Assembly (NCBI GenBank): GCA_963758575.1 | Contig: CAVWWE010000007.1 | Location: forward strand, 4,764-68,763 | DNA: 64,000 bases | Direction: 5' to 3' | Source of the DNA: an uncultured Actinomycetes bacterium | Lineage (GTDB): Bacteria > Actinomycetota > Actinomycetes > Streptosporangiales > Streptosporangiaceae | Shown here: positions 1 to 64,000 of the stretch, piece after piece | Layout of the letters: the number at the start of each line of letters is the position of its first letter | Numbering within the stretch: the first letter of the stretch is position 1 | Made by a program: the position numbers and the translations under genes | Notes under the pieces: model-generated | What the model was told of the DNA's origin: nothing | The model's input: the letters and a program-made list of their open reading frames with translations, nothing else | The model's database searches: none

Positions 1-1
1 G

Positions 2-1180
2 GCCGAGCTGGAAGCGGAGATCCGGGCCAGCCTCAACGCGGCGGACGGCAAGGCCCGGAGCGCGGGCAGCCGCCTGGTCATGGTCGGCATCCTGCCCACG
101 CTCGGCGAGCAGGACGTGCACGAGGGCACGCTGTCCGCTAACGAGCGGTACAAGGTGCTGAACGAGCAGATCTTCGCGGCCCGCGGCGAGGACCTGCGGA
201 TCTCGATCGACGGCGCCGAGCAGTTGCTCACCCACGCGGGCAGCATCACCCCGGAAGCCGCCTGCACCAGTGTGCAGCTGCACGTCCAGGTCAGCCCGGA
301 GCTGTTCGCGAACTACTGGAACGCCGCGCAGGCCATCGCGGGCGCACAGGTCGCGCTGGCCGCCAACTCCCCCTACCTGTTCGGCCGGCAGCTCTGGCAA
401 GAGACCCGGATCATCCTGTTCGAGCAGGCCACCGACACCCGGCCGGATGAGCTCAAGCATCAGGGCGTGCGGCCCCGGGTGTGGTTCGGCGAGCGCTGGA
501 TCACCTCGGTGTTCGACCTGTTCGAGGAGAACCTGCGGTACTTCCCGGCGCTGCTGCCGATCTGCGAGGACGAAGATCCGGAGGCGGTGCTGGAGGGCGG
601 ACTGTGCCCGCAACTGCCCGAGATGAGCCTGCACAACGGGACCATCTACCGGTGGAACCGGCCGGTCTATGCGGTCGTCGGCGGCCGGCCGCACCTGCGG
701 GTGGAGAACCGGGTGCTGCCGGCCGGCCCGACCGTGGCCGACGTGGTGGCCAACTCGGCGTTCTACTACGGGCTGGTCCGCGCGCTGGCCGAGGCGCAGC
801 GGCCGGTGTGGACGCAGATGTCATTCGCCACCGCGGCCGAGAACCTCCGCGAGGCGGCACTCAGCGGCCTGGACGCCCGGCTGTACTGGCCGGGCCTGGG
901 CGAGGTGCCCGCCGCGGAACTGGTGCTCCGCCGCCTGCTGCCGCTGGCCCGCACCGGGCTGGCCCGGTGGGGCGTCAGCCCGGAACTCGCCGACCGGCTG
1001 CTCGGCATCATCCAGCAGCGCTGCCTGACCGGGCAGACCGGCTCGGCCTGGCAGGTCGCCGCGACCGGCGCGGCCGAGGCCCGCGGCGCGGACCGGGCCG
1101 AGGCGCTGCGGCTGATGACCCAGCGCTACATCGAGCAGATGCACACCAACGACCCGGTGCACACCTGGCCGCTGCCCTAA
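2..1180 (+). CDS. GCS2-type glutamate--cysteine ligase / carboxylate-amine ligase family protein, 5'-partial (starts left of window)
   Basis: Frame open from base 2 (AELEAEIRASLNAADGK precedes the listed Met at 80), stop at 1180. Strong GC3 bias. Motifs RVWFGERWITSVFDLFEENLRYFP and LHNGTIYRWNRP fit my recollection of GCS2/YbdK-like ligases. Confidence 0.65.
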   Translation, partial: AELEAEIRASLNAADGKARSAGSRLVMVGILPTLGEQDVHEGTLSANERYKVLNEQIFAARGEDLRISIDGAEQLLTHAGSITPEAACTSVQLHVQVSPELFANYWNAAQAIAGAQVALAANSPYLFGRQLWQETRIILFEQATDTRPDELKHQGVRPRVWFGERWITSVFDLFEENLRYFPALLPICEDEDPEAVLEGGLCPQLPEMSLHNGTIYRWNRPVYAVVGGRPHLRVENRVLPAGPTVADVVANSAFYYGLVRALAEAQRPVWTQMSFATAAENLREAALSGLDARLYWPGLGEVPAAELVLRRLLPLARTGLARWGVSPELADRLLGIIQQRCLTGQTGSAWQVAATGAAEARGADRAEALRLMTQRYIEQMHTNDPVHTWPLP

Positions 1181-1211
1181 CTGTCAGTAGACCTGGCTAC
1201 GCTCGGGACGC

Positions 1212-2123
1212 GTGACCGAATACCGGGCGTCGTTCGACGCCACCGTGCGGTTCAGCAATGGCGGCGACCTGGCCGTGCACGGGTTCCGGGTGGATCTACC
1301 CGGCCCGGACACCGACCAGGCCGGCATCGGTGCGCTGTTCGTGGCCTCGCTCGGCCTGCTGATGACGGAGACCGTCGAGCTGAGCAACGTCGAGGTGTTC
1401 GCCGAGCCGCACAAGGGCACCCGGGGCGGCCCAGCCGACCGGGCGGCCGTCGCCGGCCCAGCGGGCCGGCTGGTCGAGCTGAGCCATGTGATCCGGCCCG
1501 GCATGATCACCTACCCGGGGCTGCCCGCCCCGGCCATCACCCCGTTCCTGACCCGGGAAGCCTCCCGGGCCCAGTACGCGCCGGGCACCGAATTCGCCAT
1601 CGACCAGCTCACCATGGTCGGCAACACCGGGACCTACCTGGACGCCCCCTACCACCGCTTCGCTGACGGCGCCGACCTGGCCGCCATCCCGCTGCAGCGC
1701 ACGGCCGGCCTGCCCGCCGTGCTGATCAGGGTGACCGGTGCGCAGTCCCGGGGCATCGGCACCGGCGCGCTGGCCGCGGTGGACGTACGCGGGAAGGCGG
1801 TGCTGCTGCACACCGGGGACGACAGCCGGTTCGGCACCCCTGGCTACGCGGACGGCGCGCACTTCCTCACCGGGGCCGGCGCGGAGTGGCTGGCCGCCCA
1901 GGACGCGGCCCTGGTCGGCATCGACGCGATCAACATCGACGACACCGGCGACCGCGCCCGCCCGGCGCACACGGCGCTGCTCGCGGCCGGGATCCCGGTC
2001 GTCGAGCACCTGACCGGGCTGGATCAGCTGCCCCCGGCCGGGGCGTCCTTCACCGCCGTGCCGTTCCGCGTCGCGGGCCTGGGCACCATCCCGGTCCGCG
2101 CCTACGCCCAGCTCCCCGCATAA
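1212..2123 (+). CDS. putative cyclase / kynurenine-formamidase-family protein with extra ~90-aa N-terminal region
   Basis: GTG start. The C-terminal ~210 aa carry cyclase-family blocks (NTGTYLDAPYH, VLLHTGDD, GIDAINID, AHTALLAAGIPVVEHL). The N-terminal region is not recognisable. Confidence 0.7.
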   Translation: MTEYRASFDATVRFSNGGDLAVHGFRVDLPGPDTDQAGIGALFVASLGLLMTETVELSNVEVFAEPHKGTRGGPADRAAVAGPAGRLVELSHVIRPGMITYPGLPAPAITPFLTREASRAQYAPGTEFAIDQLTMVGNTGTYLDAPYHRFADGADLAAIPLQRTAGLPAVLIRVTGAQSRGIGTGALAAVDVRGKAVLLHTGDDSRFGTPGYADGAHFLTGAGAEWLAAQDAALVGIDAINIDDTGDRARPAHTALLAAGIPVVEHLTGLDQLPPAGASFTAVPFRVAGLGTIPVRAYAQLPA

Positions 2124-2139
2124 CCGCCCGTCCGCCGTT

Positions 2140-2189
2140 CGTGATCATGGCCGAGGTGGGGTTCTAGTACTACCTAGGCCATGATCACG
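2140..2189 (+). terminator. perfect 13-bp inverted repeat CGTGATCATGGCC / GGCCATGATCACG with 24-nt loop
   Basis: Read directly, 17 nt after the cyclase stop. No U-tract, which is common for actinomycete terminators. It also sits at the truncation boundary of the following pseudogene. Confidence 0.4.
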
Positions 2190-2213
2190 AGCTGGTGATA
2201 GGTACACCGCTAA

Positions 2214-3351
2214 GAGGCCGCCCACCAGTGGAACCTGCGTGGTTACGCCTACGTGTTCGCCGACCTGCGCGGCACCGGCGCCTCGTTCGGCACGCTTACC
2301 GCCGAGCTCGGCCAGGCCATGATCCGCGACGTCGGCTCGCTGGCCGACTGGATCGCCGCCCGGCCCTGGTCGAACGGGCGGGTCGGGGTGACCGGCGTGT
2401 CGTGTTCGGCCGACACCGCGATGCTGTCGCTGGCGCTGCGCAACCCGCACATCACCGCCGCCGCGCCGATCTCCTACGACTTCGACCCCTATGAGGACCT
2501 TGTCCGGCCGGGCGGCATCCTGGTCGGGCCGCGCATCGCGCCGTACGCCCTGCTGCTGAAGATCCTGGACAAGGCCGACGGCACCACGTGCGCGACCAGC
2601 GCCGCGACCAGGAGGATCTGCGCCCAGTTCGGGCTGGCCGGGGCCGAACCCGAGCCGGTGGACGGCCCGCACGGGCCGTCCCTGCTGGCCAAAGCGCGGG
2701 CCGAGCACTTCCACAACGCCAACCTGGTCCAGTTCGCCCGGGCCGCGCCATACCGCAATGACTCGGCCGGGCCGGAGAGCTGGACGGTGGCCAGCGTGGG
2801 CAGCAAGACCGCGGCCATCGGGGCGGGCGGCGTGCCGATCCTGACCTTCGCCGGCTGGCTCGACGCGGGCACGGCCAACGGCGTGCTGTCCCAGTTCACC
2901 AGCCTGCCCAACACCCAGCAGGCGTGGATCGGGCCGTGGAGCCACGGCCAGGGCTACATCGCTGACCCGTTCCAGCCCAGCCGGCCGCTCACCGCCGCCG
3001 AGCATCAGCAGCTGACCGGCCAGGTGTACGCCTTCTTCGACCAGTACGTGAAGCACGACGGCCGGCCGGACGGCCGCCGCCTGCTGCACTACTACACGGC
3101 GCAACCTGCGCACCCCGCGCACGTTCGCCAGCGGCAGCGCCGCACCGTTCCCGCTGCACCGTCCGGAGCAGATCACCTTCGACCTGCTGCCCACCTCGGT
3201 GCTGTTCCGCCCGGGTGACCGGATCCGGATCACCATCGCGGCCGCCGACCCCAGCTCGTTCCAGCTGCTCCCGCCGGACGGGCAGGCCAGCTATCTGATC
3301 GGGCACAGCACCGCCCAGCCGTCATTTGTTGAGCTACCCGTGGTCAGGTGA
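2214..3351 (+). pseudogene. CocE/NonD-family (S15 X-Pro dipeptidyl-peptidase-like) hydrolase remnant: N-terminus missing, frameshift near 3095-3100
   Basis: Homology begins abruptly at WNLRGYAYVFADLRGTGASFG (family block GYAvVxxDxRGTGxSxG) directly after a TAA at 2211. The C-terminal block FPLHRPEQITFDLLPTSVLFRPGDRIRITIAAAD continues in a different frame (frame 1 versus frame 0) to the stop at 3351. Confidence 0.7.
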
Positions 3352-3405
3352 GCCTGGTCCCCGCCGCTATGGTCGCCGGGCGGGTGGATGCGTACCGTCG
3401 CTTAG

Positions 3406-4587
3406 GTGTGGCATCTCCCGCTCGGCGACATCCGGGTCATCGATCTGACTATTGCGCGGGCCGGCCCGACCTGCGTGCGCCAGCTGGCTGACTGGGGGGC
3501 CGACGTCATCCGGGTGGAGCCGCCGCCCGGCCGGGCCTCGCCTGCCCGGGTCGACGACACCCGGCATGGCTGCGACTTCCAGAACCTGCACCGGAACAAG
3601 CGGTCGCTGACCCTGGATCTCAAGACACCCGACGGCCAGGACGTGCTGATGCGCCTGGTGGACACGGCGGACGTGCTGATCGAGAACATGCGCCCGCCGG
3701 TCAAGGACCGGCTCCGCTTCGGCTTCGATGCGGTGCACGCCAGGAACCCGCGGCTGGTCTACGGCTCGATCTCCGGGTTCGGCCAGGACGGGCCGTACGC
3801 GGCCCGCGGCGGCGTGGACCAGATCGCGCAGGGCATGGGCGGGCTGATGAGCGTGACCGGGCTGCCCGGCACCGGGCCGACCCGGGCCGGGATCCCGGTG
3901 TCCGACCTGGCGGCCGGCCTGTACCTGGCCATCGGCGTGCTGGTCGCGCTGCACGACCGGGAGCGCACCGGGACCGGGCGCTGGGTGCAGACCTCACTGC
4001 TTGAGTCGATGATCGCCATGATGGACTTCCAGGCCGCGCGGTGGACCATCGACCAGGAGGTGCCACCCCAGGCGGGCAACCACCACCCGATGAGCGTCCC
4101 GATGGGCTGTTTCGCGTCGGCTGACGGGTACCTGAATATCGGCGCTGCGGGCGGCCGGCTGCTGCACAATCTGTGCCAGGTGATCGGCCTGCCCGGGCTG
4201 CCGGACGACCCGCGCTTCGACACGCCGGCCAAGCGCTCGGCCAACCGGGGCGAGCTGAACGCGCTGGTGGCGGACCGGTTGCGGACTCGGACCACGGCCG
4301 AGTGGGTCGAGGCGCTGAACCAGGCCGGGGTGCCCTGCGGGCCGGTCTACCGGATGGACGAGGTGTTCGCCGACCCGCAGGTCAACCACCTGGGCATGAC
4401 CGCGCCGGTCGAGCACCCGGCGCTGGGACGGCTGGACATCGTGCGCAACGCGGTGCGGATGTCCGGTGGCCCGCCCACCGTCCGGGCGCCCAGCCCGGAA
4501 CGCGGCGGGCACAGCACCGAGGTGCTGGCCGAGCTGGGCTACCCGGCCGAGGAGATCAGACGGCTGCGCGAGCAAGGCGTGATCTGA
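3406..4587 (+). CDS. CoA-transferase family III (CaiB/BaiF-type) protein
   Basis: PLGDIRVIDLTIARAGPTCVRQLADWGADVIRVEPP at the N-terminus, plus GFGQDGPYA and GIPVSDLAAG blocks typical of family III CoA transferases. 393 aa. Confidence 0.85.
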   Translation: MWHLPLGDIRVIDLTIARAGPTCVRQLADWGADVIRVEPPPGRASPARVDDTRHGCDFQNLHRNKRSLTLDLKTPDGQDVLMRLVDTADVLIENMRPPVKDRLRFGFDAVHARNPRLVYGSISGFGQDGPYAARGGVDQIAQGMGGLMSVTGLPGTGPTRAGIPVSDLAAGLYLAIGVLVALHDRERTGTGRWVQTSLLESMIAMMDFQAARWTIDQEVPPQAGNHHPMSVPMGCFASADGYLNIGAAGGRLLHNLCQVIGLPGLPDDPRFDTPAKRSANRGELNALVADRLRTRTTAEWVEALNQAGVPCGPVYRMDEVFADPQVNHLGMTAPVEHPALGRLDIVRNAVRMSGGPPTVRAPSPERGGHSTEVLAELGYPAEEIRRLREQGVI

Positions 4588-4597
4588 GAGGACCTGG

Positions 4598-5398
4598 ATG
4601 AACTACCCCACCGGTACCGGCCAGCTGCTCGCGGAGCTGTCCGACGACATCGCCACCGTGACGTTCAACAACCCCGCGAAGCTGAACGCCATTACCCGCG
4701 AGATGCGGTCGGCTCTGCCCGGCCTGCTCGGCCGGCTGAACGAGGACGGGGACGTCCGGGTAGTGGTCATCACCGGCGCCGGGGACAAGGCATTCACGGC
4801 GGGCGCCGACATCTCCGAGTTCGGCGAGCAGCGCACGTCGCCAGAAGCCCGGGCCGAGTTCGACCGCGGCCAGGCGGCGGTCGCCGCTGCCTGGGCCAGC
4901 CTGGAGAAGCCGGTCATCGCCATGATCCGCGGCTTCTGCCTGGGCGGCGGGCTCAGCGTCGCGTTGCAGGCAGACATCAGGATCGCCGCCGAGGGCAGCC
5001 AGTTCGGCATCCCGGCCGCCCGGCTCGGGCTGGGCTTCGGCTTCGCCGGGGTGACCACGCTGATGACCCTGATCGGGCCGGCCTGGACGTCGGAGGTGCT
5101 GTTCTCGGCCCGCCGTTTCACCGCTGAGGAAGCGCTGCGGATGGGCCTGGTCAACCGGGTCGTCCCGGCCGAGCAGCTGGCCGAGGAGGTGCACGACCTG
5201 GCCCGGGCCATCGCGCAGAACGCGCCGCTCACCGTGGCCGCCTGCAAGGCGGCCATCGGCCAGGCGGCGCAGGCCCCTGGGCAGCCCGCAACCCCGCGGG
5301 TCCAGGCGATGAGCGAGGCCTGTTTCCAGTCCGCCGATTACCGTGAGGGCCAGCGCGCCTTCGCGGAGAAGCGCCCGCCCGCGTTCACCGGCCGCTGA
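4598..5398 (+). CDS. enoyl-CoA hydratase/isomerase (crotonase) family protein
   Basis: VTFNNPAKLNAIT, VVVITGAGDKAFTAGADISEF and IAMIRGFCLGGGLSVAL (oxyanion-hole blocks). 10 nt after the CoA-transferase stop, so probably one operon. Confidence 0.85.
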   Translation: MNYPTGTGQLLAELSDDIATVTFNNPAKLNAITREMRSALPGLLGRLNEDGDVRVVVITGAGDKAFTAGADISEFGEQRTSPEARAEFDRGQAAVAAAWASLEKPVIAMIRGFCLGGGLSVALQADIRIAAEGSQFGIPAARLGLGFGFAGVTTLMTLIGPAWTSEVLFSARRFTAEEALRMGLVNRVVPAEQLAEEVHDLARAIAQNAPLTVAACKAAIGQAAQAPGQPATPRVQAMSEACFQSADYREGQRAFAEKRPPAFTGR

Positions 5399-5404
5399 CC
5401 AGTA

Positions 5405-5599
5405 CTAGTCCTGGGGGCGCAGCTCGTCTTCCTGGCCGGCCGGGTCCGGGCCGCCGAGGTCATCCCGCTGGCCTGCCGGGTCCGGTCCGCCCAGTTCGTC
5501 CTCCGGGCCGGCGTCTGTGCCCAGCTCGTTTTCCGGGCCGGTGTCCGGTCCGCCCAGCTCGTCTTCTGGCCCGTGGTCCGGGCCGCCAAACACACTCAT
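5405..5599 (-). CDS. small (64 aa) highly acidic tandem-repeat protein, unknown function
   Basis: ATG at 5599 preceded by GGGGGAGG 5 nt upstream. The product MSVFGGPDHGPEDELGGPDTGPENELGTDAGPEDELGGPDPAGQRDDLGGPDPAGQEDELRPQD consists of five GGPDxGPEDEL-like units. The longer listed ORF start at 5656 lacks an RBS. Confidence 0.45.
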   Translation of the reverse strand: MSVFGGPDHGPEDELGGPDTGPENELGTDAGPEDELGGPDPAGQRDDLGGPDPAGQEDELRPQD

Positions 5600-6088
5600 C
5601 TGACCTCCCCCGAGGTGGTGGCGTGTGCCTACGGTGCACTCCTTTCCCGTTGCCACCAGTGCCGAACCGGGCCAGCCCGGGCCAAATGGGTACCCGGATT
5701 AACGATGCGGGATCCGCGCCCCGTGAGTGAGCCTGTGACCAGCGCACAGGGAGTATCGCTGGGGAGCCTGTGGGCCGTCCCCGTGGTCCGGTGCAGTTGG
5801 GGGCCCGCCGCAGACCACGGGGGCATCCAGCGCTCTGACCAGCCCATGGCCAGCCGTTCCCGCCCGGTGTGGTCAATGTGGCGGAAATGGGTCAGCTGTG
5901 CGCCGGAACATCCCTGAGTTTGGCCGATGGGTGATAATTGCCGGTTATCCAGGCAAGACACCAATCGGCAGGTGACAATGTCGCCAGGGATCGCCCGCCA
6001 TAACGCACGGAGGTGTGGCGACTGGTGAGGTTGGTAATGGGGATGATCAACGGGGCGCCACGTCTATTGGCCCGCCGGGGGCGCGGCC

Positions 6089-8948
6089 ATGCGGGGACGT
6101 GATCGCGAGCAGGAAATCGCCCTCGGATTTGTCCGCGACGGTGCCAGCCGTCACGGCGGGGTCCTGCTCATCGAAGGCGAACCAGGCATCGGCAAATCGG
6201 GGTTGCTCCGGACCGCCGTCGATGAGGCGGCCCGGCGGGGGTTCTCCCTCGTCGCGGCGGCCGCGGACGAGCTGGGCCGGGCGGTGCCGTTCGCCCCGCT
6301 GCTGTCGGCACTGCACGGATCGTTCGGGCCGCCGCCGCCCGAGGCCGGCCACGCCGACCCGGCGGAGGCGGGCTCGACCGACCCGGCGGAGGCGGGCATC
6401 TGGCCGGTGGACAAATTCCGCGTTCTGCTGGAACAGCGCGCCGGGGATCATCCGGTGCTGGTCAGCCTCGATGACCTGCACTGGGCCGATCGGGCCACGC
6501 TGGCCGCGCTCCGTGTGCTGCCCAGCCAGCTGGCCGCCTATCCGGTGGTCTGGCAGCTGGCCCGGAGCACCGCGGCGCCGGGCAACGGGGCCGAGCTGCT
6601 GTTCGACCTGCTGGAGCAGGACGGGGCGGACCGGGTCACGCTCGGCCCGCTCAGCGACGACGCGGTCGCCGGGGTCGTCGCGGACATGCTGCACGCGAAG
6701 CCGGATGCCGGGCTGACCGAACTGTCCGCCGGGGCCGGGGGCAATCCGTACCTGCTGGTGGAGCTCTTAACTGGGCTCCGCGAAGAAGACACCATCCAGG
6801 TCGCCCGGGGGCGGGCCACGCTGGTCTCGGCCCGGCTGCCGGACCGGGTCCAGCGGGCCGTGCGGGCCTGGCTCGGCGGCCGCAGCAGCCGGGTCCGGCC
6901 GCTGCTGGAGACCGCGGCCGTGCTCGGCCGGTCGTTCCGGCTCGAGGACGTGGCCGAGATGCTGGGCGAGGCGCCAGCAGCGCTGCTTCCGCTGCTGAAC
7001 GAGGCGCTGCAGGCGAGCCTGCTGGCGGCCGGGACGGACGACTTCAGCTTCCGGCACGGCCTGGTGTGGCAGGCCATTACCGAGTCCGTGCCGCTGCCCG
7101 CCCGGCTGGCTCTGCACCGCCAGTTTGGCGGCATGCTGCTGGCCCGCGGCGGCTCGGCCGTGGCTGCGGGTGCGCACCTGCTGGCCAGCGCCCGGCCCGG
7201 CGACACGGCGGCCGTCGATGGCCTGGACCAGGCCGCGGCGGAAGCGCTTGGCGCCGCCCCCGCGACCGCCGCCGACCTGGCCGTGCGGGCGCTGGAGCTG
7301 ACCGCGCCCGCGGACCCGGCCCGGATGCAGCGGTCTGCCCGGGCGGCCGAGTCGCTGGCCGCGGCGGGCCGCCTGGCCGACGCCGGGAACATCGCCCGGG
7401 TGGCCCTGGCCCAGCCGCTGCCGGCCGCTGCCGCGGCCCCGCTGCGCTGCGCCATGTCCGCCATCCTGGCCGCGGACGGCCACCCAGATCAGGCCGACGC
7501 GATGGCCGAGTCGGTGCTGGCCACACCGGGGCTGACGAGCCGGCTCCGCGACGAGGCGTTGATCACCCAGTTGCGCGCGCGGGCCGTGCTGGGCGACACC
7601 ATCAGGTCCCGGTCCCTGGCCGAGGCCATCCTGGCCGCCCCGGATCAGCACAGCGTGGCCGCCGTGGCCGGCGCGGAACTGGTGCTGGCCGCCATCAGCT
7701 GGGAGGACGGCTGGGCCAGCCGGGGCCTCGGGCACGCCCGCAGCGCGGTCCGCCGGATCAGCGGGATCTCGCCGGACGCGCGGCACTTCCAGCCGCTGCT
7801 CACCCTGGCCGCGATGCTGGTCGACCTGCGCATGCTGGACGAGGCGTCGGCTGTCATCCAGGCCGCGGCCGGCGACGGCCAGGCACTGCGGTCGAGCGGC
7901 ACGGAACCGGTGCCCGGCATCCTGCGCGCCCGGGCCGACCTGGCCCTGGGACGGACCGATGCCGCCGCGGCCGGGGCGGAGACAGCGCTCCGCACCGCCC
8001 GCGCGCAGAACCTGCCGCTGCACTGCTCAGTGGCGCTGAGCGTGCTGGGTACGGTGGCGATGCGCCGCGGCGACCTGCGGGCCGCAGCCGGCCACCTGCG
8101 CACCCGGCGGAGCTATCCGCAGCGCCGGCTGGTATGCGCGGACCGCGACGCTGCTGGCCGAGGCGCAGGTCACCGAGGCCGCTTCCGGGGCGGCCGCAGC
8201 CATGGCGCTGGCCGGCCCGATCTACCGTGAGCTGCCCGGCCGCCGCTCGGTGCTGATCGGCGAGCCCACCGCGCCGGCCTGGCTGGCCCGCACCGCGCTG
8301 GCCGCGGGCGAGCGGCAGCGCGCCGCCGACGTGGCCTGGATCGCCGATGAGATCGCCCGGCTCAACCCGGTGCTCAAGATTGCCGCGACCGCCGCGGTGC
8401 ATTGCCGCGGCATCGTCAGCCGCGACCCGGCCCGGCTGGCCCAGGCCGCGGCCGAGCACCCGGACCCGTGGGCCCGGGCGTCGGCCGCCGAGGACCTGGC
8501 CACGCTGCTGGCCGCGGACGGCGACCAGGCGGGCAGCATCAGGCAGCTGGACCAGGCAGCCGGTGGCTACGGCCAGGCCAGCGCCACCCGCGACATGGCC
8601 CGGGTGCGCCGCCGCCTGCGCAGGCTCGGGGTGCGCCGCCGGCACTGGGCTCCCGGCGGCGGGCCGGGCACCGGGTGGGACAGCCTGACCGAGACCGAGC
8701 GGGCCATCACCGCCCTGGTCTCTGAGGGGCTGAGCAACCAGCAGGTGGCGGAGCAGATGTACCTGAGCGTGCACACCGTGGCCGCGCACCTGCGGCAGAT
8801 CTTCCGCAAGCTCGGCATCGGCTCCCGGGTCGAGCTGACCAGGCTGGCCATCGAGGATGGGCAGCGCCGGGAGCACGGGCACCCGGCGCCGCCCAGCTGG
8901 CGGCCGCGGCCCGGCCGCCAGCATCACCCGCGCCGCGATCGCGGCTAG
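6089..8948 (+). pseudogene. large ATP-binding LuxR-family (LAL/MalT-like) regulator, frame broken near 8105-8130
   Basis: N-terminal P-loop (LLIEGEPGIGKSGLL) and Walker B (VLVSLDDLHWAD), long Ala/Leu-rich TPR-like middle, C-terminal LuxR HTH (LTETERAITALVSEGLSNQQVAEQMYLSVHTVAAHLRQIFRKLGI). The two halves are ORFs 6089..8230 (frame 2) and 8202..8948 (frame 0). Frame 0 already reads sensibly from about 8130 (WYARTATLLAEAQVTEA). Confidence 0.8.
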
Positions 8949-8952
8949 CAGG

Positions 8953-10623
8953 TCACCGCGCTGGACATGGGTTGTTGGGCAGGATGTTCCGGAAATCATT
9001 GATGACGTTCGCGCTGCCACCGCCCATCTGGGTGTACGACAGTGCCAGCAGCGAGCCGTACCCGGCGTTGCGCCCGAAGTCGGTGATCTGACCCGGGATG
9101 CTGTTGCCGAACTGCCAGACGCAGCCGTGCCTGGTGTTGGTGATCGAGTAGAACGGGTAGAACGCGGCCGGCTGTTTCTGGTCGGTCTGCGGGATCAGCG
9201 TGCAGCCCGCGCCGGTGGCCGTGTTGCACGTTGATTCGATGGCCGGCAAGTCGGTTTCCAGCGCGGCTCGCTGATATTGCTGTCTGTAGCCCGGCCCGGT
9301 GGTCGGGCTGGTGAACTGGAACGGCGCCGGGTGGTCCTGCAGGTTGCCGTCCGGCCAGAGCTTCTGGTACGACGCGCCGTCGAACCCGGTATTGGTGTAC
9401 GAGCAGCCGTTCACCCGGTAGACCAGTGCCTCCGATCCGGGGAAGCAGAACAGGTCGTCGGCGTCGGGTGCCGAGGCAGTCGGCCCGCGGCCCTCGGTGT
9501 TACCCGTGGGGCACGTGGTCGGGTTGCCGTTCGGCAGCAGGCCGAACGGGGTGGCCGGGATCTTCTTCGGGCCGGTGCAGAACTGGAAGTGGCCGATCTC
9601 GGTGTCGAACGCGATGTTGTACGAGCCCGCCGCCCAAGTGACCCGGGTCTTGGTCGATGACGTGCTGTACAGCGGGTGGAAGTTGTACGGGAGAGCCGTG
9701 CACGACTTGCCCGTGGGGGCGTACTTGACCTGTGCGAACCCGTTGGCCGCGCTGGCCGTCATGGACCCGGTGGCGCCGGTGGTCAGGTCACGCAGGATGA
9801 CCTTGAGGCCGTTCCTGGTGTCGGTCATGGTCGCCTGGATCCGGTCCCCGGGGTTCATGTACAGGTCCTGCGAACTGGGCGTGAAGGTCTTCACGGTTGC
9901 GTTGACCGGGTTGGCCGGCGCCTGCGCCTTCCCGTTCTTGGTGACGAAGGCGAAGTTGACGTACTCCTCACCCACCTTGGCCAGGCAGGTCGGGTTGAGC
10001 GTCTTCCCGGTCACCGGGTTGAGCGCCAGGCTGTCGATGTTCAGCGCGGCGCACCACTCGGTCGGGTTGCATGAACTGGCGCCCACGGCCACCTGCCAGG
10101 TCGGCCACGGCACCCAGCCGGGTGGGTAGAACTGCAGTTCCGTGTAGGCCTGCCCGACGTGCTTGGGCGAGACCGCGGGATCCAGGATGTTGCGGTCGCT
10201 GGCCGCCGGGCACTTCTTGACCTGCTCCGGGTAGGACTGCGTGGCGCACATGGCCATGCCCAGCCATTCGGCCCCGCTGAGCTCGAACGGGTACGACTTG
10301 TTGACCGCGTTGGGATGGCTGGCCGACGGGGCGGTTGGCAGCGTCAGCGTGTAGCGCAGGTGGCTGCCCGAGCCCGGTGTGTTCGAATAGAACAGCGCGG
10401 AAGGCTCGTCGTGCCCGACATAGTGGCCGAACACGCCGTAGGAGTTCTGCACCTCGGTGCACAGGCCACTGGCGTGGGCGCAGTTGATGTGCGCGTGCGC
10501 GCTGGTGGCGTAGGCCGGGGTGCTGGCTGCGGCCTGGGCCGCGGTGCCGCCGGTGAGCGCCAGTGGTGTCGCCACCAGCGCCGCCGTCACGGCCACGGAG
10601 AGCAAGGATCTGACCGGTTTCAT
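8953..10623 (-). CDS. secreted Cys-rich protein of unrecognised family (paralogue A)
   Basis: Start ATG 10623 with GAGGAGG 6 nt upstream. Signal peptide MKPVRSLLSVAVTAALVATPLALTGGTAAQA. About 530-aa mature part with many conserved Cys and blocks YVGHDEPS, ELQFYPPGW, MNPGD, ETDLPAIE and FYPFYS. About 45-50% identical by eye to the ORF pieces at 15548-17221. Confidence 0.75.
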   Translation of the reverse strand: MKPVRSLLSVAVTAALVATPLALTGGTAAQAAASTPAYATSAHAHINCAHASGLCTEVQNSYGVFGHYVGHDEPSALFYSNTPGSGSHLRYTLTLPTAPSASHPNAVNKSYPFELSGAEWLGMAMCATQSYPEQVKKCPAASDRNILDPAVSPKHVGQAYTELQFYPPGWVPWPTWQVAVGASSCNPTEWCAALNIDSLALNPVTGKTLNPTCLAKVGEEYVNFAFVTKNGKAQAPANPVNATVKTFTPSSQDLYMNPGDRIQATMTDTRNGLKVILRDLTTGATGSMTASAANGFAQVKYAPTGKSCTALPYNFHPLYSTSSTKTRVTWAAGSYNIAFDTEIGHFQFCTGPKKIPATPFGLLPNGNPTTCPTGNTEGRGPTASAPDADDLFCFPGSEALVYRVNGCSYTNTGFDGASYQKLWPDGNLQDHPAPFQFTSPTTGPGYRQQYQRAALETDLPAIESTCNTATGAGCTLIPQTDQKQPAAFYPFYSITNTRHGCVWQFGNSIPGQITDFGRNAGYGSLLALSYTQMGGGSANVINDFRNILPNNPCPAR

Positions 10624-10870
10624 GCCCCACCTCCTCGTGGTGCAGCCCCGTTGGCTTGGCTTCCCCTTAGCCTCATGCGCACAAATAACCCCGGAGGCTG
10701 CTCGCCCAGGATGGCACCGGCCAATTAGGTCGTCTATAACCCGGGAAATACTCACCTGCCCGCTCGCCATTTCTTAACCCTTTCTTAGTGACCTCCGGAG
10801 TAATTGGGGTGAAAACCTACTAAATACTGATTTATCAAGATGCGCGGCCGGAGCCCGGCTGGCCGGCCCG

Positions 10871-10936
10871 CCTCCCTGGCGGCCCGCCCGGATGGCCTCC
10901 CTGGCGGGCCGCCCGGCCGGCCACCCTGGCGCCCGG
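10871..10936. promoter_or_regulatory. three direct repeats at 25-bp spacing (CCTCCCTGGCGGCCCGCCCGG / CCTCCCTGGCGGGCCGCCCGG / CCACCCTGGCGCCCGG) in a divergent intergenic region
   Basis: Read directly. The repeats lie between the secreted-protein gene (minus strand) and the HTH-regulator/folE operon (plus strand), next to an AT-rich stretch. Confidence 0.35.
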
Positions 10937-10986
10937 CTCGCCACCCTCGCTCTAAAAATAACTTCTACTAGTGATACAGTAAGCGG

Positions 10987-11730
10987 GTGACCGCACCACC
11001 ACCACCTGAGCCACCGGACCTGGCCTCGCTGAGCAGCCTGGACGATCCGGTGCGCGGCCGCCTGTACCGGTATGCGGCCGGCTCCGCCCGGCCGGTCGGC
11101 CGGGACGAGGCGGCGGCCGCGGCCGGCATCGGCCGCGCGCTGGCCGTCTACCACCTGGACAAGCTGGTCGAGGCCGGCCTGCTCACCGCCAGCTACCAGC
11201 GCCCGGCCGGCCGCGGCGGCCCGGGCGCGGGCCGCCCGGCCAAGCTGTACGCGCGGTCCGGCCGGGAGTTCGCCGTCAGCGTGCCGCCCCGGGAGTACGA
11301 GCTCGCGGCCCGCCTGCTGGTCCAGGCGGTCGGCACCGACGCCAGCGGGCAGAGCCGGGCCGCGCTGAGCGATGCGGCGCGCCAGCACGGCCGCCAGCTC
11401 GGCGCAGGCCATCACGACGGCAGCGCGGATCCGCGCCGGCGGCTGGTCGTGCTGCTGCAGGAGCACGGCTTCGCGCCGTTCGACGCGCCCGACGGGGCCA
11501 TCCGGCTGCGCAACTGCCCGTTCCACCACCTGGCCGAACAGGACCGGCCGACCGTGTGCGGGATGAACCTCGCCCTGGTCGAAGGGCTGGCCACCGGGCT
11601 CGGGGCGGCCGGCCTGCGCCCGGTGCTGGACCCCCAGCCCGGGCACTGCTGCGTCGCCATTCAGGACACCGCTATCCAGGACACCGCTGTCCAGGACACC
11701 CAGGGGAAGGACGACCGCCATGGCGCATGA
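10987..11730 (+). CDS. winged-helix (ArsR-like) transcriptional regulator with Cys/His-rich C-terminal domain
   Basis: GTG start. LDDPVRGRLYRYAAGSARPVGRDEAAAAAGIGRALAVYHLDKLVEAGLL is a wHTH block. The C-terminal part has LRNCPFHHLAEQDRPTVCGMNLALVEG and PGHCCV. The stop overlaps the folE start by 11 nt. Confidence 0.65.
   Translation: MTAPPPPEPPDLASLSSLDDPVRGRLYRYAAGSARPVGRDEAAAAAGIGRALAVYHLDKLVEAGLLTASYQRPAGRGGPGAGRPAKLYARSGREFAVSVPPREYELAARLLVQAVGTDASGQSRAALSDAARQHGRQLGAGHHDGSADPRRRLVVLLQEHGFAPFDAPDGAIRLRNCPFHHLAEQDRPTVCGMNLALVEGLATGLGAAGLRPVLDPQPGHCCVAIQDTAIQDTAVQDTQGKDDRHGA
11659..11701 (+). repeat. 15-bp tandem repeat x3 (ATTCAGGACACCGCT / ATCCAGGACACCGCT / GTCCAGGACACCC) encoding IQDTA-IQDTA-VQDT
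   Basis: Read directly inside the 3' end of the regulator gene. Confidence 0.9.
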
Positions 11731-12379
11731 CCTGGCCGCTGACCGCGCTGAGCAGCTGGCTGAGCCGGAGCCCGGCGGCGGGCCCGGTACCCGGCCCGCG
11801 CTCCGCATCGCGGGCGGGGCGCCTCGTGTCGATCTGGACGCGGCGCAGCGGGCGGCGGCGGACTTCCTGGCCGCACTGGGCATCGACGTGGACCAGGACG
11901 GGCTGCGTGAGACGCCAGGGCGGATGGCCCGGGCCTACGCCGAGCTGTTCACCGCGCCGCCGTTCGAGCTGACCACGTTCCCGAACGACGAGGGCTATGA
12001 CGAGCTGGTGCTGGCCCGGGACATCCCGTTCCGCACCGTGTGCGAGCATCACCTGCTGCCGTTCTCCGGTGTCGCGCACGTGGGTTATCTGCCCGGCGAC
12101 CAGATCCTGGGGCTGTCCAAGCTGGCCCGCCTGGTCGGGCACTTCGCCGCCCGGCCGCAAACACAGGAACGGCTGACCAGGCAGGTCGCGGACTCGCTGG
12201 TCACGCATCTCAGCCCGCGCGGTGCGGGCGTCGTGCTGGAGGCGGAGCACTCCTGCATGACGCTGCGCGGCGCCCGGGCCATCGGCGCGAAGACCGTCAC
12301 GTCGGCCATGCACGGCACGCTGCGTGACGATCCGCGCGCCCGGGCCGAGTTCTTCGCCATGGCCGGTGTGCCTGGCTGA
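11720..12379 (+). CDS. folE: GTP cyclohydrolase I
   Basis: [48 protein letters not shown] and [12 protein letters not shown] are classic FolE blocks. Confidence 0.9.
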
Positions 12380-12428
12380 GGCCGGCCCGGTGCTTATGGA
12401 TAAGGGGTTCACAGACAAGGGGGACGAA

Positions 12429-13556
12429 ATGACATCCGATCCGCTGGCCGAGCTCAGCCGAGCAGGCGTATCCATCTGGCTGGACGATCTCAGCCTGCCG
12501 CTGCTGGCCTCCGGCCGCCTGGCCGACCTGGCCGCCCATGATCATGTGGTCGGGGTGACCAGCAACCCAACCATCTTCGCCAAGGCGATCACCGCGAGCG
12601 ACGCGTACGCCGCCCAGATCCGGGACCTGGTCCGGCGGGGCGTCCGCGTCGGCGAGGCGCTGCGCGCGCTGACCACGTTCGACGTGCGCTGGGCGTGCGA
12701 CGTACTCCATCCGGCCTATGTCGCTTCGGACCGGGTGGACGGCCGGGTGTCCATCGAGGTAGACCCCCGGCTCGCGCGCGACACCGAGGCCACGACCGCA
12801 GAAGCCCGCGCGCTGTGGTGGCAGGTGGACCGGCCCAACCTGTTCATCAAGATCCCGGCCGCCCGGCAGGGGCTGCCCGCCATCGAGGCTTGCCTGGCCG
12901 AGGGGATCAGCATCAACGTCACGCTGATCTTCTCGCTGGACCGCTACGACGAGGTGATGGACGCGTTCCTGACCGGCCTGGAACGGGCCCGCCAGGCTGG
13001 CCGGGACCTGTCCGCCATCGCCTCGGTTGCGTCCTTCTTCGTGTCCCGGGTGGACACCGAGGTCGATGCGCGGCTGGACAAGATCGGCACGGCGGAGGCA
13101 GCCGGGCTGCGCGGCCAGGCGGCCATCGCCAACGCGCAGCTCGCCTACGAGCACTACGAGCGGGTGTTCAGCTCGGCCCGGTGGGCTGAACTGCGGGCCG
13201 AGGGCGCCCGGCCACAGCGCCCCCTGTGGGCGTTCACGTCGGTCAAGGACCCCGCCTACCCGGACACCCGGTACGTGACTGGCCTGGTCGCACCCGGCGT
13301 AGTCAACACGATGCCAGAAGCCACGCTGCGCGCGGTGGCCGGGCACGGCGAAATACCGCCCGACTCGGTGCACGGGTCCTACCCCGGGGCGCGCGAGGTG
13401 CTCCGCCAGCTTGAGTCGATCGGGCTGGACTACGCCGAGATCGTCCAGGCCCTGGAGGACGACGGGGTACGCAAGTTCGACGCCAGCTGGCAGCAGCTGA
13501 GCGAGCAGCTGGCCGCCACCCTGGGGCGGCCGGCATCCGGCAACGGGGAGGAGTGA
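12429..13556 (+). CDS. tal: transaldolase (actinobacterial long type)
   Basis: ATG 12429 preceded by [33 protein letters not shown] and NLFIKIPA (active-site Lys block). The listed ORF start at 12324 overlaps folE and lacks an RBS. Confidence 0.9.
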
Positions 13557-13557
13557 C

Positions 13558-14793
13558 ATGAGCGGGGAGTCGGCGTTCGTCATCGCGGGGGCCAGCCTGG
13601 CCGGCGCCAAGGCGGCCGAAACGCTGCGCACCGAGGGCTTCGGCGGCCCAGTCATCCTGATCGGCGCGGAGCAGGAGCGGCCCTACGAGCGCCCGCCGCT
13701 GTCCAAGGATTACCTGCTCGGCAAGGCCGACCGGGAGAGCATCTACGTGCACCCGGCCGGCTGGTACGGCGAACACGACGTCACGCTGCGGCTGGGCACA
13801 ACGGTCAGCGGCATCGACCGGGCCGGGCACCAGGTGCTGCTGGCCGACGGCAGCCGGGTCAGCTACGCCAAGCTGCTGCTGGCCACCGGCTCGGAGCCGC
13901 GCCGGCTGACGGTGCCGGGAGCTGGCCAGGATGGCGTGCTGTATCTGCGCCGGGTCGAGGACAGCGACCAGATCCGGGCCGCCTTCCAGGCCGCGTCGCG
14001 GGTGGTCGTCATCGGCGGTGGCTGGATCGGCCTGGAGACCGCGGCCGCGGCCCGCGCGGCCGGCGCCGAGGTGACCGTGCTGGAGGCGGCGGACCTGCCG
14101 CTGCTCCGCGTGCTCGGCCCGGAAGTCGCCCAGGTGTTCGCCGCGCTCCACCTCGAGCACGGCGTGGACCTGCGGTGCGGCGTGCAGGTAGCCGAGATCA
14201 CCGGTACCGGCGGGCAGGCGGACGGCGTCCGGCTGGCCGACGGCAGCCACATCCCGGCCGACGTGATCATCGCCGGGGTCGGCATCACGCCACGCGCCGG
14301 GCTGGCCGAAGCGGCCGGGCTGCCGGTGGCCAACGGCATCCAGGTGGACGCGCAGCTGCGCACGACGGACCCGGACATCTTCGCGGCCGGCGATGTCGCC
14401 AACGCGTACCATCCCCGGCTGGGCACCAGCATCCGCGTCGAGCACTGGGCCAACGCGCTGCACCAGCCGCAGACCGCGGCGCGGGCGATGCTCGGCCAGG
14501 ACGCCAGCTATGACCGGCTGCCGTACTTCTTCACCGACCAGTACGACCTGGGCATGGAGTACTCCGGGTACGTGCCGCCCGGCGGCCATGACGAGGTTGT
14601 GCTGCGCGGCGACGTGGCCGGCCGGGAGTTCCTCGCGTTCTGGCTCCGCGGCGGCCGGGTACTGGCCGGGATGAACGTGAACATCTGGGACCAGACCGAC
14701 ACGATCCAGGCTCTGGTGCGGTCCGGCCAGCCGGTCGCGGCAGCCCGGCTGGCCGACCCGGAGCTGTCGCTGGCCGGGCTCCTCCCCGGCTGA
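13558..14793 (+). CDS. FAD-dependent pyridine-nucleotide-disulfide oxidoreductase (ferredoxin/putidaredoxin-reductase-like)
   Basis: FVIAGASLAGAKAAETLR (FAD GxGxxG-type fold), ERPYERPPLSKDYL, VVVIGGGWIGLETAAAAR (NAD fold) and IFAAGDVA. The start is 2 nt after the tal stop. Confidence 0.85.
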   Translation: MSGESAFVIAGASLAGAKAAETLRTEGFGGPVILIGAEQERPYERPPLSKDYLLGKADRESIYVHPAGWYGEHDVTLRLGTTVSGIDRAGHQVLLADGSRVSYAKLLLATGSEPRRLTVPGAGQDGVLYLRRVEDSDQIRAAFQAASRVVVIGGGWIGLETAAAARAAGAEVTVLEAADLPLLRVLGPEVAQVFAALHLEHGVDLRCGVQVAEITGTGGQADGVRLADGSHIPADVIIAGVGITPRAGLAEAAGLPVANGIQVDAQLRTTDPDIFAAGDVANAYHPRLGTSIRVEHWANALHQPQTAARAMLGQDASYDRLPYFFTDQYDLGMEYSGYVPPGGHDEVVLRGDVAGREFLAFWLRGGRVLAGMNVNIWDQTDTIQALVRSGQPVAAARLADPELSLAGLLPG

Positions 14794-14863
14794 CCGCGCC
14801 CTGAGGGGAAGCGAGGGGGAACCGAGGGGGAACCGTCACCGGCTCCAGACCGTCCAAGCTGCG

Positions 14864-15460
14864 ATGATGGTTCACGGCAAGCTGGCCATTCCCGGTGTGC
14901 TCGCGGCGGGCCCGGTGCTCACGGCGGGTGCGGTGCTCGCAGCGGGCGCGGCAGTCGGGCTGGTGGCGTGCGGCAGCGTGGCCGCCACCGGTGCCGGTCA
15001 CCGGGCCGGGCCGGCCTCGGCCAGCGCCGCCACGGCCAGCGCCGCCGCGGCGCGGGCGTCGGCGGGGGTGCCGCTCTGCACGGCCAGCCGCCGGCTGGTC
15101 CAGCTGGAAGTCAGGCTGACCGCCAGCCAGCCCCGGGAGATCCTGCCCCGCGCGCTGACCACGACCGACGCAGCGCGGGTCCGCGCCCTGGCCAGCGCGC
15201 TGTGCCATCTTCCGCCGCTGCCGCGGGGCCTGCACTGCCCGGCCGAGCCGCGCGGTGCACTACTCCTCGTGTTCGCGGAGCCGGGGCGCTTCACCACGGT
15301 CCGCATCCAGGACGCGGGCTGTGCCAGCGTCACCGGGCTCGGCCCAGCCCGGCAGTGGTCCTGGTCGTCGCGGCCTGGCCAGCTGCTGGCCGGAACGGTC
15401 GGCGGCCACGGCAAGCTGGCTCCGGACGTGCACCCGAGCAGCGTGCCCACGGGGTCGTGA
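14864..15460 (+). CDS. putative lipoprotein, unknown function
   Basis: Hydrophobic N-terminus ending in a lipobox-like LVAC(GS). Good GC3 bias. No recognisable domain. Confidence 0.45.
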   Translation: MMVHGKLAIPGVLAAGPVLTAGAVLAAGAAVGLVACGSVAATGAGHRAGPASASAATASAAAARASAGVPLCTASRRLVQLEVRLTASQPREILPRALTTTDAARVRALASALCHLPPLPRGLHCPAEPRGALLLVFAEPGRFTTVRIQDAGCASVTGLGPARQWSWSSRPGQLLAGTVGGHGKLAPDVHPSSVPTGS

Positions 15461-15547
15461 CGTTAGCTGGCCCGGACGGGACGGGACCGCGACGGCGTCA
15501 GCCGCCGCGGTCCCGGTACCGCGGCTATCGGAGCCGGGCCGGAGCCC

Positions 15548-17221
15548 TCACCCCGCCGGGCAGGGGTTGGCCATGTCCCCGCTGTTGAAGAGGTTAATGA
15601 TCGTCACCGGCTTGAATCCGGTGTTCGGGAAGACGACCTTCAGTAGGTGGCCGTACTCGGTCGTGGAGCTGCCGCCGAAGTCGTTCTTTGTGTCCGGCAG
15701 GAACTTGCCGCCCTCCTGCCAGGCGCACGACCCGTTGCGCACCGTCGTCGAGTAGAACGGGTAGAACTTCGCGCCGTGCGGCGGGTTCACGCAGTTCGCC
15801 CCCGTCGTCTGGTTGCAGAACGGCGGATTGAACTGCGCTCCCTTCGCCTCGATCGCCGGCAGGTCGTTCTCGAAGGCCATCGTCTGGTAGTTCTGCCCGT
15901 GCGTGGTCGGGCTGGTGAACAGCACCGGCTGCGGGTGCAGCGCCTGGTCCCTGGCCACGTTCGGGATGGTGCCGGGCCAGTCCTTGCGGTAGGCCTGGCT
16001 GTCGAAATCCTCATCCGGGGCGAGGCACCCGTCGATCCGCACCAACGGTCGATTGGGCGCCCGTCAGGCACTCGGTGTCGTCCGCGTCCACCGTCTTGTC
16101 CGGCGGGGCCGGCTTGGTGCAGTTGCCGGTCGTCGTGTTGACGGCCAGGCAGTTCTCGAAGTGGTCGAGTTCGTCAGAGAAAGCCACGTTGTAGGTGTGC
16201 GCGGCCCAGACGGTCCCGCGCGGGTTGGCCGTCGAGTACGCGGGATGGAACGCGTACGGCGCCTCGTGGCAGGTCTTGGACTTCGGCGTGAACAGGATGT
16301 GGCCAAAGCCGTTGGCCACCGACGCGGTCATCGAGCCGTGCTGGCCCGAGGTCAGATCGTTCAGCACGATCCGCAGCCCGGCCGGTGTGTCCTGCATATG
16401 GATCCGGACCGTGTCACCGGGGTTCATGAACAGGGCCTTGTGTGGGTTCGGGTCCACCGCCGCGAAGTTGGGATGAGTGACCGTCCCGGTGAACAGCGGG
16501 TTGGCGGGTGCCTGCGATTTCCCGCTCTTGGTGATGTACGCCCAGTTGACTGGCTCGGCACCGCCGAGGACGAAGTTGTTGCAGGCAGCGGTATTCGCGA
16601 CTCCGGTGTTCATGTTCTGCACGAAGCTGTCGATGGTCATCGCCGCGCAGTACTGGTGCGCCGTGCAGCCATCTCCGGTGAACTGCTCGACCCATCCCGG
16701 TGGATAGAACTGCAGTTCCATGAACGCGGTGCCGGGATGCTTCCCGATGTAGTTCGGGGCGGCGGGGTTGGCGCCGACCAGATTGTTGCTGTCCGAGTCC
16801 GGCGTGCACTTCTTGGTGAACTCAGGCGCGGACTCGTTGTCGCACAGCGCGAGACCGAACCAGAACGTGGGCCGCAGTTGGAAGTTCCACGTCGTGCCGC
16901 CGACGCCGGTCTTGTTCGGCTGTTTCACCGGATCCTTTGGCAGGGCGACCGTGTAGGTCATGTTGTTGCCGGAGCCCGGGATACCGGACTTGAACAAGAC
17001 CGACGGCTCGTCGTGGCCGACATACGAAGTCCTGGGCTGGCTACCCAGGTCGGTGCACATGGAGCGCTTGCTCTGGCAGAACGGCCGGGGTAGTACGAGC
17101 TACTAGCCCGCGGCGCCTGAGGGTGTGACATGGCGTTGGTCGCGGCGGTGGCCGGGAGTGTGGCGGCCGCCAGGACGAGGAAGCTCAGAAGGCTGATCAC
17201 AGCCAGAGCGCACCGCTTCAT
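15548..17221 (-). pseudogene. paralogue B of the secreted Cys-rich protein, at least two frame breaks (about 17085-17110 and about 16055)
   Basis: Signal peptide MKRCALAVISLLSFLVLAAATLPATA starts at ATG 17221 (RBS GGAAGGGA). The body is in ORF 16011..17060 (FCQSKRSMCTDLGSQPRTSYVGHDEPSVLF...) and the tail in ORF 15548..16045 (VRIDGCLAPDEDFD...FENDLPAIE...FYPFYS). All three pieces are collinear with paralogue A but in different frames. Confidence 0.75.
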
Positions 17222-17503
17222 CGTCTGTTGTCCCTTCCTGCGTCGATGAGACCTTGGGCGTGATGAATGGCGCCCACACAGCCGGCCAACCCTCGCGGGC
17301 TGCCGCACCGGCGGTCCCAGCGCAGCCGGGCATGCCCCTAGCGAACCCCTTCCCCCTGGATAAAAGCGTCACGGAGCCTGTTGACCACGACTGGCCGAGC
17401 CGACGGCGCATCTGACAATGAAGCCTGCGGGTGACAGACGTAACCGGCCGCTTTCGGGGTGCTACTAGCTGATACTCTCCCAGCAACTGGGAGATGGCAA
17501 TGA

Positions 17504-18326
17504 ATGAGGACAGAGATAATCCAGGCCACTGCGCCCGGCCCGTTAACCGAGATCGACACCAGCGTCGCGCACCCCGCCCGGGTCTATGACTACTGGCTCG
17601 GCGGCAAGGACAACTTCGCGGCCGACCGCGAGGCCGCCGAGCAGGTGCTGGCGGTCACGCCCGGGCTGCGCTTCCGGGTCCGCGCCAACCGGGCGTTCCT
17701 GGCCCGGGCGGTGCGGTTCCTGGCCGGCCAGGCCGGCCGTCGGGCAGTTCCTCGACATCGGCACCGGCATCCCGGCCGCGGACAACACGCACCAGGTCGC
17801 CCAGGCGGTGGCACCCGAAGCGCGGATCGTCTACGTGGACAACGACCCCATCGTGCTGGCGCATGCCCGGGCGCTGCTGGCCAGCGGCCCGCACGGGGCC
17901 ACCCAGTACGTGCACGGCGACGTCCGCGAGCCAGCCGCCATCCTGAAGCAGGCGGCGCAGACCCTGGACTTCAGCCAGCCCATCGCGCTGATGCTGCTCG
18001 GCATCCTCCATCTGGTGCAGGACAGCGAGGACCCGTACCGGATCGTGGCCGAACTGATGGCCGCCCTGCCGCCCGGCAGCTACCTGGCCATCTCCCATCC
18101 GGCCAGCGACACGCACCCGGGCCAGGCCGAGGCGCAGAAGCGGTACAACGAGCGGGTGTCCACCCCACAGACGCTGCGCACCCGGGACGAGGTGGCCCGG
18201 TTCTTCACCGGGCTGGACCTGGTCCCACCCGGGCTGGTGTACGTGCACACCTGGCGGCCTGACCCCGGTGACGCCGAGCTGCCCGGCGTGACCTCGGCGT
18301 ATGGCGGTGTCGCCCGCAAGAACTGA
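17504..18326 (+). pseudogene. SAM-dependent methyltransferase of the DUF574 type, frameshift near 17735-17742
   Basis: The N-terminal block ARVYDYWLGGKDNFAADREAAEQVL...RANRAFLARAVRFLAGQAG is in frame 2. The continuation QFLDIGTGIPAADNTHQVAQAVAPEARIVYVDNDPIVLAHARALL is in frame 0 (ORF 17586..18326). One extra base in the GGCCGGCCG run would explain the break. Confidence 0.75.
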
Positions 18327-18331
18327 CGGCC

Positions 18332-19054
18332 CTACCCGGCTAGCCCGCCGCGCCAGGTGGGCGCGGCGGCGTGGCCGGCCGCAACGTCGTAGGCGGCCCG
18401 GGCCAGCAGCCGGGTGGAATCCAGCGTGGGCAGCGGGCTCACCTCCGGGGTCACCAGCAGCGGGATCTCGGTGCACACCAGGGCGGCCGCGTCGCAGCCC
18501 CGCCCGGCCAGCTGGGCGATGATCCGCAGGTACTCCTGGCGGGATTCGCCGGTGAACACGCCGTTCACCAGCTCATCGAAGATGATCCGGTTGATGGTGT
18601 CCCGGTCGGCCGGGTCCGGGACCTCGGCCGCGATTCCCCGGGCGGCCAGCACCCGCGGGTACAGCGGGCTGTCCATCAGGTACTTCGTGCCCAGCATCCC
18701 GACCCGCCGGTAGCCCGCCCGGGCCGCCGCGTCCGCCACTACCCCGGCGATATGCAGGCCGGGCAGGTCCAGATCCGGGCCGGGGTGTTCCAGCGCGAGG
18801 TGCGCGGTGTTGTCCGGGCAGGCGAAGAAGTCCGCGCCGGCCCGGGCCAGCCGCTGCACGCTGGTCGCCAGCGTGGCCCGGATCGGGGCGTAGTCCCCCG
18901 CCGCCCAGGCGGGCATGCTGGAGCCGAACGCGATGTAGTCGAGCGTCACGTCCGGGTGCTCGTTGCGGCCGGTCCGCCGGAACCCCTCCTGGCAGTAGGC
19001 CAGGAAGCACAGCGCGGCCCCCTCGGTGCTGTGCGCGAGGATGCCGAGATGCAC
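18332..19054 (-). CDS. Asp/Glu/hydantoin-racemase-family amino-acid racemase (aspartate-racemase-like, two catalytic Cys present)
   Basis: FFACPDNTAH (first Cys block, compare ACNTAH) and ALVCTEIPLL (second Cys block, compare GCTELPLL). GTG start 12 nt after the stop of the upstream aaRS-like gene. Confidence 0.8.
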   Translation of the reverse strand: MHLGILAHSTEGAALCFLAYCQEGFRRTGRNEHPDVTLDYIAFGSSMPAWAAGDYAPIRATLATSVQRLARAGADFFACPDNTAHLALEHPGPDLDLPGLHIAGVVADAAARAGYRRVGMLGTKYLMDSPLYPRVLAARGIAAEVPDPADRDTINRIIFDELVNGVFTGESRQEYLRIIAQLAGRGCDAAALVCTEIPLLVTPEVSPLPTLDSTRLLARAAYDVAAGHAAAPTWRGGLAG

Positions 19055-19066
19055 GGTTTCAGCCTC

Positions 19067-20179
19067 TCACGCCCACTCGTGCCGCTCCCCCTGGTGCAGC
19101 GCCTGGTAGATCCGGTTGCGCAGCGCGTTGGCGTCTTCGCTGGTCAGCGTCCGGTGCAGGTCGCGGAGGACCACCCGGAGCAGCACATTCTGCTGCCCGG
19201 GCCGGGCGCCGAGGCGGCAGATGGCCGGGTCCGGCAGCTGCTGGTAGCCGGTGGCGGACAGCACCCGGATCTCCTCCACCCGGTCCGCGTCCGGGCCGAG
19301 CGTGTCCCGCACCTGGTCACCGAGCGTCTCCTCGTCTTCGTGGCCGGCCACTGCGAGGGACAGGTCCCGGGTGATGGGCGGCATCGATGAGACCGGGTGA
19401 TAGCGGGTCAGGTCGAGCAGCTGCCCGCTGACCCGCGGATCGGCCGAGCGGAGCAGCCGGATGTCGGGCACGTGCTTGACCAGCATGACCAGCCGGTCCA
19501 GGCCCATGCCCAGGGCCAGCCCGCTGTGCCCGCCCAGCCCAGCGCCGGCCAGCACGCCCGGATTGGCCACCCCGCACTCCCCCACCTCCAGCCAGCGCCC
19601 GTCCTCGGACACGTCGACCTGGCGGCCGCCGAGCGTGTACGGGTGGCTCCGCGGTTCCAGGCGGACCGGCCGCCCCGGGATGAGCGCGGCCACCAGCACC
19701 GCGATCATCTCGTCCAGATCGGTACCGCCCAGCCGCCTGGTGCTGATCCGCCACAGGTCGAGCTGATGCGGGGTGCCGGTGTGCTGCCAGTCGATGGCGT
19801 CACGCCGGTACGCGATGCCCGGGCAGACCAGCAGCACATCCGCCGCGGGCGCCCGGGCCAGCTCGCGGAGCGCGGGCGGGATGATGGCGGTGGAATGGCT
19901 GCGCAGCATCTGCCCGGCGGCCACGTACCGGGTATACCGGGCCTCCCGGGTGACCGCGCCGGCTGGGTAGCCGAGCCGGTCGTAGTTGTCGGCCACCGGG
20001 ACTACCCGCGGGCCGCGGCACCAGCGGACCGCGCAGCCCCAGGCGCTGGCCAGCGCCTCGGTCGCCCGGCCGATGATGAGCTGGATGGCGTGCGGGCCGG
20101 CCGCGGGGTCGGTGAGGTCGCGGATGCTGAGGTCGCGCCGGAGTTGCTCCGGCGTGAGATAGACGGCAGGACTGGACAT
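19067..20179 (-). CDS. phenylalanyl-tRNA-synthetase alpha-like class II aaRS paralogue with C-terminal FDX-ACB-like domain (monomeric, mitochondrial-PheRS-like layout)
   Basis: Motif-2-like GIAYRRDAIDWQHTGTPHQLDLW and motif-3-like GLALGMGLDRLVMLVKHVPDIRLL. The C-terminal ~95 aa (ITRDLSLAVAGHEDEETLGDQVRDTL...VLLRVVLRDLHRTLTSEDANALRNRIYQAL) fit the ferredoxin-fold anticodon-binding pattern. No N-terminal coiled-coil arm and no adjacent pheT. RBS GAGGAG. Confidence 0.7.
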   Translation of the reverse strand: MSSPAVYLTPEQLRRDLSIRDLTDPAAGPHAIQLIIGRATEALASAWGCAVRWCRGPRVVPVADNYDRLGYPAGAVTREARYTRYVAAGQMLRSHSTAIIPPALRELARAPAADVLLVCPGIAYRRDAIDWQHTGTPHQLDLWRISTRRLGGTDLDEMIAVLVAALIPGRPVRLEPRSHPYTLGGRQVDVSEDGRWLEVGECGVANPGVLAGAGLGGHSGLALGMGLDRLVMLVKHVPDIRLLRSADPRVSGQLLDLTRYHPVSSMPPITRDLSLAVAGHEDEETLGDQVRDTLGPDADRVEEIRVLSATGYQQLPDPAICRLGARPGQQNVLLRVVLRDLHRTLTSEDANALRNRIYQALHQGERHEWA

Positions 20180-20404
20180 GGTGACTCCTCGCTGCGGTGA
20201 ACGGATCCGGGCTGGCTGTCCTCCCGGCCCCGTGGTTCACCCGCGGGACGTCACTGGCTCAGCACGCAGCGCCTCCCGGCGGCCCACCGTGAGCCGGGAG
20301 GCAGCAAAATCGCCGTGCCTGCAGCCGTGCCATGCCTTGGACGGTAACACCCGGCCACTCCGCCGGGCCACTGATACACAGCCCGGCTGAACGGCAGCCC
20401 CAGT
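20180..20404 (-). promoter_or_regulatory. 225-nt structured 5' leader/intergenic of the aaRS-like operon with mutually exclusive pairings
   Basis: On the minus-strand RNA one CCUCCCGGC (reverse complement of 20293-20301) can pair with either of two GCCGGGAGG copies (reverse complements of 20272-20280 and 20220-20228). A further GGUGAAC/GUUCACC helix lies just upstream of the SD. Confidence 0.35.
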
Positions 20405-21974
20405 TCACGCGTTGCTGATCGTCGCGACCGTGCCGTCCAGCTTGGTCAGGGACACGGTGAAGTGCTCGTTGTACAGGTGCGCGTGATCACGCAGGTAACT
20501 CAGCGCGACCGCCTCGCCGAGCCTGATGGACTCGTCGGTGTCGCTGCGCCAGTGGATCCCGGCATGGATGCCATGGCCGAAGCTGACGTTGTGCGCCAGT
20601 TTGTGCAGCTCGCTGTTCACCGTCAGCGGCCGTTCCCCGGCCGGCGCGCGGTAGTTCTCCAGCGCGGTCCCGTCGGCCGACGGCACCTTCGGGCCGGTGA
20701 TCGGGAAGTTGCCGTCGAAGAAGAACTTCAGCACGGTGATGCACGCGCCGGCCACGGTGCCGTGCCCGCTGGGATAGGCCGGATGGGCCGGCGAGCCCTC
20801 CGGGAAGGCCTGGGCCAGGAAATAGCTGTTGTTGGCCCGGAAGCTGGCCTGCACGGCCTGGGAGTTGAGCACGGTGTCGCTGACGTGCCCCTCGATCCTG
20901 CCGCCCTGGCCGGTCTGCTGCAGGTACACGATGGCCCCGCCGGACTCCGGCCGGTGCCGCAGGTGCGCCCACCACTTCTGGTACCACACCTCGCGGATCG
21001 CCTGGCCGGCCACCGCGGCCAGGGTGGCGGCGATGTCCGGCTGGCCGAACGTGCCGAAACCGTTCTGCGTCTTGGATGCGGCGTACGGGTTGCCCGAGTT
21101 CAGCGGCGGCGGCAGCGGATTGTTGATCGTGTTCAGCACCAGGTAGGCCATCAGGTACTCCTGGTACGGCACGTCGGCGTGGGTGAGCGCGGCCAGCGCC
21201 CGCCCGTCGTTCAGGTAGCGCGCCCCGGCAGGGGTCAGGGCCTTCCCGGTGGGCCTGCCGTTCTGCACGTTCAGGAACTCGCCGGGCTCGGTCATGAAGT
21301 CGAGGCCGGCCTGGTTGGTGACGTACTGCTGGGTGACCGGCAGCGTGCCCAGCCCGGCCGGCAGCAGCAGGAACTGGGACAGGTACGGCCCCAGCTTCTC
21401 GCCGGCGAAGTCACCGCGCAGCAGCAGCCGCGGCGTGACCTGGCCGGTGCGGGTGTCCCGGGGCCCGGCATACTCCGGCAGCGAGGACAGCTCGGCGGCC
21501 GCCCGCTGCGCCACGCTGCTCTGCTCATACGCCCCGAACGGCACGTCACGCAGCAGCGATGCCCAGTACAGCTCGACGAGTTCGGTGGCGTACGCCTCGC
21601 TGGCCAGCGCGGGCGCCGGTGGCACCAGGTACTGGCTGCCGTCCAGGCTGTCCAGGCAGAACGCCAGCCCGGCCTGTGGCCCGTTCAGGGTGCGCGGGCC
21701 ACCCAGGATGATCTTCTCGAAGTCGGCCGGGGAACCGGTGCGCAGCGCGGTCTTGAACGTCGCATATGCGCCCAGGTCGACCAGGCCGATGCCGGCCTGC
21801 AGGACACCTTTGGTGTACGTGCCCGACTTGTCGCTGTACCGCGCCTCATCGCCGTTGTCGATCTGGGCCTGCGGCGGCGGCGAACGCGTCGCTGCCTGCG
21901 GTGCGGGTGCGCAGCGCCAGCGACCGTAACACCCGGTCGCTGGTCGCCGGCCTGAGTTCCTCGTTCAGCGTCAT
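20405..21974 (-). pseudogene. vanadium-dependent haloperoxidase (PAP2 superfamily), N-terminal frameshift near 21890-21900
   Basis: ATG 21974 with GGAGGA 8 nt upstream. The span is 1570 nt (not a multiple of 3). Catalytic blocks are intact: YQKWWAHLRHRPE (KxxxxxxRP), HPAYPSGHGTVAGA (SGH) and HAGIHWRSD. The N-terminal block QIDNGDEARYSDKSGTYTKG is in the main frame, while the Met is in another frame. Confidence 0.75.
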
Positions 21975-22131
21975 CCGGTGCGCATCCTCCCGCCCTGCGT
22001 CCCACTACGCTGGGGACACGTCTGGTGGGTACCAGCCTCCCGGCCGCCGTCTGCGTCCAGGTTGATTGCCAGTTGCCGCCGATTAATCCCGGGTTGAGGG
22101 CGCGGGTTGAGCGGGGCGGGCCGGGGGACAA

Positions 22132-22159
22132 CGGGATACGGGGACATCGGGATACGGGG
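22132..22159. promoter_or_regulatory. 12-mer CGGGATACGGGG repeated at 16-bp spacing immediately upstream of glgC
   Basis: Read directly (22132-22143 and 22148-22159). A GGGTTGAG x2 pair lies at about 22091-22111. The second copy abuts the glgC RBS region. Confidence 0.3.
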
Positions 22160-22166
22160 GTAGCCG

Positions 22167-23447
22167 ATGGCTGGGCAGCGGGTGCTGTGCATCGTTCTCG
22201 CCGGTGGGGGTGGCCAGCGCCTGGCGCCACTGACCGCCGACCGGGCCAAACCAGCCGTCCCGTTCGGCGGCGTGTACCGGGTGGTCAACTTCGCGCTGTC
22301 CAACCTGGTCAACGCGGGCTGGCGGCGGATCTGCGTGCTGACCCAGTACAAGAGCCACAGCCTGGACCGGCACCTGAGCACCACCTGGCGGCTGAACAGC
22401 GTGCTGGGCGACTACGTGACGGCGGTCCCGGCGCAGCAGCGGGCCGGCCCGCACTGGCAGGCCGGCTCGGCCGACGCGATCTTCCAGTCGCTCAACCTGA
22501 TCGACGACGAGCGGCCCGCCGTGGTGGCGGTGTTCGGCGCCGACCACGTCTACCGGATGGACCCGCGGCAGATGCTGGCCGCGCACCGGGCCTGGGGCGC
22601 CGGGGTCACCCTGGCCGGTGTGCCGGTCCCCCGGGCGCCGGCCGCGCGGGCCGGGGCGGCCGGGATGGCCGGCTTCGGCGTCGCGCGGACCGCGCCGGAC
22701 GGCCACCACGTCGTGTCGTTCCGGGAGAAGGCCGCCGGCCCCGCTGGCCGCCCAGGCGCGACTCCGGGCGCGGCCTACGTGTCCATGGGCAACTACCTGT
22801 TCGACCGGGACGTCCTGGTCAACGCGCTGAGTAAGGACGCGGTCAACGACCGCAGCGGGCACAGCATGGGCGGCGACATCGTCCCGATGCTGGTCCGGGA
22901 CGGCGCCGCGCACGTCTACGACTTCCTGCACAACCAGGTGCCCGGCGCGGCCGGGCGGGACGCGGGCTACTGGCAGGACCTGGGCACGCTGGACGCCTAC
23001 TTCGGCGCGCACCTGGACCTGTGCGCGGACGACCCGACGTTCCGGCTGGACAACGCCCGGTGGCCGATCCTGACCCAGGTCGCCCCGCTGCCGCCGGCCA
23101 AGTTCGCCCGGGACGACGCTGGCCAGCCCGGGCAGGCGATCGGCAGCCTGGTCAGCAACGGCGTCATCATCGCGGGTGGCCTGGTCCGCGACTCAGTGCT
23201 GTCGCCGGGCGTCCGGGTGGCTGGCCCGGCCCGGGTCAACCAGGCGGTGCTGCTGCACAACACCCAGGTCGGCCGGGGCGCCGTGGTCCGGCGCGCCATC
23301 CTGGACAAGAACGTCGTCGTCCCCGACAACGCCGCGGTCGGGGTGGACAAAGAGCATGACCGGGCCCGCGGCTTCGCGGTGTCCGACGGCGGCATCACCG
23401 TCGTCGGCAAGGGCCAGCCGGTCACGCCTTTAGCCCAGGCATGCTGA
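22167..23447 (+). CDS. glgC: glucose-1-phosphate adenylyltransferase
   Basis: [62 protein letters not shown]-like AGSADAIFQ and the C-terminal left-handed beta-helix region. There is a short in-frame Ala/Gly-rich insertion around residue 160. Confidence 0.9.
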
Positions 23448-23493
23448 ATACTGGCCGGGAGGAGGGGGCTCAGCCACGCAGCCTGGAGGAACC

Positions 23494-23952
23494 GTGCCAC
23501 CACGACCACCGCTGCCCCCGTTCACCGAGGAGACCGCCCGGCAGAAGGTGCAGGCCGCCGAGGACGCCTGGAACACCCGTGACCCGGAACGCGTCGCGGC
23601 CGCGTACACGGTGGACTCGGTGTGGCGCAACCGCGGCGAGTTCATCACCGGCCGGGCGGAGATCATCGAGTTCCTGCGCCGGAAATGGTCCCGCGAACTC
23701 GACTACGCGCTGCGCAAAGACCTGTGGGCGGTGCTTGGCGACCGGATCGCGGTGCGGTTCCAGTACGAATCGCACGACGCCAGTGGGCAATGGTTCCGCA
23801 GCTACGGCAACGAACTGTGGGAATTCGACGGCGACGGCCTGATGCGCCGCCGTGAGGCCAGCATCAACGACGTGCCCATCGACCCGGCCGACCGGCGCAT
23901 CTTCGGCCCGCGCGGCGAGGCTGAGCGCGGCCAGTCCCCGCCACTGCAATGA
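23494..23952 (+). CDS. DUF1348 / NTF2-like (SnoaL-fold) protein
   Basis: [64 protein letters not shown] matches the DUF1348 pattern as I remember it. GTG start. Confidence 0.7.
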
Positions 23953-24007
23953 GCGTTCATGATAATATGTCGTGCCACGAGCTAGTTTTCCGGCGGGGAG
24001 CACGCCG

Positions 24008-24331
24008 ATGAGCCACTGGTATCGCCAGCTGCGCGTACTGCACCGGCTCGGGCACGAGACGAAGCGCACCGATCCGCAGCTCGCCGAGATGCTGACCCAG
24101 TTCAGCCAGCTGGCCGCGGGCCAGCCGATGCCCGCCCAGGAACGGCTGCGGACCCCGCTGCGCGCGGCTGCCCGCGGGCTGCGCGCCGCCGCGCGGGCCT
24201 GCGCCATCGCGGACGGCTGGCTGGCCGCCAAGTTGCCCGACGCGGCTCCGGGCTGGGCCGCCACCGGGGTCTGGGCGGGCGTCCAGCCGGCCCGCCCCCG
24301 TCTGCCCGGTCGCGGACCAGATCCTTCTTAA
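24008..24331 (+). CDS. hypothetical protein
   Basis: ORF with a plausible ATG (MSHWYRQLRVLHRLGH...) and reasonable GC3. No recognisable domain. Confidence 0.3.
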   Translation: MSHWYRQLRVLHRLGHETKRTDPQLAEMLTQFSQLAAGQPMPAQERLRTPLRAAARGLRAAARACAIADGWLAAKLPDAAPGWAATGVWAGVQPARPRLPGRGPDPS

Positions 24332-24450
24332 CGCCAGTACCCCCCACCCGCCACCAACCGGTACCCGGCCGTCACCGGTCACGTTCCCGCGTCCCGGCGT
24401 GTCACTAGCAGTGACAAGTCCTACCCAGCCGATGTGACCAGGGAGCGAAC

Positions 24451-25026
24451 GTGACGTCCTACCTTCCGCCCATCGAGAAGCCCCGCGACCTGCGGCTCAA
24501 ACTGATCTATTTCTTCAGCCGGCGGCAGGCCGGCAAGGTGATCACGCCGATCACCACGTTCGCGGCGCGGATGCCGTTCCCGTTCATGTCCTTCTACGGC
24601 AAGCTGAACCGGCTGGACAAGAAGCTGCAGCTGCCCCAGCCGACCGCGGTGCTGCTCCGCGAGCAGGTGGCCAGCCTCAACACGTGCCTGTTCTGCATGG
24701 ATGCGGCCCGGTGGTACGCCGCCCGGGCCTCGGCCGCCAACCGGGCGCGGTTCGACGCGCTGCCCGAGTACCGGACCAGCCCGCTATTCACCGAGGCCGA
24801 ACGGGCCGCGCTGGACTACGCCACCGAACTCACCACGGGCAAGAAGGTCGAGCCGGCCACGTTCGCCCGGCTGGCCGGGCATTACACCGAACGCGAGATC
24901 TGCGACATCGTCTGGCTGGTGGCCAGCGAGCACCTGAACAACATGACCAACATCGGGCTGAACATCGGCTCCGACGGCCTGTGTCCGGTACCCGCCGCGC
25001 ACAGCGCCGGAACCACCACCAGCTGA
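24451..25026 (+). CDS. carboxymuconolactone decarboxylase (AhpD-like) family protein
   Basis: LREQVASLNTCLFCMDAARWYA (CxxC-like AhpD block) and FTEAERAALDYATELT are typical of the CMD family. Confidence 0.8.
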   Translation: MTSYLPPIEKPRDLRLKLIYFFSRRQAGKVITPITTFAARMPFPFMSFYGKLNRLDKKLQLPQPTAVLLREQVASLNTCLFCMDAARWYAARASAANRARFDALPEYRTSPLFTEAERAALDYATELTTGKKVEPATFARLAGHYTEREICDIVWLVASEHLNNMTNIGLNIGSDGLCPVPAAHSAGTTTS

Positions 25027-25040
25027 GGAGGAGGAGCAGC

Positions 25041-25964
25041 ATGCGAGTCCTGGTCATCGGCGGCAGCGGGGCCATCGGCAGCCGGCTGCTGCCGCAGCTG
25101 GCCGGCCGGGGGCACGAGGTGATTGCCAGTTCCCGCTCGGCCGGCAAGGCCGGGCAGCTACGCGCGCACGGCGCCGAGCCCATCGCGCTCGATGTGCTGG
25201 ACGCCGCCGCGGTCCACGCGGCGGTGCAAGCGGCCCGGCCCGAGGCCATCGTCTATCAGGCCACCGCGCTGGCCGGCGCGGGCTTCTCGCGCAGCCTGGA
25301 CCGGACGTTCGCGCTGACCAACCGGCTCCGCACCGAGGGCACCGACAACGTGCTGGCCGCCGCGCGCCAGGCGGGTATCCACCGGATCGTCGCGCAGAGC
25401 TTCGCCCCGTACCGCTACCTGCGGGTGGGCGGGCCAGTCAAAAGCGAGGACGACCCGCTGGACGGCGACCCGCCGGCCAGCGCACGGCAGTCGTTCGCCG
25501 CGATGGCCCACCTCGACCAGGCGGTCATCGCGGCCGGCGGGATCGCGCTGCGCTACGGCGGCTTCTACGGGGACCCGGACCAGCTGGTCACGGCGGTACG
25601 CAAGCGGCAGTACCCGATCATCGGCGACGGCGCGGGAGTCATGTCGTTCATTCACCTGGACGACGCGGCCGCCGCCACCGTGCTCGCTCTCGACCAGGTC
25701 GGCCCGGCCGTCTACAACGTCACCGATGACGAGCCCGCGGCGACGCGCGACTGGCTGCCGGTGCTCGCTGACGTGCTCGGGGCCAAGCCGCCGCGGCACC
25801 TGCCCACCTGGCTGGCCCGGCTGATCATGGGCGGCGCGCTGGGCATGATGACCCAGTCCCGCGGCGCGGCCAACGCCAGGGCCAGGAAGGAGCTCGGCTG
25901 GACGCCCCACTACCCGAGCTGGCGCCAGGGCTTCCCGGCCGCCTACCGCGCGCCGACGGGCTGA
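25041..25964 (+). CDS. NAD-dependent epimerase/dehydratase (extended SDR) family protein
   Basis: ATG 25041 preceded by GAGGAGGAGGAG. MRVLVIGGSGAIGSRLLPQLAGRGHEV is a Rossmann GxxGxxG block. Confidence 0.85.
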   Translation: MRVLVIGGSGAIGSRLLPQLAGRGHEVIASSRSAGKAGQLRAHGAEPIALDVLDAAAVHAAVQAARPEAIVYQATALAGAGFSRSLDRTFALTNRLRTEGTDNVLAAARQAGIHRIVAQSFAPYRYLRVGGPVKSEDDPLDGDPPASARQSFAAMAHLDQAVIAAGGIALRYGGFYGDPDQLVTAVRKRQYPIIGDGAGVMSFIHLDDAAAATVLALDQVGPAVYNVTDDEPAATRDWLPVLADVLGAKPPRHLPTWLARLIMGGALGMMTQSRGAANARARKELGWTPHYPSWRQGFPAAYRAPTG

Positions 25965-26039
25965 CCCGGGCGGGCTGGCCTGGCCGGCGACACGCGCCGG
26001 GTCCCGCTGGCCGGCCGGCCAGCTCTCTACCATGACGCT

Positions 26040-26387
26040 ATGACACAACCTGCATCCGCCGGATTCCCGGTGACCACCGCTTTCAGCCTGCCCGGCATGA
26101 CTGTCGAACAGGACCTGGGTGTCGCCTTCGGCCTGGTCGTCCGCAGCATGGGTGCGATCAAGTCGATCGGCGCCGGGTTCAAGGCGCTGCGCCAGGGCGA
26201 GGTATCCCAGTACACCGAACTGCTCGAGGACAGCCGCCGGCACGCGGTCGACCGGATGATCGAGAACGCCCGGCTGCTCGGCGCGAACGGGGTCGTCGCG
26301 ATGCGGTTCGACTCCTCGGAGATCGGCCAGCAGCTCACCGAGATTGTCGCTTACGGCACGGCGGTCGTCGCTCGCCCGGCCAGCTAG
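26040..26387 (+). CDS. YbjQ (UPF0145) family protein
   Basis: VTTAFSLPGMTVEQDLGVAFGLVVRS...NGVVAMRFDSSEI...AYGTAV is the UPF0145 pattern. 115 aa. Confidence 0.85.
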   Translation: MTQPASAGFPVTTAFSLPGMTVEQDLGVAFGLVVRSMGAIKSIGAGFKALRQGEVSQYTELLEDSRRHAVDRMIENARLLGANGVVAMRFDSSEIGQQLTEIVAYGTAVVARPAS

Positions 26388-26389
26388 CC

Positions 26390-26797
26390 ATGCCCGGGAC
26401 ACCGCCGCCCGCGCCACCGCCGGGGCCGCGGTCCGCGCTCGATGAGGCGGCCCGGGAGCGGCTGCTGCGCCTGCTCCGGGAGCACTATGCGCTCGGGCAC
26501 CTCGACCTGGACGAGATGAGCCGCCGGGTCGGCGTGGTGCTGGCCGCGGCCTATGCCGACCAGGCCGCGGCGGCGGTGACCGACCTTCCGCTGCTGGGCG
26601 CCGGGTCAGCCGGGCCGGCCGCTGCCCGGGCCGGCCGCCCCGGGCAGCGGCGGCGGCACGCGCAGCGGACCGAGCCGGACGCCAGCTGGGTGCCGACCCC
26701 GGAGCGGTTCCGCGACCCGTCCACCCAGGCGATCATGCGGGTCTGGATCGACCCGGCCGACCTGAGCCGCCACTACGTGCCGGAGCCCGGCGGCTGA
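26390..26797 (+). CDS. DUF1707 domain protein
   Basis: ERLLRLLREHYALGHLDLDEMSRRVGVVLAAAYADQAAAAVTDLP fits DUF1707. Low-complexity tail. Confidence 0.6.
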   Translation: MPGTPPPAPPPGPRSALDEAARERLLRLLREHYALGHLDLDEMSRRVGVVLAAAYADQAAAAVTDLPLLGAGSAGPAAARAGRPGQRRRHAQRTEPDASWVPTPERFRDPSTQAIMRVWIDPADLSRHYVPEPGG

Positions 26798-27477
26798 GCC
26801 GGCTGCCCGGCGGGTTGCGCTCGCCGCCGGTCTGCTGAGCTCGTTGCCCGGCCGGCTGTGGTCGCCGCCCGGCCGGGTGCTGGCGGCCGGGCTGCCGGGT
26901 CAGCCGGCTGGCCGAGCCGCAGGCCGTCCAGCGCCGCCCGCAGGATCGGCCGGGAATAGCCGGGGCCGCCGTTGATCGCCGCGATGGCAATGACCATGTC
27001 GAGGATCTGTTCCAGAGTCAGGTCGTCGCGGACCTCATGGCTGCGCTGCGCCGCGGCGAGCAGCGGCCGCCCGGCCGCCAGCACCCGGGCCCGGCCCTGG
27101 CCGAAGATGGCGTTCCTGTTGCTGTTATCACTATCCGCCAGCAGTTCGCTGGCGATGTGGTGCTTGCTGGTGAAGAACGCGGCGAACCGGTACAGCCAGG
27201 CGGCGAGGATCTCGCCGGGCGTGCCGCCCGCCGCGTCCCCGGCGGCCGCGCAGATCGCGTCAACCTCGTCGGTGTAGAGGGCTTCGAGCAGTTCCCGCCG
27301 CCCCGGAAAGTTACGGTAGAGCGTCGCCATGCCGACACCGGCCCGCCGCGCCACCTCGGCCATCGACACCTGCACGCCGGGTTCCGCGAACGCGGCCCGG
27401 GCCGCCGCGAGGATCTTGTCCCGGTTGCGCTCGGCGTCGGCCCGTTTCGCGGGTGCTCGGTCCTGGTCCGCAGTCAT
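26773..27477 (-). CDS. TetR-family transcriptional regulator
   Basis: RNRDKILAAARAAFAEPGVQVSMAEVARRAGVGMATLYRNFPGRRELLEALY is a TetR N-terminal HTH. Divergent from the AKR gene. Confidence 0.85.
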   Translation of the reverse strand: MTADQDRAPAKRADAERNRDKILAAARAAFAEPGVQVSMAEVARRAGVGMATLYRNFPGRRELLEALYTDEVDAICAAAGDAAGGTPGEILAAWLYRFAAFFTSKHHIASELLADSDNSNRNAIFGQGRARVLAAGRPLLAAAQRSHEVRDDLTLEQILDMVIAIAAINGGPGYSRPILRAALDGLRLGQPADPAARPPAPGRAATTAGRATSSADRRRAQPAGQPAQPPGSGT

Positions 27478-27489
27478 GGCTTCCTAAGT

Positions 27490-27528
27490 GGATAGGCTAT
27501 CCGATACAGTGAACGGACAGGCTATCCG
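27490..27528. promoter_or_regulatory. putative TetR operator: palindrome GGATAG-G-CTATCC plus a second AGGCTATCCG copy 25 bp downstream
   Basis: Read directly in the 116-bp TetR/AKR divergent intergenic region. Confidence 0.5.
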
Positions 27529-27593
27529 TTTCTGTTCAGAGCAGATACTACCCACCTGCCGTGGCTGAGTCGCGGCGACGCGAGGAGTTCGCC

Positions 27594-28625
27594 ATGGAAT
27601 ACCGACCACTGGGCCGCAGCGGCATGTCAGTCAGCCAACTGTGCCTCGGCGCGATGATGTTCGGCGCCGCCGGCAACCCCGACCACGACGACTCGATCAA
27701 GATCATCCACCGTGCCCTCGATGCCGGGATCAACTTCATCGACACCGCCGACGTCTACTCCACCGGGGAGTCGGAGCAGATCGTCGGGCAGGCGCTGGCC
27801 AGCGGCCGGCGCGACGGTGTGGTGCTCGCCACCAAGGCTGGCCTGCCGTTTGGCCGGGACCCCAACCAGCGGGGCACGTCGCGGCGGTGGATCACCCAGG
27901 CGGTCGAGGGCTCGCTGCGCCGGCTCGGCACCGACTGGATCGACCTCTACCAGATCCACCGCCTGGATCCGGCCACCGACGTCGACGAGACCCTGGGCGC
28001 ACTGTCTGACCTGGTCCACGCCGGGAAGATCCGGGCCTTCGGCGCGTCGAATGTCCCGGCGTCCGAGATCGTCGAAGCGCAGTGGATCGCCGAGCGCCGG
28101 GCCCGCGAGCGTTTCCGCACCGAGCAGCCGCCCTACTCGCTGCTGACCCGCGCCATCGAGTACGACGTGCTGCCGGCCTGCCTGCGCTACGGCCTGGGCG
28201 TGCTGGTCTTCAGCCCGCTGGCCGGCGGCTGGCTGTCCGGCCGCTACCGCAAGGGCGCGCGGATCAGCGGGCCCACCTCGGCCGCCCGCGGGCAACTCTT
28301 CCCCGGGGTCTACGACAGCACCAACCCGGCCAACGCGGCCAAGCTCGACGCGGCCGACGCCCTCGGCGCGCTCGCCGACCAGGCCGGGCTGACCCTGGTT
28401 CAGCTGGCCATCGCGTTCGTCACCCGGCACCCTGCGGTCACCGCCGCGATCGTCGGCCCGCGCACGATGGATCACCTGGAGTCCTACCTGGCCGCCGACG
28501 GCGTCAAGTTGAGCAGCGACGTCCTCGACCGGATCGACGAGATCGTGCCGCCCGCGCACACCGTCAACATCGCCGACAACATGTGGCGGACCCCGTCGCT
28601 GGACCCCGCATCGCGCCGCCGCTAG
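27594..28625 (+). CDS. aldo/keto reductase
   Basis: ATG 27594 preceded by GAGGAG. MEYRPLGRSGMSVSQLCLGAMMFG, INFIDTADVYS, DLYQIHRLD and AFGASN blocks. Confidence 0.9.
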   Translation: MEYRPLGRSGMSVSQLCLGAMMFGAAGNPDHDDSIKIIHRALDAGINFIDTADVYSTGESEQIVGQALASGRRDGVVLATKAGLPFGRDPNQRGTSRRWITQAVEGSLRRLGTDWIDLYQIHRLDPATDVDETLGALSDLVHAGKIRAFGASNVPASEIVEAQWIAERRARERFRTEQPPYSLLTRAIEYDVLPACLRYGLGVLVFSPLAGGWLSGRYRKGARISGPTSAARGQLFPGVYDSTNPANAAKLDAADALGALADQAGLTLVQLAIAFVTRHPAVTAAIVGPRTMDHLESYLAADGVKLSSDVLDRIDEIVPPAHTVNIADNMWRTPSLDPASRRR

Positions 28626-28629
28626 CGCG

Positions 28630-29307
28630 TAACCACGACCCCGGCATCGACTGGATCATCGTCTTCCACCACCAGCCGATCATGTCCTCGTCGTCCGCCG
28701 GGCCGGCGGCGACCCGGGCATCCGCCAGACCTTCCTGCCCCCGTTCGACGCGTACGGCGTGGACCTGGTGCTCTGCGGCCATGATCACGACTACGAGCGG
28801 ACCTACACCGTGCACGGCACCGACCCGGGCACGGCCATGCGGCCCACCGTGGTCAGCACCAGCCTGACCAACCTCGACGCCTCCCTCGGCCACGTGCACA
28901 TGGTCATCGGCGGCGGCACGTCCAGCCACGACGACGTCTACGGGTCGGACACGGTCGGCTCCAACCCGGTCTACGGCGGCGATCCGGTGGCCCAGGTCTA
29001 TCTGGACACGCCGGCCGACGAGGTCTACAAGGCGGTCGCTTCCGGCTCGGAGATCGGCACCTGGTCCGCGGTGCGCGACCCGGACACCGTGCACCCCTGG
29101 GGCATCGCCACGTTCGACCTCGACCCGGGCGACGACCCCGGCGGGCCGACCTCGATCAGCGTGAACTCATACCACACCCCGGCCGCCACCGCGGCCACGC
29201 CGTACCCCGCTCCCGTCCTGTTCGACAGCTTCACGATGAGCAAGCGCCGCCGGGACGGCGGGCTGCGCGGCACCGGCCAGCGCGAGCGGATCCTGGTGCC
29301 TGGCTGA
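28630..29307 (+). pseudogene. metallophosphoesterase (purple-acid-phosphatase-like) C-terminal remnant, frameshift near 28695-28705
   Basis: Starts with no N-terminus right after the AKR stop: NHDPGIDWIIVFHHQPIMSSS (frame 1). It then shifts to GDPGIRQTFLPPFDAYGVDLVLCGHDHDYERT (ORF 28759..29307 frame). The metal-binding N-terminal half is absent. Confidence 0.6.
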
Positions 29308-29457
29308 CCCCCCGGCAATAATTCCCGCTAATCTGTGGCGCGGCCTGGCGATTAACCGCCGGGCCGCGCCATTAATTGTTTACCGGGCCATGTTTAGCAA
29401 AACACGAAACTACTTAGTATGATATACTAATTCTGTCTTCCCCGGCAGAAAGCAATC

Positions 29458-29928
29458 ATGTATATCCGGCACCAACGCATCCTTTTCCGGCTGGCCGACA
29501 TACTGGTCTCGCTGGCCGCAGTTTTCCTTTTGCTCGATGCGATGTTCGGATTTACGAAACACCACATAACAGACTCCGCCCAGTTGCAGGCGCGCGCCGA
29601 GCACATTACCTCCACCAACCTCGCCACCACGTGCGTCGGCGGCTCCACCAACCAGCGCACGGTGCACGGCGTGACCCAGACCGCGCCGCACGGGACGCCG
29701 TACAGCGCTTACCAGGTGACGCTCACCAATATCGGAAATCGCGTCATCACGATTTATGATCTAACCGTGGAACTGCGCGATTACAGCAATACCGTCTACG
29801 CGCAGCAGCATGCCACCGATCTGGGCCATGGTGCTGGCATCACGCTCAACCTCGGCCAGTCCCGCACGGTTATCGAACCGACCGGAATGACGCAGCCGGT
29901 GGCTTACTGCGAGGTACTCAGCTGGTAA
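29458..29928 (+). CDS. hypothetical membrane-anchored protein (orphan, low-GC)
   Basis: One N-terminal TM (FRLADILVSLAAVFLLLDAMFGF). The gene and its 150-bp upstream region are clearly lower in GC than the surroundings. No recognisable domain. Confidence 0.45.
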   Translation: MYIRHQRILFRLADILVSLAAVFLLLDAMFGFTKHHITDSAQLQARAEHITSTNLATTCVGGSTNQRTVHGVTQTAPHGTPYSAYQVTLTNIGNRVITIYDLTVELRDYSNTVYAQQHATDLGHGAGITLNLGQSRTVIEPTGMTQPVAYCEVLSW

Positions 29929-29933
29929 TTGCA

Positions 29934-30839
29934 CTATTGCGCGGCCCAGGCCTGCTCGAGGCGCTGCAGCGTACGCCGGCCGAGCAGGCTCATCACCGGG
30001 TTGCTCAGGGCGTAGTACCAGACCAGCCCCATCGCCTGTTCGAACGCCCAGGCCTGGCCGCGCGCCCAGCCCAGCTCACCGCTGCGGAGCTCGTCCCGGA
30101 ACACCTGCCGCGGGCCGGTGCCGAGCAGGTGCCAGGCGGCTACCAGATCCAGCGCCGGATCGGCCGGCCCCAGTCCGCCGACGTCGAGGATCCCAGCCAG
30201 CCGCCCGCCGGATACCAGCACGTTGCCCGGGATCAGATCGCCGTGGTTCATCACGTCCGGGCCCGGGCCACGCGGCAGGTCCCGGAGCACCTGCCACATC
30301 TGGCGCAGCCGCGGCACGTCCAGCAGCGACTCACTCCGCGCGAAGCAGGTCTCCATCCATGCGTCATGAGCGCGCAGGTCGCCGCCGCGGCCTGACCCGC
30401 TGAACATCCGGCCCCGGGTGTCTATCGCACGCACCCCAGCGATGAACTCGGCCAGATCACGGGCGAACCCAGCGGACTCCCCCGGGTCGTCATCGGTGGC
30501 GGACACCCCAGGCAGCCAGGTCTGCACCGACCACGGCAGCGGGTAGCCCGCGCCCGGCTCACCCAGGGCGACCGGCTCGGGCGTGCGGAACCCGGTGCGC
30601 CCGGCCAGTTCACGGGCGGCGGCCGCCTCGCGCTCCAGCCCGCTGCGCACCGCCGCGGCCGGCCCGGGCTGCAGCGGGAACCGGGCGGCCAGGTGGCCGC
30701 CGATCCGGAAGATGGCATTGACTGTCCCGGGCGCCCGCAGTGCCGTGATGCGCAGGCCGCGCCACGCCGGGAACTGCTCGTCCACCAGCAAGCGGACCGT
30801 TGGCACCGAGATGGCCAGCTGGCCGGCGTGCATGTCCAC
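29934..30839 (-). CDS. aminoglycoside/protein-kinase-like phosphotransferase (APH family)
   Basis: VMNHGDLIPGNVLV (catalytic HGDxxxxN) and GILDVGGLGPADPALDL (DxG) blocks. Confidence 0.8.
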   Translation of the reverse strand: MDMHAGQLAISVPTVRLLVDEQFPAWRGLRITALRAPGTVNAIFRIGGHLAARFPLQPGPAAAVRSGLEREAAAARELAGRTGFRTPEPVALGEPGAGYPLPWSVQTWLPGVSATDDDPGESAGFARDLAEFIAGVRAIDTRGRMFSGSGRGGDLRAHDAWMETCFARSESLLDVPRLRQMWQVLRDLPRGPGPDVMNHGDLIPGNVLVSGGRLAGILDVGGLGPADPALDLVAAWHLLGTGPRQVFRDELRSGELGWARGQAWAFEQAMGLVWYYALSNPVMSLLGRRTLQRLEQAWAAQ

Positions 30840-30901
30840 CCGCCCAGTCTGTCGGTTGGCCGGTGTCTACTTAGCCGGAGACGCAGTGAAGGAGATGCCA
30901 G

Positions 30902-31630
30902 ATGGCGCAGCACAAGACGGCTACCCGCGAGGAGTGGCTGGCCGCGCGCAATCAGCTGCTCGCGGCGGAGAAGGAGCTGACTAGGCGTGGCGATCAGCTC
31001 GCCGAGCAGCGGCGCCACCTGCCCTGGGTGCAGGTGGACAAGGAGTACCGCTTCGACACCGAACACGGGTCCCGGACGCTGGCCGAGCTGTTCGACGGCC
31101 GCTCGCAGCTGCTCGTCTATCACTTCATGTTCGGGCCGGCCTTCGCCGCGGGCTGCCCGGTCTGCTCCTCGGCGGCGGACACGTTCAACGGCGTGGTCGC
31201 GCACCTGAACGCGCGCGGCGTGACGTTCACCGCTATCTCCCGGGCGCCGCTGGACAAGCTGCTGGGCTACCGGCAGCGGATGGGCTGGACATTCCCGTGG
31301 GCCTCCTCCTACGGCACCGACTACAACTTCGACCTGGAGATCTCCCGCCCGGAGGAGGTGACCAGGGCCGCCCTAGCCGGTGGTGTCCCACCGGTCGTCA
31401 CCCGGCTGGCCGATGACTGCGGCACCGAGCCCGCGGCCTACCTGTCGGAGATGCCGGTCATGAGCAGCTATGCGCTGGACGCCGGGACGGTCTACCTGAC
31501 CTACTCGACCACTGCGCGCGGGCTGGAGTTCATGATGGGCTACTACGGCTTCCTGGACCGCAGCCCGCTCGGCCGCAACGAGGGCGACCCGCCGGAGATG
31601 TGGCTGCACCGCCACGACGAGTACCCGTAA
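30902..31630 (+). CDS. DUF899 thioredoxin-fold protein
   Basis: REEWLAARNQLLAAEKELTRRGDQLAEQRRHLPWV...LLVYHFMFGP...GCPVCS...GWTFPWASS is the DUF899 pattern. Confidence 0.85.
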   Translation: MAQHKTATREEWLAARNQLLAAEKELTRRGDQLAEQRRHLPWVQVDKEYRFDTEHGSRTLAELFDGRSQLLVYHFMFGPAFAAGCPVCSSAADTFNGVVAHLNARGVTFTAISRAPLDKLLGYRQRMGWTFPWASSYGTDYNFDLEISRPEEVTRAALAGGVPPVVTRLADDCGTEPAAYLSEMPVMSSYALDAGTVYLTYSTTARGLEFMMGYYGFLDRSPLGRNEGDPPEMWLHRHDEYP

Positions 31631-31933
31631 CCCGCGTCCCGGGCCGGGCTGAGCCCGGACAGCCCTGGGTGACGATGCCACCGATCTTCCGGTTTTGTAA
31701 CTCTCCAGCCGTGGCGCGGCTGCGCAGGTACTGTCTTGGATCTAGAAATTAAGCGCCGGCACCGGGCAGCGCGTGCCGAGCACGGCCGATGGGGGGACGG
31801 CTAGCTCTCCAGGACGGGGAAATCACGGTTCGCCGGGCGTATCGGCGACTTCGCGGAATCAAACGATTGCGGCAGGACTTGGGGGGACGTCCGTGGCATT
31901 GCCGACGGATTGTGTGCGTGAGCTGGGTCAGCC

Positions 31934-32830
31934 ATGACACGGCCGAACCGAGATGCGCCCGCGGCCGAGGACGGCGCCCCGCGCCGCATGATCATCCTCG
32001 TCATCTGCTGCCTCAGCCTGTTCATCGTCGGCCTGGACAACACGATCGTGAACGTGGCGCTGCCCACGATCTCCCGCGGCCTCGGCGCGTCCGTGTCCGG
32101 GCTGCAGTGGATCGTCAACGGTTACACGATGGTGCTGGCCAGCCTGGTCATGTCGGCCGGCGCCTTCGCCGACCGGTTCGGCCGCCGCCAGGTGTTTCGG
32201 TCCGGGCTGATGGTGTTCACGGCCAGCTCGGCGCTGTGCTCCATCGCACCTAGCCTGGGCTGGCTGATCGCGTTCCGGGTGCTGCAGGCGATCGGCGGGT
32301 CGATGCTCAACCCGGTCGCGGTGTCCATCATCTCCAGCGTCTTCAAGGGCCGCGCAGAGCGGGCCTGGGCGCTCGGTGTCTGGGTCACCATGTTCGGCGT
32401 GAGCATGGCGCTCGGGCCGGTCTTCGGCGGGGTGCTGACCGCCACGGTCGGCTGGCGGAGCATTTTCTGGGTCAACATCCCGGTCGGGCTGATCGCCATC
32501 GTTCTGGTGTCTAAGTTCATCCCGGAGTCCCGCGCGGAGGTCAAGCGCCGGCTCGACCTGGTCGCCCAGCTGCTGGTGATCGTCATGCTCGGCTCGCTGA
32601 TCTACGCGATCATCGAGGGCGCCCATAGCGACTGGAGCAAACCGGGCATCCGCGCACTGTTCGGGCTGGCCGGTGCCGCGGCGCTGGTGCTGGTCTGGTG
32701 GGAGCTGCGCCGCGACGACCCGATGATCGATCCGCGCAGCTTCCGCAACCTGCCGTTCACCGGGGCCGTGCTGACCGCCATCTGCTCGTTCGGCAGCCTG
32801 GGCGGTTTCCTGTTCCTGAGCGGCATAACG
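31934..32830 (+). pseudogene. DHA2-type MFS transporter, only the first ~8 TM segments; conserved sequence ends near 32825
   Basis: LDNTIVNVALPTI, FADRFGRRQVF, FRVLQAIGGSML and WRSIFWVNIPVG are DHA2 blocks. After FLFLSG the reading frame runs into non-MFS low-complexity sequence. TM9-14 are absent. Confidence 0.7.
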
Positions 32831-32969
32831 ACCATCCGCGCCCGGTTGCCGGAGCGTGACCAGGAACCGGCCGCCGACCGGCCGCCGGCGGCGGCGCTGC
32901 GGCGCCCGCGCTCCAGCGGGAAAGCGCGGCCCGCACCGGGTCTGGCCTCGCCACTGGAGCCGGCCCAGC

Positions 32970-33491
32970 GCCGGTACGAGCCGTGTCGCCGGTACGAGCT
33001 GTGTTGCCGGAGCCAGCCACGTTGCCACTGCCGACCGTGTCGCGGGATTCAGCCACGTTGCCCATGCCAGCCCTGTCGCCGGCGCCGACCGCAGCATGGG
33101 AGCCAGCCGCAGCGCATCGAGCCGGCTGCGGCCTGGGCACTGGCCGCATCGCGGGAACTCGCCGCCGCGCGGCAGCGCGCCGTCGCGCGGGAACTGGCTT
33201 CCGCGCGGGAACTAGCCGCATCGCCGGAGTCGGCCGCATCGCGCAAGCCCGGCCGCAGCCCGGGAATTGGCTCTAACGCCAGAACCGGCCCAAACGCCGG
33301 AACTGGCCGCTGTGGGCGAACTGGCCACAGCGCGAGAACTGGCGCCAACGCCGGACGTAACAGCGTCACTGAAACCGACCCCGGCTCCGGCACCGGAGCC
33401 GCCCCGACAGCCGGTAGCGTCTCTGGAGTCGGCAGCATCCCCGAAGCCGGAGCCGGAGCCGGTCCAAGAGCCGGCCCTTCCCCGCGAGCCG
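32970..33491 (+). repeat. 29 consecutive degenerate 18-bp units (exact 18-nt register, no indels); repeat-like Pro/Glu-rich coding continues to about 33690
   Basis: Units written out by hand, for example GCCGGTACGAGCCGTGTC, GCCGGTACGAGCTGTGTT, CGCGGGAACTGGCTTCCG, CGCGGGAACTAGCCGCAT, ACGCCGGAACTGGCCGCT. The hexapeptide sense ([P/R]-E-[L/P]-A-x-x) appears in frame 1 (units 1-9), frame 2 (units 10-16) and frame 0 (unit 17 onward). Confidence 0.85.
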
Positions 33492-33774
33492 GAACCATCC
33501 TGGGGACCGCCATCGAGCCGGGAACCCGAGCCCTCCTGGAAGCGGGAGCCGGAGCCGGCCCGGGAGCCGAGGCCGACCTGGGAAGCGGAGCCGGAACCGG
33601 AACTCTCACCGGAGCCGGAGTGGATTCCGGCCGAGCCGCGGCGCCCGCCGCCGCCTCGCTACCCGGCGCCGGGCCTCCGGGAACCCGACCGTCATCACCC
33701 GGCGCGAGCAGGTGTACTACCGGCGGCAGTGGCGCGCGGACAGCGAACAGGGCCAGTCCTTATCGGCGCCCCGG

Positions 33775-34146
33775 TTACCCGTAGCGGAAGCCGTCGAGGA
33801 AACGGCGGAACACGCCGCCTTCGCGGGCCAGTGCCGGGGCGGGTGGCGGCGTGACGGCGCGCTGCCGAGCGATCGGCTGGTCGTAATCGGTACGGGCGAT
33901 GGCGTCTACGATCTGGGGCTCTCCGAAACCCTCGGACCCTTCGATCTGCGGCACGTAACCAACCAGCATGCCGTCCCGCATGACCTGGGCTTCCAGGCCA
34001 GCCGTGCCGTCGGTGTCCCACTCCGCCTCGCGCCCGCCAGGCAGCGTTACGCGAACGCCGAACTGGCCGCCGCCGCGCAGCAAGTGCGCATTGACTCCGC
34101 GGTCACGTAGCGCGTCCACCACCCGGCGGGCCCGGAACTCGTCCAT
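33775..34146 (-). CDS. hypothetical protein (123 aa)
   Basis: Clean ORF with strong GC3 bias (MDEFRARRVVDALRDRGVNAHLL...). No recognisable domain and no obvious RBS. Confidence 0.5.
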   Translation of the reverse strand: MDEFRARRVVDALRDRGVNAHLLRGGGQFGVRVTLPGGREAEWDTDGTAGLEAQVMRDGMLVGYVPQIEGSEGFGEPQIVDAIARTDYDQPIARQRAVTPPPAPALAREGGVFRRFLDGFRYG

Positions 34147-34200
34147 GTCAGGACGTTAATGATGGTCCCTGAACGCGCACTGAAGGTTAGCTGAGCGCCG

Positions 34201-34229
34201 ACTTATCACCCCAATCCACTTATCACCCC
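34201..34229. promoter_or_regulatory. 12-mer ACTTATCACCCC repeated at 17-bp spacing, 55-85 bp upstream of the 33775..34146 gene
   Basis: Read directly, followed by an AT-rich TATAAAAGAGACAATTTT stretch. It lies inside a 420-bp low-GC non-coding gap. Confidence 0.35.
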
Positions 34230-34570
34230 TGCGGCTCGCACTAATCGTATAAAAGAGACAATTTTCCGTACACCGGGGTGACATGTGGGACGACCCGACC
34301 AGGCTCTCCCGTCCCACTGGCACAAGCGCGGTAATCGGCCAGCCTTGTCGGCCACCCACGGGGGGCGCCTGAGCACGGCCCGGTTGAGGTAGCGCTTTCC
34401 CAGGCTCGTCCGGGCCATCGCCTAGTGGTTCTTTCTTGATATACCTCCTGGTCAACCGGTCTCGATCGGCCAGCTCTTGACGCCGCACCGGCGCCGTGCT
34501 GTCGTTCGTTTAGGAAAACCTTTTCCACCTCCGCGATCGTCCCCCAACCGGGGCCCGGGAAGGAGCAGTT

Positions 34571-35830
34571 GTGAGCGCTCACTTATCTGCCGCCAGGACA
34601 CGCTGGCTGGCTGTCCTCGCCGGGGCCGCGCTGCCCACTGCCGCGCTGCTGCCCACTCAGGAGGTGCGCAGCCTGGACAGCGTCACCCCGATCCAGGGAC
34701 CGAGCATCAGCGCCTGGAACGAGAGCTGGATGCAGAACTTCCTCAGCTACGCGAAGGCGAACAACGCACTGCCGGACATCATCTCCTGGCACGAGCTCGG
34801 CGGGCCGGGCAGCATCGCCGCCGACGTGGCCGCGTGCGTGGCGCTGGAAAAGAGCCTCGGCATCACGCCCCGCCCGATCTCCATCGAGGAGTACGGCACC
34901 ACGGCCGAGATCGATGACCCCGGCGCCCTGGTGCCCTACCTGGCGGCCTTCGAGCAGAGCGGCGTGAGCAACGCCGAGCGGGCGTTCTGGCATGAATACG
35001 GCACGGTCGACGGGCTGGTCACGGTGAGCGGGGTTAACGGGACCACGACCAACGAGCCGACCGGCACGTGGTGGCTGTACAAGTGGTACGGCGACATGAC
35101 CGGTTCGATGGTGACCGTCACACCACCGTCCGGGTCCGCCCTGGACGGGGTGGCCTCCTACGACCCGCTGAGCAAGACGGCCGACATCATCGTGGACGGC
35201 TCCGGGACCACGAACGTAACCGTCACCGGGATCAGCGGCCTCGGCTCCTCGGTCGCCGCGCGGGTGGAGTCCACCAGCACCCCGAACCGGTTCACCGCGG
35301 TCACCGCGCCCACGCTCGTCGAGCAGCAAACGCTGCCGGTCTCCGGCGGGCAGGTGACCGTGCAGATCCCCAGCATGAGCGCCAGCCGCGCCTACCAGGT
35401 GCTGCTCCGGCCCGCGGACGGCAGCGGCGCCCAGCAGCTTTACTACGCCGCGAACGGCAGCATTCATAACGCCATCATCGGGGCCAGTGCCGCCGCGCCG
35501 GATGGCTACTACGTCGGTGGCCTGACCCATGCCGGCGACGCGCGCGACGACAGCTTCGTGGACTTCGTGGTCAACGTGCCCACCGCCCGCAGCTACACGA
35601 TGACCGTGGACTACGCCAACCCGGGGACCAGCACCGGAACGCTCGGCCTGGCCTATGACGGCGGGGCCTGGCAGACACTGGCCTTTCCCGCCACCGGCGG
35701 TGGCTGGAGCACCATCAGCACCACGGTCAGCCTGACCGCGGGCTACAACGTCATCCGGCTGGCCATGGGCTCGCCGTTCTTCACCGGCGGGAGCGGCACC
35801 ATCAACCTGGGATACCTGCAACTCAGCTGA
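34571..35830 (+). CDS. secreted clan GH-A-like glycoside hydrolase fragment plus beta-sandwich plus C-terminal CBM6/35-like module
   Basis: GTG start preceded by GGGAAGGAG. Signal-like N-terminus. SAWNESW (acid/base NE-type block) appears only ~15 aa after it and PISIEEYG (nucleophile-type block) ~80 aa later. The C-terminal YYAANGSIHNA...FVVNVPTARSYTMTVDYANP...LAFPATGGGWSTISTTVSLTAGYNVIRL fits CBM6/35. Confidence 0.55.
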   Translation: MSAHLSAARTRWLAVLAGAALPTAALLPTQEVRSLDSVTPIQGPSISAWNESWMQNFLSYAKANNALPDIISWHELGGPGSIAADVAACVALEKSLGITPRPISIEEYGTTAEIDDPGALVPYLAAFEQSGVSNAERAFWHEYGTVDGLVTVSGVNGTTTNEPTGTWWLYKWYGDMTGSMVTVTPPSGSALDGVASYDPLSKTADIIVDGSGTTNVTVTGISGLGSSVAARVESTSTPNRFTAVTAPTLVEQQTLPVSGGQVTVQIPSMSASRAYQVLLRPADGSGAQQLYYAANGSIHNAIIGASAAAPDGYYVGGLTHAGDARDDSFVDFVVNVPTARSYTMTVDYANPGTSTGTLGLAYDGGAWQTLAFPATGGGWSTISTTVSLTAGYNVIRLAMGSPFFTGGSGTINLGYLQLS

Positions 35831-35890
35831 ACTGCGTCAGCGGCAGCTCAGCTAAAGTCCCTCCGCACCCGGGCGCCCTAATCCCCGTGA

Positions 35891-35930
35891 CCCGGGCGGC
35901 CTAAGCTCGTGAATTAGGCGGCCGCCCGGG
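35891..35930 (+). terminator. GC-rich hairpin CCCGGGCGGCC...GGCCGCCCGGG (11-bp stem, extendable) after the GH-like gene
   Basis: Read directly, 60 nt after the stop at 35830 and upstream of tkt. Confidence 0.45.
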
Positions 35931-35963
35931 TAGGGCCGGGTAGAGCTTCAGGAGGGAATTCCC

Positions 35964-37844
35964 ATGGCATCCACCACTGCCACCGTGACCGGCGCGGACC
36001 TGGCCACGGTCGCCGAACTGGCCCAGCAACTGCGGGTCGATTCGATCCGGTGCAGCACTTCGGCCGGGTCTGGCCACCCCACGTCGAGCATGTCCGCCGC
36101 GGATCTGCTCGCGGTGCTGCTCGCCCGGCACCTGCGCTACGACTGGGATGAGCCACGGAACCCGGCCAACGACCACCTGATCTTCTCCAAGGGGCACGCC
36201 TCACCGCTGCTGTACTCGGTCTACAAGGCAGCCGGCGTGGTATCCGACGAGGAGCTGATGACCGGCTATCGCCGGTTCGGGTCCCGGCTGGAAGGCCATC
36301 CCACCCCCGTGCTGCCCTGGGTGGACGTCGCCACCGGCTCGCTCGGCCAGGGGCTGCCCGACGGGGTTGGCGTTGCGCTGGCGGGCAAGTACCTGGACCG
36401 GGCCGACTACCGGGTGTGGGTGCTGTGCGGCGACAGTGAGCTGGCCGAGGGCTCGATCTGGGAAGCCCTGGACAAGGCGTCGTACTACAAGCTCGGCAAC
36501 CTGATCGCGATGATGGACATCAACCGGCTCGGCCAGCGCGGCCCGACGGAGCTGTCCTGGGACCTGGACACCTACACCCGCCGGATGGAAGCGTTCGGCG
36601 CCCGGGTGGTCGTCATCGACGGCCATGACCTGGCCGCGATCGACGAGGCGCTGGGCCAGGCCGGAAACCTGGAGGCCGAGCAGCCCCTCGTCATCCTGGC
36701 CCGGACCAAGAAGGGCAAGGGCTTCACCGAAGTCGAGGACCGGGAGGACTGGCACGGCAAGCCGCTGCCGCCGGCCATGGCCGAGCGGGCCATCGAGGAA
36801 CTCGGCGGCGAACGCGGGCTGACCGTGCGCGGGCCGCTGCCCCCGGCGGACAGTGCGGACCGGGCCACGGCCCGCGAGGCCGGCACGGTGACGCTGCCCA
36901 CCTACCGTGTCGGCGACAAGGTGGCCACCCGCAAGGCCTACGGCCAGGCGCTGGCCGCGCTGGGCGCGCGGCCGGATGTGGTGGCCATGGACGGCGAGGT
37001 CAGCAACTCGACGTTCGCCGACGAGTTCGCCGCCGCCTACCCCGAGCGGTACTTCGAGATGTTCATCGCCGAGCAGCAGCTCGTCGCGGCCGCGGTCGGC
37101 TTCAGCGTCCGCGGCTACCGGCCGTTCGCGTCCACGTTCGCGGCGTTCTTCACCCGCGCCTACGACTTCATCCGGATGGCCGCCATCTCCCAGGCCAACA
37201 TCAGCCTGTCCGGCTCGCACGCCGGCGTCGAGATCGGCGCGGACGGCCCGTCCCAGATGGCCCTCGAGGACCTGGCCATGATGCGTGCGGTGCACGGCTC
37301 CACCGTGCTGTATCCCAGCGACGCGACCTGCGCCGCCGCGCTCGTCGCGGCCATGGCCGACCGGGAGGGCGTCAGCTACCTGCGCACCACCCGCGGCGCT
37401 TACCCGGTGCTCTACGACTCAGCCGAGACGTTCCCCATTGGCGGGTCCAAGGTGCTCCGCTCCTCCCCCGACGACCAGGTCACCCTCATCGGCGCCGGGG
37501 TCACCCTGTACGCCTGCCTGACCGCGGCCGACGAGCTGGCCGCGGACGGCATCAGCGTCCGGGTCATCGACGCGTACTCGGTCAAGCCGATCGACACCGC
37601 GACGCTGACCGCAGCGGCCGCCGCCACCGGTGGCCGCCTGGTCATCGCCGAAGACCATCACCCGGAAGGCGGGCTCGGTTCCGCGGTGCTGGACGCGCTG
37701 ACTGGCGCGGGCCGGGCCGACCTGTCTGTCACCCACCTCGCGGTCCGGGACATGCCCGGGTCCGGTACCAGCGAGGAACTGCTCGACGCGGCCGGCCTGA
37801 GCGCCCGGCACATCGCCGACGCCGCCCGGCGGCTGGCCGGGTAA
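35964..37844 (+). CDS. tkt: transketolase (single-chain, about 620-aa type)
   Basis: SAGSGHPTSSMSAADLLAVL, NDHLIFSKGHASPLLYSVY, LGQGLPDGVGVALA (ThDP block) and CGDSELAEGSIWEA. RBS AGGAGGGA. Confidence 0.9.
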   Translation: MASTTATVTGADLATVAELAQQLRVDSIRCSTSAGSGHPTSSMSAADLLAVLLARHLRYDWDEPRNPANDHLIFSKGHASPLLYSVYKAAGVVSDEELMTGYRRFGSRLEGHPTPVLPWVDVATGSLGQGLPDGVGVALAGKYLDRADYRVWVLCGDSELAEGSIWEALDKASYYKLGNLIAMMDINRLGQRGPTELSWDLDTYTRRMEAFGARVVVIDGHDLAAIDEALGQAGNLEAEQPLVILARTKKGKGFTEVEDREDWHGKPLPPAMAERAIEELGGERGLTVRGPLPPADSADRATAREAGTVTLPTYRVGDKVATRKAYGQALAALGARPDVVAMDGEVSNSTFADEFAAAYPERYFEMFIAEQQLVAAAVGFSVRGYRPFASTFAAFFTRAYDFIRMAAISQANISLSGSHAGVEIGADGPSQMALEDLAMMRAVHGSTVLYPSDATCAAALVAAMADREGVSYLRTTRGAYPVLYDSAETFPIGGSKVLRSSPDDQVTLIGAGVTLYACLTAADELAADGISVRVIDAYSVKPIDTATLTAAAAATGGRLVIAEDHHPEGGLGSAVLDALTGAGRADLSVTHLAVRDMPGSGTSEELLDAAGLSARHIADAARRLAG

Positions 37845-37893
37845 CCACCCCCTGCTGGTGCAGGGTCAGCGCGGGCCATGTAAAGAAGTACTC

Positions 37894-38834
37894 ATGCAAG
37901 CGATCGTGGTGAACGAGTTCGGCGGCCCCGACGTGCTGCAGCCCGGCCAGGCCGAACGGCCGGCCCCGGGCCGGGCGAGCTCCTGGTCCGGGTCCAGGCC
38001 GCCGGCGTCGGGCCATGGGACGCCGCGATGCGCCGCGGCGAGTTTGGCGGCTCGCTGCCCTACATCCCCGGCGGCGAGTTCGCCGGCATCGTGACCGGCG
38101 ACGAAGGGGTCGACGCGGGCTTCGATGACGGCACCCCGGTGTACGGGTACCCCGCGCTGATCGGCTGCTACGCCGAGTACGTAACGTGCCCGATCGAGCA
38201 GCTGGCCCCGATCCCGTCCGCGCTGGACGTCGTCGAGGCAGCGGCCGTGCCGATCGACGGGCTGACCGCCGAGCAGGGGCTGACCGACATCCTGGGCGTC
38301 GGCCCTGGGGACCAGGTCCTGATCACCGCCGGGGCGGGCGGGCTCGGCCACTTCGCGGTGCAGATCGCCCGGGCACTGGGCGCCGAGGTGGTGGCCACGG
38401 CCAGCCCGCATAACCATGAGTTCCTGCACCGGCTCGGGGCGGCGGTGGCCGTCAACCACACCATCCCCAGCTGGCCGGACGAGGTCCGTAAAGTGACCGA
38501 CGGCGGCGCCGGGAAGGTGCTGGCCTGCAACGCGGCCACGCTGGACGGCGCGGCCCGGGCGGCCCGCGCCGGGGCGGTCATCGCCACCCCGGTGCAAGCC
38601 CCGCTGCCTGAGGGGGCCAAGGTGCGCTGGCAGCAGTACAACGGGGCGCCCAGCGGCACCCGGCTGATCCGGCTGGCGCCCTGGCTGGACAGCGGCGACC
38701 TGTCCGTCCACCTGTCCGGCCGGTACTACTGGCAGGACGCCGCCGCCGCACACCGCGAGGTGGAGCAGGGGCACACCCGGGGCAAGATCGTCCTGATCGT
38801 CGACGACGACCTGGCCGCCACGTCCGGGATCTGA
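37894..38834 (+). pseudogene. NADPH:quinone oxidoreductase / zinc-type alcohol dehydrogenase (MDR) family, frameshift near 37968-37972
   Basis: MQAIVVNEFGGPDVLQPGQAERPAPG (frame 1), then GELLVRVQAAGVGPWDAAMRRGEFGG...ITAGAGGLGHFAVQIARALGAEVVA in frame 0 (ORF 38028..38834). A single missing C in GGCC(C)GGGC restores the frame. The span is 941 nt. Confidence 0.8.
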
Positions 38835-38888
38835 CCGGCGGACTCGGCGAGCACCGGGCCGCGGCACGGCCCGGCGCCGGGCCCCCTT

Positions 38889-40565
38889 ATGCTTCGGCGC
38901 ATGACCGCAGCACGTGACCTGGCCGACCGGGTGCACCGGCGCTGGCTGGAAGAGAACCCGTTCGCCGCCACCATGTACGGCATCACCGGTTACGACGACC
39001 GGGTCCCGGACGAGAGCGACGCGGGCCAGCAGGCCTGGCAGGCCGAGCTCGAGCAGTACCTGACCGACGCGGGCGCGGTTGAGGCCGGGCCGCTGACACC
39101 CGCCGACGTGATCACCGCCGACTGCACCCGGGAGGCGGTCACCCAGGAACTGGCGGGCATCGCGCTCGCCCCGGCGGAGCACACGGTCACCCCGATGCAG
39201 TACGCCGGGCCAGCCACGTTCCTGGCCGTGGCGGCCCGCACCGTCCTGGTCGACGAGGACGCGGCCGAGGCCTACCTGACCCGGCTGCGGCGCAGCGGCC
39301 GCTGGCTGGACCAGCTCAGCGAGCGGCTGCGGGCCGGGGCGGCCAAGGAACGGCTGCCGGTTGCCCCGCTGGCCGAGGAGGCCATCAGCTGGGCCGAGGG
39401 TGTGCTGGCCGCGCCGGACAGCAGCCCGGTGCTGGCCCCGCGGCCACCTGAGGGCTGGCCACGCGCGGCGGCGTGGCAGGCGGAGCGCCGGGCCGCGGCC
39501 GACGAGATCGTGCACCCGGCGCTGGCCAGCTGGGTGGCGACGGTCAGGGAACTGCTGCCCCGGGCCCGGCCGAGCGGCCAGGCCGGGCTGGTCTACCTGC
39601 CCGGCGGCGACGAGGACTACAGCCGGGCGATCCGGATCTACACCACGCTGCCACTGACCGCGGAGGCGCTGCACCAGACCGGCCTGGACCATGTCGCGGC
39701 GCTGGAGGACCGGGCCGTGCGGCTGGGCGCCAGCCTGGGGCTGACCGGGCTGGACCAGGTCCGCGCCGCGCTGCGCGACTCGGCCGGGCAGCTGCCCGCC
39801 GACGAGGCGGTGCGCCAGGCCGTGGCGGCGGTGCGCCGGGCCGAAGCCCAGGCGCCGGAGTTCTTCCCGGCGCCGCTGCCACCGCCGTGTGCGGTGACGC
39901 CGATGCCGGACGTGGTGGCGGTGAGCGGCACCGCACCGCACTACACCCCGCCCCGGCAGGACGGCGGGCGGCCGGGGACATTCTGGTTCAACACCGAGCG
40001 GCCCACGGCCGGCACCGGCTGGGACATCGAAGTGGTGGCCTTCCACGAGGCAGTGCCGGGGCATCACCTCCAGCTCTCCCGCCTCCAGCTGCTGACCGCC
40101 CTGCCCGACCTGCAGCGGCAGCGCAGCCTGCCGGTGTTCTCCGAGGGCTGGGGCCTGTACGCGGAGCAGCTAGCCGAGGAGACCGGGCTGTACGGCGACG
40201 AACGCGGCCTGCTCGGCTCGATCAGCACGTCGCTGATGCGCGCCGCCCGGCTGGTGGTGGACACCGGCATCCACGCGTTCGGCTGGAGCCGCGAGCGGGC
40301 CCTCGGCTACATGACCGAGCATGTGCCGATGCCACCGGAGTTCCTGGCCGCCGAGATCGACCGGTACGTGGTGATGCCCGGGCAGGCCCTGGCCTACCTC
40401 ACCGGCAAGCTGGAGATCCTGCGGATCCGGGACGAGGCCCGGCAGCGGCTCGGCCCGGCCTTCACGCTGCCCGCGTTCCACGGCGCCATCCTGGACCACG
40501 GCTCGCTGCCGATGCCCACCCTGGCCCGCAGCATCGCCAGCTGGCTGGATCAGGTATCGGCCTGA
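38889..40565 (+). CDS. DUF885 family (putative metallopeptidase-like) protein
   Basis: EENPFAATMYGITGYDDRVPD at the N-terminus, FHEAVPGHHLQ (HExxH-like) and DRYVVMPGQALAYLTGKLEI near the C-terminus. Confidence 0.8.
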   Translation: MLRRMTAARDLADRVHRRWLEENPFAATMYGITGYDDRVPDESDAGQQAWQAELEQYLTDAGAVEAGPLTPADVITADCTREAVTQELAGIALAPAEHTVTPMQYAGPATFLAVAARTVLVDEDAAEAYLTRLRRSGRWLDQLSERLRAGAAKERLPVAPLAEEAISWAEGVLAAPDSSPVLAPRPPEGWPRAAAWQAERRAAADEIVHPALASWVATVRELLPRARPSGQAGLVYLPGGDEDYSRAIRIYTTLPLTAEALHQTGLDHVAALEDRAVRLGASLGLTGLDQVRAALRDSAGQLPADEAVRQAVAAVRRAEAQAPEFFPAPLPPPCAVTPMPDVVAVSGTAPHYTPPRQDGGRPGTFWFNTERPTAGTGWDIEVVAFHEAVPGHHLQLSRLQLLTALPDLQRQRSLPVFSEGWGLYAEQLAEETGLYGDERGLLGSISTSLMRAARLVVDTGIHAFGWSRERALGYMTEHVPMPPEFLAAEIDRYVVMPGQALAYLTGKLEILRIRDEARQRLGPAFTLPAFHGAILDHGSLPMPTLARSIASWLDQVSA

Positions 40566-40815
40566 AGCTGGCCGCCCGGGTAGCCGAGGGCGTGCAGCCG
40601 GGCCACGTCCAGCACGGTGATCCGGCGGTAGCCGGTGGCGATGATCCCCTGCGCGCGCAGGTCGCGCAGCACCCGGTGCACGCTGGGTTCCGCCGCTCTG
40701 GCCAGCGACGCGAGTTCCGGCTGGGTCAGCGGCCACCGGATCACCGACCGGTTCCCGGTCGCCGTGCCGTACGTCACCGCGATCTCATAGAGCACCCGGT
40801 ACAGCCGGATCTGCA
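40550..40815 (-). pseudogene. Crp/Fnr-family regulator remnant (C-terminal HTH only)
   Basis: LQIRLYRVLYEIAVTYGTATGNRSVIRWPLTQPELASLARAAEPSVHRVLRDLRAQGII is the DNA-binding domain. An in-frame TGA lies directly upstream and there is no cNMP-binding domain. Confidence 0.55.
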
Positions 40816-41024
40816 GAGTTCAGGGCGAAGGATTCGGTGGCGCCGCACCATTGCGGGTACGCGCGCTGCTCCGAGACCCGGCCATTCACCATGCCGTGAC
40901 CGGCTGCCAGCGGCTGGCTGTCATCATGTCCGACGGACTCTATGACGATCTGCACACCGAGGGCCTGGCCGTCCAGGAGTGGCGGCGCGTCCCGGCGGCA
41001 GGCGCCTGGGTACGAGGCTGACCC

Positions 41025-42449
41025 TTACCCGGCTGGCGACCGGCTGCTGGCTTCCGGCACCGGATCGGCGGCGGGTAGCCGGAGGGTGGCGCCCAGGCCG
41101 ATCAGCGCGATGAACGCCAGCACGATCATGGCCACGCCATAGGCGCGTTTCGGGTCGCCCAGGCCGGCCACCAGGATCGTGCCCGCGATCGCGGTGCCGA
41201 TCGATGAGCCCAGGTTGGACACGCTGCGGGAGAGCCCGGAGATTTCGCCTTGCAGGTTCTCCGGGAAGGCCGACTGCACCACGTTGACCGACGGGGTGAG
41301 CATGACGCCGACGCCCAGCCCGATGAGGAACAGGCCAGGGGCGAAGTACCAGGCGCCCGGATGCCCCTTAACCAGGAACACCAGCACGACGATGCCGACA
41401 ATGGTGATCACGAACCCGGTCAGGATGAGCGTGCGCTGCCGGTAGCGCTTGGCCAGCCGCCCAGCGGCCAGCGAGGACAGCAGGATGCCCACCGTGGCCG
41501 CGGTGAAGATCACGCCGGTCTGGATCGCGTCGTACTTCCGGACCACCTGCAGGTAGGCGGACACCACGAACGACGTGCCCAGCAGCACGGACCACTGCAC
41601 GTTCTGGGTAATCAGCGCCAGGTTGGAGACCCGGTTGCGGAACAGCGCGGTGGACAGCAGGGCTTCCTCCCCGGCCCGTTCCCGGCGGCGGATCCAGACG
41701 AAGAAACCGGCCAGGATGAGCGCCCCGGCGACGAGCAGGATGAACATCAGCCCCAGGTTCTGGTCGGCGGCCATGATCCCGCCGACCAGGACGACCAGGC
41801 CCACGGCGGACAGGATCGCGCCCACGATGTCGAACGGGTGGTCCGGGTCGGCCGGTAGCGGGTCCCTGACGTTGCGGGCCAGCAGCACGATGACCGCGAT
41901 GATCAGGGCCTGGAAGACGAACGCGGCCCGCCAGGTGATCGTGGTGGTGATGGTGCCGCCGATCAGCGGCCCGGTGGCGGCGCCGATGCCGCCCATGCCG
42001 CTGATCACCCCGAACGCCCACGCCCGCGACTTCAAGTCGGTGAACACCAAGGTGGTCAGGATGTACACCGGCGGGATGAGCAGCGCGGTACCGACTCCCT
42101 CGAAGATGGAGTTGCCCAGGATGAGCACGCCGATCCCGGGCGCGGCCGCGCTGAGCAGCGCGCCGATCCCGTAGATAATGAGCCCGAGGATGAACAGCCG
42201 TTTCCGGCCGTACCGGTCGGTCAGCTTCCCGCACGGGATCATCAGGGCGGCCATGATCAGCAGGAACAACGTGATGCAGACCTGCACGCCCTGCACCGAG
42301 GTGTGCAGGTCGTCCTTGATGTCAGTGATCATGACGTTCATGTTCGAGCCGGCGAAGCTGCAGATGAACTGGGCCAGCGCCAGCGGGACCAGCATCGGCC
42401 GCAGCGCCTTGCTCCGGACCGGCTGGCTAGCGGCGGCGGCGCTGGTCAT
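41025..42449 (-). CDS. DHA2-type MFS transporter (14-TM drug:H+ antiporter family)
   Basis: Start chosen at ATG 42449 (MTSAAAASQPVRSKALRPMLVPLALAQF). GKLTDRYGRKRLF, WRAAFVFQALI and many TM segments through to the C-terminus. The listed longer ORF start at 42791 adds an Arg/Pro-rich non-coding-looking N-terminus. Confidence 0.85.
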   Translation of the reverse strand: MTSAAAASQPVRSKALRPMLVPLALAQFICSFAGSNMNVMITDIKDDLHTSVQGVQVCITLFLLIMAALMIPCGKLTDRYGRKRLFILGLIIYGIGALLSAAAPGIGVLILGNSIFEGVGTALLIPPVYILTTLVFTDLKSRAWAFGVISGMGGIGAATGPLIGGTITTTITWRAAFVFQALIIAVIVLLARNVRDPLPADPDHPFDIVGAILSAVGLVVLVGGIMAADQNLGLMFILLVAGALILAGFFVWIRRRERAGEEALLSTALFRNRVSNLALITQNVQWSVLLGTSFVVSAYLQVVRKYDAIQTGVIFTAATVGILLSSLAAGRLAKRYRQRTLILTGFVITIVGIVVLVFLVKGHPGAWYFAPGLFLIGLGVGVMLTPSVNVVQSAFPENLQGEISGLSRSVSNLGSSIGTAIAGTILVAGLGDPKRAYGVAMIVLAFIALIGLGATLRLPAADPVPEASSRSPAG

Positions 42450-42574
42450 GCCAGCCGCCGGGCCGTCTCGCCCCGCGCACGAACTCGCATACCGACCACT
42501 GTTACGCAGACCGTGCTCCGCCCGCGTCATCCGCCAGGAGTGAGGCCAGCCGGCGCCATGCGACGATGAGGGCC

Positions 42575-42912
42575 ATGCGCGTGCAGCGGTTGCGTGCCCA
42601 GCTCGCGGCCGGCCCCGGGACAGCGGGGTGATCGAGGTCCCGTTCGACCCGGACGAGGTGTGGGGCGGCAGGGCTGAGCATCCGGTGCGTGGCACCGTCA
42701 ACGGCCGGCGGGTGCGCGGCCGGATCACGCCGGCCGGCGACGGCTGGGTGTTCACCCTGACCCCGATGTGGCTGCGTGACGCCGGCCTCACGCCTGCGCT
42801 ATATCGATGCCACCACCCGCCGGCCGGACCTGCGGGCGGCGCGCGTCGCGGAGGTGGTGGACCTGCTCGCGGCCGGAGTCAAGGAACGGCCCCGGCCATC
42901 GGGCCCGCGCTA
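42575..42912 (+). pseudogene. DUF1905/YdeI-like protein remnant with frame breaks (about 42620 and about 42800) and probable internal deletion
   Basis: MRVQRLRAQLAAGPGTAG (frame 2), then IEVPFDPDEVWGGRAEHPVRGTVNGRRVRGRITPAGDGWVFTLTPMWLRDAGL (DUF1905, frame 1), then YIDATTRRPDLRAARVAEVVDLLAAGVKE (YdeI-type C-terminus) in a third frame, ending at TAG 42912. Confidence 0.5.
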
Positions 42913-42923
42913 GCCGGCGCGCT

Positions 42924-43664
42924 TCAGCCCAGCTCGCGGGCGATGGCCGGGATCCGGTCCAGCAGGCTGGCCAGGCTGGCCGCCGAGCGGCCGGGCTCGC
43001 CGGCCGTCATCAGGTGCGCCATGCCCGCGTCACCCGCCGCGGCCGCGGCCGGGATCCAGTCCAGCATGGTCCGGATGCGCTGCGGCACGGCGTGCAGGAT
43101 CTGGCCCGCGTCCGGCCCGCCATAGCTGGCGGCAATGATCCGTAGCCGTTCCGCGGCGCTCTCCGCTCCGGTATCGCGCCACAACGGCACCCCATTCCAG
43201 GCAATGAACGCCAGTTCCAGCAACCGGGTCGTCGGTCCTGCCATGTCCCAGTCGAAGACGCCCGTGACGTCGTCGCCCGCGAAGCACACGTTGTAGGGAG
43301 CGATGTCGTTGTGCCCGATCAAGGTCGGCCCAGGGAACGGGCAGTACCGCCACGGCCCAGGGTGGGCGAAGCCGGTCACCACGTCGTGGAAGGCCCGGGT
43401 CCAGTGGACCATGGCCTGGAGTTGACCCGTGCTGAGCAGTTCGCGGTCCTCGTCGAGGACGTGCCCGGGCAGGTAGGACAGCACCTCGCGGCCCCGGTCG
43501 TCGTAACCGAGGACACGGGGAATGTGCGGGACACGATCTGCCAGGTAAGCGAGCAGCGCGTGCACGGCCGGCGTCCATGGCCCGGTGGCCCGGTGCACCG
43601 TGCCGCCAACCCGGACCGCTCCCCCGACGTTGCCCGCCAGGTGCACTTCGTCGTCTGCCACCAC
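42924..43664 (-). CDS. phosphotransferase (APH/choline-kinase-like) family protein
   Basis: LIGHNDIAPYNVCF (HxDxxxxN) and GVFDWDMAGP (DxD) blocks. Confidence 0.75.
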   Translation of the reverse strand: MVADDEVHLAGNVGGAVRVGGTVHRATGPWTPAVHALLAYLADRVPHIPRVLGYDDRGREVLSYLPGHVLDEDRELLSTGQLQAMVHWTRAFHDVVTGFAHPGPWRYCPFPGPTLIGHNDIAPYNVCFAGDDVTGVFDWDMAGPTTRLLELAFIAWNGVPLWRDTGAESAAERLRIIAASYGGPDAGQILHAVPQRIRTMLDWIPAAAAAGDAGMAHLMTAGEPGRSAASLASLLDRIPAIARELG

Positions 43665-43689
43665 GCCACCCTAGGTCAGTGGCCAGTGG

Positions 43690-44154
43690 CTACGTTTTCG
43701 CGCGGCGGGTCCGGCGCAGTCTGCGGTAGCCCATGTCGAGGATCACGACTGCGGCGATCACGGCCGCCTCGAGGAAGGCAGTGTGCCGCAGCACGACCAG
43801 GTTCACCGGCTCGAGCAGGCCGCCGAGCATCGGGCCCGGTATCCCGGATCGGCCATTCCCCCGGATGTCAGCCACGACGCCGGGCGGCAGCTTGCCACCC
43901 GGGAGCACCCGTACGCCAGGCCGCAGCTTTCCGCTGGACAGCACGCCCTTGACAATGTGACCCCGCACGACCAGCGCTGGGCCGCTGGCGGCCAGGCCTT
44001 CGCCCGGGAGACTGGGGTGGAGGCGGTTCCAGGCCAGCCCGCCGAGCACCACGACCGCGAACCAGAAGTCCAGCCGGGTTCGCGCCGCGACCCGCGTCCG
44101 GCGTCCGCGGTCCGGCGCAGTGCCAGCGGGTGAGGGCGTCGAAGATACGCTCAC
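43690..44154 (-). CDS. hypothetical membrane protein
   Basis: Two hydrophobic segments (FWFAVVVLGGLAW and FLEAAVIAAVVILDMG). Good GC3. No recognised domain. Confidence 0.4.
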   Translation of the reverse strand: MSVSSTPSPAGTAPDRGRRTRVAARTRLDFWFAVVVLGGLAWNRLHPSLPGEGLAASGPALVVRGHIVKGVLSSGKLRPGVRVLPGGKLPPGVVADIRGNGRSGIPGPMLGGLLEPVNLVVLRHTAFLEAAVIAAVVILDMGYRRLRRTRRAKT

Positions 44155-44238
44155 GCAGGCACCCTACGGCCAGCCCCTCCGCACCCCGTGCGAACGCCGT
44201 GTGAGTTCTATGTGAGCCTGGCTGGCTCGCCTGCAGAT

Positions 44239-44504
44239 CTAGCGGGCGGGGGTCAGTTCGAACCCGTGATTAATGGCGTTGCTGTCGGTGTAGAAGCCGA
44301 CGATCACACCGAGGTTGCTGATTCCGGTAATGTCCGTGCCTTCTGCGCCGGCCGGGTCCTCGACCGGGGTGAACACCCCGCGCCGCTCAATGAACCCGTG
44401 GAACACGCAGCCGCCGCCGACGCGGCGGCTGGGACGAGGGCCAGTACCGCCGCGGCCCCCGCGATAAGCAACAGTCGATGCGCCATGCCCCGTGTGCGTG
44501 CCAT
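44239..44504 (-). pseudogene. small secreted protein with one HGF...GINxxGxIVG-type repeat, frameshift near 44400
   Basis: Signal peptide MARTRGMAHRLLLIAGAAAVLALVPAAASA in one frame. VFHGFIERRGVFTPVEDPAGAEGTDITGISNLGVIVGFYTDSNAINHGFELTPAR in another frame, ending at TAG 44239. The span is 266 nt. Confidence 0.4.
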
Positions 44505-44588
44505 AGGCGCAGAGTCTTCCGTGTGGTAATAGCAGTCTTGTAGCGAACTCGTAGCGCTAGGTCGGCAGCGGAGCCGGGCGGAGGTCAC

Positions 44589-47547
44589 ATGACGCCGAAG
44601 CTGGAATTCTGCCTGCTCGGACCGGTAGTGGTCCGCTGCGGCGGGGTGGCCTTGCCGGTGCCGCGGGGCAGGCAGCGGGCGCTGCTCGCGGTGCTGTTGC
44701 TGAACGCCGGCCGGGTGGTGTCAGTTAGCGAGATCGCCGACACGCTGTGGGGGCCCGCGCCGCTGCCGTCAGCCGAGGCGACCGTGCGGAACTACGTGAA
44801 GCGCCTGCGGCGTGTGCTGGGCGACGTCAACCAGGCCCGGATCGTCACCCGGTCCCCTGGGTATCTGATCCGGGTTGATCCCGGGGAACTGGATGTGGCC
44901 CGGTTCGAGGTCCTGCTCGACGGCGCCCGCAACGCCGCGCGCGGTGGTTCCTGGGCAGCCGCGGCCGATCAGGCGCGCGGAGCGCTGGCGCTGTGGCGCG
45001 GCGAGCCACTGGACGATGTCGAGTCGCAGGCACTGGCGTTAACTGAAATTCCGCGGTTGATGGAACTGCAGCTTCAGGCGGCGGAGCTACAGATCGATGC
45101 GGAGCTGCGCCTGGGCCGTCACGGCGCGGGTCATCGCCGAGCTGCAGCGCTTGGCCGCAGCCCACCCGTTGCGCGAGCGCCTGCACGCGCTGCTGATGCT
45201 CGGCCTGCACCGCGACGGCCGGCAGGCCGAAGCGCTGGCCGCCTATCAGCACGTGCGGGGGGTGCTGGTAGCTGAGCTGGGCACCGAGCCAGGAACCGAA
45301 CTGCGTGAGCTGCACCGGCAGATCCTCACCACGAGCCCGGCGCTGGCCGGCGCTGAGCCCGCGCAGTTGCCCGCTGGTGCCGCCTGGCGAGCGGGCGCGC
45401 AGCCGGCACCGGTAGTGCCACGGGAGCTGCCGGGCCCGGTGCCGCAGTTCACCGGCCGGGCCGCCGAGCTGGCCGGCCTGACCGGGATGCTGGACCGGGC
45501 CAGCGCGCAGCGGCCGCCGACGCTGGTGATTTCGGCGATCGCCGGGATGGCCGGGGTGGGCAAGACGGCGCTGGCCATGCAGTGGGCGCACCAGGTGGCG
45601 GACCGGTTCCCGGACGGGCAGCTGCATGTCAACCTGCGTGGCTATGACCCTGGCCAGCCGGTGCCGGCCGGTGACGCCCTGGCCGGGTTCCTGCGCAGCC
45701 TGGGTGTGACCGAGCAGGATATCCCGGCCGAGACCGGGGAGCGTGCGGCGCGGTACCGGAGCCTGCTGGCTGGCCGTCGGATGCTCATCATGATCGATAA
45801 CGCGGCGGATGCGGAGCAGGTCCGGCCGCTGCTGCCCGGCAGCCCAGGGTGTGTGGCCGTGGTGACCAGCCGCGACGCGCTGGCCGGGCTGGTGGCCAGG
45901 GACGGGGCCCGCCGACTGGACCTGGGCCTGCTGCCGCCCGCCGAGGCGGTGGGGTTGCTGCGGGCGCTCATCGGCGCACGAGTGGATGCTGAGCCGGAAG
46001 CGACTGCGACGCTGGCCGGGTACTGTGCCTGGCTCCCGCTGGCCCTGCGGGTGGCCGCCGAGCGCGCCGCCGTCGCACCCGACCTCACGCTGGCGGACGT
46101 GACGTCGGAGCTGGCTGACCAGCAGGAGCGGCTGGACCGGCTGGACGCGGCCGGGGACCGGCTGACGGCGGTCCGGACCGTGTTCTCGTGGTCGGTCCGG
46201 CACCTGGATGAGGCGACTGCGCGCGCGTTCCGGCTGCTTGGACTGCACCCCGGCGCGGATTTTGATGCCTATGCCGCTGCCGCGCTCACTGACACCACGC
46301 TGCGGCAGGCTCGCTGGCTGCTGGACCGGCTGGCCCGCGCGCACCTGATCCAGCCCGCCCGGGTGGGCCGATACGGCATGCACGACCTGCTCCGCGCCTA
46401 CGCCGCCGGCCAGGCTGCTGCCCAGGACAGCGAGCAGGAGCGGGGCGCGGCGCTGACCCGCCTGTTCGACCACTACTTGGCCACCGCCACCCACGCCGCC
46501 GGTACCTTGTTCCGCGCCGACCCTGACCAGCCCGCGATGTCCCAGCCCGCCGGCCCGGTGCCGCCGGTCACCAGCCCGGCCGCCGCGCTGGCCTGGCTCG
46601 ACGTGCACCGGTCCACGCTGGTCGCGGTGGCCGCGCACGCCGCCGACCATGGCTGGCCCGGCCACGCCATCGGCCTGGCCGGCACCATCTTCCGCTACCC
46701 GGATGTTGGCCACTTCGGCGATGCCGCCGCGATGCACCGTCATGCCCGCCGCGCCGCCGCGCAGGCCGGCGACCGGACCGCCGAAGCGGCGGCGCTGACG
46801 ATGCTCGGTACTGCCGACGCTGCCCGGGGCCGTCTCCGCCAGGCCACCAGGCATCTCGGGCAGGCCCTGGCCCTATGTCGTGCGGACGGTGACCGGATCG
46901 GGGAGGCCCGCGCACTCGGCCGCCTCGGCCATGCCGTTTACTGCCAGGGCCGCTACCAGCAATCGGCTGGGTACCACCAACGGGCCCTCGCCATCTACCT
47001 GGAGGTCGGTGACCACGCCGGTGAAGCCGTTGAGCTGCACCAGCTCGGCGTGGTTGACCTGCGGCAGGGTCGTTACGAGCAGGCCGCCGGTCAGCTGCGC
47101 CGATCGCTGACGTTCTTCCACGGCGCCGGGTTCCGCTCGGGCGAGGCCGCGGTGCTGGGCAACCTCGGCGAACTCGAGTTGCGGCAAGGCCATTATGTGC
47201 AGGCCGCCGGCCATCTCCGCCAGTCCCTGGGGCTAGGCCGCGAGACCGGTAGCCGGTTGTGCCAGGCCCGGGCCCTGGCCTACCTGGGCATGTGCGAGCT
47301 GCGGCAGGGCCGCGGGCGGCAGGCCATCGGCCTTCTCCGGCGGTCGCTGGCCCTGCACCGGCAGGCCGGCAACCCCTCTGGTCAGGCCGAGGCGCTCAAC
47401 GAACTTGGCGAGGCGTTCCTCGCCACCAGCCAGGCCGGCCAGGCCGGCGCCCGACACGCCGCTGCGCTGGCCCTGGCGATCCAGAGCGGTGACCGGCACG
47501 AACAGGCACGGGCCCGTAGTGGCCTGGCCAGCGCCTGCCAGGCCTGA
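44589..47547 (+). pseudogene. AfsR/SARP-family regulator (OmpR-type wHTH plus BTAD plus NB-ARC ATPase plus TPR), frameshift near 45125-45130
   Basis: LEFCLLGPVVVRCGGVALPV...LLAVLLLNAGRVVSVSEIADTLWG (wHTH), ALALWRGEPLDDV and HPLRERLHALLMLGLHRDGRQAEALAAYQHVR (BTAD), P-loop IAGMAGVGKTALA, then about 8 TPR-like repeats. ORFs 44589..45275 (frame 0) and 45097..47547 (frame 1) join if one G is removed from CACGGCGCGGGTCATC. Confidence 0.85.
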
Positions 47548-47597
47548 TCAGCTCAGAGCCGGCCGGTCAGGCGCTGCATGGCGGCGGGTTTGGGCGC

Positions 47598-50282
47598 CTA
47601 GCTGATGGCTCCGGTATCGCCGGCTCCCGGCGGGCCGGCTGGGCGGGTGGGTTCAGGTGACGCTTCCGCTAGCGCGTACTCAACGGCGCGGCTGCCTCCA
47701 AGGGACTGTCCCCGTGTCCAGGCCTGCTCGAATGCCGCATCTCCCATGCGGGAGCGCAGCGCGGCCAGGAAACCCTCGTCGTGGGCGGCGCGGGGCACGA
47801 CCGCGTGCAGCCAGCCGCTGCCCTTGGCTTGCAGGAGCGCGCCTGCGGCGGCGAGCAGATGCACGGCGCGCTCCAGGTTGTCCTGCCGGATGGCGACCGC
47901 GGCCAGTGCCTCGAGATAGTAGGCGACGCTTGGTTCGTCCCCAGCCTCGGCAGACTGCGACATCCCTTCCTGCAGGCGTTCCGCCGCGCCGGTCAGATCG
48001 CCCTGTGCCTGGCTGCTGAGCGCCAGGTCGTAGAGCGAGATGAGGATGGTGAACCGGTCCTGCGCGCTGCGGGCCGCGTTCAGGCCCTCGGTGAACAGCT
48101 GCGCTGCGCGGTCGTGATCTGCCTGGCTGAGCCGGATCTGGCCGAGGAAATTGCACACGAGCGCCACGTCCAGTAGGTGCTGGGCACGCTCGGGTCCGGC
48201 GAGCCGATCGTTGCCTGCCTCCTGTAGCGGGGCGAGCGTCTGTTCGAGCAACTCGCTGGCCCGCGCGTCCTGGTGCTGCAATGCCAGGAGGTGACCCAGC
48301 ATGGCTGCCGCCGTGGCTGCGCCCAGCATGTCCCCGGCCTGGCGGTACAGCGGCAGGCTTTGCTCCAGCAGCGGCTGCGCTGTGGCCTGGTCCCCGGACG
48401 CGAAGAGGCCGAAGCCGGTGCCGCTCAGCGCCAGGGCACGCTGCCGCGGCGGCAGGTGTTCGCTTTTGGCCAGGACGTCCACGTAGGAAGCCAGTTCCTC
48501 GGCGTGGCCGCGCAGCCACCAGAACCTCCATGTCGCCCAGGACAGCTGTATCGCCGACTCGATCTGGTCCTGTTCCACCAGCCAGGACATCGCGGCGCCG
48601 AGGTTGCCGTGCTCGGTCTCGAGCCGCTCCAGCCACACCAGCTGTCCGGGACCTTGCAGCTCGGCTGGAGCCGGCTCGGCGAGCGCCAGGAAGTAGGCCG
48701 CGTGCCGGTCGTGCGCCTCCCGCCAGTCAGCGCCGTCGCGCAGGCGCTCCAGCGCGTACTCCCGGATGGTCTCCAGCAGACCGAAGCGCGGCTCGCCGTC
48801 ACGCACCTGCGGCTGCACCAGGCTGCTGTCCACCAGCGAGCCCAGCGTGTCCATGACGTGCCCGGCCCGGCCCGGGTCGGCCGGCCCGGCGGCGCCGACG
48901 GCCTCTGCGGCGGGCAGGTCGAAGGTTCCTGCAAACACCCCTAGGCGGGCGAATAGCGCCTGCTCGCCGCCAGACAGCAGATCGAAGCTCCAGTCCAGGG
49001 TGTTTCGCAGTGTCTGCTGCCGCTCAGGCTGGTCGCGCGCTCCGCCCGTCAGCAGCCCCATCCTGTCGTTGAGCCGGGCCAGCAGGGCCTGCGGTGGCAG
49101 CAGCCTGACCCTGGCGGCCGCCAGCTCGATGGCCAGCGGCAGCCCATCCAGCCGCCGGCAGATCTCGGCGACCGCCCCGGCGTTCCCGCTGGTCAGCTCG
49201 AAACCCGCGGACGCGGCTTGGGCCCGCTCCACAAACAGGCGCACCGACGCGCATCGCTGCACGTCCGCGGCGGCCCCGCCGGCCCCGATCGGTGGCACCG
49301 GGAGCGTCGGTACCGGGAACTCGTGCTCACCGCTGAGCCGCAACACCGTCCGGCTGGTCACCAGCGCCACCACGCCGGGAGCGGCGCCCAGCAGCTCAGC
49401 CACCAGCGGAGCCGCCCCTATCACCTGCTCGAAGTTGTCCAGCACCAGCACCAGCCGCCGGGCGCGCAGGTATGACTTCAGGTCGGTGATCAGCGCGCCG
49501 CCCGAGGTGTTCAGCCCCAGCGCGGCGGCGATCGCCGCCGTCACCAGCTCGGCCGCCCGGACCGAACCGAGCTCAACGAACCGCACCCCGTCCCGGAAAC
49601 CCGGACCCACCCGCTGCGCGACCTCCACCGCGAGCCTGCTTTTCCCGACTCCGCCCGGCCCGGTGAGGGTCACCAGGCGCACGCCCTCGGCACGCACCAG
49701 GTCGCTCACCGTCGCGGCGTCATCGTCGCGGCCCACAAGCGGCGTCGCCGGCACCGGCACCGCTTCTGGAAGCGACGCCTCGTCCACGGCGCCGTCCCCC
49801 GATGGCGTCCTCTCGAACCGCTCGCTCAGCAGCACGGCCAGGTCGTTCTCGACCAGGCGCTGCAGCTCGGCGGCAGCAGAGAAGTGCTGGTAGGACACGC
49901 CACCGTCATCCCTGATCCGGGTCAGCATCTCCGTCAGCCGCGACTCACGCTCCGGCGCCGGCGACTTCACATAGATGAGCCTGGGCAGCCCCGCCGACAG
50001 TAGGTACTCATCCTCCAGCCCGGATACCTGTTCCCCCGGCGCGACCCAGCCGTAGCTCTGCCAGTACACCCCCACGAACACCTGGCTCTGCGCCAGGTAG
50101 GAGCGGTAGACCTGCCGCGGCGGATGCGGCCGGGCGCCCAGCTCGAACATCACCGGCACCAGCCGCAGACGGGTCACCGCGTGCCGCACGGCCTGCCGCT
50201 CCGCGGCCAGTTCCTGCAGCGTGGAACTCACAAAGACCCGCAACCGCTGGTCGGGCGTGCGGATCAGATCCGTCTCGGCCAT
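47598..50282 (-). CDS. DUF4062-like N-terminal domain plus NB-ARC/STAND ATPase plus TPR protein (NLR/Avs-like architecture)
   Basis: Start ATG 50282 (MAETDLIRTPDQRLRVFVSSTLQELAAERQAVRHAV...VPVMFE...VFVGVYWQSYGW). Walker A LTGPGGVGKSRLA, Walker B RLVLVLDNFEQV, GLPLAIELAA, winged-helix block LFARLGVFAGTFD, then about 350 aa of TPR-like repeats. Convergent with the SARP gene across a 50-bp gap. Confidence 0.8.
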   Translation of the reverse strand: MAETDLIRTPDQRLRVFVSSTLQELAAERQAVRHAVTRLRLVPVMFELGARPHPPRQVYRSYLAQSQVFVGVYWQSYGWVAPGEQVSGLEDEYLLSAGLPRLIYVKSPAPERESRLTEMLTRIRDDGGVSYQHFSAAAELQRLVENDLAVLLSERFERTPSGDGAVDEASLPEAVPVPATPLVGRDDDAATVSDLVRAEGVRLVTLTGPGGVGKSRLAVEVAQRVGPGFRDGVRFVELGSVRAAELVTAAIAAALGLNTSGGALITDLKSYLRARRLVLVLDNFEQVIGAAPLVAELLGAAPGVVALVTSRTVLRLSGEHEFPVPTLPVPPIGAGGAAADVQRCASVRLFVERAQAASAGFELTSGNAGAVAEICRRLDGLPLAIELAAARVRLLPPQALLARLNDRMGLLTGGARDQPERQQTLRNTLDWSFDLLSGGEQALFARLGVFAGTFDLPAAEAVGAAGPADPGRAGHVMDTLGSLVDSSLVQPQVRDGEPRFGLLETIREYALERLRDGADWREAHDRHAAYFLALAEPAPAELQGPGQLVWLERLETEHGNLGAAMSWLVEQDQIESAIQLSWATWRFWWLRGHAEELASYVDVLAKSEHLPPRQRALALSGTGFGLFASGDQATAQPLLEQSLPLYRQAGDMLGAATAAAMLGHLLALQHQDARASELLEQTLAPLQEAGNDRLAGPERAQHLLDVALVCNFLGQIRLSQADHDRAAQLFTEGLNAARSAQDRFTILISLYDLALSSQAQGDLTGAAERLQEGMSQSAEAGDEPSVAYYLEALAAVAIRQDNLERAVHLLAAAGALLQAKGSGWLHAVVPRAAHDEGFLAALRSRMGDAAFEQAWTRGQSLGGSRAVEYALAEASPEPTRPAGPPGAGDTGAIS

Positions 50283-50551
50283 CACTCCACAGCCTAGGCA
50301 GGCGCACGCGGTCCCGCAGGACACGCCCAGAACAGCTTCATCTGCGCGGCCGCCACTGCTTGCCAGCCACGGCGCCTAAGCATGCATAACAGCGGATAGT
50401 TGTTCGTCACGCCTTCTTGATCGGGTAATCACATGGAGTGGCTTCTGGCCGTCGGCTGGCACAGATGGCTGCTGTCCGGGCGGCAGTAGGATCATGGCAC
50501 CGGCCCGCACGGGCGGGGCCCGCGGTGCCGGGTGCTACCGGGGAGGTCGCC

Positions 50552-51243
50552 GTGCTGGAGGCGTTCGCGGATCTGTCCACACCGCTGGTGGCCGATGCCT
50601 GCTTGCGCTGTAGTGTTCCGCTGCAGGCCGCCCCTTCGGGAATCCGGCCGGTCGTGGCCGGCCAGAGGATCGCTGGGCGGGTTCTGCCAGTGCGGCACTA
50701 CGGCAGCGTGGACGTGTTCCTGGAGGCATTTGGCCGGGCACAAGCCGGCGACGTGCTGGTCATCGACAACGGCGGCCGCTCGGACGAGGCATGCGTCGGC
50801 GACCTCGCGGTGCTGGAGGCCGAGGCAGCCGGTATAGCGGCCCTGGTGGTGTGGGGCCTGCACCGCGACACGCCGGAACTGGCCGCGATCGGCCTTCCGG
50901 TCTTCAGTTACGGGAGCTACCCGGCCGGGCCGGTGCGGCTGGACGAGCGGGAGCCCGAGGCGCTGGTCACCGCGCAGTTCGGGCCGCACCTGGTCAGCGC
51001 CGGGGACATCGCTTCGCCGATGACGACGGCGTGTTGTTCGTCCCGGCGCAGCGTGCCGTGCAGGTGCTGGTCACAGCGCACCAGATCTGGCAGAGCGAGC
51101 GGGACCAGGCTCGCCGGATCCGGGAGGGCCAGACACTGCGCCAGCAGACCGCTTTCGATGACTACCTGGCCCGACGCGCCGCTGACCCGTCATACACCTT
51201 CCGGCGGCATCTGCGCCGCATCGGCGGGGCCATCGAAGAATAG
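50552..51243 (+). pseudogene. RraA / dimethylmenaquinone-methyltransferase-family protein (RraA-like aldolase fold), frameshift near 51010-51015
   Basis: GTG 50552 preceded by [63 protein letters not shown] and [13 protein letters not shown]. The tail [18 protein letters not shown]...GGAIEE is in the ORF 50791..51243 frame. GCTTCGCC where GCTTTCGCC is expected (T-run). Confidence 0.7.
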
Positions 51244-51685
51244 GATCATCCCCTTGGCGCCGGGCCTCTACCCGCCCGGACGGTCAGCAACCGGCCAGCC
51301 CACAAGGCGGATACGCGGCCAAGATCCGGGAGGCCTTGAGCTCTATCGTGACGGCTTCTCGTCAGCCTCCGTCTTCGGCTGGCAGAGTTCGTGCCTGCGA
51401 CCACATGGCATGGCCCGGGCGGATGCTGCGTGACATGTGTCAGCGTCGCCATACCGCCCGCCATCCCTCATTCCAAGACCAGTCGCGTCCCCGGGACGGG
51501 GAGAAGCGGACCCGGGGACATTTGTGCCGGAGGCGTTAAGGGTCGCGTCGGCTGCAAGGCGTTTGACCAGATGGCCGGAGAGCTGAAAGCGTGACATCGA
51601 TGAATGACCTGTCGCGTGCCGCCGCCGCGCCCTGGGCCGCGCGTGGCCCTATGTTCAGTCGGCCCGGCCCGGCCTGGCCAGGCCG

Positions 51686-53376
51686 GTGGCCTGGGCCGCA
51701 CCGCGTGAACTGGATCGGCTGCGCGGCAGCCAGGCACGCGGAGCGCTGGGCAAACCGCTGGTGCCGGCCAGTGTTGCATCGCCGCGGCTGGCCGATGAGC
51801 TGTTCGCGCGGCTCCTGACCTACGGCACGCCGCACGAGACTCACCGGGGCGATGTACTGTTCCGGCCGGGTGACGAAGACGTCAACCTGATCGTGGTCGA
51901 CCGGGGTTCGGTGGAGGTTGTCCGGACGGAAACGGTCGACGTGCCCGCCGCGACCGTCGCGGCGGTGGATGCGGGCGGCTTTGTCGGCGAGCTGAACCTG
52001 CTGACCGGGCAGAATGTCTACCTGCTCTGCCGGGTGCGGGAGGGCGGCACGGTCTACCGGGTGTCGCCGGAGCGGCTGCGGCAGCTCATGGCCAACGACG
52101 TCGAACTGTCCGACATCGTCTTCAAGGCGCTAATTGCCCGCCGGGAGTTGCTGCAGCGCAGCACCGCCGCCCTAGCGGTGGAGATCGTCGGCACCGACAG
52201 GTCGGCGGCGGCGCTGGCGCTGCGGACTTACGCCGCCCGCCAGCGCCTGATCCACCTGTGGTTCGACGCCGATACCCCGGCGGGCCGGGCGATGATGGAG
52301 TCCTCCGGCCTGACCGAGGGCGACCTTCCCGCCGTCGTCATGCCTGGCGCCGCGCTGACACAGGCCACGCCGGGCGCGCTGGCCGACAAGCTCGGCCTCA
52401 GCTACCGTCGTTCGTCCACCAAGCCGGTAGACGTCACAATCGTTGGCGCGGGCCCGGCCGGCCTGGCGGCCGCAGTCTACGGCTCGTCCGAGGGCCTGGA
52501 CACCGTGCTGCTGGACGCCGTCGGCACCGGCGGGCAGGCCGCGGCAAGCTCCCGGATCGAGAACTACTTCGGCTTCCCGTTCGGCCTGTCCGGCGCCGAT
52601 CTGACCGGCCTGGCCGTGCTCCAGGCGCTGAAGTTCGGAGCCCAGCTGGCCAGCCCGTGCCAGGCGGTCAGGCTCGACACCGACCGCAACGGCGACCTGC
52701 TCCGCCTGCACCTGCAAGGCGGGGAGGTCATCGACAGCAAAGCCGTCGTCATCGCGACCGGCGCCCGCTACCGGGCACTGCCGCTGGAGCGCTGGCCTGA
52801 CTTGGAAGGCGCCGGCATCTACTACGCGGCCACCGAACTAGAAGCCCGGGGATGCACGGGCAGCCCGGTCACGGTGATCGGCGGCGCGAACTCCGCGGGT
52901 CAGGCGGCGCTGTACCTGGCCGGGCGAGGCAGTGAGGTCTCACTAGTCGTCCGCGGCCCGGACATCGCGACCGAGATGTCGGCCTATCTCGTCAACCGGC
53001 TGCTGGCCCACCCGCGGGTGACGGTACGGTGCCGCAGCGAGGTCACCCGGCTGGACGGCGGTGACTTCCTCGAGGAAGTCACCATCACCGACCGGACGGC
53101 GGACACCGCGCAAGCCCAGCCTGTGCGGGCTTGTTCTGTTATGGCGGAGCGCAGACTGGCTGAGGGATCGCAGGGGACGAGGTTTCATGGAGACGTAGCT
53201 GAGGCGGTGATGGAGGCTGGACAGGCTGGACGGCGGCGCTCGTTGAGACCAGCATCCCCGCCGTGTTCGCGGTCGGCGACGTCCACTCCGGCTCGATGAA
53301 GCGGGTCGCCGCAGCCACCGGCGAAGGCGCCAGCGCCATCGCGTCGGTACACAAGGCCATCGCCACGCTGGCCTAG
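51686..53376 (+). pseudogene. cyclic-nucleotide-binding-domain protein fused to thioredoxin-reductase-like FAD oxidoreductase; 3' end carries several frame breaks (53118-53245)
   Basis: cNMP block GDVLFRPGDEDVNLIVVDRGSVEVV...GFVGELNLLTG. TrxR blocks VTIVGAGPAGLAAAVYGSSEGL, GGQAAASSRIENYFGFP and VTVIGGANSAGQAALYLA. The last ~80 codons read CAGLFCYGGAQTG / WLRDRRGRGFMET / ALVETSIPAVFAVGDVHSGSMKRVAAATGEGASAIASVHKAIATLA in three different frames, ending at TAG 53376. The start codon is uncertain. Confidence 0.75.
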
Positions 53377-53464
53377 CGACCAAGGGATGCAGGTCGATCC
53401 GCATCGGTTCCGGGCCTTAAGGACCAAGCGAGTAAAGGCCGCTTCCGCCCCGCCCCGGCGAGAA
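53026..53464 (+). repeat. left copy (439 bp) of the long direct repeat flanking the IS
   Basis: Matches 55231-55561 base for base except 1 C-run indel, 2 substitutions, 4 further 1-nt indels and a 113-bp segment (53137-53249) present only here. Confidence 0.9.
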
Positions 53465-55230
53465 CCTGAGTTAGGTCATTTGCTTTAGTGCCTTGGGTTT
53501 GGGTCTTTCAGGGCGTTGATGATGGCGGTCTCGGCGGGGCCGAGCGCGGGCGGGAATGTGTGGATGGTGCCGTTGATCTCGATGGTTGCTGAGCGCAGCG
53601 GCCGCAGGGTCCGCAGGACGCGGCGGATGGATAGGCCGGTGCGGTTCTGCACGGTGCGGGAGACCGCCAGGGCGGTGAACACGATGGTCAGGTGGGCTTC
53701 GATCGCGTCGCGGGTGCGGGCGAACATGGGCCTGGCGGCGAGGTCTGTTTTGGACATCCGGAACGACTGCTCAACGTGCCACAGGTCGTGGTAGCTGGAG
53801 ATCACCTCGGTGGCGGGCATCACGGTTGCCGGGATGTTGGTGACGTAGCCCTTCAGGCCCACCAGCCGCTGGGCGCGGGCGAGTGCGGCCTCATCGAGCA
53901 CGAACCGGCCCCGGGCGGTCTTGACGAACCGGGGCGTGCGGGCGGGCTTGCCACCGGTGATGACCTCGCGGGCCCGGTTGGCCTGGGCGGTGAGGGTCTT
54001 GGTGTCGCGGACGGCGCGGCTGCGCGAGTATGCCCACACCGCCCGCCACGAGGTGGGGTGCACCCCGGGGTCCCACACCGGCTCGGCGAGAAGGGCCGGG
54101 TCGTTGCCGTGGTTGGGCCCGGTCTTGGGGGTGAGGGTGTCGATGACCTGCCCGTCGGTGAAGTAGTCGCCGTGCCAGCGGAAGTGTGACTCCAGGTCGA
54201 TCGGCGCCTTGGTGAGCCGGGACCCGACGATGAAGCTGCAGCCCGCGGCATCCAGCGCGGCCAGGTTCGCGGCCGAGAGCATCCCGGCGTCGGCGACGAC
54301 GGCGAAGTTCTCGGTGCCGTGCCGGGCGCGGAACTGGCTGATGACCGGCAGGATGGTGTGCTTTTCGGCCTTGTTTCCCTCGAAGCAGCCGATCTCCAGC
54401 GGGAAGCCCTGCCGGTCAACCAGCAGCCCGACCAGGATCTGCGGGTCAACCCGGCGTTCCTTGGAGTAGCCGACCTTGCGCAGCCCGTCCTCGTGCTCGG
54501 CCTCGAAATATAGCGTCGTCACGTCATACAGCACGAGCGAGACGTCGCCGCAGGCCAGCACGCGGGTGAAGCACAGCTCGGCGAGACGGCCCCGGTAGTT
54601 CCCGTCGAAGCAGCGGCGCAGCGTCCGTTTGCGCGTGGACAGGCTCGCCGACACCCGGCCCATCTCTGCCAGCACCCGGTCGGCGTCCAGCAAGCTGGTC
54701 GGCTCCACCACCCTGGCGATCACCAGGTCCCGGAACACCTCATCACCCAGCGCGTCGAACCCGAGGTCGGCATACACCCCGGCCAGCACGTCATACAGCA
54801 ACCTTGAGGCGGTCTTCAGCGTCCGCGCCCGCGGCACCACCCGCCGCGCAGCGGGCGCCGGCCCGCCGCCGAACAGTGCCGGCTGCCTGGGGCCCGGGAT
54901 CATCGCGGCCTGCCTGGCCTGCGGGGTGATGCCGAGGTCGAGAACGCCCTGCCGGTCGTCCTCCAGCAGGCGGTGGGCTTCCTCCATCAGCAGCCCGAGC
55001 TCGGCCTCGTCGCGGGCCGAGCCCACATGCCGCACGATCCTGCGCCGGCCCGCCACCGACTCCGCGATCTGCACGGCCGTCAACCCCGATGCCGTGCGAA
55101 CCCGCCGGACCCAGGCCATCACCCGAGTCTATGAGCCAGATTAGTGCCTTAACAGCACACTAAGCCCGCACATCACCGCAGGTCAGCCTGCTCCACCCCT
55201 CCGGAACTGGCCCAAGTGACCCAACTCAGG
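53465..55230 (-). mobile_element. IS1634-family (IS4-like) insertion sequence, 1766 bp, imperfect 19-bp terminal inverted repeats
   Basis: Left end CCTGAGTTAGGTCATTTGC (53465-53483). The reverse complement of the right end is CCTGAGTTGGGTCACTTGG (55212-55230), giving 16/19 identical. Single transposase ORF. The boundaries coincide exactly with the ends of the flanking direct repeats. Confidence 0.85.
53485..55122 (-). CDS. IS1634-family DDE transposase
   Basis: 545 aa. LYDVTTLYFEAE (first D), VVADAGMLSAANL (second D), YHDLWHVEQSFRMSK (Y-x-x-R/E-K type C-terminal signature). Overall layout is like IS1634/IS1549-type transposases as I remember them. Confidence 0.85.
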   Translation of the reverse strand: MMAWVRRVRTASGLTAVQIAESVAGRRRIVRHVGSARDEAELGLLMEEAHRLLEDDRQGVLDLGITPQARQAAMIPGPRQPALFGGGPAPAARRVVPRARTLKTASRLLYDVLAGVYADLGFDALGDEVFRDLVIARVVEPTSLLDADRVLAEMGRVSASLSTRKRTLRRCFDGNYRGRLAELCFTRVLACGDVSLVLYDVTTLYFEAEHEDGLRKVGYSKERRVDPQILVGLLVDRQGFPLEIGCFEGNKAEKHTILPVISQFRARHGTENFAVVADAGMLSAANLAALDAAGCSFIVGSRLTKAPIDLESHFRWHGDYFTDGQVIDTLTPKTGPNHGNDPALLAEPVWDPGVHPTSWRAVWAYSRSRAVRDTKTLTAQANRAREVITGGKPARTPRFVKTARGRFVLDEAALARAQRLVGLKGYVTNIPATVMPATEVISSYHDLWHVEQSFRMSKTDLAARPMFARTRDAIEAHLTIVFTALAVSRTVQNRTGLSIRRVLRTLRPLRSATIEINGTIHTFPPALGPAETAIINALKDPNPRH

Positions 55231-55561
55231 ACGGTGCCGCAGCGAGGTCACCCGGCTGGACGGCGGTGACTTCCTCGAGGAAGTCACCATCACCGACCGG
55301 ACGGCGGACACCGCGCAAGCCCAGCCCTGTGCGGGCTTGTTCCAGCATTCCCGCCGTGTTCGCGGTCGGCGACGTCCACTCCGGCTCGATGAAGCGGGTC
55401 GCCGCAGCCACCGGCGAAGGCGCCAGCGCCATCGCGTCGGTACACAAGGCCATCGCCACGCTGGCCTAGCGACCAAGGGACGCAGGTCGATCCGCATCGG
55501 TTCCGGGCCTTAAAGGACCAAGCCGAGTCAAAGGCCGCTTCCGCTCCCGCCCCGGCGAGAA
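55231..55561 (+). repeat. right copy (331 bp) of the long direct repeat: detached duplicate of the 3' end of the cNMP-TrxR-like gene
   Basis: See the left copy. Encodes RSEVTRLDGGDFLEEVTITDRTADTAQAQPCAGLF, then (after the 113-bp gap) SIPAVFAVGDVHSGSMKRVAAATGEGASAIASVHKAIATLA and the same TAG. Confidence 0.9.
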
Positions 55562-55665
55562 GGCTAGTTTCAACGAAGCCGGGTCACAGACTGCGATGGA
55601 AATAGACGGGCGGGACTGCACGCGTCCGCCCAGCCACCGCCGCTCACGGGGACCAGCGGCGTCGG

Positions 55666-58087
55666 CTAATGCCGCTGGTGTGCAGCGAGGCGGCGGCGCA
55701 TGATCGTGGCCTGTTCGGCTACGGCGAGCCGTAGGACGTTGTCCGGCGGCTCTGCGGCATTTGCGGCCTCGATGGCTGCCTCGGAAACGAGAGTTGCCGG
55801 GAACAGCAGGCGGCTCAGCTGTGCCTTTGGCCGCTGCCTCCTGGTGACGAGTGCGGGGAGGGCCTCGGTGAAGTACCGGTCGAGGTAGCCGGTCATCAGC
55901 TCCTCCTGCCCCGGCACCCAGATGCCGGCCGCGCAGGCCTGCGCGATCCTGGCCAGCTCGCCGGCCGAGAGGGCCACGGCCCAGGCGGCTTCCTTCGCCG
56001 CCAGGTCCGGCTGCAGGGCCAGGCAGGTCGCGCGGTTCACCTCGCCGGTGACGGGGTCGAGCCGCGGCAGCGCGTCGATGTCCTCCCCGCGCGCCAGCCC
56101 GCGTGCGGCGAGGGTGAACAGGATCCGCGCTCGCAGCTCGGCGTCGAGGGTGAGCCCGCCTGGCAGGTCCTTGCCGGCCAGCCAGGCGCCGAGCACGGCG
56201 AGCTGATCGTCGGCCTGCCCGCTGGCGGCGAAGCCGATCAACAGCTTGCGTGCGTCTCCGGCCGCGGTCCGGGTCGCGGCGGCGATCTGTTCCCTCAGGC
56301 CCGCTCGCTGGCGCGGCGGGGCCCACGCGTCGGCGGCCTCGGCAGCGCGGGCGAGCAGCGTCTCGATGCCGACCTCGGGCAGGCCGCCGGCCTGCGCCGG
56401 CGGCAGACCATGTCGGTGAACTGCGCGGCCGGCAGCTCGCCGCTGGTGACCAGCAGCCAGAACCCGTTCCAGCACACCGCCTCGCTGAGCGGATCGCCCA
56501 CCTGGCAGGCGGCCGCGGCCAGCGCTCGCGCGGACCGGACGTCGAACCCGGTCCGCGTGTAGGAGAGGTCCTGGTCGTTGAGCACCACCGCGTCCGCGGA
56601 GGTAAGCCCGGCCACCACGGTCCGCTCCCCGTCGAGCTCCGCATGCACCAGACTGCGACGGTGCAGCTGGCCGTCCCTGTCCAGGTCGTAGAGCCCGATG
56701 CCGATCCGCTGCCGGCGCGGTACGTCCTGGATGACGGCGCCGTCTGCGTCCAGCCGGATCGAGGTCGTGCCCTCGGCGCGCAGCCACTGGTCCGCCCAGC
56801 CGGCCAGGTCCTGCCCGCTGGACCGGGACCAGCATCCGACCAGGTCGTCCAGCGTCGCGCTGCTGAAGGCGAACGTGGTCAGGTAGTCGCTCAGCCCGCG
56901 TCGCAGCGTGTCGTCGCCGATCAGCGCGGCGAGGGAGCGGATGACGCTGGCGCCCTTCACGTAAAGGATGCCGAACGGCTTGTCCCGGCCCTGCGTGGCC
57001 GTGCTGACCGAGACGACACCGGCTCCCGGCTCGGCAGCTCGTCCGCCTGATAAGCCACCGGCTTGTCCGTGTAAGCGAACCCGGCCCACGACAGCGATTC
57101 GCTGACCCCGGCGACCGCGGCCAGCGCGGCGTACGACAAGTAGGTGGCGATCGCTTCGTCGAGCCACACGTCGTCCCACCACCGCGGCCCCACCAGGGCG
57201 CCGAACCACAGGTGTGCCACCTCATGCGCGCAGATCATCGCGCTCTGCTGGTCGCCAGCTGCCTCCGGCCGCCCCAGTAGCTTCTCGTTCACCACCATCA
57301 GGCCGGGGACCGACAGCGCCATGGGGGCCAGGTCGGGCATGAACACGATGTCGTACGCGGGGTAGGGGCACGGCACGCCGAGGCTGTCGGCGTACCAGGC
57401 GATGGCATCGCGGGCATAGCCGGCGAACCGGGGCAGGGAAGCCACCGCCGCCTGGCCAAGTAGCGACTGCCGGTGCCGGACGGTCACTGCCGTCCGGCCC
57501 GCCTCGGTACGCGCTGCCGTCGAGAACGGCCCGGCGCAGAACGTCAGGTCGTACGGCCGCATCCCGCTGACCGGCGTGAACGTGCACACATCGCCCTCGC
57601 GCCGGGCGAGCCGGCCGTTCGCCACGCACTCCCACCCGTCGGGGACGCGCACCGCGAACCGGAACGTCGCGGTCAGATCCGGCTGGTCAAAGCAGCAGAA
57701 CAGCTCCGGCCCGCAGTCCGGGTAGCAGAACGCCATCACGTAGCTCGCGCCGTCCGCCGGATCGGTGAACCGGCTCAGCCCCCGCCCCTCTTGGGAGTAC
57801 CCGGCCTCGGCCTCCACCACCAGGACCGCCTGATCACCCCCGCCGGCCCGGCTCAGCCGCAACCGGCCGTCCTCGGGTGGCGGCAGGGTCACCCCATCGA
57901 GAGTCACGCCGCGCACGCCCTGGGTGCGCAGCTCAGCGACCGTGCTCACGCCCGGCCGCAGCCACCTGAACCGGACCTCGGTTCTGGAAAGCACCGGCTC
58001 GGCCGCCAGGTCGAGAAACACATCATACGAATCGACTTCGATAGCCCGCGCGCGCTCAGTCGCCTCACCCTGGGTCAGATCCGCCAC
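55666..58087 (-). pseudogene. pepN: M1-family aminopeptidase N-like protein, two frame breaks (about 57020-57045 and about 56395-56410)
   Basis: HEVAHLWFG...WLDEA zinc site in ORF 56957..58087. FGILYVKGASVIRSLAALIGDDTL in ORF 56295..57209. The ERAP1-like C-terminal region is in ORF 55666..57225. All pieces are collinear. The span is 2422 nt. Confidence 0.8.
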
Positions 58088-58380
58088 CGGGCGAGCCTAA
58101 CCCGGTCATTGGCCGTGGCCAGCATCAGATCATGGACAGGCTGCCAGCACCGACGCATAACATCCATTCTGGCGCGCCCCGGAAGGCGCCAGCCCCAGCC
58201 CCGCGGCGCCGCTCAGATCGGCGGGAGTGTGCGCGTATTCAGCGCTGTACAGGCCAGTGGCTGAGCGTGATCCGAGGGAACACGCAGAACCCGCGGGGTC
58301 TGGCACTGGAGGTGAGACTGGTAGGGCTCGGCCGGTGCCACCGCGACGAGTGCCACAGCGCTGTGGGTAGGCTCGACCCG

Positions 58381-59052
58381 ATGACGGACTGGGCGGGCTG
58401 GGGGACGTCAATCGGGACGCTTGTCCTGGCTGGCGCTACCTTCGCGGCGCTGCGCTCGTCCAACCGGTCAGCGCGGATCGCCGAGCGGGCACTGCTGGCC
58501 GGGTTGCGGCCGCTGCTTATGCCGTCCCGGCCAGAAGACCCTGGTGAGCACGTGCAGTTCGCCGATGGCCGGGTGCTGGAGGCCCGCGCGGGCCGGGCAT
58601 TGGTCGACGCCCAGGACAGCGTGATCTACCTGGCCATTCCGCTGCGCAACGTGGGGACGGGAATCGCGGTGCTGCGCGGCTACCACACCGAGGCGGAGAC
58701 CGCCGGGCAGGCGGCGCAGGATCCGCAGGGGGCCGCACGGCACCGGCGCGGTGACCCCGTGCCCGATCCAGCGGTGTTCGCCGAGCAGCAGCGGGACCTG
58801 TATGTCCCTCCCGGGAACCTGGGGTTCTGGCAAGCGGCGCTGCGGGACCCTGGCTCGGAGCGCTACCAGCGAACCGAAGAAGCGATCCGCACAGCGGGCC
58901 GCATCACCGTCAACCTGCTCTACACCGACCACGAGGGCGGCCAGCCGGCCATCACCAGGTTCGTACTGCTCCCCGGCGACGCCCAGCACTGGCGCTGCGA
59001 CGTGACACGCCACTGGAACCTCGACCACCTGGCCAGCCCGCGGCCGAGGTGA
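58381..59052 (+). CDS. hypothetical protein with N-terminal TM segment
   Basis: ATG 58381 (MTDWAGWGTSIGTLVLAGATFAAL...). The longer listed ORF start at 58132 runs through non-coding-looking sequence. No recognisable domain. Confidence 0.45.
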   Translation: MTDWAGWGTSIGTLVLAGATFAALRSSNRSARIAERALLAGLRPLLMPSRPEDPGEHVQFADGRVLEARAGRALVDAQDSVIYLAIPLRNVGTGIAVLRGYHTEAETAGQAAQDPQGAARHRRGDPVPDPAVFAEQQRDLYVPPGNLGFWQAALRDPGSERYQRTEEAIRTAGRITVNLLYTDHEGGQPAITRFVLLPGDAQHWRCDVTRHWNLDHLASPRPR

Positions 59053-59666
59053 GCGGCTAACCGTTCCACCGGGAGAGGTCGCGCAGCAGCGCCAATCAGC
59101 ACGCCCACATCTTCCTATTCTGGCGCAGCCCGGGCCGCTGGTACGGCCACTGGGATCGCCGCGCAGATCGGCGGCGATGTGTGCGATGGGCCGGCTTCGG
59201 GACGCTGACGGGCTATCGGGCCGGTGCGGCCGTTTCGAGTTGGCCGATCATCGGGACGAGCAGGTCGTTGAGTTCCCGGACCACTGCGGCCACCGCGCGG
59301 CGTGCTGTCCCTGGTGCATCCTGGGCCGGCCCGGCTGGGGCGGATGACAGGCGATCAAGGGGGATGGGGGCCTGGACCATGAGCGAGGCCCGCAAGTGCG
59401 GGGCCCGGGTCAGGTTCTGCTCCGACGGCGCGACGTACTGGCCGAACAACTGGGGCCAGTCCCGCCAGCCCCGGTCCTGGCACCACAGCCTGGTCCGGGT
59501 CAGCCCCTCCGGCCACGGGCGAGGGCACCGCGACCTCGCCCGATCCGGACGGCCCTTGGGCCAGCGTCCCTATCTGCAGCGCGATCTGGGCGATGGCCTA
59601 GGGGCCAGCCGAACCGGGCGCGTCCTCGTTGCGGGATCAGCGGCATGTATTGATGAGCCGTTCCGG

Positions 59667-60362
59667 TCAGCCGCCGGCGCCGCGATCGTCGAGTTCGAGC
59701 TTGGCCCGGGGGCCGATCGCGTAGCGGATGTGGGTCACCTCGGGCGTTTCGACCACACGGGTCGGGGTGAGCTCGATGCCCTCGCGGACGTCCAGCCCAA
59801 GGCCGGCGTCGAACAGCCGCATGCCGTCGCCGAGCAGCACTGGGGTGATGTGCAACTCGAGCTCATCCAGCAGCCCGGCCGCCAGGACCTGACGCAACAG
59901 CGTGCCCCCTCCGGCGACGGCGACGTTTTTGCCGCCGGCGGCGTCCTTGGCCAGTCCGACGGCCCGCTCGATCCCGTCGGTCACGAACGTGAAGGACGTC
60001 CCGCCCGCGCGCTCGAGGATCTCCCGGTCGCGGTGGGTCACCACGAACACCGGGGCCCGGAATGGCGGCTCCTCACCCCACGGGATCTCGCCGCCGTCGA
60101 ACATGCGCCGGCCCATGAGGTAGGCGCCGGCGGCGGCGAACGTCTCCTCGACGATCTGCGAGTTGACCGACCGCTCGCCGCCGGCGTAGCCCTGCCGCTC
60201 CCGCCAGGCCGTGGCGTCGATGACCCATCGGGTGACCCGGAAGAACCCGGGCCCTTCCGGGCCTTCTAGCCAGGCCGCCATGTCGTGCGGGTCGGTCGAG
60301 CTTCGTGGCCCGGCGTAGTAGCCGTCGAGCGAAACAGACATCTGGGCGGTGACTTTGGTCAT
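59667..60362 (-). CDS. dihydrofolate-reductase-family protein (RibD C-terminal domain type)
   Basis: MSVSLDGYYAGP, YLMGRRMF, PVFVVTH, NVAVAGGGTLLRQVLAAGLLDELELHITPVLLGDGMRLF. Confidence 0.85.
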   Translation of the reverse strand: MTKVTAQMSVSLDGYYAGPRSSTDPHDMAAWLEGPEGPGFFRVTRWVIDATAWRERQGYAGGERSVNSQIVEETFAAAGAYLMGRRMFDGGEIPWGEEPPFRAPVFVVTHRDREILERAGGTSFTFVTDGIERAVGLAKDAAGGKNVAVAGGGTLLRQVLAAGLLDELELHITPVLLGDGMRLFDAGLGLDVREGIELTPTRVVETPEVTHIRYAIGPRAKLELDDRGAGG

Positions 60363-60680
60363 CCCTGCTCCTCCTCGCGGGGGGCGGCCCTAGTGGCCGC
60401 CCGGTACCAGTTAGTCGCAGCCGGGCGGCCGGCCTCGACACGGCCGCGAAATATCTCTTGTGGATCAGGGCAGGCACACGAGGTGCAGGATCGCTACCCG
60501 GACTGGTTCTCATGGTGGCTGCAGCAGAAGACCACACACGCCCGGGACCAGCCGGGCCGTAGCGCCTGGCGAAGAAACGCCGAAACGGTTTACTCCAACC
60601 ACCAGCAATCATGCTGACCGTGGGCCCGGCACATGCCAGGCTGGTCTTGGCCATGCAGGGCATGGGATGATCTTCGGCTT

Positions 60681-60790
60681 GTGTGCTTGAAGCTGATCTT
60701 CCTAATTGTCACCCGTGCTGTGTCGCTGCTGGGCTTGTCGCGGCGGGAGTGGTGATGGACGGATGCCGAGATCCTTATGCTGCGCCTGCA
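60681..60790 (+). pseudogene. about 35-codon N-terminal remnant of an actinomycete transposase/integrase, with in-frame stop
   Basis: CLKLIFLIVTRAVSLLGLSRREW*WTDAEILMLRLQ resembles the conserved N-termini (..LARS..KDAEILVLRHQ..) of a common actinobacterial rve-type transposase group. It breaks off at about 60790, where a DMT/EamA-like C-terminal fragment (TLFAAVILGALIYGEAL) follows in another frame. Confidence 0.3.
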
Positions 60791-61011
60791 GACGCCGTCA
60801 CCCTCTTCGCTGCGGTCATCCTCGGGGCCCTCATCTACGGCGAGGCCCTGAGCCGTGGCGGCGGTCGCCCAGCGGCCGAGTCGGCACCAGGAGACGGTGT
60901 CGCCGCCCCGGAGCCGGGCCATAACGTCTAGGTCATGAGGGTCACTTCCATCGGCCCCGGCAGCGGCCGGATGCCGGTAGCGCGGCGCCGGGCCGGGAAC
61001 GGGGATGCCCC

Positions 61012-61674
61012 GTGAGCGTGGTGATCACCATAGCGCTGCTCGGCCTGCTGGCCAGCGTGTCCCCCAGCACGATCATCGTGTTCATCCTGCTGCTAGACAC
61101 GACACGGGCGCGCGTCAACGCGGCCGCCTTCTTGATCGGGTGGAGCATCTCACTGGTCATCGTGTTCACCGCGAGCTATGCGGTCGGAGGAGCCGACACC
61201 CTTCAGTACGGTAGCGGTGATATGGCCGTGAAGGCCGTCGAGATCCTGCTCGGTGCCGCCCTCGCCGTTGCCGCCGCGCGGCAATGGAGACACCGGGACC
61301 AGCCCAGGACCGGTTCAGGACTCACCAAGAAGTTCACCGCCCGCCTGAAGCAGCTCCATCCGTGGGAAGCAGCCACCGTCGGGGTCTTCGAGCAGCCGTG
61401 GACGCTCACCGTCGCCGCTGCCGTGCTCCTAGTGCGCCACCATGCTGCGCTCCGTATCGTCGTGTTTGCCTTCCTGGTCTTCTCCCTGCTGTCGACGGCC
61501 ACGATCGGCCTGATCTTCTTGTACTTCGCCCGGCGTCCCGGGCAGGCTGAAGTGCACTTGTCCGACCTGAAGGATCGTCTGGTAAAGGCCGGCCCTGCGG
61601 TCTTCGCGATCGTGTCCCTCGTGGTCGGCGTCTACCTCATTGTCGACGGCGTTATCGGCATCGTGGGCAGCTAA
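61012..61674 (+). CDS. GAP-family (DUF2910-like) integral membrane protein
   Basis: GTG start. Six hydrophobic segments. N-terminal VVITIALLGLLASVSPSTIIVFILLL fits the GAP/Sap-type family as I recall it. GC is lower than the window average. Confidence 0.55.
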   Translation: MSVVITIALLGLLASVSPSTIIVFILLLDTTRARVNAAAFLIGWSISLVIVFTASYAVGGADTLQYGSGDMAVKAVEILLGAALAVAAARQWRHRDQPRTGSGLTKKFTARLKQLHPWEAATVGVFEQPWTLTVAAAVLLVRHHAALRIVVFAFLVFSLLSTATIGLIFLYFARRPGQAEVHLSDLKDRLVKAGPAVFAIVSLVVGVYLIVDGVIGIVGS

Positions 61675-61846
61675 GACACTGAGCACCCTGACGAACCACG
61701 ACGGGACAGCGGCCTGCTGAGTTAGCGCGATCGTTGCCAGCTGCAGCCGGGTGGCGGCGAGCACATGTGCCTCCCTTCCCGGCAGGCCGTTGCTGCTCTG
61801 CCTAAAAGCCGGACAACCCGCAGATCGCCCAATCGGGTCACCGGGC

Positions 61847-62647
61847 TCAGCTCACTTGAACGACATCGAAGCCGATGATGACACCGTGATGAACCGTATA
61901 CGTGCCCTGATAGGTGCTGACCGTGCCGTCGGTCTGCTGGGCGTTAAGACGGGCGGTGACAACGTCACCTGAGACCGACACGATGGTCAGCGTGTCTTTC
62001 GCGGTTCCGCTGAATCCGCTGACGAACTCAGCGTAGGACCCTCCGGTGTTCCGGCCGCCGAGGCGCCAGGCCCGGGCGTAGTGGTGGCCGTTGATAGCAG
62101 CCACGTACGCGCGCACTGTCGCTGTTGGGCGTCTCGGCGTCCGCACCTGGACGGTGGGATAGAGGGCAGCTGCGACCCGGCTGGGGTTCAGCTCCTGGGA
62201 TGCTCTGCTCAGCCCGGCGTCGGTTACAGCATGGTTAGCGGCCGCAGGCGGGGCGCTCACGGTATGCGGCGAATCCGCGAGGAACTTGTACCCCACGAAA
62301 CCGAGTGCCGCGACGAGCGCCAGCCCTAGCACCGCGGTCCGGTTCGGCCGGTGCCGCTTAGGCGTTTGGCCCGGCGTTAGCAGTTCGTCCAGGCTCACCG
62401 CCGACAGCACGCCCGGCGCACGGTGGACCGCGTCATACTCGCAGATCAGCGGCTCGGGATCAGCCCGGACGGCCTGGGCAATGCTACGGATATTCCCCCG
62501 GGCATAAAAGTCGCCACCACACGCCGAGTAATCGTCGTCCTCGATCCCTGCGATAATCGCTTCCCGGATGCGGGTCCGCCGGCTGACCTCAGCGACGGTG
62601 AGGCCGGCCCGCCCGCGCGCTTCCGCCAGCGCTTCTCCGACCCGCAC
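61847..62647 (-). CDS. Xre/RodZ-like HTH protein with one TM and an extracytoplasmic C-terminal domain
   Basis: VGEALAEARGRAGLTVAEVSRRTRIREAIIAGIEDDDY (HTH_25-type), TM AVLGLALVAALGFVGY, C-terminal YVAAINGHHYARAWRLGG...GTYTVHHGVII small-domain pattern. Confidence 0.7.
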   Translation of the reverse strand: MRVGEALAEARGRAGLTVAEVSRRTRIREAIIAGIEDDDYSACGGDFYARGNIRSIAQAVRADPEPLICEYDAVHRAPGVLSAVSLDELLTPGQTPKRHRPNRTAVLGLALVAALGFVGYKFLADSPHTVSAPPAAANHAVTDAGLSRASQELNPSRVAAALYPTVQVRTPRRPTATVRAYVAAINGHHYARAWRLGGRNTGGSYAEFVSGFSGTAKDTLTIVSVSGDVVTARLNAQQTDGTVSTYQGTYTVHHGVIIGFDVVQVS

Positions 62648-63019
62648 GTCGCGCCTCCACTACTCCATCGAACTGCGCGCCGGACCCAATCGCGAGGTGC
62701 CGGCGATCATGACCGCATCAATACCGATATGCCCGTGCCGGAACTAACCCAAAGCGCCACCACCGTTAGGCGCCGTACGTGTGTTCGGGCATGGCATCTT
62801 TTCCTTGCCTAGCGCTGCTGGCCGGGCCCCGCGTTCTGGCCGCCAGGCCATCGAGGTCAGGCCGCTGAGCTGGGAGGATTCCTCTCACGCGTCCCGGATC
62901 CACCGTCGCCAGAGTCGCGCCTCGCGTTGGAGCGTATTCGCAGCCACCCATAGCCGGTCCGCGGCCGGGATCCGGCGGGTCCGCGGCCAGGTGGGCTAAG
63001 GCCGGGCTGGCCCGGCAGC

Positions 63020-63415
63020 TTAGCGGCGGTCTGGCGGCTGCCGCACCGCGGAGTTGACGTTGGCGTAGCTGACGTTGTACGCGATGTTGATAGCCGTGAT
63101 CGCGATCCAGACCACCAGCAGGCCCACGATTCCTGCCGGGTGGGTACCGACTGCGAGGGCAATCGCGCTGAGCGGGATGCCCAGGGTCATGGAGATGATC
63201 GCGAGCGCCATCGGGGACCCCGGATGGCCGCGCCGGTCCCGTGCCATCGGCTGCGCCGCTTGCTGTTGCGCGAGCCGAGCGTCCACCCGGGCGTCAATCT
63301 CGCGGCCGACCTTGTCCAGGAACGACTCGATCACTGCGTCCCGGTAGGCATATCCGAGCTCGTTGTGTGTTTCTGCAGCGGCGCGGATCTCCTCGGGGGA
63401 CAGCGAGGAACTCAT
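63020..63415 (-). CDS. hypothetical two-TM membrane protein
   Basis: ATG 63415 (MSSSLSPEEIRAAAETHNELGYAYRDAVIESFLDKV...), then two hydrophobic segments. Confidence 0.5.
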   Translation of the reverse strand: MSSSLSPEEIRAAAETHNELGYAYRDAVIESFLDKVGREIDARVDARLAQQQAAQPMARDRRGHPGSPMALAIISMTLGIPLSAIALAVGTHPAGIVGLLVVWIAITAINIAYNVSYANVNSAVRQPPDRR

Positions 63416-63528
63416 GCGGACACGATATGTCCTTGCCGGGCTTCTGTCATCGCAGGAAGCGGGGCGATGGGAAGTATGAAGCCCGATCAAGCCCGGTCAT
63501 TTGCTTGGCACCCACGGCGTCGGCTCGC

Positions 63529-64000
63529 TCATTGGCCAGACGATCGTCGGGCCGCCCACTCGTGGTCGAGGATGGACATCAGCACCTCGTCGTACCAGCG
63601 CCCGTCATGCAGCACCGACTCGCGATGACGGCCCTCCTCAACGAACCCTGCCTTTTCATAGGCGCGGATCCCGGCGGGATTGAACGGAGCCACGCTGAGC
63701 TGGATGCGGTGCAGGCCCATCTCGCGGAATCCGTAGTCAACGATGACGCGCATCGCGTCCGTGCCATAGCCGCGACCGACGTACTCACGGCCGAGGGCGA
63801 TCCCGAGCGTCGCACACCGGTCCTTGGGGCGGGCCCCCCACAACCCCATGTTGCCGACCAGCACCGGCGGGTCCCCGAGCGTCTCGATGGCGAAGCCGAG
63901 GTCGTCCTTCTCGTTCGCGGTCCAGTTCGCGATGCGCTCCCTCGCCGCAGCCTCCGACGGCGGGGCTACCCAGCTCGACAGCGTGGCCATGCGTCCCGGA
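63529..64000 (-). CDS. GNAT-family N-acetyltransferase (RimJ/RimL-like), probably 5'-partial at the window edge
   Basis: LGIALGREYVGRGYGTDAMRVIVDYGFREMGLHRIQLSVAPFNPAGIRAYEKAGFVEEG (acetyl-CoA motif A region). The frame stays open upstream of the Met at 63990 to the window end, and the usual ~30-aa N-terminus is missing. Confidence 0.8.
   Translation of the reverse strand, partial: PGRMATLSSWVAPPSEAAARERIANWTANEKDDLGFAIETLGDPPVLVGNMGLWGARPKDRCATLGIALGREYVGRGYGTDAMRVIVDYGFREMGLHRIQLSVAPFNPAGIRAYEKAGFVEEGRHRESVLHDGRWYDEVLMSILDHEWAARRSSGQ

What the first reader, a model, noticed from the sequence alone, without database searches (positions are those of the whole stretch)
18332..20179. Operon of a stand-alone monomeric PheRS-alpha-like aaRS paralogue and a two-Cys amino-acid racemase
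The 370-aa protein keeps class II motifs 2 and 3 of PheRS alpha and ends in an FDX-ACB-like domain, the layout known from monomeric mitochondrial PheRS. It lacks the bacterial N-terminal tRNA-binding arm and there is no pheT nearby, so it is not the housekeeping alpha2-beta2 enzyme. Twelve nt downstream starts a PLP-independent racemase with both catalytic Cys blocks. An amino-acid-activating enzyme coupled to a racemase suggests activation or tRNA charging of a D- or non-canonical amino acid. Possible purposes are a tRNA-dependent natural-product step, cell-envelope aminoacylation or resistance to an aaRS inhibitor. I know of no characterised system with this pairing.
Basis: partly seen in the sequence, partly recalled or inferred. 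Interest (0 to 1): 0.6.

Follow-up and report, generated by a model that had tools for sequence, protein, structure and literature searches.

The report
Phe-free spare PheRS-like ligase, chance racemase neighbour
The 370-residue gene belongs to SrmL, a catalogued but unsolved family of one-piece phenylalanyl-tRNA-synthetase look-alikes; it contains no phenylalanine and sits behind a conserved mini-gene with one rare Phe codon, while the racemase next door is only a chance neighbour.

Summary
Both ORFs are real, 12 nt apart. The 370-aa protein is a clear member of NCBIfam NF051887, "PheS-related mystery ligase SrmL". Its predicted fold overlays human mitochondrial PheRS over the whole length.

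The proposed ligase-racemase partnership fails. Only 1 of 79 other srmL loci, a near-identical sister species, has the racemase. Three same-genus genomes without srmL keep the racemase directly after the upstream vanadium-haloperoxidase gene, and their spacers hold remnants of a deleted srmL. The racemase also has Asp, not Cys, at its first catalytic position.

SrmL is a rare, mobile, accessory paralogue. All five SrmL genomes tested also carry a normal pheS.

Three features tie it to phenylalanine:
- PheRS homology with intact ATP motifs.
- No Phe in 370 residues (51 of 57 relatives also have none).
- A conserved leaderless upstream ORF of about 25 codons with one invariant rare Phe codon (CGA-UUU), set in a covarying RNA switch that hides the ribosome-binding site. 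Rfam has no match.

My best reading is a stand-by PheRS made when charged tRNA-Phe runs short. The direction of the switch is unresolved.

This scan has already seen SrmL, its Phe-codon leader and its Phe-free make-up on other DNA. I found no publication.

The parts
19067..20179 (-). srmL: a 370-aa single-chain PheRS-like ligase (class II core plus FDX-ACB domain) with no Phe residue
   Evidence: NF051887 scores 502 bits against a cut-off of 300. The AF2 model and Foldseek match to human mitochondrial PheRS (TMq 0.80) are. It has 0 Phe in 370 residues.
20180..20346 (-). Conserved srmL leader: promoter -10 box, leaderless upstream ORF and RNA switch ending at the srmL ribosome-binding site
   Evidence: The 58-nt core is found at a fixed distance before srmL in at least 45 of 79 loci. 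The motif is present in 73 of 76 testable loci. Rfam gives no hit.
20341..20346 (-). -10-like hexamer TACCGT, 7 nt before the upstream ORF's ATG (implies a leaderless transcript)
   Evidence: A TANNNT hexamer lies exactly 6-7 nt before an in-frame ATG or GTG in 68 of 74 loci. The sequence was read.
20259..20333 (-). Upstream ORF of 24 codons, MARLQARRFCCLPAHGGPPGGAAC*
   Evidence: The frame that reads TTT as a codon is a short ORF in 72 of 74 loci, against 9-10 of 74 for the other two frames.
20307..20312 (-). CGA-TTT: the invariant Phe codon and the Arg codon before it, both the rarest synonymous codons here
   Evidence: Leaders use UUU in 55 of 63 cases and CGA in 54 of 63. In window genes TTT is 10 of 378 Phe codons and CGA is 22 of 1048 Arg codons.
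20291..20302 (-). Segment 1 (GCCUCCCGGCUC), starting 4 nt after the Phe codon
   Evidence: It is complementary both to segment 2 and to segment 3.
20271..20285 (-). Segment 2 (GGGCCGCCGGGAGGC), the local partner of segment 1, inside the upstream ORF
   Evidence: RNAalifold calls this hairpin. The median duplex energy is -25.7 kcal/mol in actinobacterial clades, and the pairing is weak or absent in proteobacterial leaders.
20220..20231 (-). Segment 3 (GGGGCCGGGAGG), the long-range partner of segment 1, about 40 nt before the Shine-Dalgarno sequence
   Evidence: The pairing is found in nearly every leader and covaries. 10-12 of 12 positions pair in 60 of 63 leaders, against 8-9 in shuffles, with compensatory pair types at six positions.
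20194..20244 (-). Domain II: a long stem (GCGGGUGAAC / GUUCACCGC) enclosing segment 3, whose base reaches the Shine-Dalgarno sequence
   Evidence: RNAfold predicts it. Wobble and compensatory changes were seen by eye in A3. It cannot coexist with the 1:3 pairing.
20185..20190 (-). srmL Shine-Dalgarno sequence GAGGAG, sequestered in the free RNA
   Evidence: The median probability of being unpaired is 0.04 over 63 leaders. GGAG is invariant in A3.
18332..19054 (-). YgeA-like Asp/Glu-racemase family gene (240 aa) with motifs ACPDNTAH and VCTEIP. It is a neighbour of srmL, not a partner.
   Evidence: Pfam Asp_Glu_race and TIGR00035 score 102.5 against a cut-off of 93.1.
20405..21625 (-). Vanadium-dependent haloperoxidase homologue. 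It was the racemase's neighbour before srmL stood between them.
   Evidence: phmmer to 1qhb gives E 1.8e-53. It is followed directly by the racemase in G014, G029 and G003.

Best explanation
The 370-aa gene is a member of the SrmL family. SrmL is a horizontally mobile, accessory, single-chain relative of PheRS built like the mitochondrial enzyme.

Shown here:
- The ATP-binding motifs are intact and under strong purifying selection.
- The two Phe residues that wall the substrate ring in PheRS are replaced by an invariant His and Tyr. The pocket-floor residues are kept (T182 and A222, matching what I recall as E. coli T251 and A294).
- The whole protein lacks phenylalanine.
- The gene has its own promoter and a conserved leaderless upstream ORF of about 25 codons with a single invariant, rare Phe codon (CGA-UUU).
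- That codon sits just before an RNA segment that can pair either locally or with a distant covarying partner. The srmL ribosome-binding site is base-paired in the free RNA.

Inferred:
- SrmL is a stand-by PheRS that charges tRNA-Phe with Phe or a very close analogue.
- Its synthesis does not itself need Phe-tRNA-Phe.
- It is switched by ribosome behaviour at the leader's Phe codon when charged tRNA-Phe is short. Examples would be starvation, or inhibition or poisoning of the main alpha2-beta2 PheRS.

The racemase 12 nt downstream is not part of this device. It is an older neighbour of the upstream haloperoxidase gene. srmL stands between them in this lineage and has since been deleted in sister species.
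For: Family and fold.

Conserved catalytic residues and pocket changes:
- Invariant R125, R126, D127, Q139, D141, H179, Y181, T182, E198, E201, A222, G224, G226, D228 and R229 in 57 sequences.
- These were aligned to A. baumannii PheS and human mitochondrial PheRS.

Accessory and mobile:
- Over the cut-off in 1 of 61 relatives, namely G000 itself.
- Found in 5 of 300 other genomes sampled from the phylum.
- The 79 loci span Actinomycetota, Gamma-, Delta- and Alphaproteobacteria and Longimicrobium.
- A canonical pheS is also present in 5 of 5 SrmL genomes tested.

Phe-free:
- 0 of 370 residues here. 51 of 57 genome copies and 86 of 121 metagenome homologues also have none.
- Background Phe content is 2.9%, so the chance of zero in 370 residues is 1.8e-5.
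- Canonical PheS in the same genomes or genus has 13-21 Phe.

Leader.
- The upstream-ORF stretch that a ribosome stalled at UUU would cover is itself complementary to the SD and start codon in many leaders. Energies are -17 to -25 kcal/mol in the main actinobacterial clade, and z is below -2 in 18 of 63.

Racemase not a partner. The racemase has 7 Phe in 240 residues.
Against: - No biochemical evidence exists for any substrate. The ring-contacting F-to-H and F-to-Y changes and the invariant E201 (Gly in PheRS) could mean a different amino acid.
- Equilibrium folding does not show that a ribosome parked at the Phe codon frees the SD. The median unpaired probability is 0.04 free, 0.16 stalled at Phe and 0.25 with a ribosome at the upstream ORF's stop.
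- The SD is also held by a second anti-SD strand after the upstream ORF's stop. Simple kinetic reasoning can equally give 'on when the upstream ORF is read through'.
- In the window itself the upstream-ORF:RBS complementarity is weak (-12.5 kcal/mol, z -1.0).
- CGAUUU may be conserved partly as an anti-SD sequence rather than only as codons.
- Anticodon-reading residues were not tested.
- The own genome's pheS and pheT were not found, in a 64%-complete genome.
Confidence: 0.55

Rival explanations
1. SrmL activates something other than Phe, such as a hydroxylated, halogenated or otherwise modified aromatic amino acid, or it aminoacylates a non-canonical acceptor. In this reading the upstream ORF is a translational coupling device. 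It allows SrmL synthesis only while the Phe codon is decoded smoothly, so SrmL is made when Phe-tRNA-Phe is plentiful.
For: - Invariant pocket changes F-to-H179, F-to-Y181 and G-to-E201.
- The 1:3 pairing that releases the SD from its main anti-SD is favoured when a ribosome covers segment 2 or the upstream ORF's stop, not when it sits at the Phe codon.
- In this lineage a vanadium haloperoxidase gene lies just upstream.
Against: - A protein purged of Phe makes little sense if it is made only when Phe-tRNA-Phe is plentiful.
- The residues that hold the amino-acid backbone and the pocket floor (T182, A222) are those of PheRS.
- The haloperoxidase is a neighbour only in this genus.
Confidence: 0.25
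2. SrmL and the racemase form a functional operon that activates, or loads onto tRNA, a D- or non-canonical amino acid made by the racemase.
For: - The gap is 12 nt, on the same strand, with no terminator-like site between the genes.
- The arrangement is shared with the sister species (L022/L124).
Against: - 0 of 78 other srmL loci have a racemase, and srmL has no conserved neighbour at all.
- The racemase is kept without srmL in G014, G029, G003, G002 and G018.
- The spacers of G003, G014 and G029 carry remnants of a deleted srmL.
- The racemase is not Phe-depleted.
- Its first catalytic position is Asp.
Confidence: 0.04
3. SrmL is the organism's only PheRS, the housekeeping enzyme, because no pheS or pheT was found in the window's genome.
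For: Searches of the own genome with TIGR00468 and TIGR00472 found only srmL and nothing for pheT.
Against: - The genome is 63.7% complete.
- The sister genome with a 93%-identical srmL has a canonical pheS above cut-off on the same contig.
- So do 4 of 4 other SrmL genomes tested.
- 34 of 36 other genomes of the genus have an ordinary pheS and none has srmL over the cut-off.
Confidence: 0.03

Closest known systems
NCBIfam NF051887, 'PheS-related mystery ligase SrmL' (equivalog; function unknown)
   Same: It matches the model over its full length at 502 bits against a cut-off of 300, with the same two-domain build.
   Different: Nothing differs. This is a member. The family has no assigned substrate or role, and I found no paper on it.
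Human mitochondrial PheRS (FARS2; PDB 3cmq, 5mgv)
   Same: It is a single chain made of a class II PheRS core followed by an FDX-ACB anticodon-binding-type domain. The whole-model TMq is 0.80.
   Different: - Identity is only 23-24%, and TIGR00469 scores 98 bits against a cut-off of 258.
- The FPF ring-stacking motif is HPY here, the Gly of the xGCG strand (LGCG in the two PheRS sequences) is Glu201, and the protein has no Phe at all.
- It is a bacterial accessory gene with its own leader.
Bacterial PheS/PheT (alpha2-beta2 PheRS) and its pheM leader-peptide attenuator (Rfam Phe_leader RF01859)
   Same: The catalytic core is homologous. An upstream mini-ORF containing Phe precedes the synthetase gene.
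   Different: - There is no coiled-coil arm, no beta subunit and no editing domain.
- The leader has one Phe codon rather than a run, and is leaderless.
- It has no U-tract terminator. Instead it has an SD-sequestering switch with a covarying long-range helix.
- Rfam gives no match.
Auxiliary, antibiotic-resistant aaRS genes induced through leader-peptide attenuation, for example Streptomyces coelicolor trpRS1
   Same: It is a second, dispensable synthetase gene behind a short ORF carrying the cognate codon, in an actinomycete.
   Different: No inhibitor, resistance phenotype or inducer is known for SrmL. The architecture differs from the housekeeping enzyme, and the protein is depleted of its cognate amino acid.
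ermC / cat-type translational attenuation
   Same: A short ORF lies just before a helix, and the downstream gene's SD is base-paired. A ribosome held in the short ORF would cover one strand.
   Different: The sensor would be a hungry codon rather than a drug-bound ribosome. There are two alternative anti-SD strands and a duplicated G-rich segment. The mechanism has not been shown.
E. coli YgeA (L-Asp/Glu racemase; PDB 5hqt), for the downstream gene
   Same: It is among the best solved relatives (E 1.5e-25; the top hit, 3ojc, is the same kind of protein). It is the same family, with the second catalytic Cys conserved.
   Different: The first catalytic position is Asp81. From memory it is Thr83 in YgeA and Cys in classical Asp racemases. 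The substrate is unknown.

Membership tests
SrmL (NCBIfam NF051887) | Whole-protein score above the curated cut-off of 300 bits | tested here: met
   502.3 bits, covering residues 19-364 against model positions 1-349.
SrmL (NCBIfam NF051887) | PheS-type class II core followed by an FDX-ACB-type domain in one chain | tested here: met
   The AF2 model and Foldseek match to mitochondrial PheRS are.
Canonical bacterial PheS (TIGR00468) | Score above the cut-off of 237 bits | tested here: not met
   91 bits.
Canonical bacterial PheS (TIGR00468) | N-terminal coiled-coil tRNA-binding arm and an adjacent pheT | tested here: not met
   The core starts at about residue 54. No pheT match is found in the window or the own genome.
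Mitochondrial PheRS (TIGR00469) | Score above the cut-off of 258 bits | tested here: not met
   98 bits. The fold likeness is nonetheless high.
Class II aminoacyl-tRNA synthetase (active) | Motif 2 and motif 3 arginines and the acidic or amide residues that hold ATP, Mg and the alpha-amino group | tested here: met
   R125, D127, Q139, D141, E198, D228 and R229 align with the PheRS residues and are invariant in 57 sequences.
Phenylalanine-specific synthetase | Phe ring pocket: FPF walls, with Thr/Val and Ala at the floor | tested here: inconclusive
   The floor residues T182 and A222 are kept. The walls are H179 and Y181, with an extra E201. No ligand modelling was possible.
Phenylalanine-specific synthetase | Recognition of the tRNA-Phe anticodon by the FDX-ACB domain | not testable with these tools
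   The domain is present and has conserved residues (R271, D272, S274 and others). No tRNA docking or assay was available.
Conserved srmL-racemase gene pair | Adjacency kept in unrelated genomes | tested here: not met
   1 of 79 loci, a sister species only. The racemase is retained after srmL deletion.
Two-Cys PLP-independent Asp/Glu racemase | Family score above cut-off | tested here: met
   TIGR00035 scores 102.5 against 93.1, and Pfam Asp_Glu_race gives E 3.5e-25.
Two-Cys PLP-independent Asp/Glu racemase | Cys at both catalytic positions (xCNTxH and GCTE) | tested here: not met
   The first position is Asp81 (C79-P-D-NTAH) and the second is Cys194. Which residue is catalytic in the reference enzymes comes from my own knowledge.
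Leader-peptide attenuator (Phe_leader RF01859 type) | Rfam match, a run of Phe codons and a U-tract terminator | tested here: not met
   No Rfam hit at E up to 1. There is one Phe codon in 57 of 63 upstream ORFs, and no U-tract after the stems.
Leader-peptide attenuator (general kind) | Conserved short ORF with the cognate codon next to alternative RNA pairings that control the downstream gene | tested here: met
   The ORF is present in 72 of 74 loci, and the -10 box is spaced 6-7 nt from its start in 68 of 74. The 1:2 and 1:3 pairings are alternatives, and 1:3 excludes SD sequestration by the main anti-SD. Regulation itself has not been shown.

The most novel reading that the evidence does not exclude
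srmL with its leader is a self-contained, horizontally mobile 'emergency PheRS cassette'. It would be a synthetase purged of its own amino acid, so that it can be made with no Phe-tRNA-Phe. A single hungry rare codon in a leaderless mini-ORF would switch it on. The cassette would give tolerance to natural PheRS inhibitors, to toxins that deplete tRNA-Phe, or to Phe starvation. The leader would be a new, cross-phylum class of translational riboregulator that is absent from Rfam.
Probability: 0.4. Interest if true: 0.75.

Novelty: new variant of a known kind. Interest (0 to 1): 0.55.

Why it matters
- The headline idea, an aaRS paralogue coupled to a racemase, is an accident of gene order and should be dropped.
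- What remains is a concrete, testable handle on a family that NCBI itself calls a 'mystery ligase'. Three independent features point to phenylalanine decoding: PheRS homology, total avoidance of Phe, and an invariant rare Phe codon in a conserved leaderless upstream ORF wired to the gene's ribosome-binding site.
- If SrmL is a stand-by PheRS, it would be a clear case of an enzyme shaped to be made without its own substrate amino acid.
- It would also be a possible mobile tolerance determinant against PheRS-targeting compounds.
- It would be a bacterial counterpart of the single-chain mitochondrial enzyme.
- The leader would add an uncatalogued regulatory RNA found from Actinomycetota to Proteobacteria.

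Tried and rejected
- **Run of Phe codons.** I looked for a classical run (at least 3 Phe in 8 residues) in small ORFs upstream of srmL. Only 2 of 80 gave weak hits. The test was too strict, because the real leader has one Phe codon.
- **Rfam and ARAGORN.** Rfam at E up to 1 over 17000-22500 found nothing. ARAGORN found no tRNA in the window.
- **Promoter and terminator scan.** It found no sigma-70 consensus promoter and no terminator between the genes. The -10 box only emerged from the comparison of loci.
- **Conserved neighbours of srmL.** None was found. The commonest neighbours are ABC transporter parts, glyoxalase-like proteins, a MobA-like transferase, FdhD and a molybdopterin oxidoreductase. 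Each occurs in at most 16 of 79 loci, consistent with synteny among close kin.
- **pheS and pheT in the own genome.** Not found. I do not use this as evidence, because the genome is 64% complete.
- **RNAalifold on a MAFFT alignment.** It recovered only hairpin 1:2. Domain II and the 1:3 pairing needed duplex and anchored analyses.
- **Constrained equilibrium folding with ribosome footprints.** It did not settle whether stalling at the Phe codon opens the SD.
- **Free-gap global alignment of spacers.** It scatters short pieces spuriously. I rely only on the long terminal blocks.
- **Search of the own genome for a second copy of the leader.** Only the srmL copy was found. An earlier pattern was mistyped.
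- **Literature searches.** I found no paper on SrmL or on a bacterial single-chain PheRS paralogue.
- **Not attempted.** A phylogeny including mitochondrial PheRS, because no such sequences could be obtained. A homodimer prediction, a covariance model and sequencing-run searches.
Full report
**Observation**

The window is 72% G+C and comes from an actinomycete metagenome-assembled genome (5.47 Mb, 61 contigs, 63.7% complete). On the minus strand, ORF 19067-20179 encodes 370 aa and ORF 18332-19054 encodes 240 aa. They are 12 nt apart, and both have the GC3 of real genes (0.93 and 0.95).

The first protein has Pfam tRNA-synt_2d (E 6e-29) and a sub-threshold FDX-ACB match. The second has Asp_Glu_race.

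There is one correction. The racemase's first 'Cys block' reads C79-P-D81-NTAH. In the HMMER alignments to YgeA-type racemases (3ojc, 5hqt), the residue immediately before NTxH is Asp81. From my own knowledge that is the catalytic position: Cys in classical Asp racemases and Thr83 in E. coli YgeA. Only the second Cys (C194, VCTEIP) is canonical.

**What the ligase is**

NCBIfam already has a model for it: NF051887, 'PheS-related mystery ligase SrmL'. The protein scores 502 bits against a cut-off of 300. It falls far below the cut-offs of pheS (91 against 237) and mitochondrial pheS (98 against 258).

An AlphaFold2 model built on 57 family members is confident (pLDDT 92.2, pTM 0.87). Foldseek ranks human mitochondrial PheRS first over the whole chain (TMq 0.80, 23-24% identity). 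Bacterial PheS chains cover only the catalytic domain (TMq about 0.55). The mitochondrial-type layout is therefore confirmed.

I did not test whether the protein is monomeric. I found no publication on the family.

**Paralogue, accessory and mobile**

- Among 60 relatives, 36 of them from the same genus, none has SrmL above the cut-off, while nearly all show the weaker hits typical of an ordinary pheS.
- In an even sample of 300 other genomes of the phylum, 5 have SrmL.
- A scan of one genome per species found 79 loci. They lie in Streptosporangiaceae-like MAGs, Acidimicrobiales, Actinocrinis, Jiangellaceae, Asanoa and Kutzneria. They also lie in Gamma-, Delta- and Alphaproteobacteria and Longimicrobium.
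- All five SrmL genomes I tested have a canonical pheS above cut-off. One of them is the sister species with a 93%-identical srmL.
- pheS and pheT were not found in the window's own genome. At 64% completeness that is no evidence that SrmL is the housekeeping enzyme.

**The racemase is a chance neighbour**

tblastn with the racemase finds it beside srmL only in L022, the sister species. It is absent from the other 78 loci. Clustering all neighbours shows no conserved partner of srmL at all. The commonest families are transporter parts, glyoxalase-like proteins, a MobA-like transferase, FdhD and a molybdoenzyme. Each occurs in at most 16 loci.

Within the genus, seven other genomes carry a homologue of the racemase. 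Six are 83-97% identical orthologues, and one (G032) is a 39%-identical paralogue.

- In G014, G029 and G003, which lack srmL, the racemase follows the upstream gene directly, with spacers of 67, 35 and 58 nt. That upstream gene is a vanadium-dependent haloperoxidase homologue (E 1.8e-53 to 1qhb).
- These spacers hold remnants of srmL. G003 keeps a 64-nt block that is 50/64 identical to window 19103..19040. Its first part still reads ALRHGDRHEWA*, against ALHQGERHEWA* in SrmL, whose ...WA C-terminus is a family trait. G014 and G029 keep the last 9 and 6 nt, including the stop codon.
- So the order haloperoxidase-srmL-racemase is older than these species, and srmL has been deleted while the racemase stayed.

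**Catalytic residues**

In 57 family members the motif 2 and motif 3 arginines and their acidic or amide partners are invariant (R125, D127, Q139, D141, E198, D228, R229). Aligned to A. baumannii PheS and human mitochondrial PheRS:

- FPFTEPS becomes H179-P-Y181-T182-L-G-G.
- GxAFG becomes G-L-A222-L-G.
- The Gly of the xGCG strand (LGCG in the two PheRS sequences) is Glu201.

Which PheRS residues contact the ring (Phe258 and Phe260 in T. thermophilus; T251 and A294 in E. coli) is from my own knowledge. The enzyme therefore looks active. It keeps the PheRS pocket floor but has different, still aromatic, walls.

**Phe-free protein**

- P0001 contains no phenylalanine in 370 residues.
- 51 of 57 genome-derived SrmL proteins and 86 of 121 metagenomic homologues also have none. 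Most of the rest have one.
- Genes of the window average 2.9% Phe, so the chance of zero in 370 residues is 1.8e-5.
- Canonical PheS in the same genomes or genus has 13-21 Phe.
- This also gives a simple reason for the F-to-H, F-to-Y and F-to-L changes in the pocket motifs. The racemase has 7 Phe in 240 residues.

**A conserved leader**

The 225-nt spacer upstream of srmL is not anonymous.

- A 58-nt core is about 90% identical in loci whose proteins are only about 70% identical. It lies at a fixed distance from the start codon.
- In 73 of 76 testable loci the motif (mostly CGA)-TT[T/C], then a short spacer, then a GCCYCCCGG-like C-rich arm, is present.
- The frame that reads TTT as a codon is a short ORF in 72 of 74 loci, against 9-10 of 74 for the other frames.
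- A TANNNT hexamer lies exactly 6-7 nt before its ATG or GTG in 68 of 74 loci. This is the geometry of a leaderless transcript.
- Phe is codon 6-10, and the stop follows 51 nt after TTT in 43 of 74 loci.
- There is one Phe per upstream ORF in 57 of 63. It is UUU in 55 of 63, preceded by CGA in 54 of 63. In the window's genes these are the rarest synonymous codons: TTT is 10 of 378 Phe codons and CGA is 22 of 1048 Arg codons.
- In the window: -10 box 20346-20341, upstream ORF 20333-20259 (MARLQARRFCCLPAHGGPPGGAAC*), CGA-TTT 20312-20307.
- Rfam has no match. The leader occurs once in the own genome.

**RNA switch**

Segment 1 starts 4 nt after the Phe codon. It can pair with segment 2, a local hairpin that is strong only in actinobacterial clades. 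It can also pair with segment 3, which lies about 40 nt before the SD.

- The 1:3 pairing is found in nearly every leader and covaries. Examples are GCCCCUCGGCC/GGCCGAGGGGC, GCCCCUGGUCC/GGGUCCAGGGG and CGCCCCGGCCGUC/GACGACCGGGGCG.
- 10-12 of 12 positions pair in 60 of 63 leaders, against 8-9 in shuffles. Compensatory pair types occur at six positions.
- In the free RNA the SD is paired (median unpaired probability 0.04). Its main partner is an anti-SD strand after the upstream ORF's stop, within a long stem called domain II.
- Forcing 1:3 costs about 7.5 kcal/mol and abolishes that pairing.
- The upstream-ORF stretch around CGAUUU is also complementary to GGAGUC plus the start codon in many leaders. 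Energies are -17 to -25 kcal/mol in the main clade, and in L085 the Phe codon lies inside a 9-bp anti-SD. In the window itself this pairing is weak.

So the ribosome-binding site has two alternative covers. One of them is exactly what a ribosome waiting at the Phe codon would occupy.

**What is not settled**

Constrained equilibrium folding does not show clear SD release with a ribosome at the Phe codon (median 0.16). It shows slightly more with a ribosome at the upstream ORF's stop (0.25). The direction of the switch is therefore inferred from biology, not shown.

A protein built without Phe, behind a single rare Phe codon, is most simply one that is to be made when Phe-tRNA-Phe is lacking. 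This has precedents: the E. coli pheST attenuator, and auxiliary antibiotic-resistant synthetases such as S. coelicolor trpRS1 (from my own knowledge).

The rival reading remains open at about one in four. In it, a different aromatic substrate is activated, and expression is coupled to smooth read-through of the upstream ORF.

**Earlier notes of this scan**

SrmL has been reported at least eight times on other DNA. Phe-codon leaders before it were seen in Saccharibacteria, and one invariant rare Phe codon plus a Phe-free protein was seen in another genome.

I re-derived and tested these points here on independent loci. Those notes are leads, not support.

- The genus-level deletion series that uncouples the racemase.
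- The leaderless-promoter geometry.
- The covarying 1:3 helix across phyla.
- The two alternative anti-SD strands.

**Use of an unpublished genome**

One relative (G048) is flagged as unpublished. It enters only the tallies, and no specific claim rests on it.

**Verdict**

The ligase-racemase interpretation is refuted. The gene is a member of a catalogued family of unknown function. The best-supported working model is a Phe-independent stand-by PheRS under a hungry-codon leader.

Noticed in passing
window 20405-21625 (-) with 18332-19054 (-); L119, L120, L121: A vanadium-dependent haloperoxidase homologue (E 1.8e-53 to Corallina bromoperoxidase 1qhb) and the YgeA-like racemase are direct same-strand neighbours (35-67 nt apart) in several species of the genus. 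This is the older gene pair, and its joint function is unknown. The haloperoxidase alignment starts at chain residue 144, so the ORF as called may lack its N-terminal part.
   Followed up: partly
window 18332-19054 (-), residues 79-85: The racemase and all its orthologues in the genus have ACPDNTAH, with Asp at the position of the first catalytic Cys (or Thr in YgeA). A 39%-identical paralogue in G032 has the YgeA-type LCTNTMH. This may be an atypical or one-directional racemase, or another activity of the superfamily.
   Followed up: partly
L122 (G002) 7586-9020: In this species the haloperoxidase-racemase spacer holds a 1.4-kb insert with a reverse-strand ORF that I judged LacI-like by eye (not scanned) in place of srmL. 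The spacer is a hot spot for gene gain and loss.
   Followed up: no
L046:6001-7074 and L074:6001-7095: Two srmL copies carry an in-frame stop codon (codons 25 and 149). They may be pseudogenes or sequencing errors. L046 also lacks the leader motif.
   Followed up: no
L074 about 5790-5985; L075 and L031 just after the srmL start: Short tandem repeats sit at the 5' end of some srmL genes, for example repeated ACCGATCAGCACGGCCTT units in L074. They suggest variable N-terminal extensions.
   Followed up: no
window 17504-18326 (+): The convergent Methyltransf_19 gene matches relatives in two pieces that lie in different frames (query residues 1-54 and 52-246). The Pfam match lacks the first 62 profile positions. 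This may be a frameshift or a miscalled start.
   Followed up: no
L003-L008 (G051, G045, G044, G057, G060, G056): In six genomes of other families in the same class, the only PheS-like hit scores 119-149 bits on the SrmL model in one contiguous stretch. In the genus, ordinary pheS gives two split hits of about 70 and 60 bits. These may be a different type of housekeeping PheS that is closer to SrmL.
   Followed up: no

Follow-up and report, generated by a model that had tools for sequence, protein, structure and literature searches.

A DUF4062-STAND-TPR gene of an uncultured actinomycete, encoding an NLR-like protein with a predicted NADase head and occurring near-identically at unrelated genomic sites

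The window analyzed here, a stretch of 64,000 nucleotides from an uncultured Actinomycetes bacterium (GCA_963758575.1, CAVWWE010000007.1:4764-68763), carries a single long open reading frame on the minus strand at 47598..50324. The start codon was assigned to the ATG at 50282, which is preceded by GGAG and common to the orthologues, with homology setting in 15-30 nt upstream of it, and the resulting product comprises 894 aa. The peptides quoted in a preliminary description of this DNA were found in the translated product, and the tripartite layout proposed there, running from an N-terminal DUF4062 domain through a STAND NTPase to TPR repeats, was borne out by Pfam matches, motif conservation and 53 divergent relatives. 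The gene and its main parts are as follows, with residues numbered along the 894-aa product.

47598..50282, minus strand: complete coding sequence of an NLR-like DUF4062(NIR)-STAND NTPase-TPR protein, 894 aa (open reading frame, translation, domains).
49809..50246, minus strand: DUF4062/NIR TIR-like domain, residues 13-158 (Pfam, profile matches, AF2 model).
49293..49727, minus strand: P-loop nucleotide-binding domain, residues 186-330, including TSR311 (Pfam NB-ARC, AAA_16, AAA_22).
48663..49292, minus strand: helical ARC-like region, residues 331-540, with an invariant GLPLAIE and a presumed winged helix.
47667..48662, minus strand: TPR solenoid, residues 541-872, the presumed sensor of a ligand or trigger (TPR_12, model, fold matches).

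Compared with 33 other copies, the window copy was intact, with no frameshift, gap or motif lesion. The whole gene is under purifying selection (overall dN/dS 0.34), as are all three parts of the protein, with ratios that range from 0.25 in the DUF4062 head, the lowest, to 0.41 in the TPR region. An exact-sequence look-up returned no existing record for the window protein.

The head belongs to a family whose activity has recently been described. Three 2026 preprints presented DUF4062 ("NIR") as a TIR-like NADase in antiphage defence: family members hydrolyze NAD+ in vitro, NAD+ falls during infection, mutation of the catalytic Glu abolishes defence, and the products of the four bacterial systems tested and of human TEP1 were ADP-ribose and nicotinamide. 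The earlier statement that no biochemical function had been demonstrated for such fusions is thereby superseded, one of the tested proteins being a DUF4062-STAND-TPR Avs2. In the window protein, Pfam DUF4062 (PF13271) matched residues 15-93 with E = 7.2e-18 (65 bits against a cut-off of 24.7), and the same match was present in all 53 divergent relatives. A family profile run against PDB sequences retrieved KpSwz (10wc_A, E = 4.3e-6) and human TEP1 (11gz_A, E = 0.0046), and tblastn with the head matched an Eva01-type protein of S. aureus plasmids (E = 6e-6). KpSwz and Eva01 represent Swarozyc and Evangelion, single-gene defence proteins composed of DUF4062 and AUX domains (bioRxiv 10.64898/2026.05.01.722283, 10.64898/2026.06.25.731849; PDB 10wc/11cq/11cv), to which the head is only 26-31% identical. 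Within its own subfamily, identity across phyla is 58-81% for the head against 38-48% for whole proteins, and the head forms a distinct and very tightly conserved branch whose αB reads RQVY versus QWE in KpSwz, the Q/W/E motif of Evangelion and Swarozyc being missing. A search of a phage collection with the head found no relative.

The AF2 model of the head (pLDDT 77, pTM 0.74) has the topology βαβαβαβαβα, that is, five strands and five helices as described for KpSwz, with the following elements.

First half, by residue (AF2 model): βA 15-21, αA 23-38, βB 42-48, αB 56-64, βC 68-74.
Second half, by residue (AF2 model): αC 88-95, βD 101-106, αD 114-126, βE 129-134, αE 137-158.

Foldseek against a PDB library without KpSwz and TEP1 returned flavodoxin, Ras and PurE folds at E ~1e-4 and TIR only at TM ~0.55 and E ~1e-3; all matches had TM <= 0.56, and TIR was not separated from other flavodoxin-like folds in this library, which predates the release of both structures. 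Because the fold library is older than the KpSwz and TEP1 structures, the sequence profiles were relied on for the assignment. Together with the literature, these profile matches uphold the earlier view of the head as an effector-type domain akin to TIR and nucleoside-deoxyribosyltransferase folds.

The residues that matter for the predicted activity are listed below.

50232..50234, minus strand: F17, conserved aromatic of βA, equivalent to Eva01 F11 and KpSwz F22.
50142..50144, minus strand: E47, the Glu of VMFE, last residue of βB and start of the BB loop (alignment, secondary structure).
50004..50024, minus strand: active-site motif S87-G-L-E90-D-E92-Y93 (alignment, conservation in relatives).
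50007-50009, minus strand: E92, predicted catalytic Glu (aligned to KpSwz E97 and Eva01 E87).

When the head was aligned to KpSwz alone, pairwise or by profile, the registers disagreed at E90 and E92, the phmmer pairwise alignment being shifted by 2 residues so that E90 fell on E97. The register was settled by adding Eva01 and a Rhodococcus homologue to a multi-sequence alignment, in which three MAFFT modes agreed in placing E92 on KpSwz E97 and Eva01 E87, and Y93 on F98/Y88. E92, at the start of helix αC (SGLEDEY), is therefore the predicted catalytic Glu, its counterparts being among the residues mutated in the published work (KpSwz E97; Eva01 E87, Y88 and F11; bioRxiv 10.64898/2026.05.01.722283, 10.64898/2026.06.25.731849). 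The S-x-x-E-x-E-Y motif and F17 were invariant in the 53 relatives, which are 36-55% identical overall. The preliminary description had put the catalytic Glu at E47 instead; this residue, also invariant in the relatives, aligns with KpSwz E52, Eva01 E41 and Rhodococcus E34, away from the experimentally defined Glu. What had been described as an unknown effector is thus a domain with a biochemical activity now known in relatives, and its key residue is predicted to be E92, not E47.

The core behind the head carries the nucleotide-binding signatures of STAND proteins.

49638-49661, minus strand: Walker A, GPGGVGKS, residues 208-215.
49434-49454, minus strand: Walker B, LVLVLDN, residues 277-283.
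49125-49145, minus strand: GLPLAIE, residues 380-386.

All three motifs were invariant or near-invariant across 34 orthologues and the 53 divergent relatives. Pfam NB-ARC matched residues 193-283 (28.3 bits against a cut-off of 23.5) over profile positions 10-108 of 248 only, AAA_16 and AAA_22 matched as well, and TPR_12 matched residues 616-684. In the full-length AF2 model (pTM 0.45), the TPR region (~541-872) was a confident helical-repeat solenoid, and the stretch in which a winged helix is expected, residues 380-520, was poorly modelled (pLDDT ~30) and matched no winged-helix family in Pfam. A fold search with this model retrieved the generic STAND-TPR protein 6mfv and LGN/KLC TPRs, the model being too poor to place the STAND clade, and phmmer with the STAND-TPR part against PDB sequences gave no match. 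No hypervariable patch was seen in the TPR region among the orthologues compared (n = 34). By sequence, the STAND-TPR core (residues ~175-873) was ~35% identical over ~700 aa to Rhodococcus "protein kinase" proteins (e.g., WP_029256975.1) and likewise to a LuxR-type regulator, and the NCBIfam models AfsR/HaaT gave weak matches to the window protein. A Pfam scan of the latter detected neither an OmpR-type winged-helix DNA-binding domain with BTAD nor a LuxR domain. Some relatives with the same head and chassis additionally carry adenylate/guanylate cyclase or cNMP-binding domains. Head-only and profile searches listed only close relatives with at least 65% identity, so an exhaustive representative search was needed for the breadth of the family, which came to at least 752 clusters at 50% identity with E <= 1e-30, mostly of 840-1090 aa.

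These relationships bear on the earlier proposal that modules are swapped on a common chassis, with the same NB-ARC-TPR core in the SARP gene nearby. The SARP neighbor is a frameshifted gene carrying an OmpR-type winged helix and BTAD, and its adjacency was conserved in none of the orthologous loci. The likeness of the two cores holds at the superfamily level, but the BLASTP alignment was limited to TPR repeats (28% over 207 aa) and left the NTPase unaligned. Module swapping thus survives as an idea, but with PknK-type kinases, LuxR regulators and cyclase fusions as partners in place of the SARP neighbor, whose likeness is confined to the TPRs. PknK-type kinases and LuxR/LAL and AfsR/SARP regulators share the chassis of the window protein, including a Walker B of the LVLDN type and the GLPL motif; their output is a kinase or DNA-binding domain, whereas that of the window protein is, judging from its sequence, a TIR-like NADase domain. 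One STAND-TPR chassis would thus serve many outputs (kinase, DNA-binding domain, cyclase or NADase), so that the family lends itself naturally to studying how signalling STANDs turn into immune ones.

The distribution of the gene was unexpected. With a short leader and tail, it was found at 92-96% nucleotide identity across ~45 species-level MAGs, the closest copies being in Streptosporangiaceae-type MAGs and not in Streptomyces. Flanking sequence was unshared at 37 of 44 loci upstream and 38 of 43 downstream, and the gene was more conserved than any flank that was shared. The conserved unit measures ~3.1 kb (gene, leader of ~270 nt, tail of ~165 nt), and the window retains the following parts beside the gene.

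50283..50398, minus strand: conserved leader of "type A", with a 137-nt internal deletion between GCGCCTGC direct repeats, which travels with the gene.
47576..47597, minus strand: tail remnant, 22 nt left of a conserved tail of ~165 nt that follows the gene at most other loci.

The leader holds a CCTAGG element and the GGAG ribosome-binding site; shortly before the start codon lies a CTAG palindrome, which is the junction for alternative leaders. A search around the conserved unit for a transposon-like structure yielded neither terminal inverted repeats nor target duplications beyond chance matches, its flank segments were not dispersed repeats, no linked recombinase was found, and no transposase recurred nearby (2 DDE_3 and 2 IS110 among 131 neighbors). 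Rfam, promoter and terminator scans of leader and tail found nothing, and no partner gene traveled with the unit among the loci compared. An integron-cassette reading was rejected, as no attC-like element was present. Chimerism of the MAGs is an unlikely source of the many contexts, because dozens of non-homologous flanks would each have to adjoin a real copy, truncation points differ from locus to locus, and the loci are drawn from several independent projects. The gene thus behaves as a mobile accessory gene, near-identical across species at unrelated sites, and its occurrence at a different site in almost every species provides a concrete case of single-gene mobility. That the ~3.1-kb unit is a self-contained cassette, relocating within and between actinomycete genomes by an unrecognized mechanism and so spreading a TIR-like NADase on a PknK/LuxR-type STAND chassis, appears unlikely to us. 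A 70% paralogue stays syntenic, accompanied by a LAL regulator and an FAD oxidase.

The closest described counterpart in domain order is PsAvs2 of Pseudomonas chlororaphis, a DUF4062-STAND-TPR protein whose activator is the phage terminase (Le Mouellic et al., bioRxiv 10.64898/2026.09.04.749371). Compared by description, PsAvs2 and the window protein share the order of DUF4062 head, STAND NTPase and TPR-type sensor and a common effector family, with the catalytic Glu at E108 there and predicted at E92 here, and the same logic of trigger binding, oligomerization and NAD+ depletion would be expected. Unlike PsAvs2, the window protein has a core resembling actinobacterial PknK/LuxR-type STANDs, and its gene, from an uncultured Streptosporangiaceae-type actinomycete, showed no defence-island context among the nearest neighbors at the orthologous loci. 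KpSwz and Eva01 have a homologous head with aligned active-site residues and, judging from the AF2 model, the same β-α topology; at ~290-330 aa, however, they possess a small auxiliary domain and no NTPase, and KpSwz is activated by assembly on the phage portal, whereas the window protein interposes a STAND NTPase and ~330 aa of TPRs between sensing and output. In human TEP1, NWD1, NWD2 and NPHP3, the DUF4062 head is followed immediately by a STAND NTPase and then by a repeat sensor, as it is here, with NACHT and WD40 in place of the NB-ARC-like domain and TPRs. The TEP1 head is an active NADase; it differs in having large inserts, and the cell biology of TEP1 (vault, telomerase) is unrelated to the window protein.

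Taken together, these comparisons argue that the window protein is an actinomycete member of an already known NADase-headed kind, its activity being predicted. It is probably a single-protein NLR-like switch, encoded by a mobile accessory gene, in which a trigger would cause oligomerization and thereby NAD+ hydrolysis by the DUF4062 head; a ligand-triggered, NTP-dependent oligomerization is the most likely way in which hydrolysis would be turned on. The parts that such a switch would need are intact, namely the family active-site motif of the head (F17, S87-x-x-E90-x-E92-Y93), Walker A, Walker B and GLPL. By analogy with characterized relatives, the TPR arm and NTPase would hold the resting protein monomeric with its head inactive, and the BB loop, which begins at the E47-equivalent residue and occludes the pocket in KpSwz and TEP1, may do so here as well. 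Once a specific macromolecular trigger had bound the TPR solenoid, nucleotide-dependent oligomerization would become possible, and the ensuing depletion of NAD+ would arrest or kill the cell. With less certainty, the trigger may be a phage protein and the outcome abortive infection. If this mechanism is correct, NIR/DUF4062 NADase effectors extend into soil actinomycetes and onto a STAND clade unseen by the available defence-finder models, and a large one, given the cluster count above.

The identification of the protein as an Avs-like defence protein, made in the preliminary description, fared less well than the architecture from which it was drawn. The Avs-type arrangement of effector, STAND NTPase and C-terminal repeat sensor is present, but PADLOC-DB 2.0 yielded no Avs or other defence model for the window protein or the 53 relatives, only a generic TPR model, and no defence genes lay within ~15 kb in the window. 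At 36 orthologous loci, ~5 of the 131 nearest neighbors strongly matched defence models (two nearest ORFs per side, scored with no system-level rules), the others being regulators, oxidoreductases and transporters. The placement in defence was thus not supported by either model matches or genomic context, and these two results, the proximity of the core to signalling STANDs and the lack of a hypervariable patch in the TPR region count against a phage-defence reading. The scattered, near-identical occurrence of the gene, on the other hand, indicates a mobility typical of accessory or defence genes.

It is unlikely that the same machine serves a role outside phage infection, in which an endogenous or environmental ligand would elicit NADase-driven regulated growth arrest, dormancy or, in a filamentous actinomycete, the programmed death of hyphal compartments. 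Sensing of this sort is known from PknK-, MalT-, AfsR- and LuxR-type STANDs, and the core is closest to the kinase- and LuxR-linked ones; the weak AfsR/HaaT matches, the cyclase and cNMP-binding fusions on the same head and chassis, the stable synteny of the 70% paralogue and the lack of defence islands at the window and the 36 loci all point in this direction, and a 2026 survey found defence and non-defence STAND clades interspersed. Against it, all bacterial DUF4062 proteins so far tested act in phage defence, the scattered, HGT-like distribution is more what one would expect of a selfish or defence gene than of a housekeeping regulator, and NAD+ depletion would be drastic as a routine signalling output.

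The chemistry of the head could also differ from the NAD+ hydrolysis that we favor, which we consider quite unlikely. As an N-glycosidase on nucleotides or nucleosides, resembling CMP hydrolase or deoxyribosyltransferases, or as a producer of a signalling nucleotide from NAD+, the head would let the protein drain a different metabolite or pass a signal to a partner. Its family position between the TIR and nucleoside-deoxyribosyltransferase clans would fit such a role, published structural searches bring up a CMP hydrolase and ribosyltransferases, CMP hydrolase was also the initial annotation of the PsAvs2 head, and the branch to which the present head belongs lacks the Q/W/E motif; moreover, a study that assayed human NWD1, NWD2 and NPHP3 as purified proteins beside TEP1 gives activity, in the text consulted, only for TEP1. 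The uniform products of the four bacterial systems and TEP1, the conserved catalytic Glu with its aromatic neighbor and the lack of a partner gene accompanying the unit nevertheless favor NAD+ hydrolysis. Very improbable, finally, is a non-enzymatic head that serves as an oligomerization or adaptor module and leaves the protein a scaffold or regulator only: TIR-like folds are often adaptors, many TIR domains of animals among them, and the fold search of the head was non-discriminating, but the catalytic-equivalent Glu, the S-x-x-E-x-E-Y motif and F17 do not vary in 53 divergent proteins, and no other part of the protein is as constrained as the head.

A single long ORF on the minus strand (47598..50324) was delineated by ORF scan, within which the ATG at 50282, preceded by GGAG and common to the orthologues, gives an 894-aa product. 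Pfam placed DUF4062 at residues 15-93 (E=7e-18) and NB-ARC at residues 193-283, the latter over threshold and covering the N-terminal part of the model only, with further matches to AAA_16, AAA_22 and TPR_12. The Walker A (GPGGVGKS), Walker B (LVLVLDN), TSR311 and GLPLAIE motifs, whose coordinates were checked, are intact, and the NTPase motifs are kept across 34 orthologues as well as 53 more divergent relatives (36-55% identity). For residues 1-175, AF2 modelling gave five β-strands alternating with five helices (pLDDT 77, pTM 0.74), and the full-length model, poor overall (pTM 0.45), contained a confident helical-repeat solenoid at ~530-870. No winged-helix family was among the Pfam matches, so the winged helix of the preliminary description is a presumed feature at most. 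The DUF4062, NB-ARC and TPR protein of the preliminary description, at 47598-50282, is thus real on the evidence of ORF, Pfam and motifs.

The statement that no biochemical function had been demonstrated for DUF4062 fusions has been outdated by preprints of 2026 on NADase activity. Osinski et al. (2026 preprint) described DUF4062 as a TIR-like NADase: the small defence protein KpSwz ("Swarozyc"), activated by phage portal, depletes NAD+, causes abortive infection and needs E97, and human TEP1 has the same activity. Le Mouellic et al. (bioRxiv 10.64898/2026.09.04.749371) renamed the domain NIR and reported that Pseudomonas Avs2, a DUF4062-STAND-TPR protein, senses terminase and defends through E108-dependent NAD+ depletion, and Ibarra-Chavez et al. 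(2026 preprint) described Evangelion, with Eva01 residues F11 and E87-Y88. A profile built from 14 divergent DUF4062 domains (hereafter heads) matched KpSwz (E=4e-6) and TEP1 (E=0.005) among structure sequences; in a fold search, whose library is older than the KpSwz and TEP1 structures, TIR was not separable from other flavodoxin-like folds. NIR-headed NLR-like proteins were first described in 2026, and the present protein is a further member; the original interest in an uncharacterised effector has largely been settled by the work of others, and interest now lies in the clade of actinomycete proteins, in their PknK/LuxR-type chassis and in the roaming of a single-gene unit.

For the catalytic Glu, pairwise phmmer placed E90 on KpSwz E97 and the profile alignment placed it on KpSwz E95. 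We added an Eva01-type protein from S. aureus plasmids, whose F11, E87 and Y88 agree with the published numbering, and a Rhodococcus plasmid homologue, and obtained the same equivalences in three MAFFT modes.

Residue equivalences in the DUF4062 head
E92: KpSwz E97, Eva01 E87, Rhodococcus E80; catalytic position
Y93: KpSwz F98, Eva01 Y88, Rhodococcus W81; aromatic directly after the Glu
F17: KpSwz F22, Eva01 F11, Rhodococcus F4; aromatic of βA
E90: KpSwz E95, Eva01 E85, Rhodococcus H78
E47: KpSwz E52, Eva01 E41, Rhodococcus E34; Glu of VMFE

The E90 position is not universal, because it is His in Rhodococcus. The Glu of VMFE, proposed earlier as catalytic, is kept family-wide and forms the final residue of βB, where the BB loop starts in the AF2 model, and it aligns away from KpSwz E97 and Eva01 E87; by alignment, E92, not E47, is the predicted catalytic-position Glu.

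Searched exhaustively, 1.84 billion representative proteins yielded 3,072 matches at E<=1e-3, of which 752 reached E<=1e-30. The top 150 belonged to separate 50%-identity clusters, with heads 62-91% identical to ours, and were mostly 840-1,090 aa long. Across Actinomycetota, Chloroflexota and Bacteroidota, head identity was 58-81% compared to 38-48% for whole proteins. Constraint is strongest in the output domain, which is what an enzyme would be expected to show.

For the STAND-TPR part, sequence comparison with solved structures detected no relative, and its best plasmid matches (~35% identity over ~700 aa) were Rhodococcus 'protein kinase' proteins, in which an N-terminal kinase domain precedes the same core, and a LuxR-type regulator. 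Cores of this kind belong to the PknK/LAL class of actinobacterial STANDs. None of the PADLOC models but generic TPR matched the protein or any of the 53 relatives, and by the available models the protein falls outside Avs1-5. Six of these relatives carry an adenylate/guanylate cyclase domain and 1/53 a cNMP-binding domain (alignment A5, representatives P0294-P0420), which hints at a link of the chassis to cyclic-nucleotide signalling. A cNMP-binding oxidoreductase gene also lies at 51686-53299, probably by coincidence. The convergent SARP-NB-ARC-TPR gene, previously taken to share the same core, aligned over TPR repeats only (28% over 207 aa, NTPase unaligned) and was adjacent in no orthologous locus. 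Module swapping on a common chassis is real for kinase, LuxR and cyclase partners, and the SARP neighbour is no example of it.

The gene was 92-96% nucleotide-identical in ~45 species-representative genomes, the closest copies being in MAGs of uncultured Actinomycetes and Streptosporangiaceae, not Streptomyces. The elements concerned, in the window and in loci of other genomes (L numbers), are:

47576-50398, minus strand: gene with leader and tail; also loci L001-L062
50294-50299: CTAG element; equivalent in L001-L062, L033, L036, L042, L053, L054
~4000-9900 each in L032, L038, L039, L041, L047, L056, L059: paralogue loci, in which a large LuxR/MalT-type (LAL) regulator and an FAD-linked oxidase consistently lie ahead of the gene
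L004 5310-7217, L008 7503-9874, L014 5621-7963, L027 484-2856: TCAD9 context

Homology to the window stopped 15-35 nt beyond the start and stop codons, none of the window's neighbour genes recurred beside orthologues, and the 8-kb flanks shared no sequence with any other locus in 37/44 cases upstream and 38/43 downstream. This pattern indicates that a single-gene unit was relocated recently, horizontally or within genomes. The gene is accompanied by a leader that reaches ~270-420 nt and exists in two or three variants, with junctions 15 or 61 nt upstream of the ATG, and by a tail of up to ~165 nt, both cut at differing points in different loci. The window leader is type A but lacks 137 nt, cleanly deleted between a pair of GCGCCTGC direct repeats (50298-50313), and its tail is reduced to 22 nt. 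Shared flanks were 77-88% identical compared to 93-95% for the gene there. As an internal control, in a paralogue group of 64-75% identity, syntenic with the LAL regulator and FAD oxidase, gene and flank identity were equal. Several genomes hold two or three family members.

Intact copies had a dS of only 0.14 and are under selection (dN/dS 0.34 overall; head 0.25, NTPase 0.35, TPR 0.41). Five of 39 otherwise nearly identical copies (L017, L034, L051, L057, L060) were disrupted by premature stop, frameshift or altered length, and could be real pseudogenes or long-read errors. Neither terminal repeats, target duplications, a linked recombinase nor an RNA family was found around the unit, and no plasmid or phage copies were found. 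CTAG occurs 45 times in the window against an expectation of 169, a 3.8-fold shortage, yet a CTAG palindrome (CCTAGG, CTAGCTAG, CTAGCTATAGCTAG or CTACGTAG) lies ~12-30 nt ahead of the start codon in almost every orthologue and in several paralogues. Alternative leaders join at this palindrome, a possible operator or recombination site. In L006 (~9955-10000) the 5' junction including the gene start is tandemly duplicated (TAGGCTGGAGTAATGGTCGAG then TAGCTAGGCTGGAGTAATGGCCGAG), which resembles the trace of a recombination event where leader and gene meet. In one shared context the gene lies immediately downstream of a large protein with a Pfam match to TCAD9 (ternary complex associated domain 9), with a phosphatase-like region following. 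TCAD9 is a family linked earlier to NTP-dependent conflict systems.

We consider it probable that the protein works as a ligand-gated, NLR-like switch: sensing of the ligand would lead to NTP-dependent oligomerisation, and the DUF4062 heads clustered in this way would hydrolyse NAD+. The NADase chemistry and the oligomerisation-driven activation are proposed by analogy, and a phage protein as the trigger is the least certain part. Enrichment of homologues in defence islands, raised in the preliminary description, gave no signal at 36 orthologous loci scanned over two ORFs per side; ~5/131 nearest ORFs had strong defence-model matches (one each JetB, RT, IetA, AriA and PycTIR), the commonest Pfam families being TetR, SDR, sigma-70, MFS, CBS and hydrolases. 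No recognised defence gene was present among the flanking genes in the window either. Given the signalling-type chassis and the lack of defence genes nearby, there is scope for a function unrelated to phage, or for other chemistry of the head; we regard the first as unlikely and the second as more improbable still. In the window the gene is flanked on one side by a frameshifted SARP gene, an APH fragment, an MFS transporter, DUF885, alcohol dehydrogenase and transketolase, and on the other by an RraA-like gene, the cNMP-binding oxidoreductase, an IS4-type transposase, M1-peptidase fragments and RibD_C. Some of these lie at the following positions:

44589-47547, plus strand: SARP-NB-ARC-TPR (AfsR-like) gene, split into two reading frames
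53485-55122, minus strand: IS4-type DDE transposase
55466-58087, minus strand: overlapping or fragmentary M1-peptidase ORFs
42924-43664, minus strand: APH ORF

The SARP gene is split by a one-base frameshift at ~45127-45131, within GGCGCGGG, into 44589-45275 (Trans_reg_C and the first half of BTAD) and 45097-47547 (the rest); the gene is a pseudogene, or else the run of G/C was misread in sequencing. The Pfam match of the APH ORF was restricted to a short C-terminal part (profile positions 165-218 of 239). Local G+C was lower (0.69-0.70) at 50-56 kb, which, together with the transposase and the fragment ORFs, suggests a decaying, rearranged accessory region.
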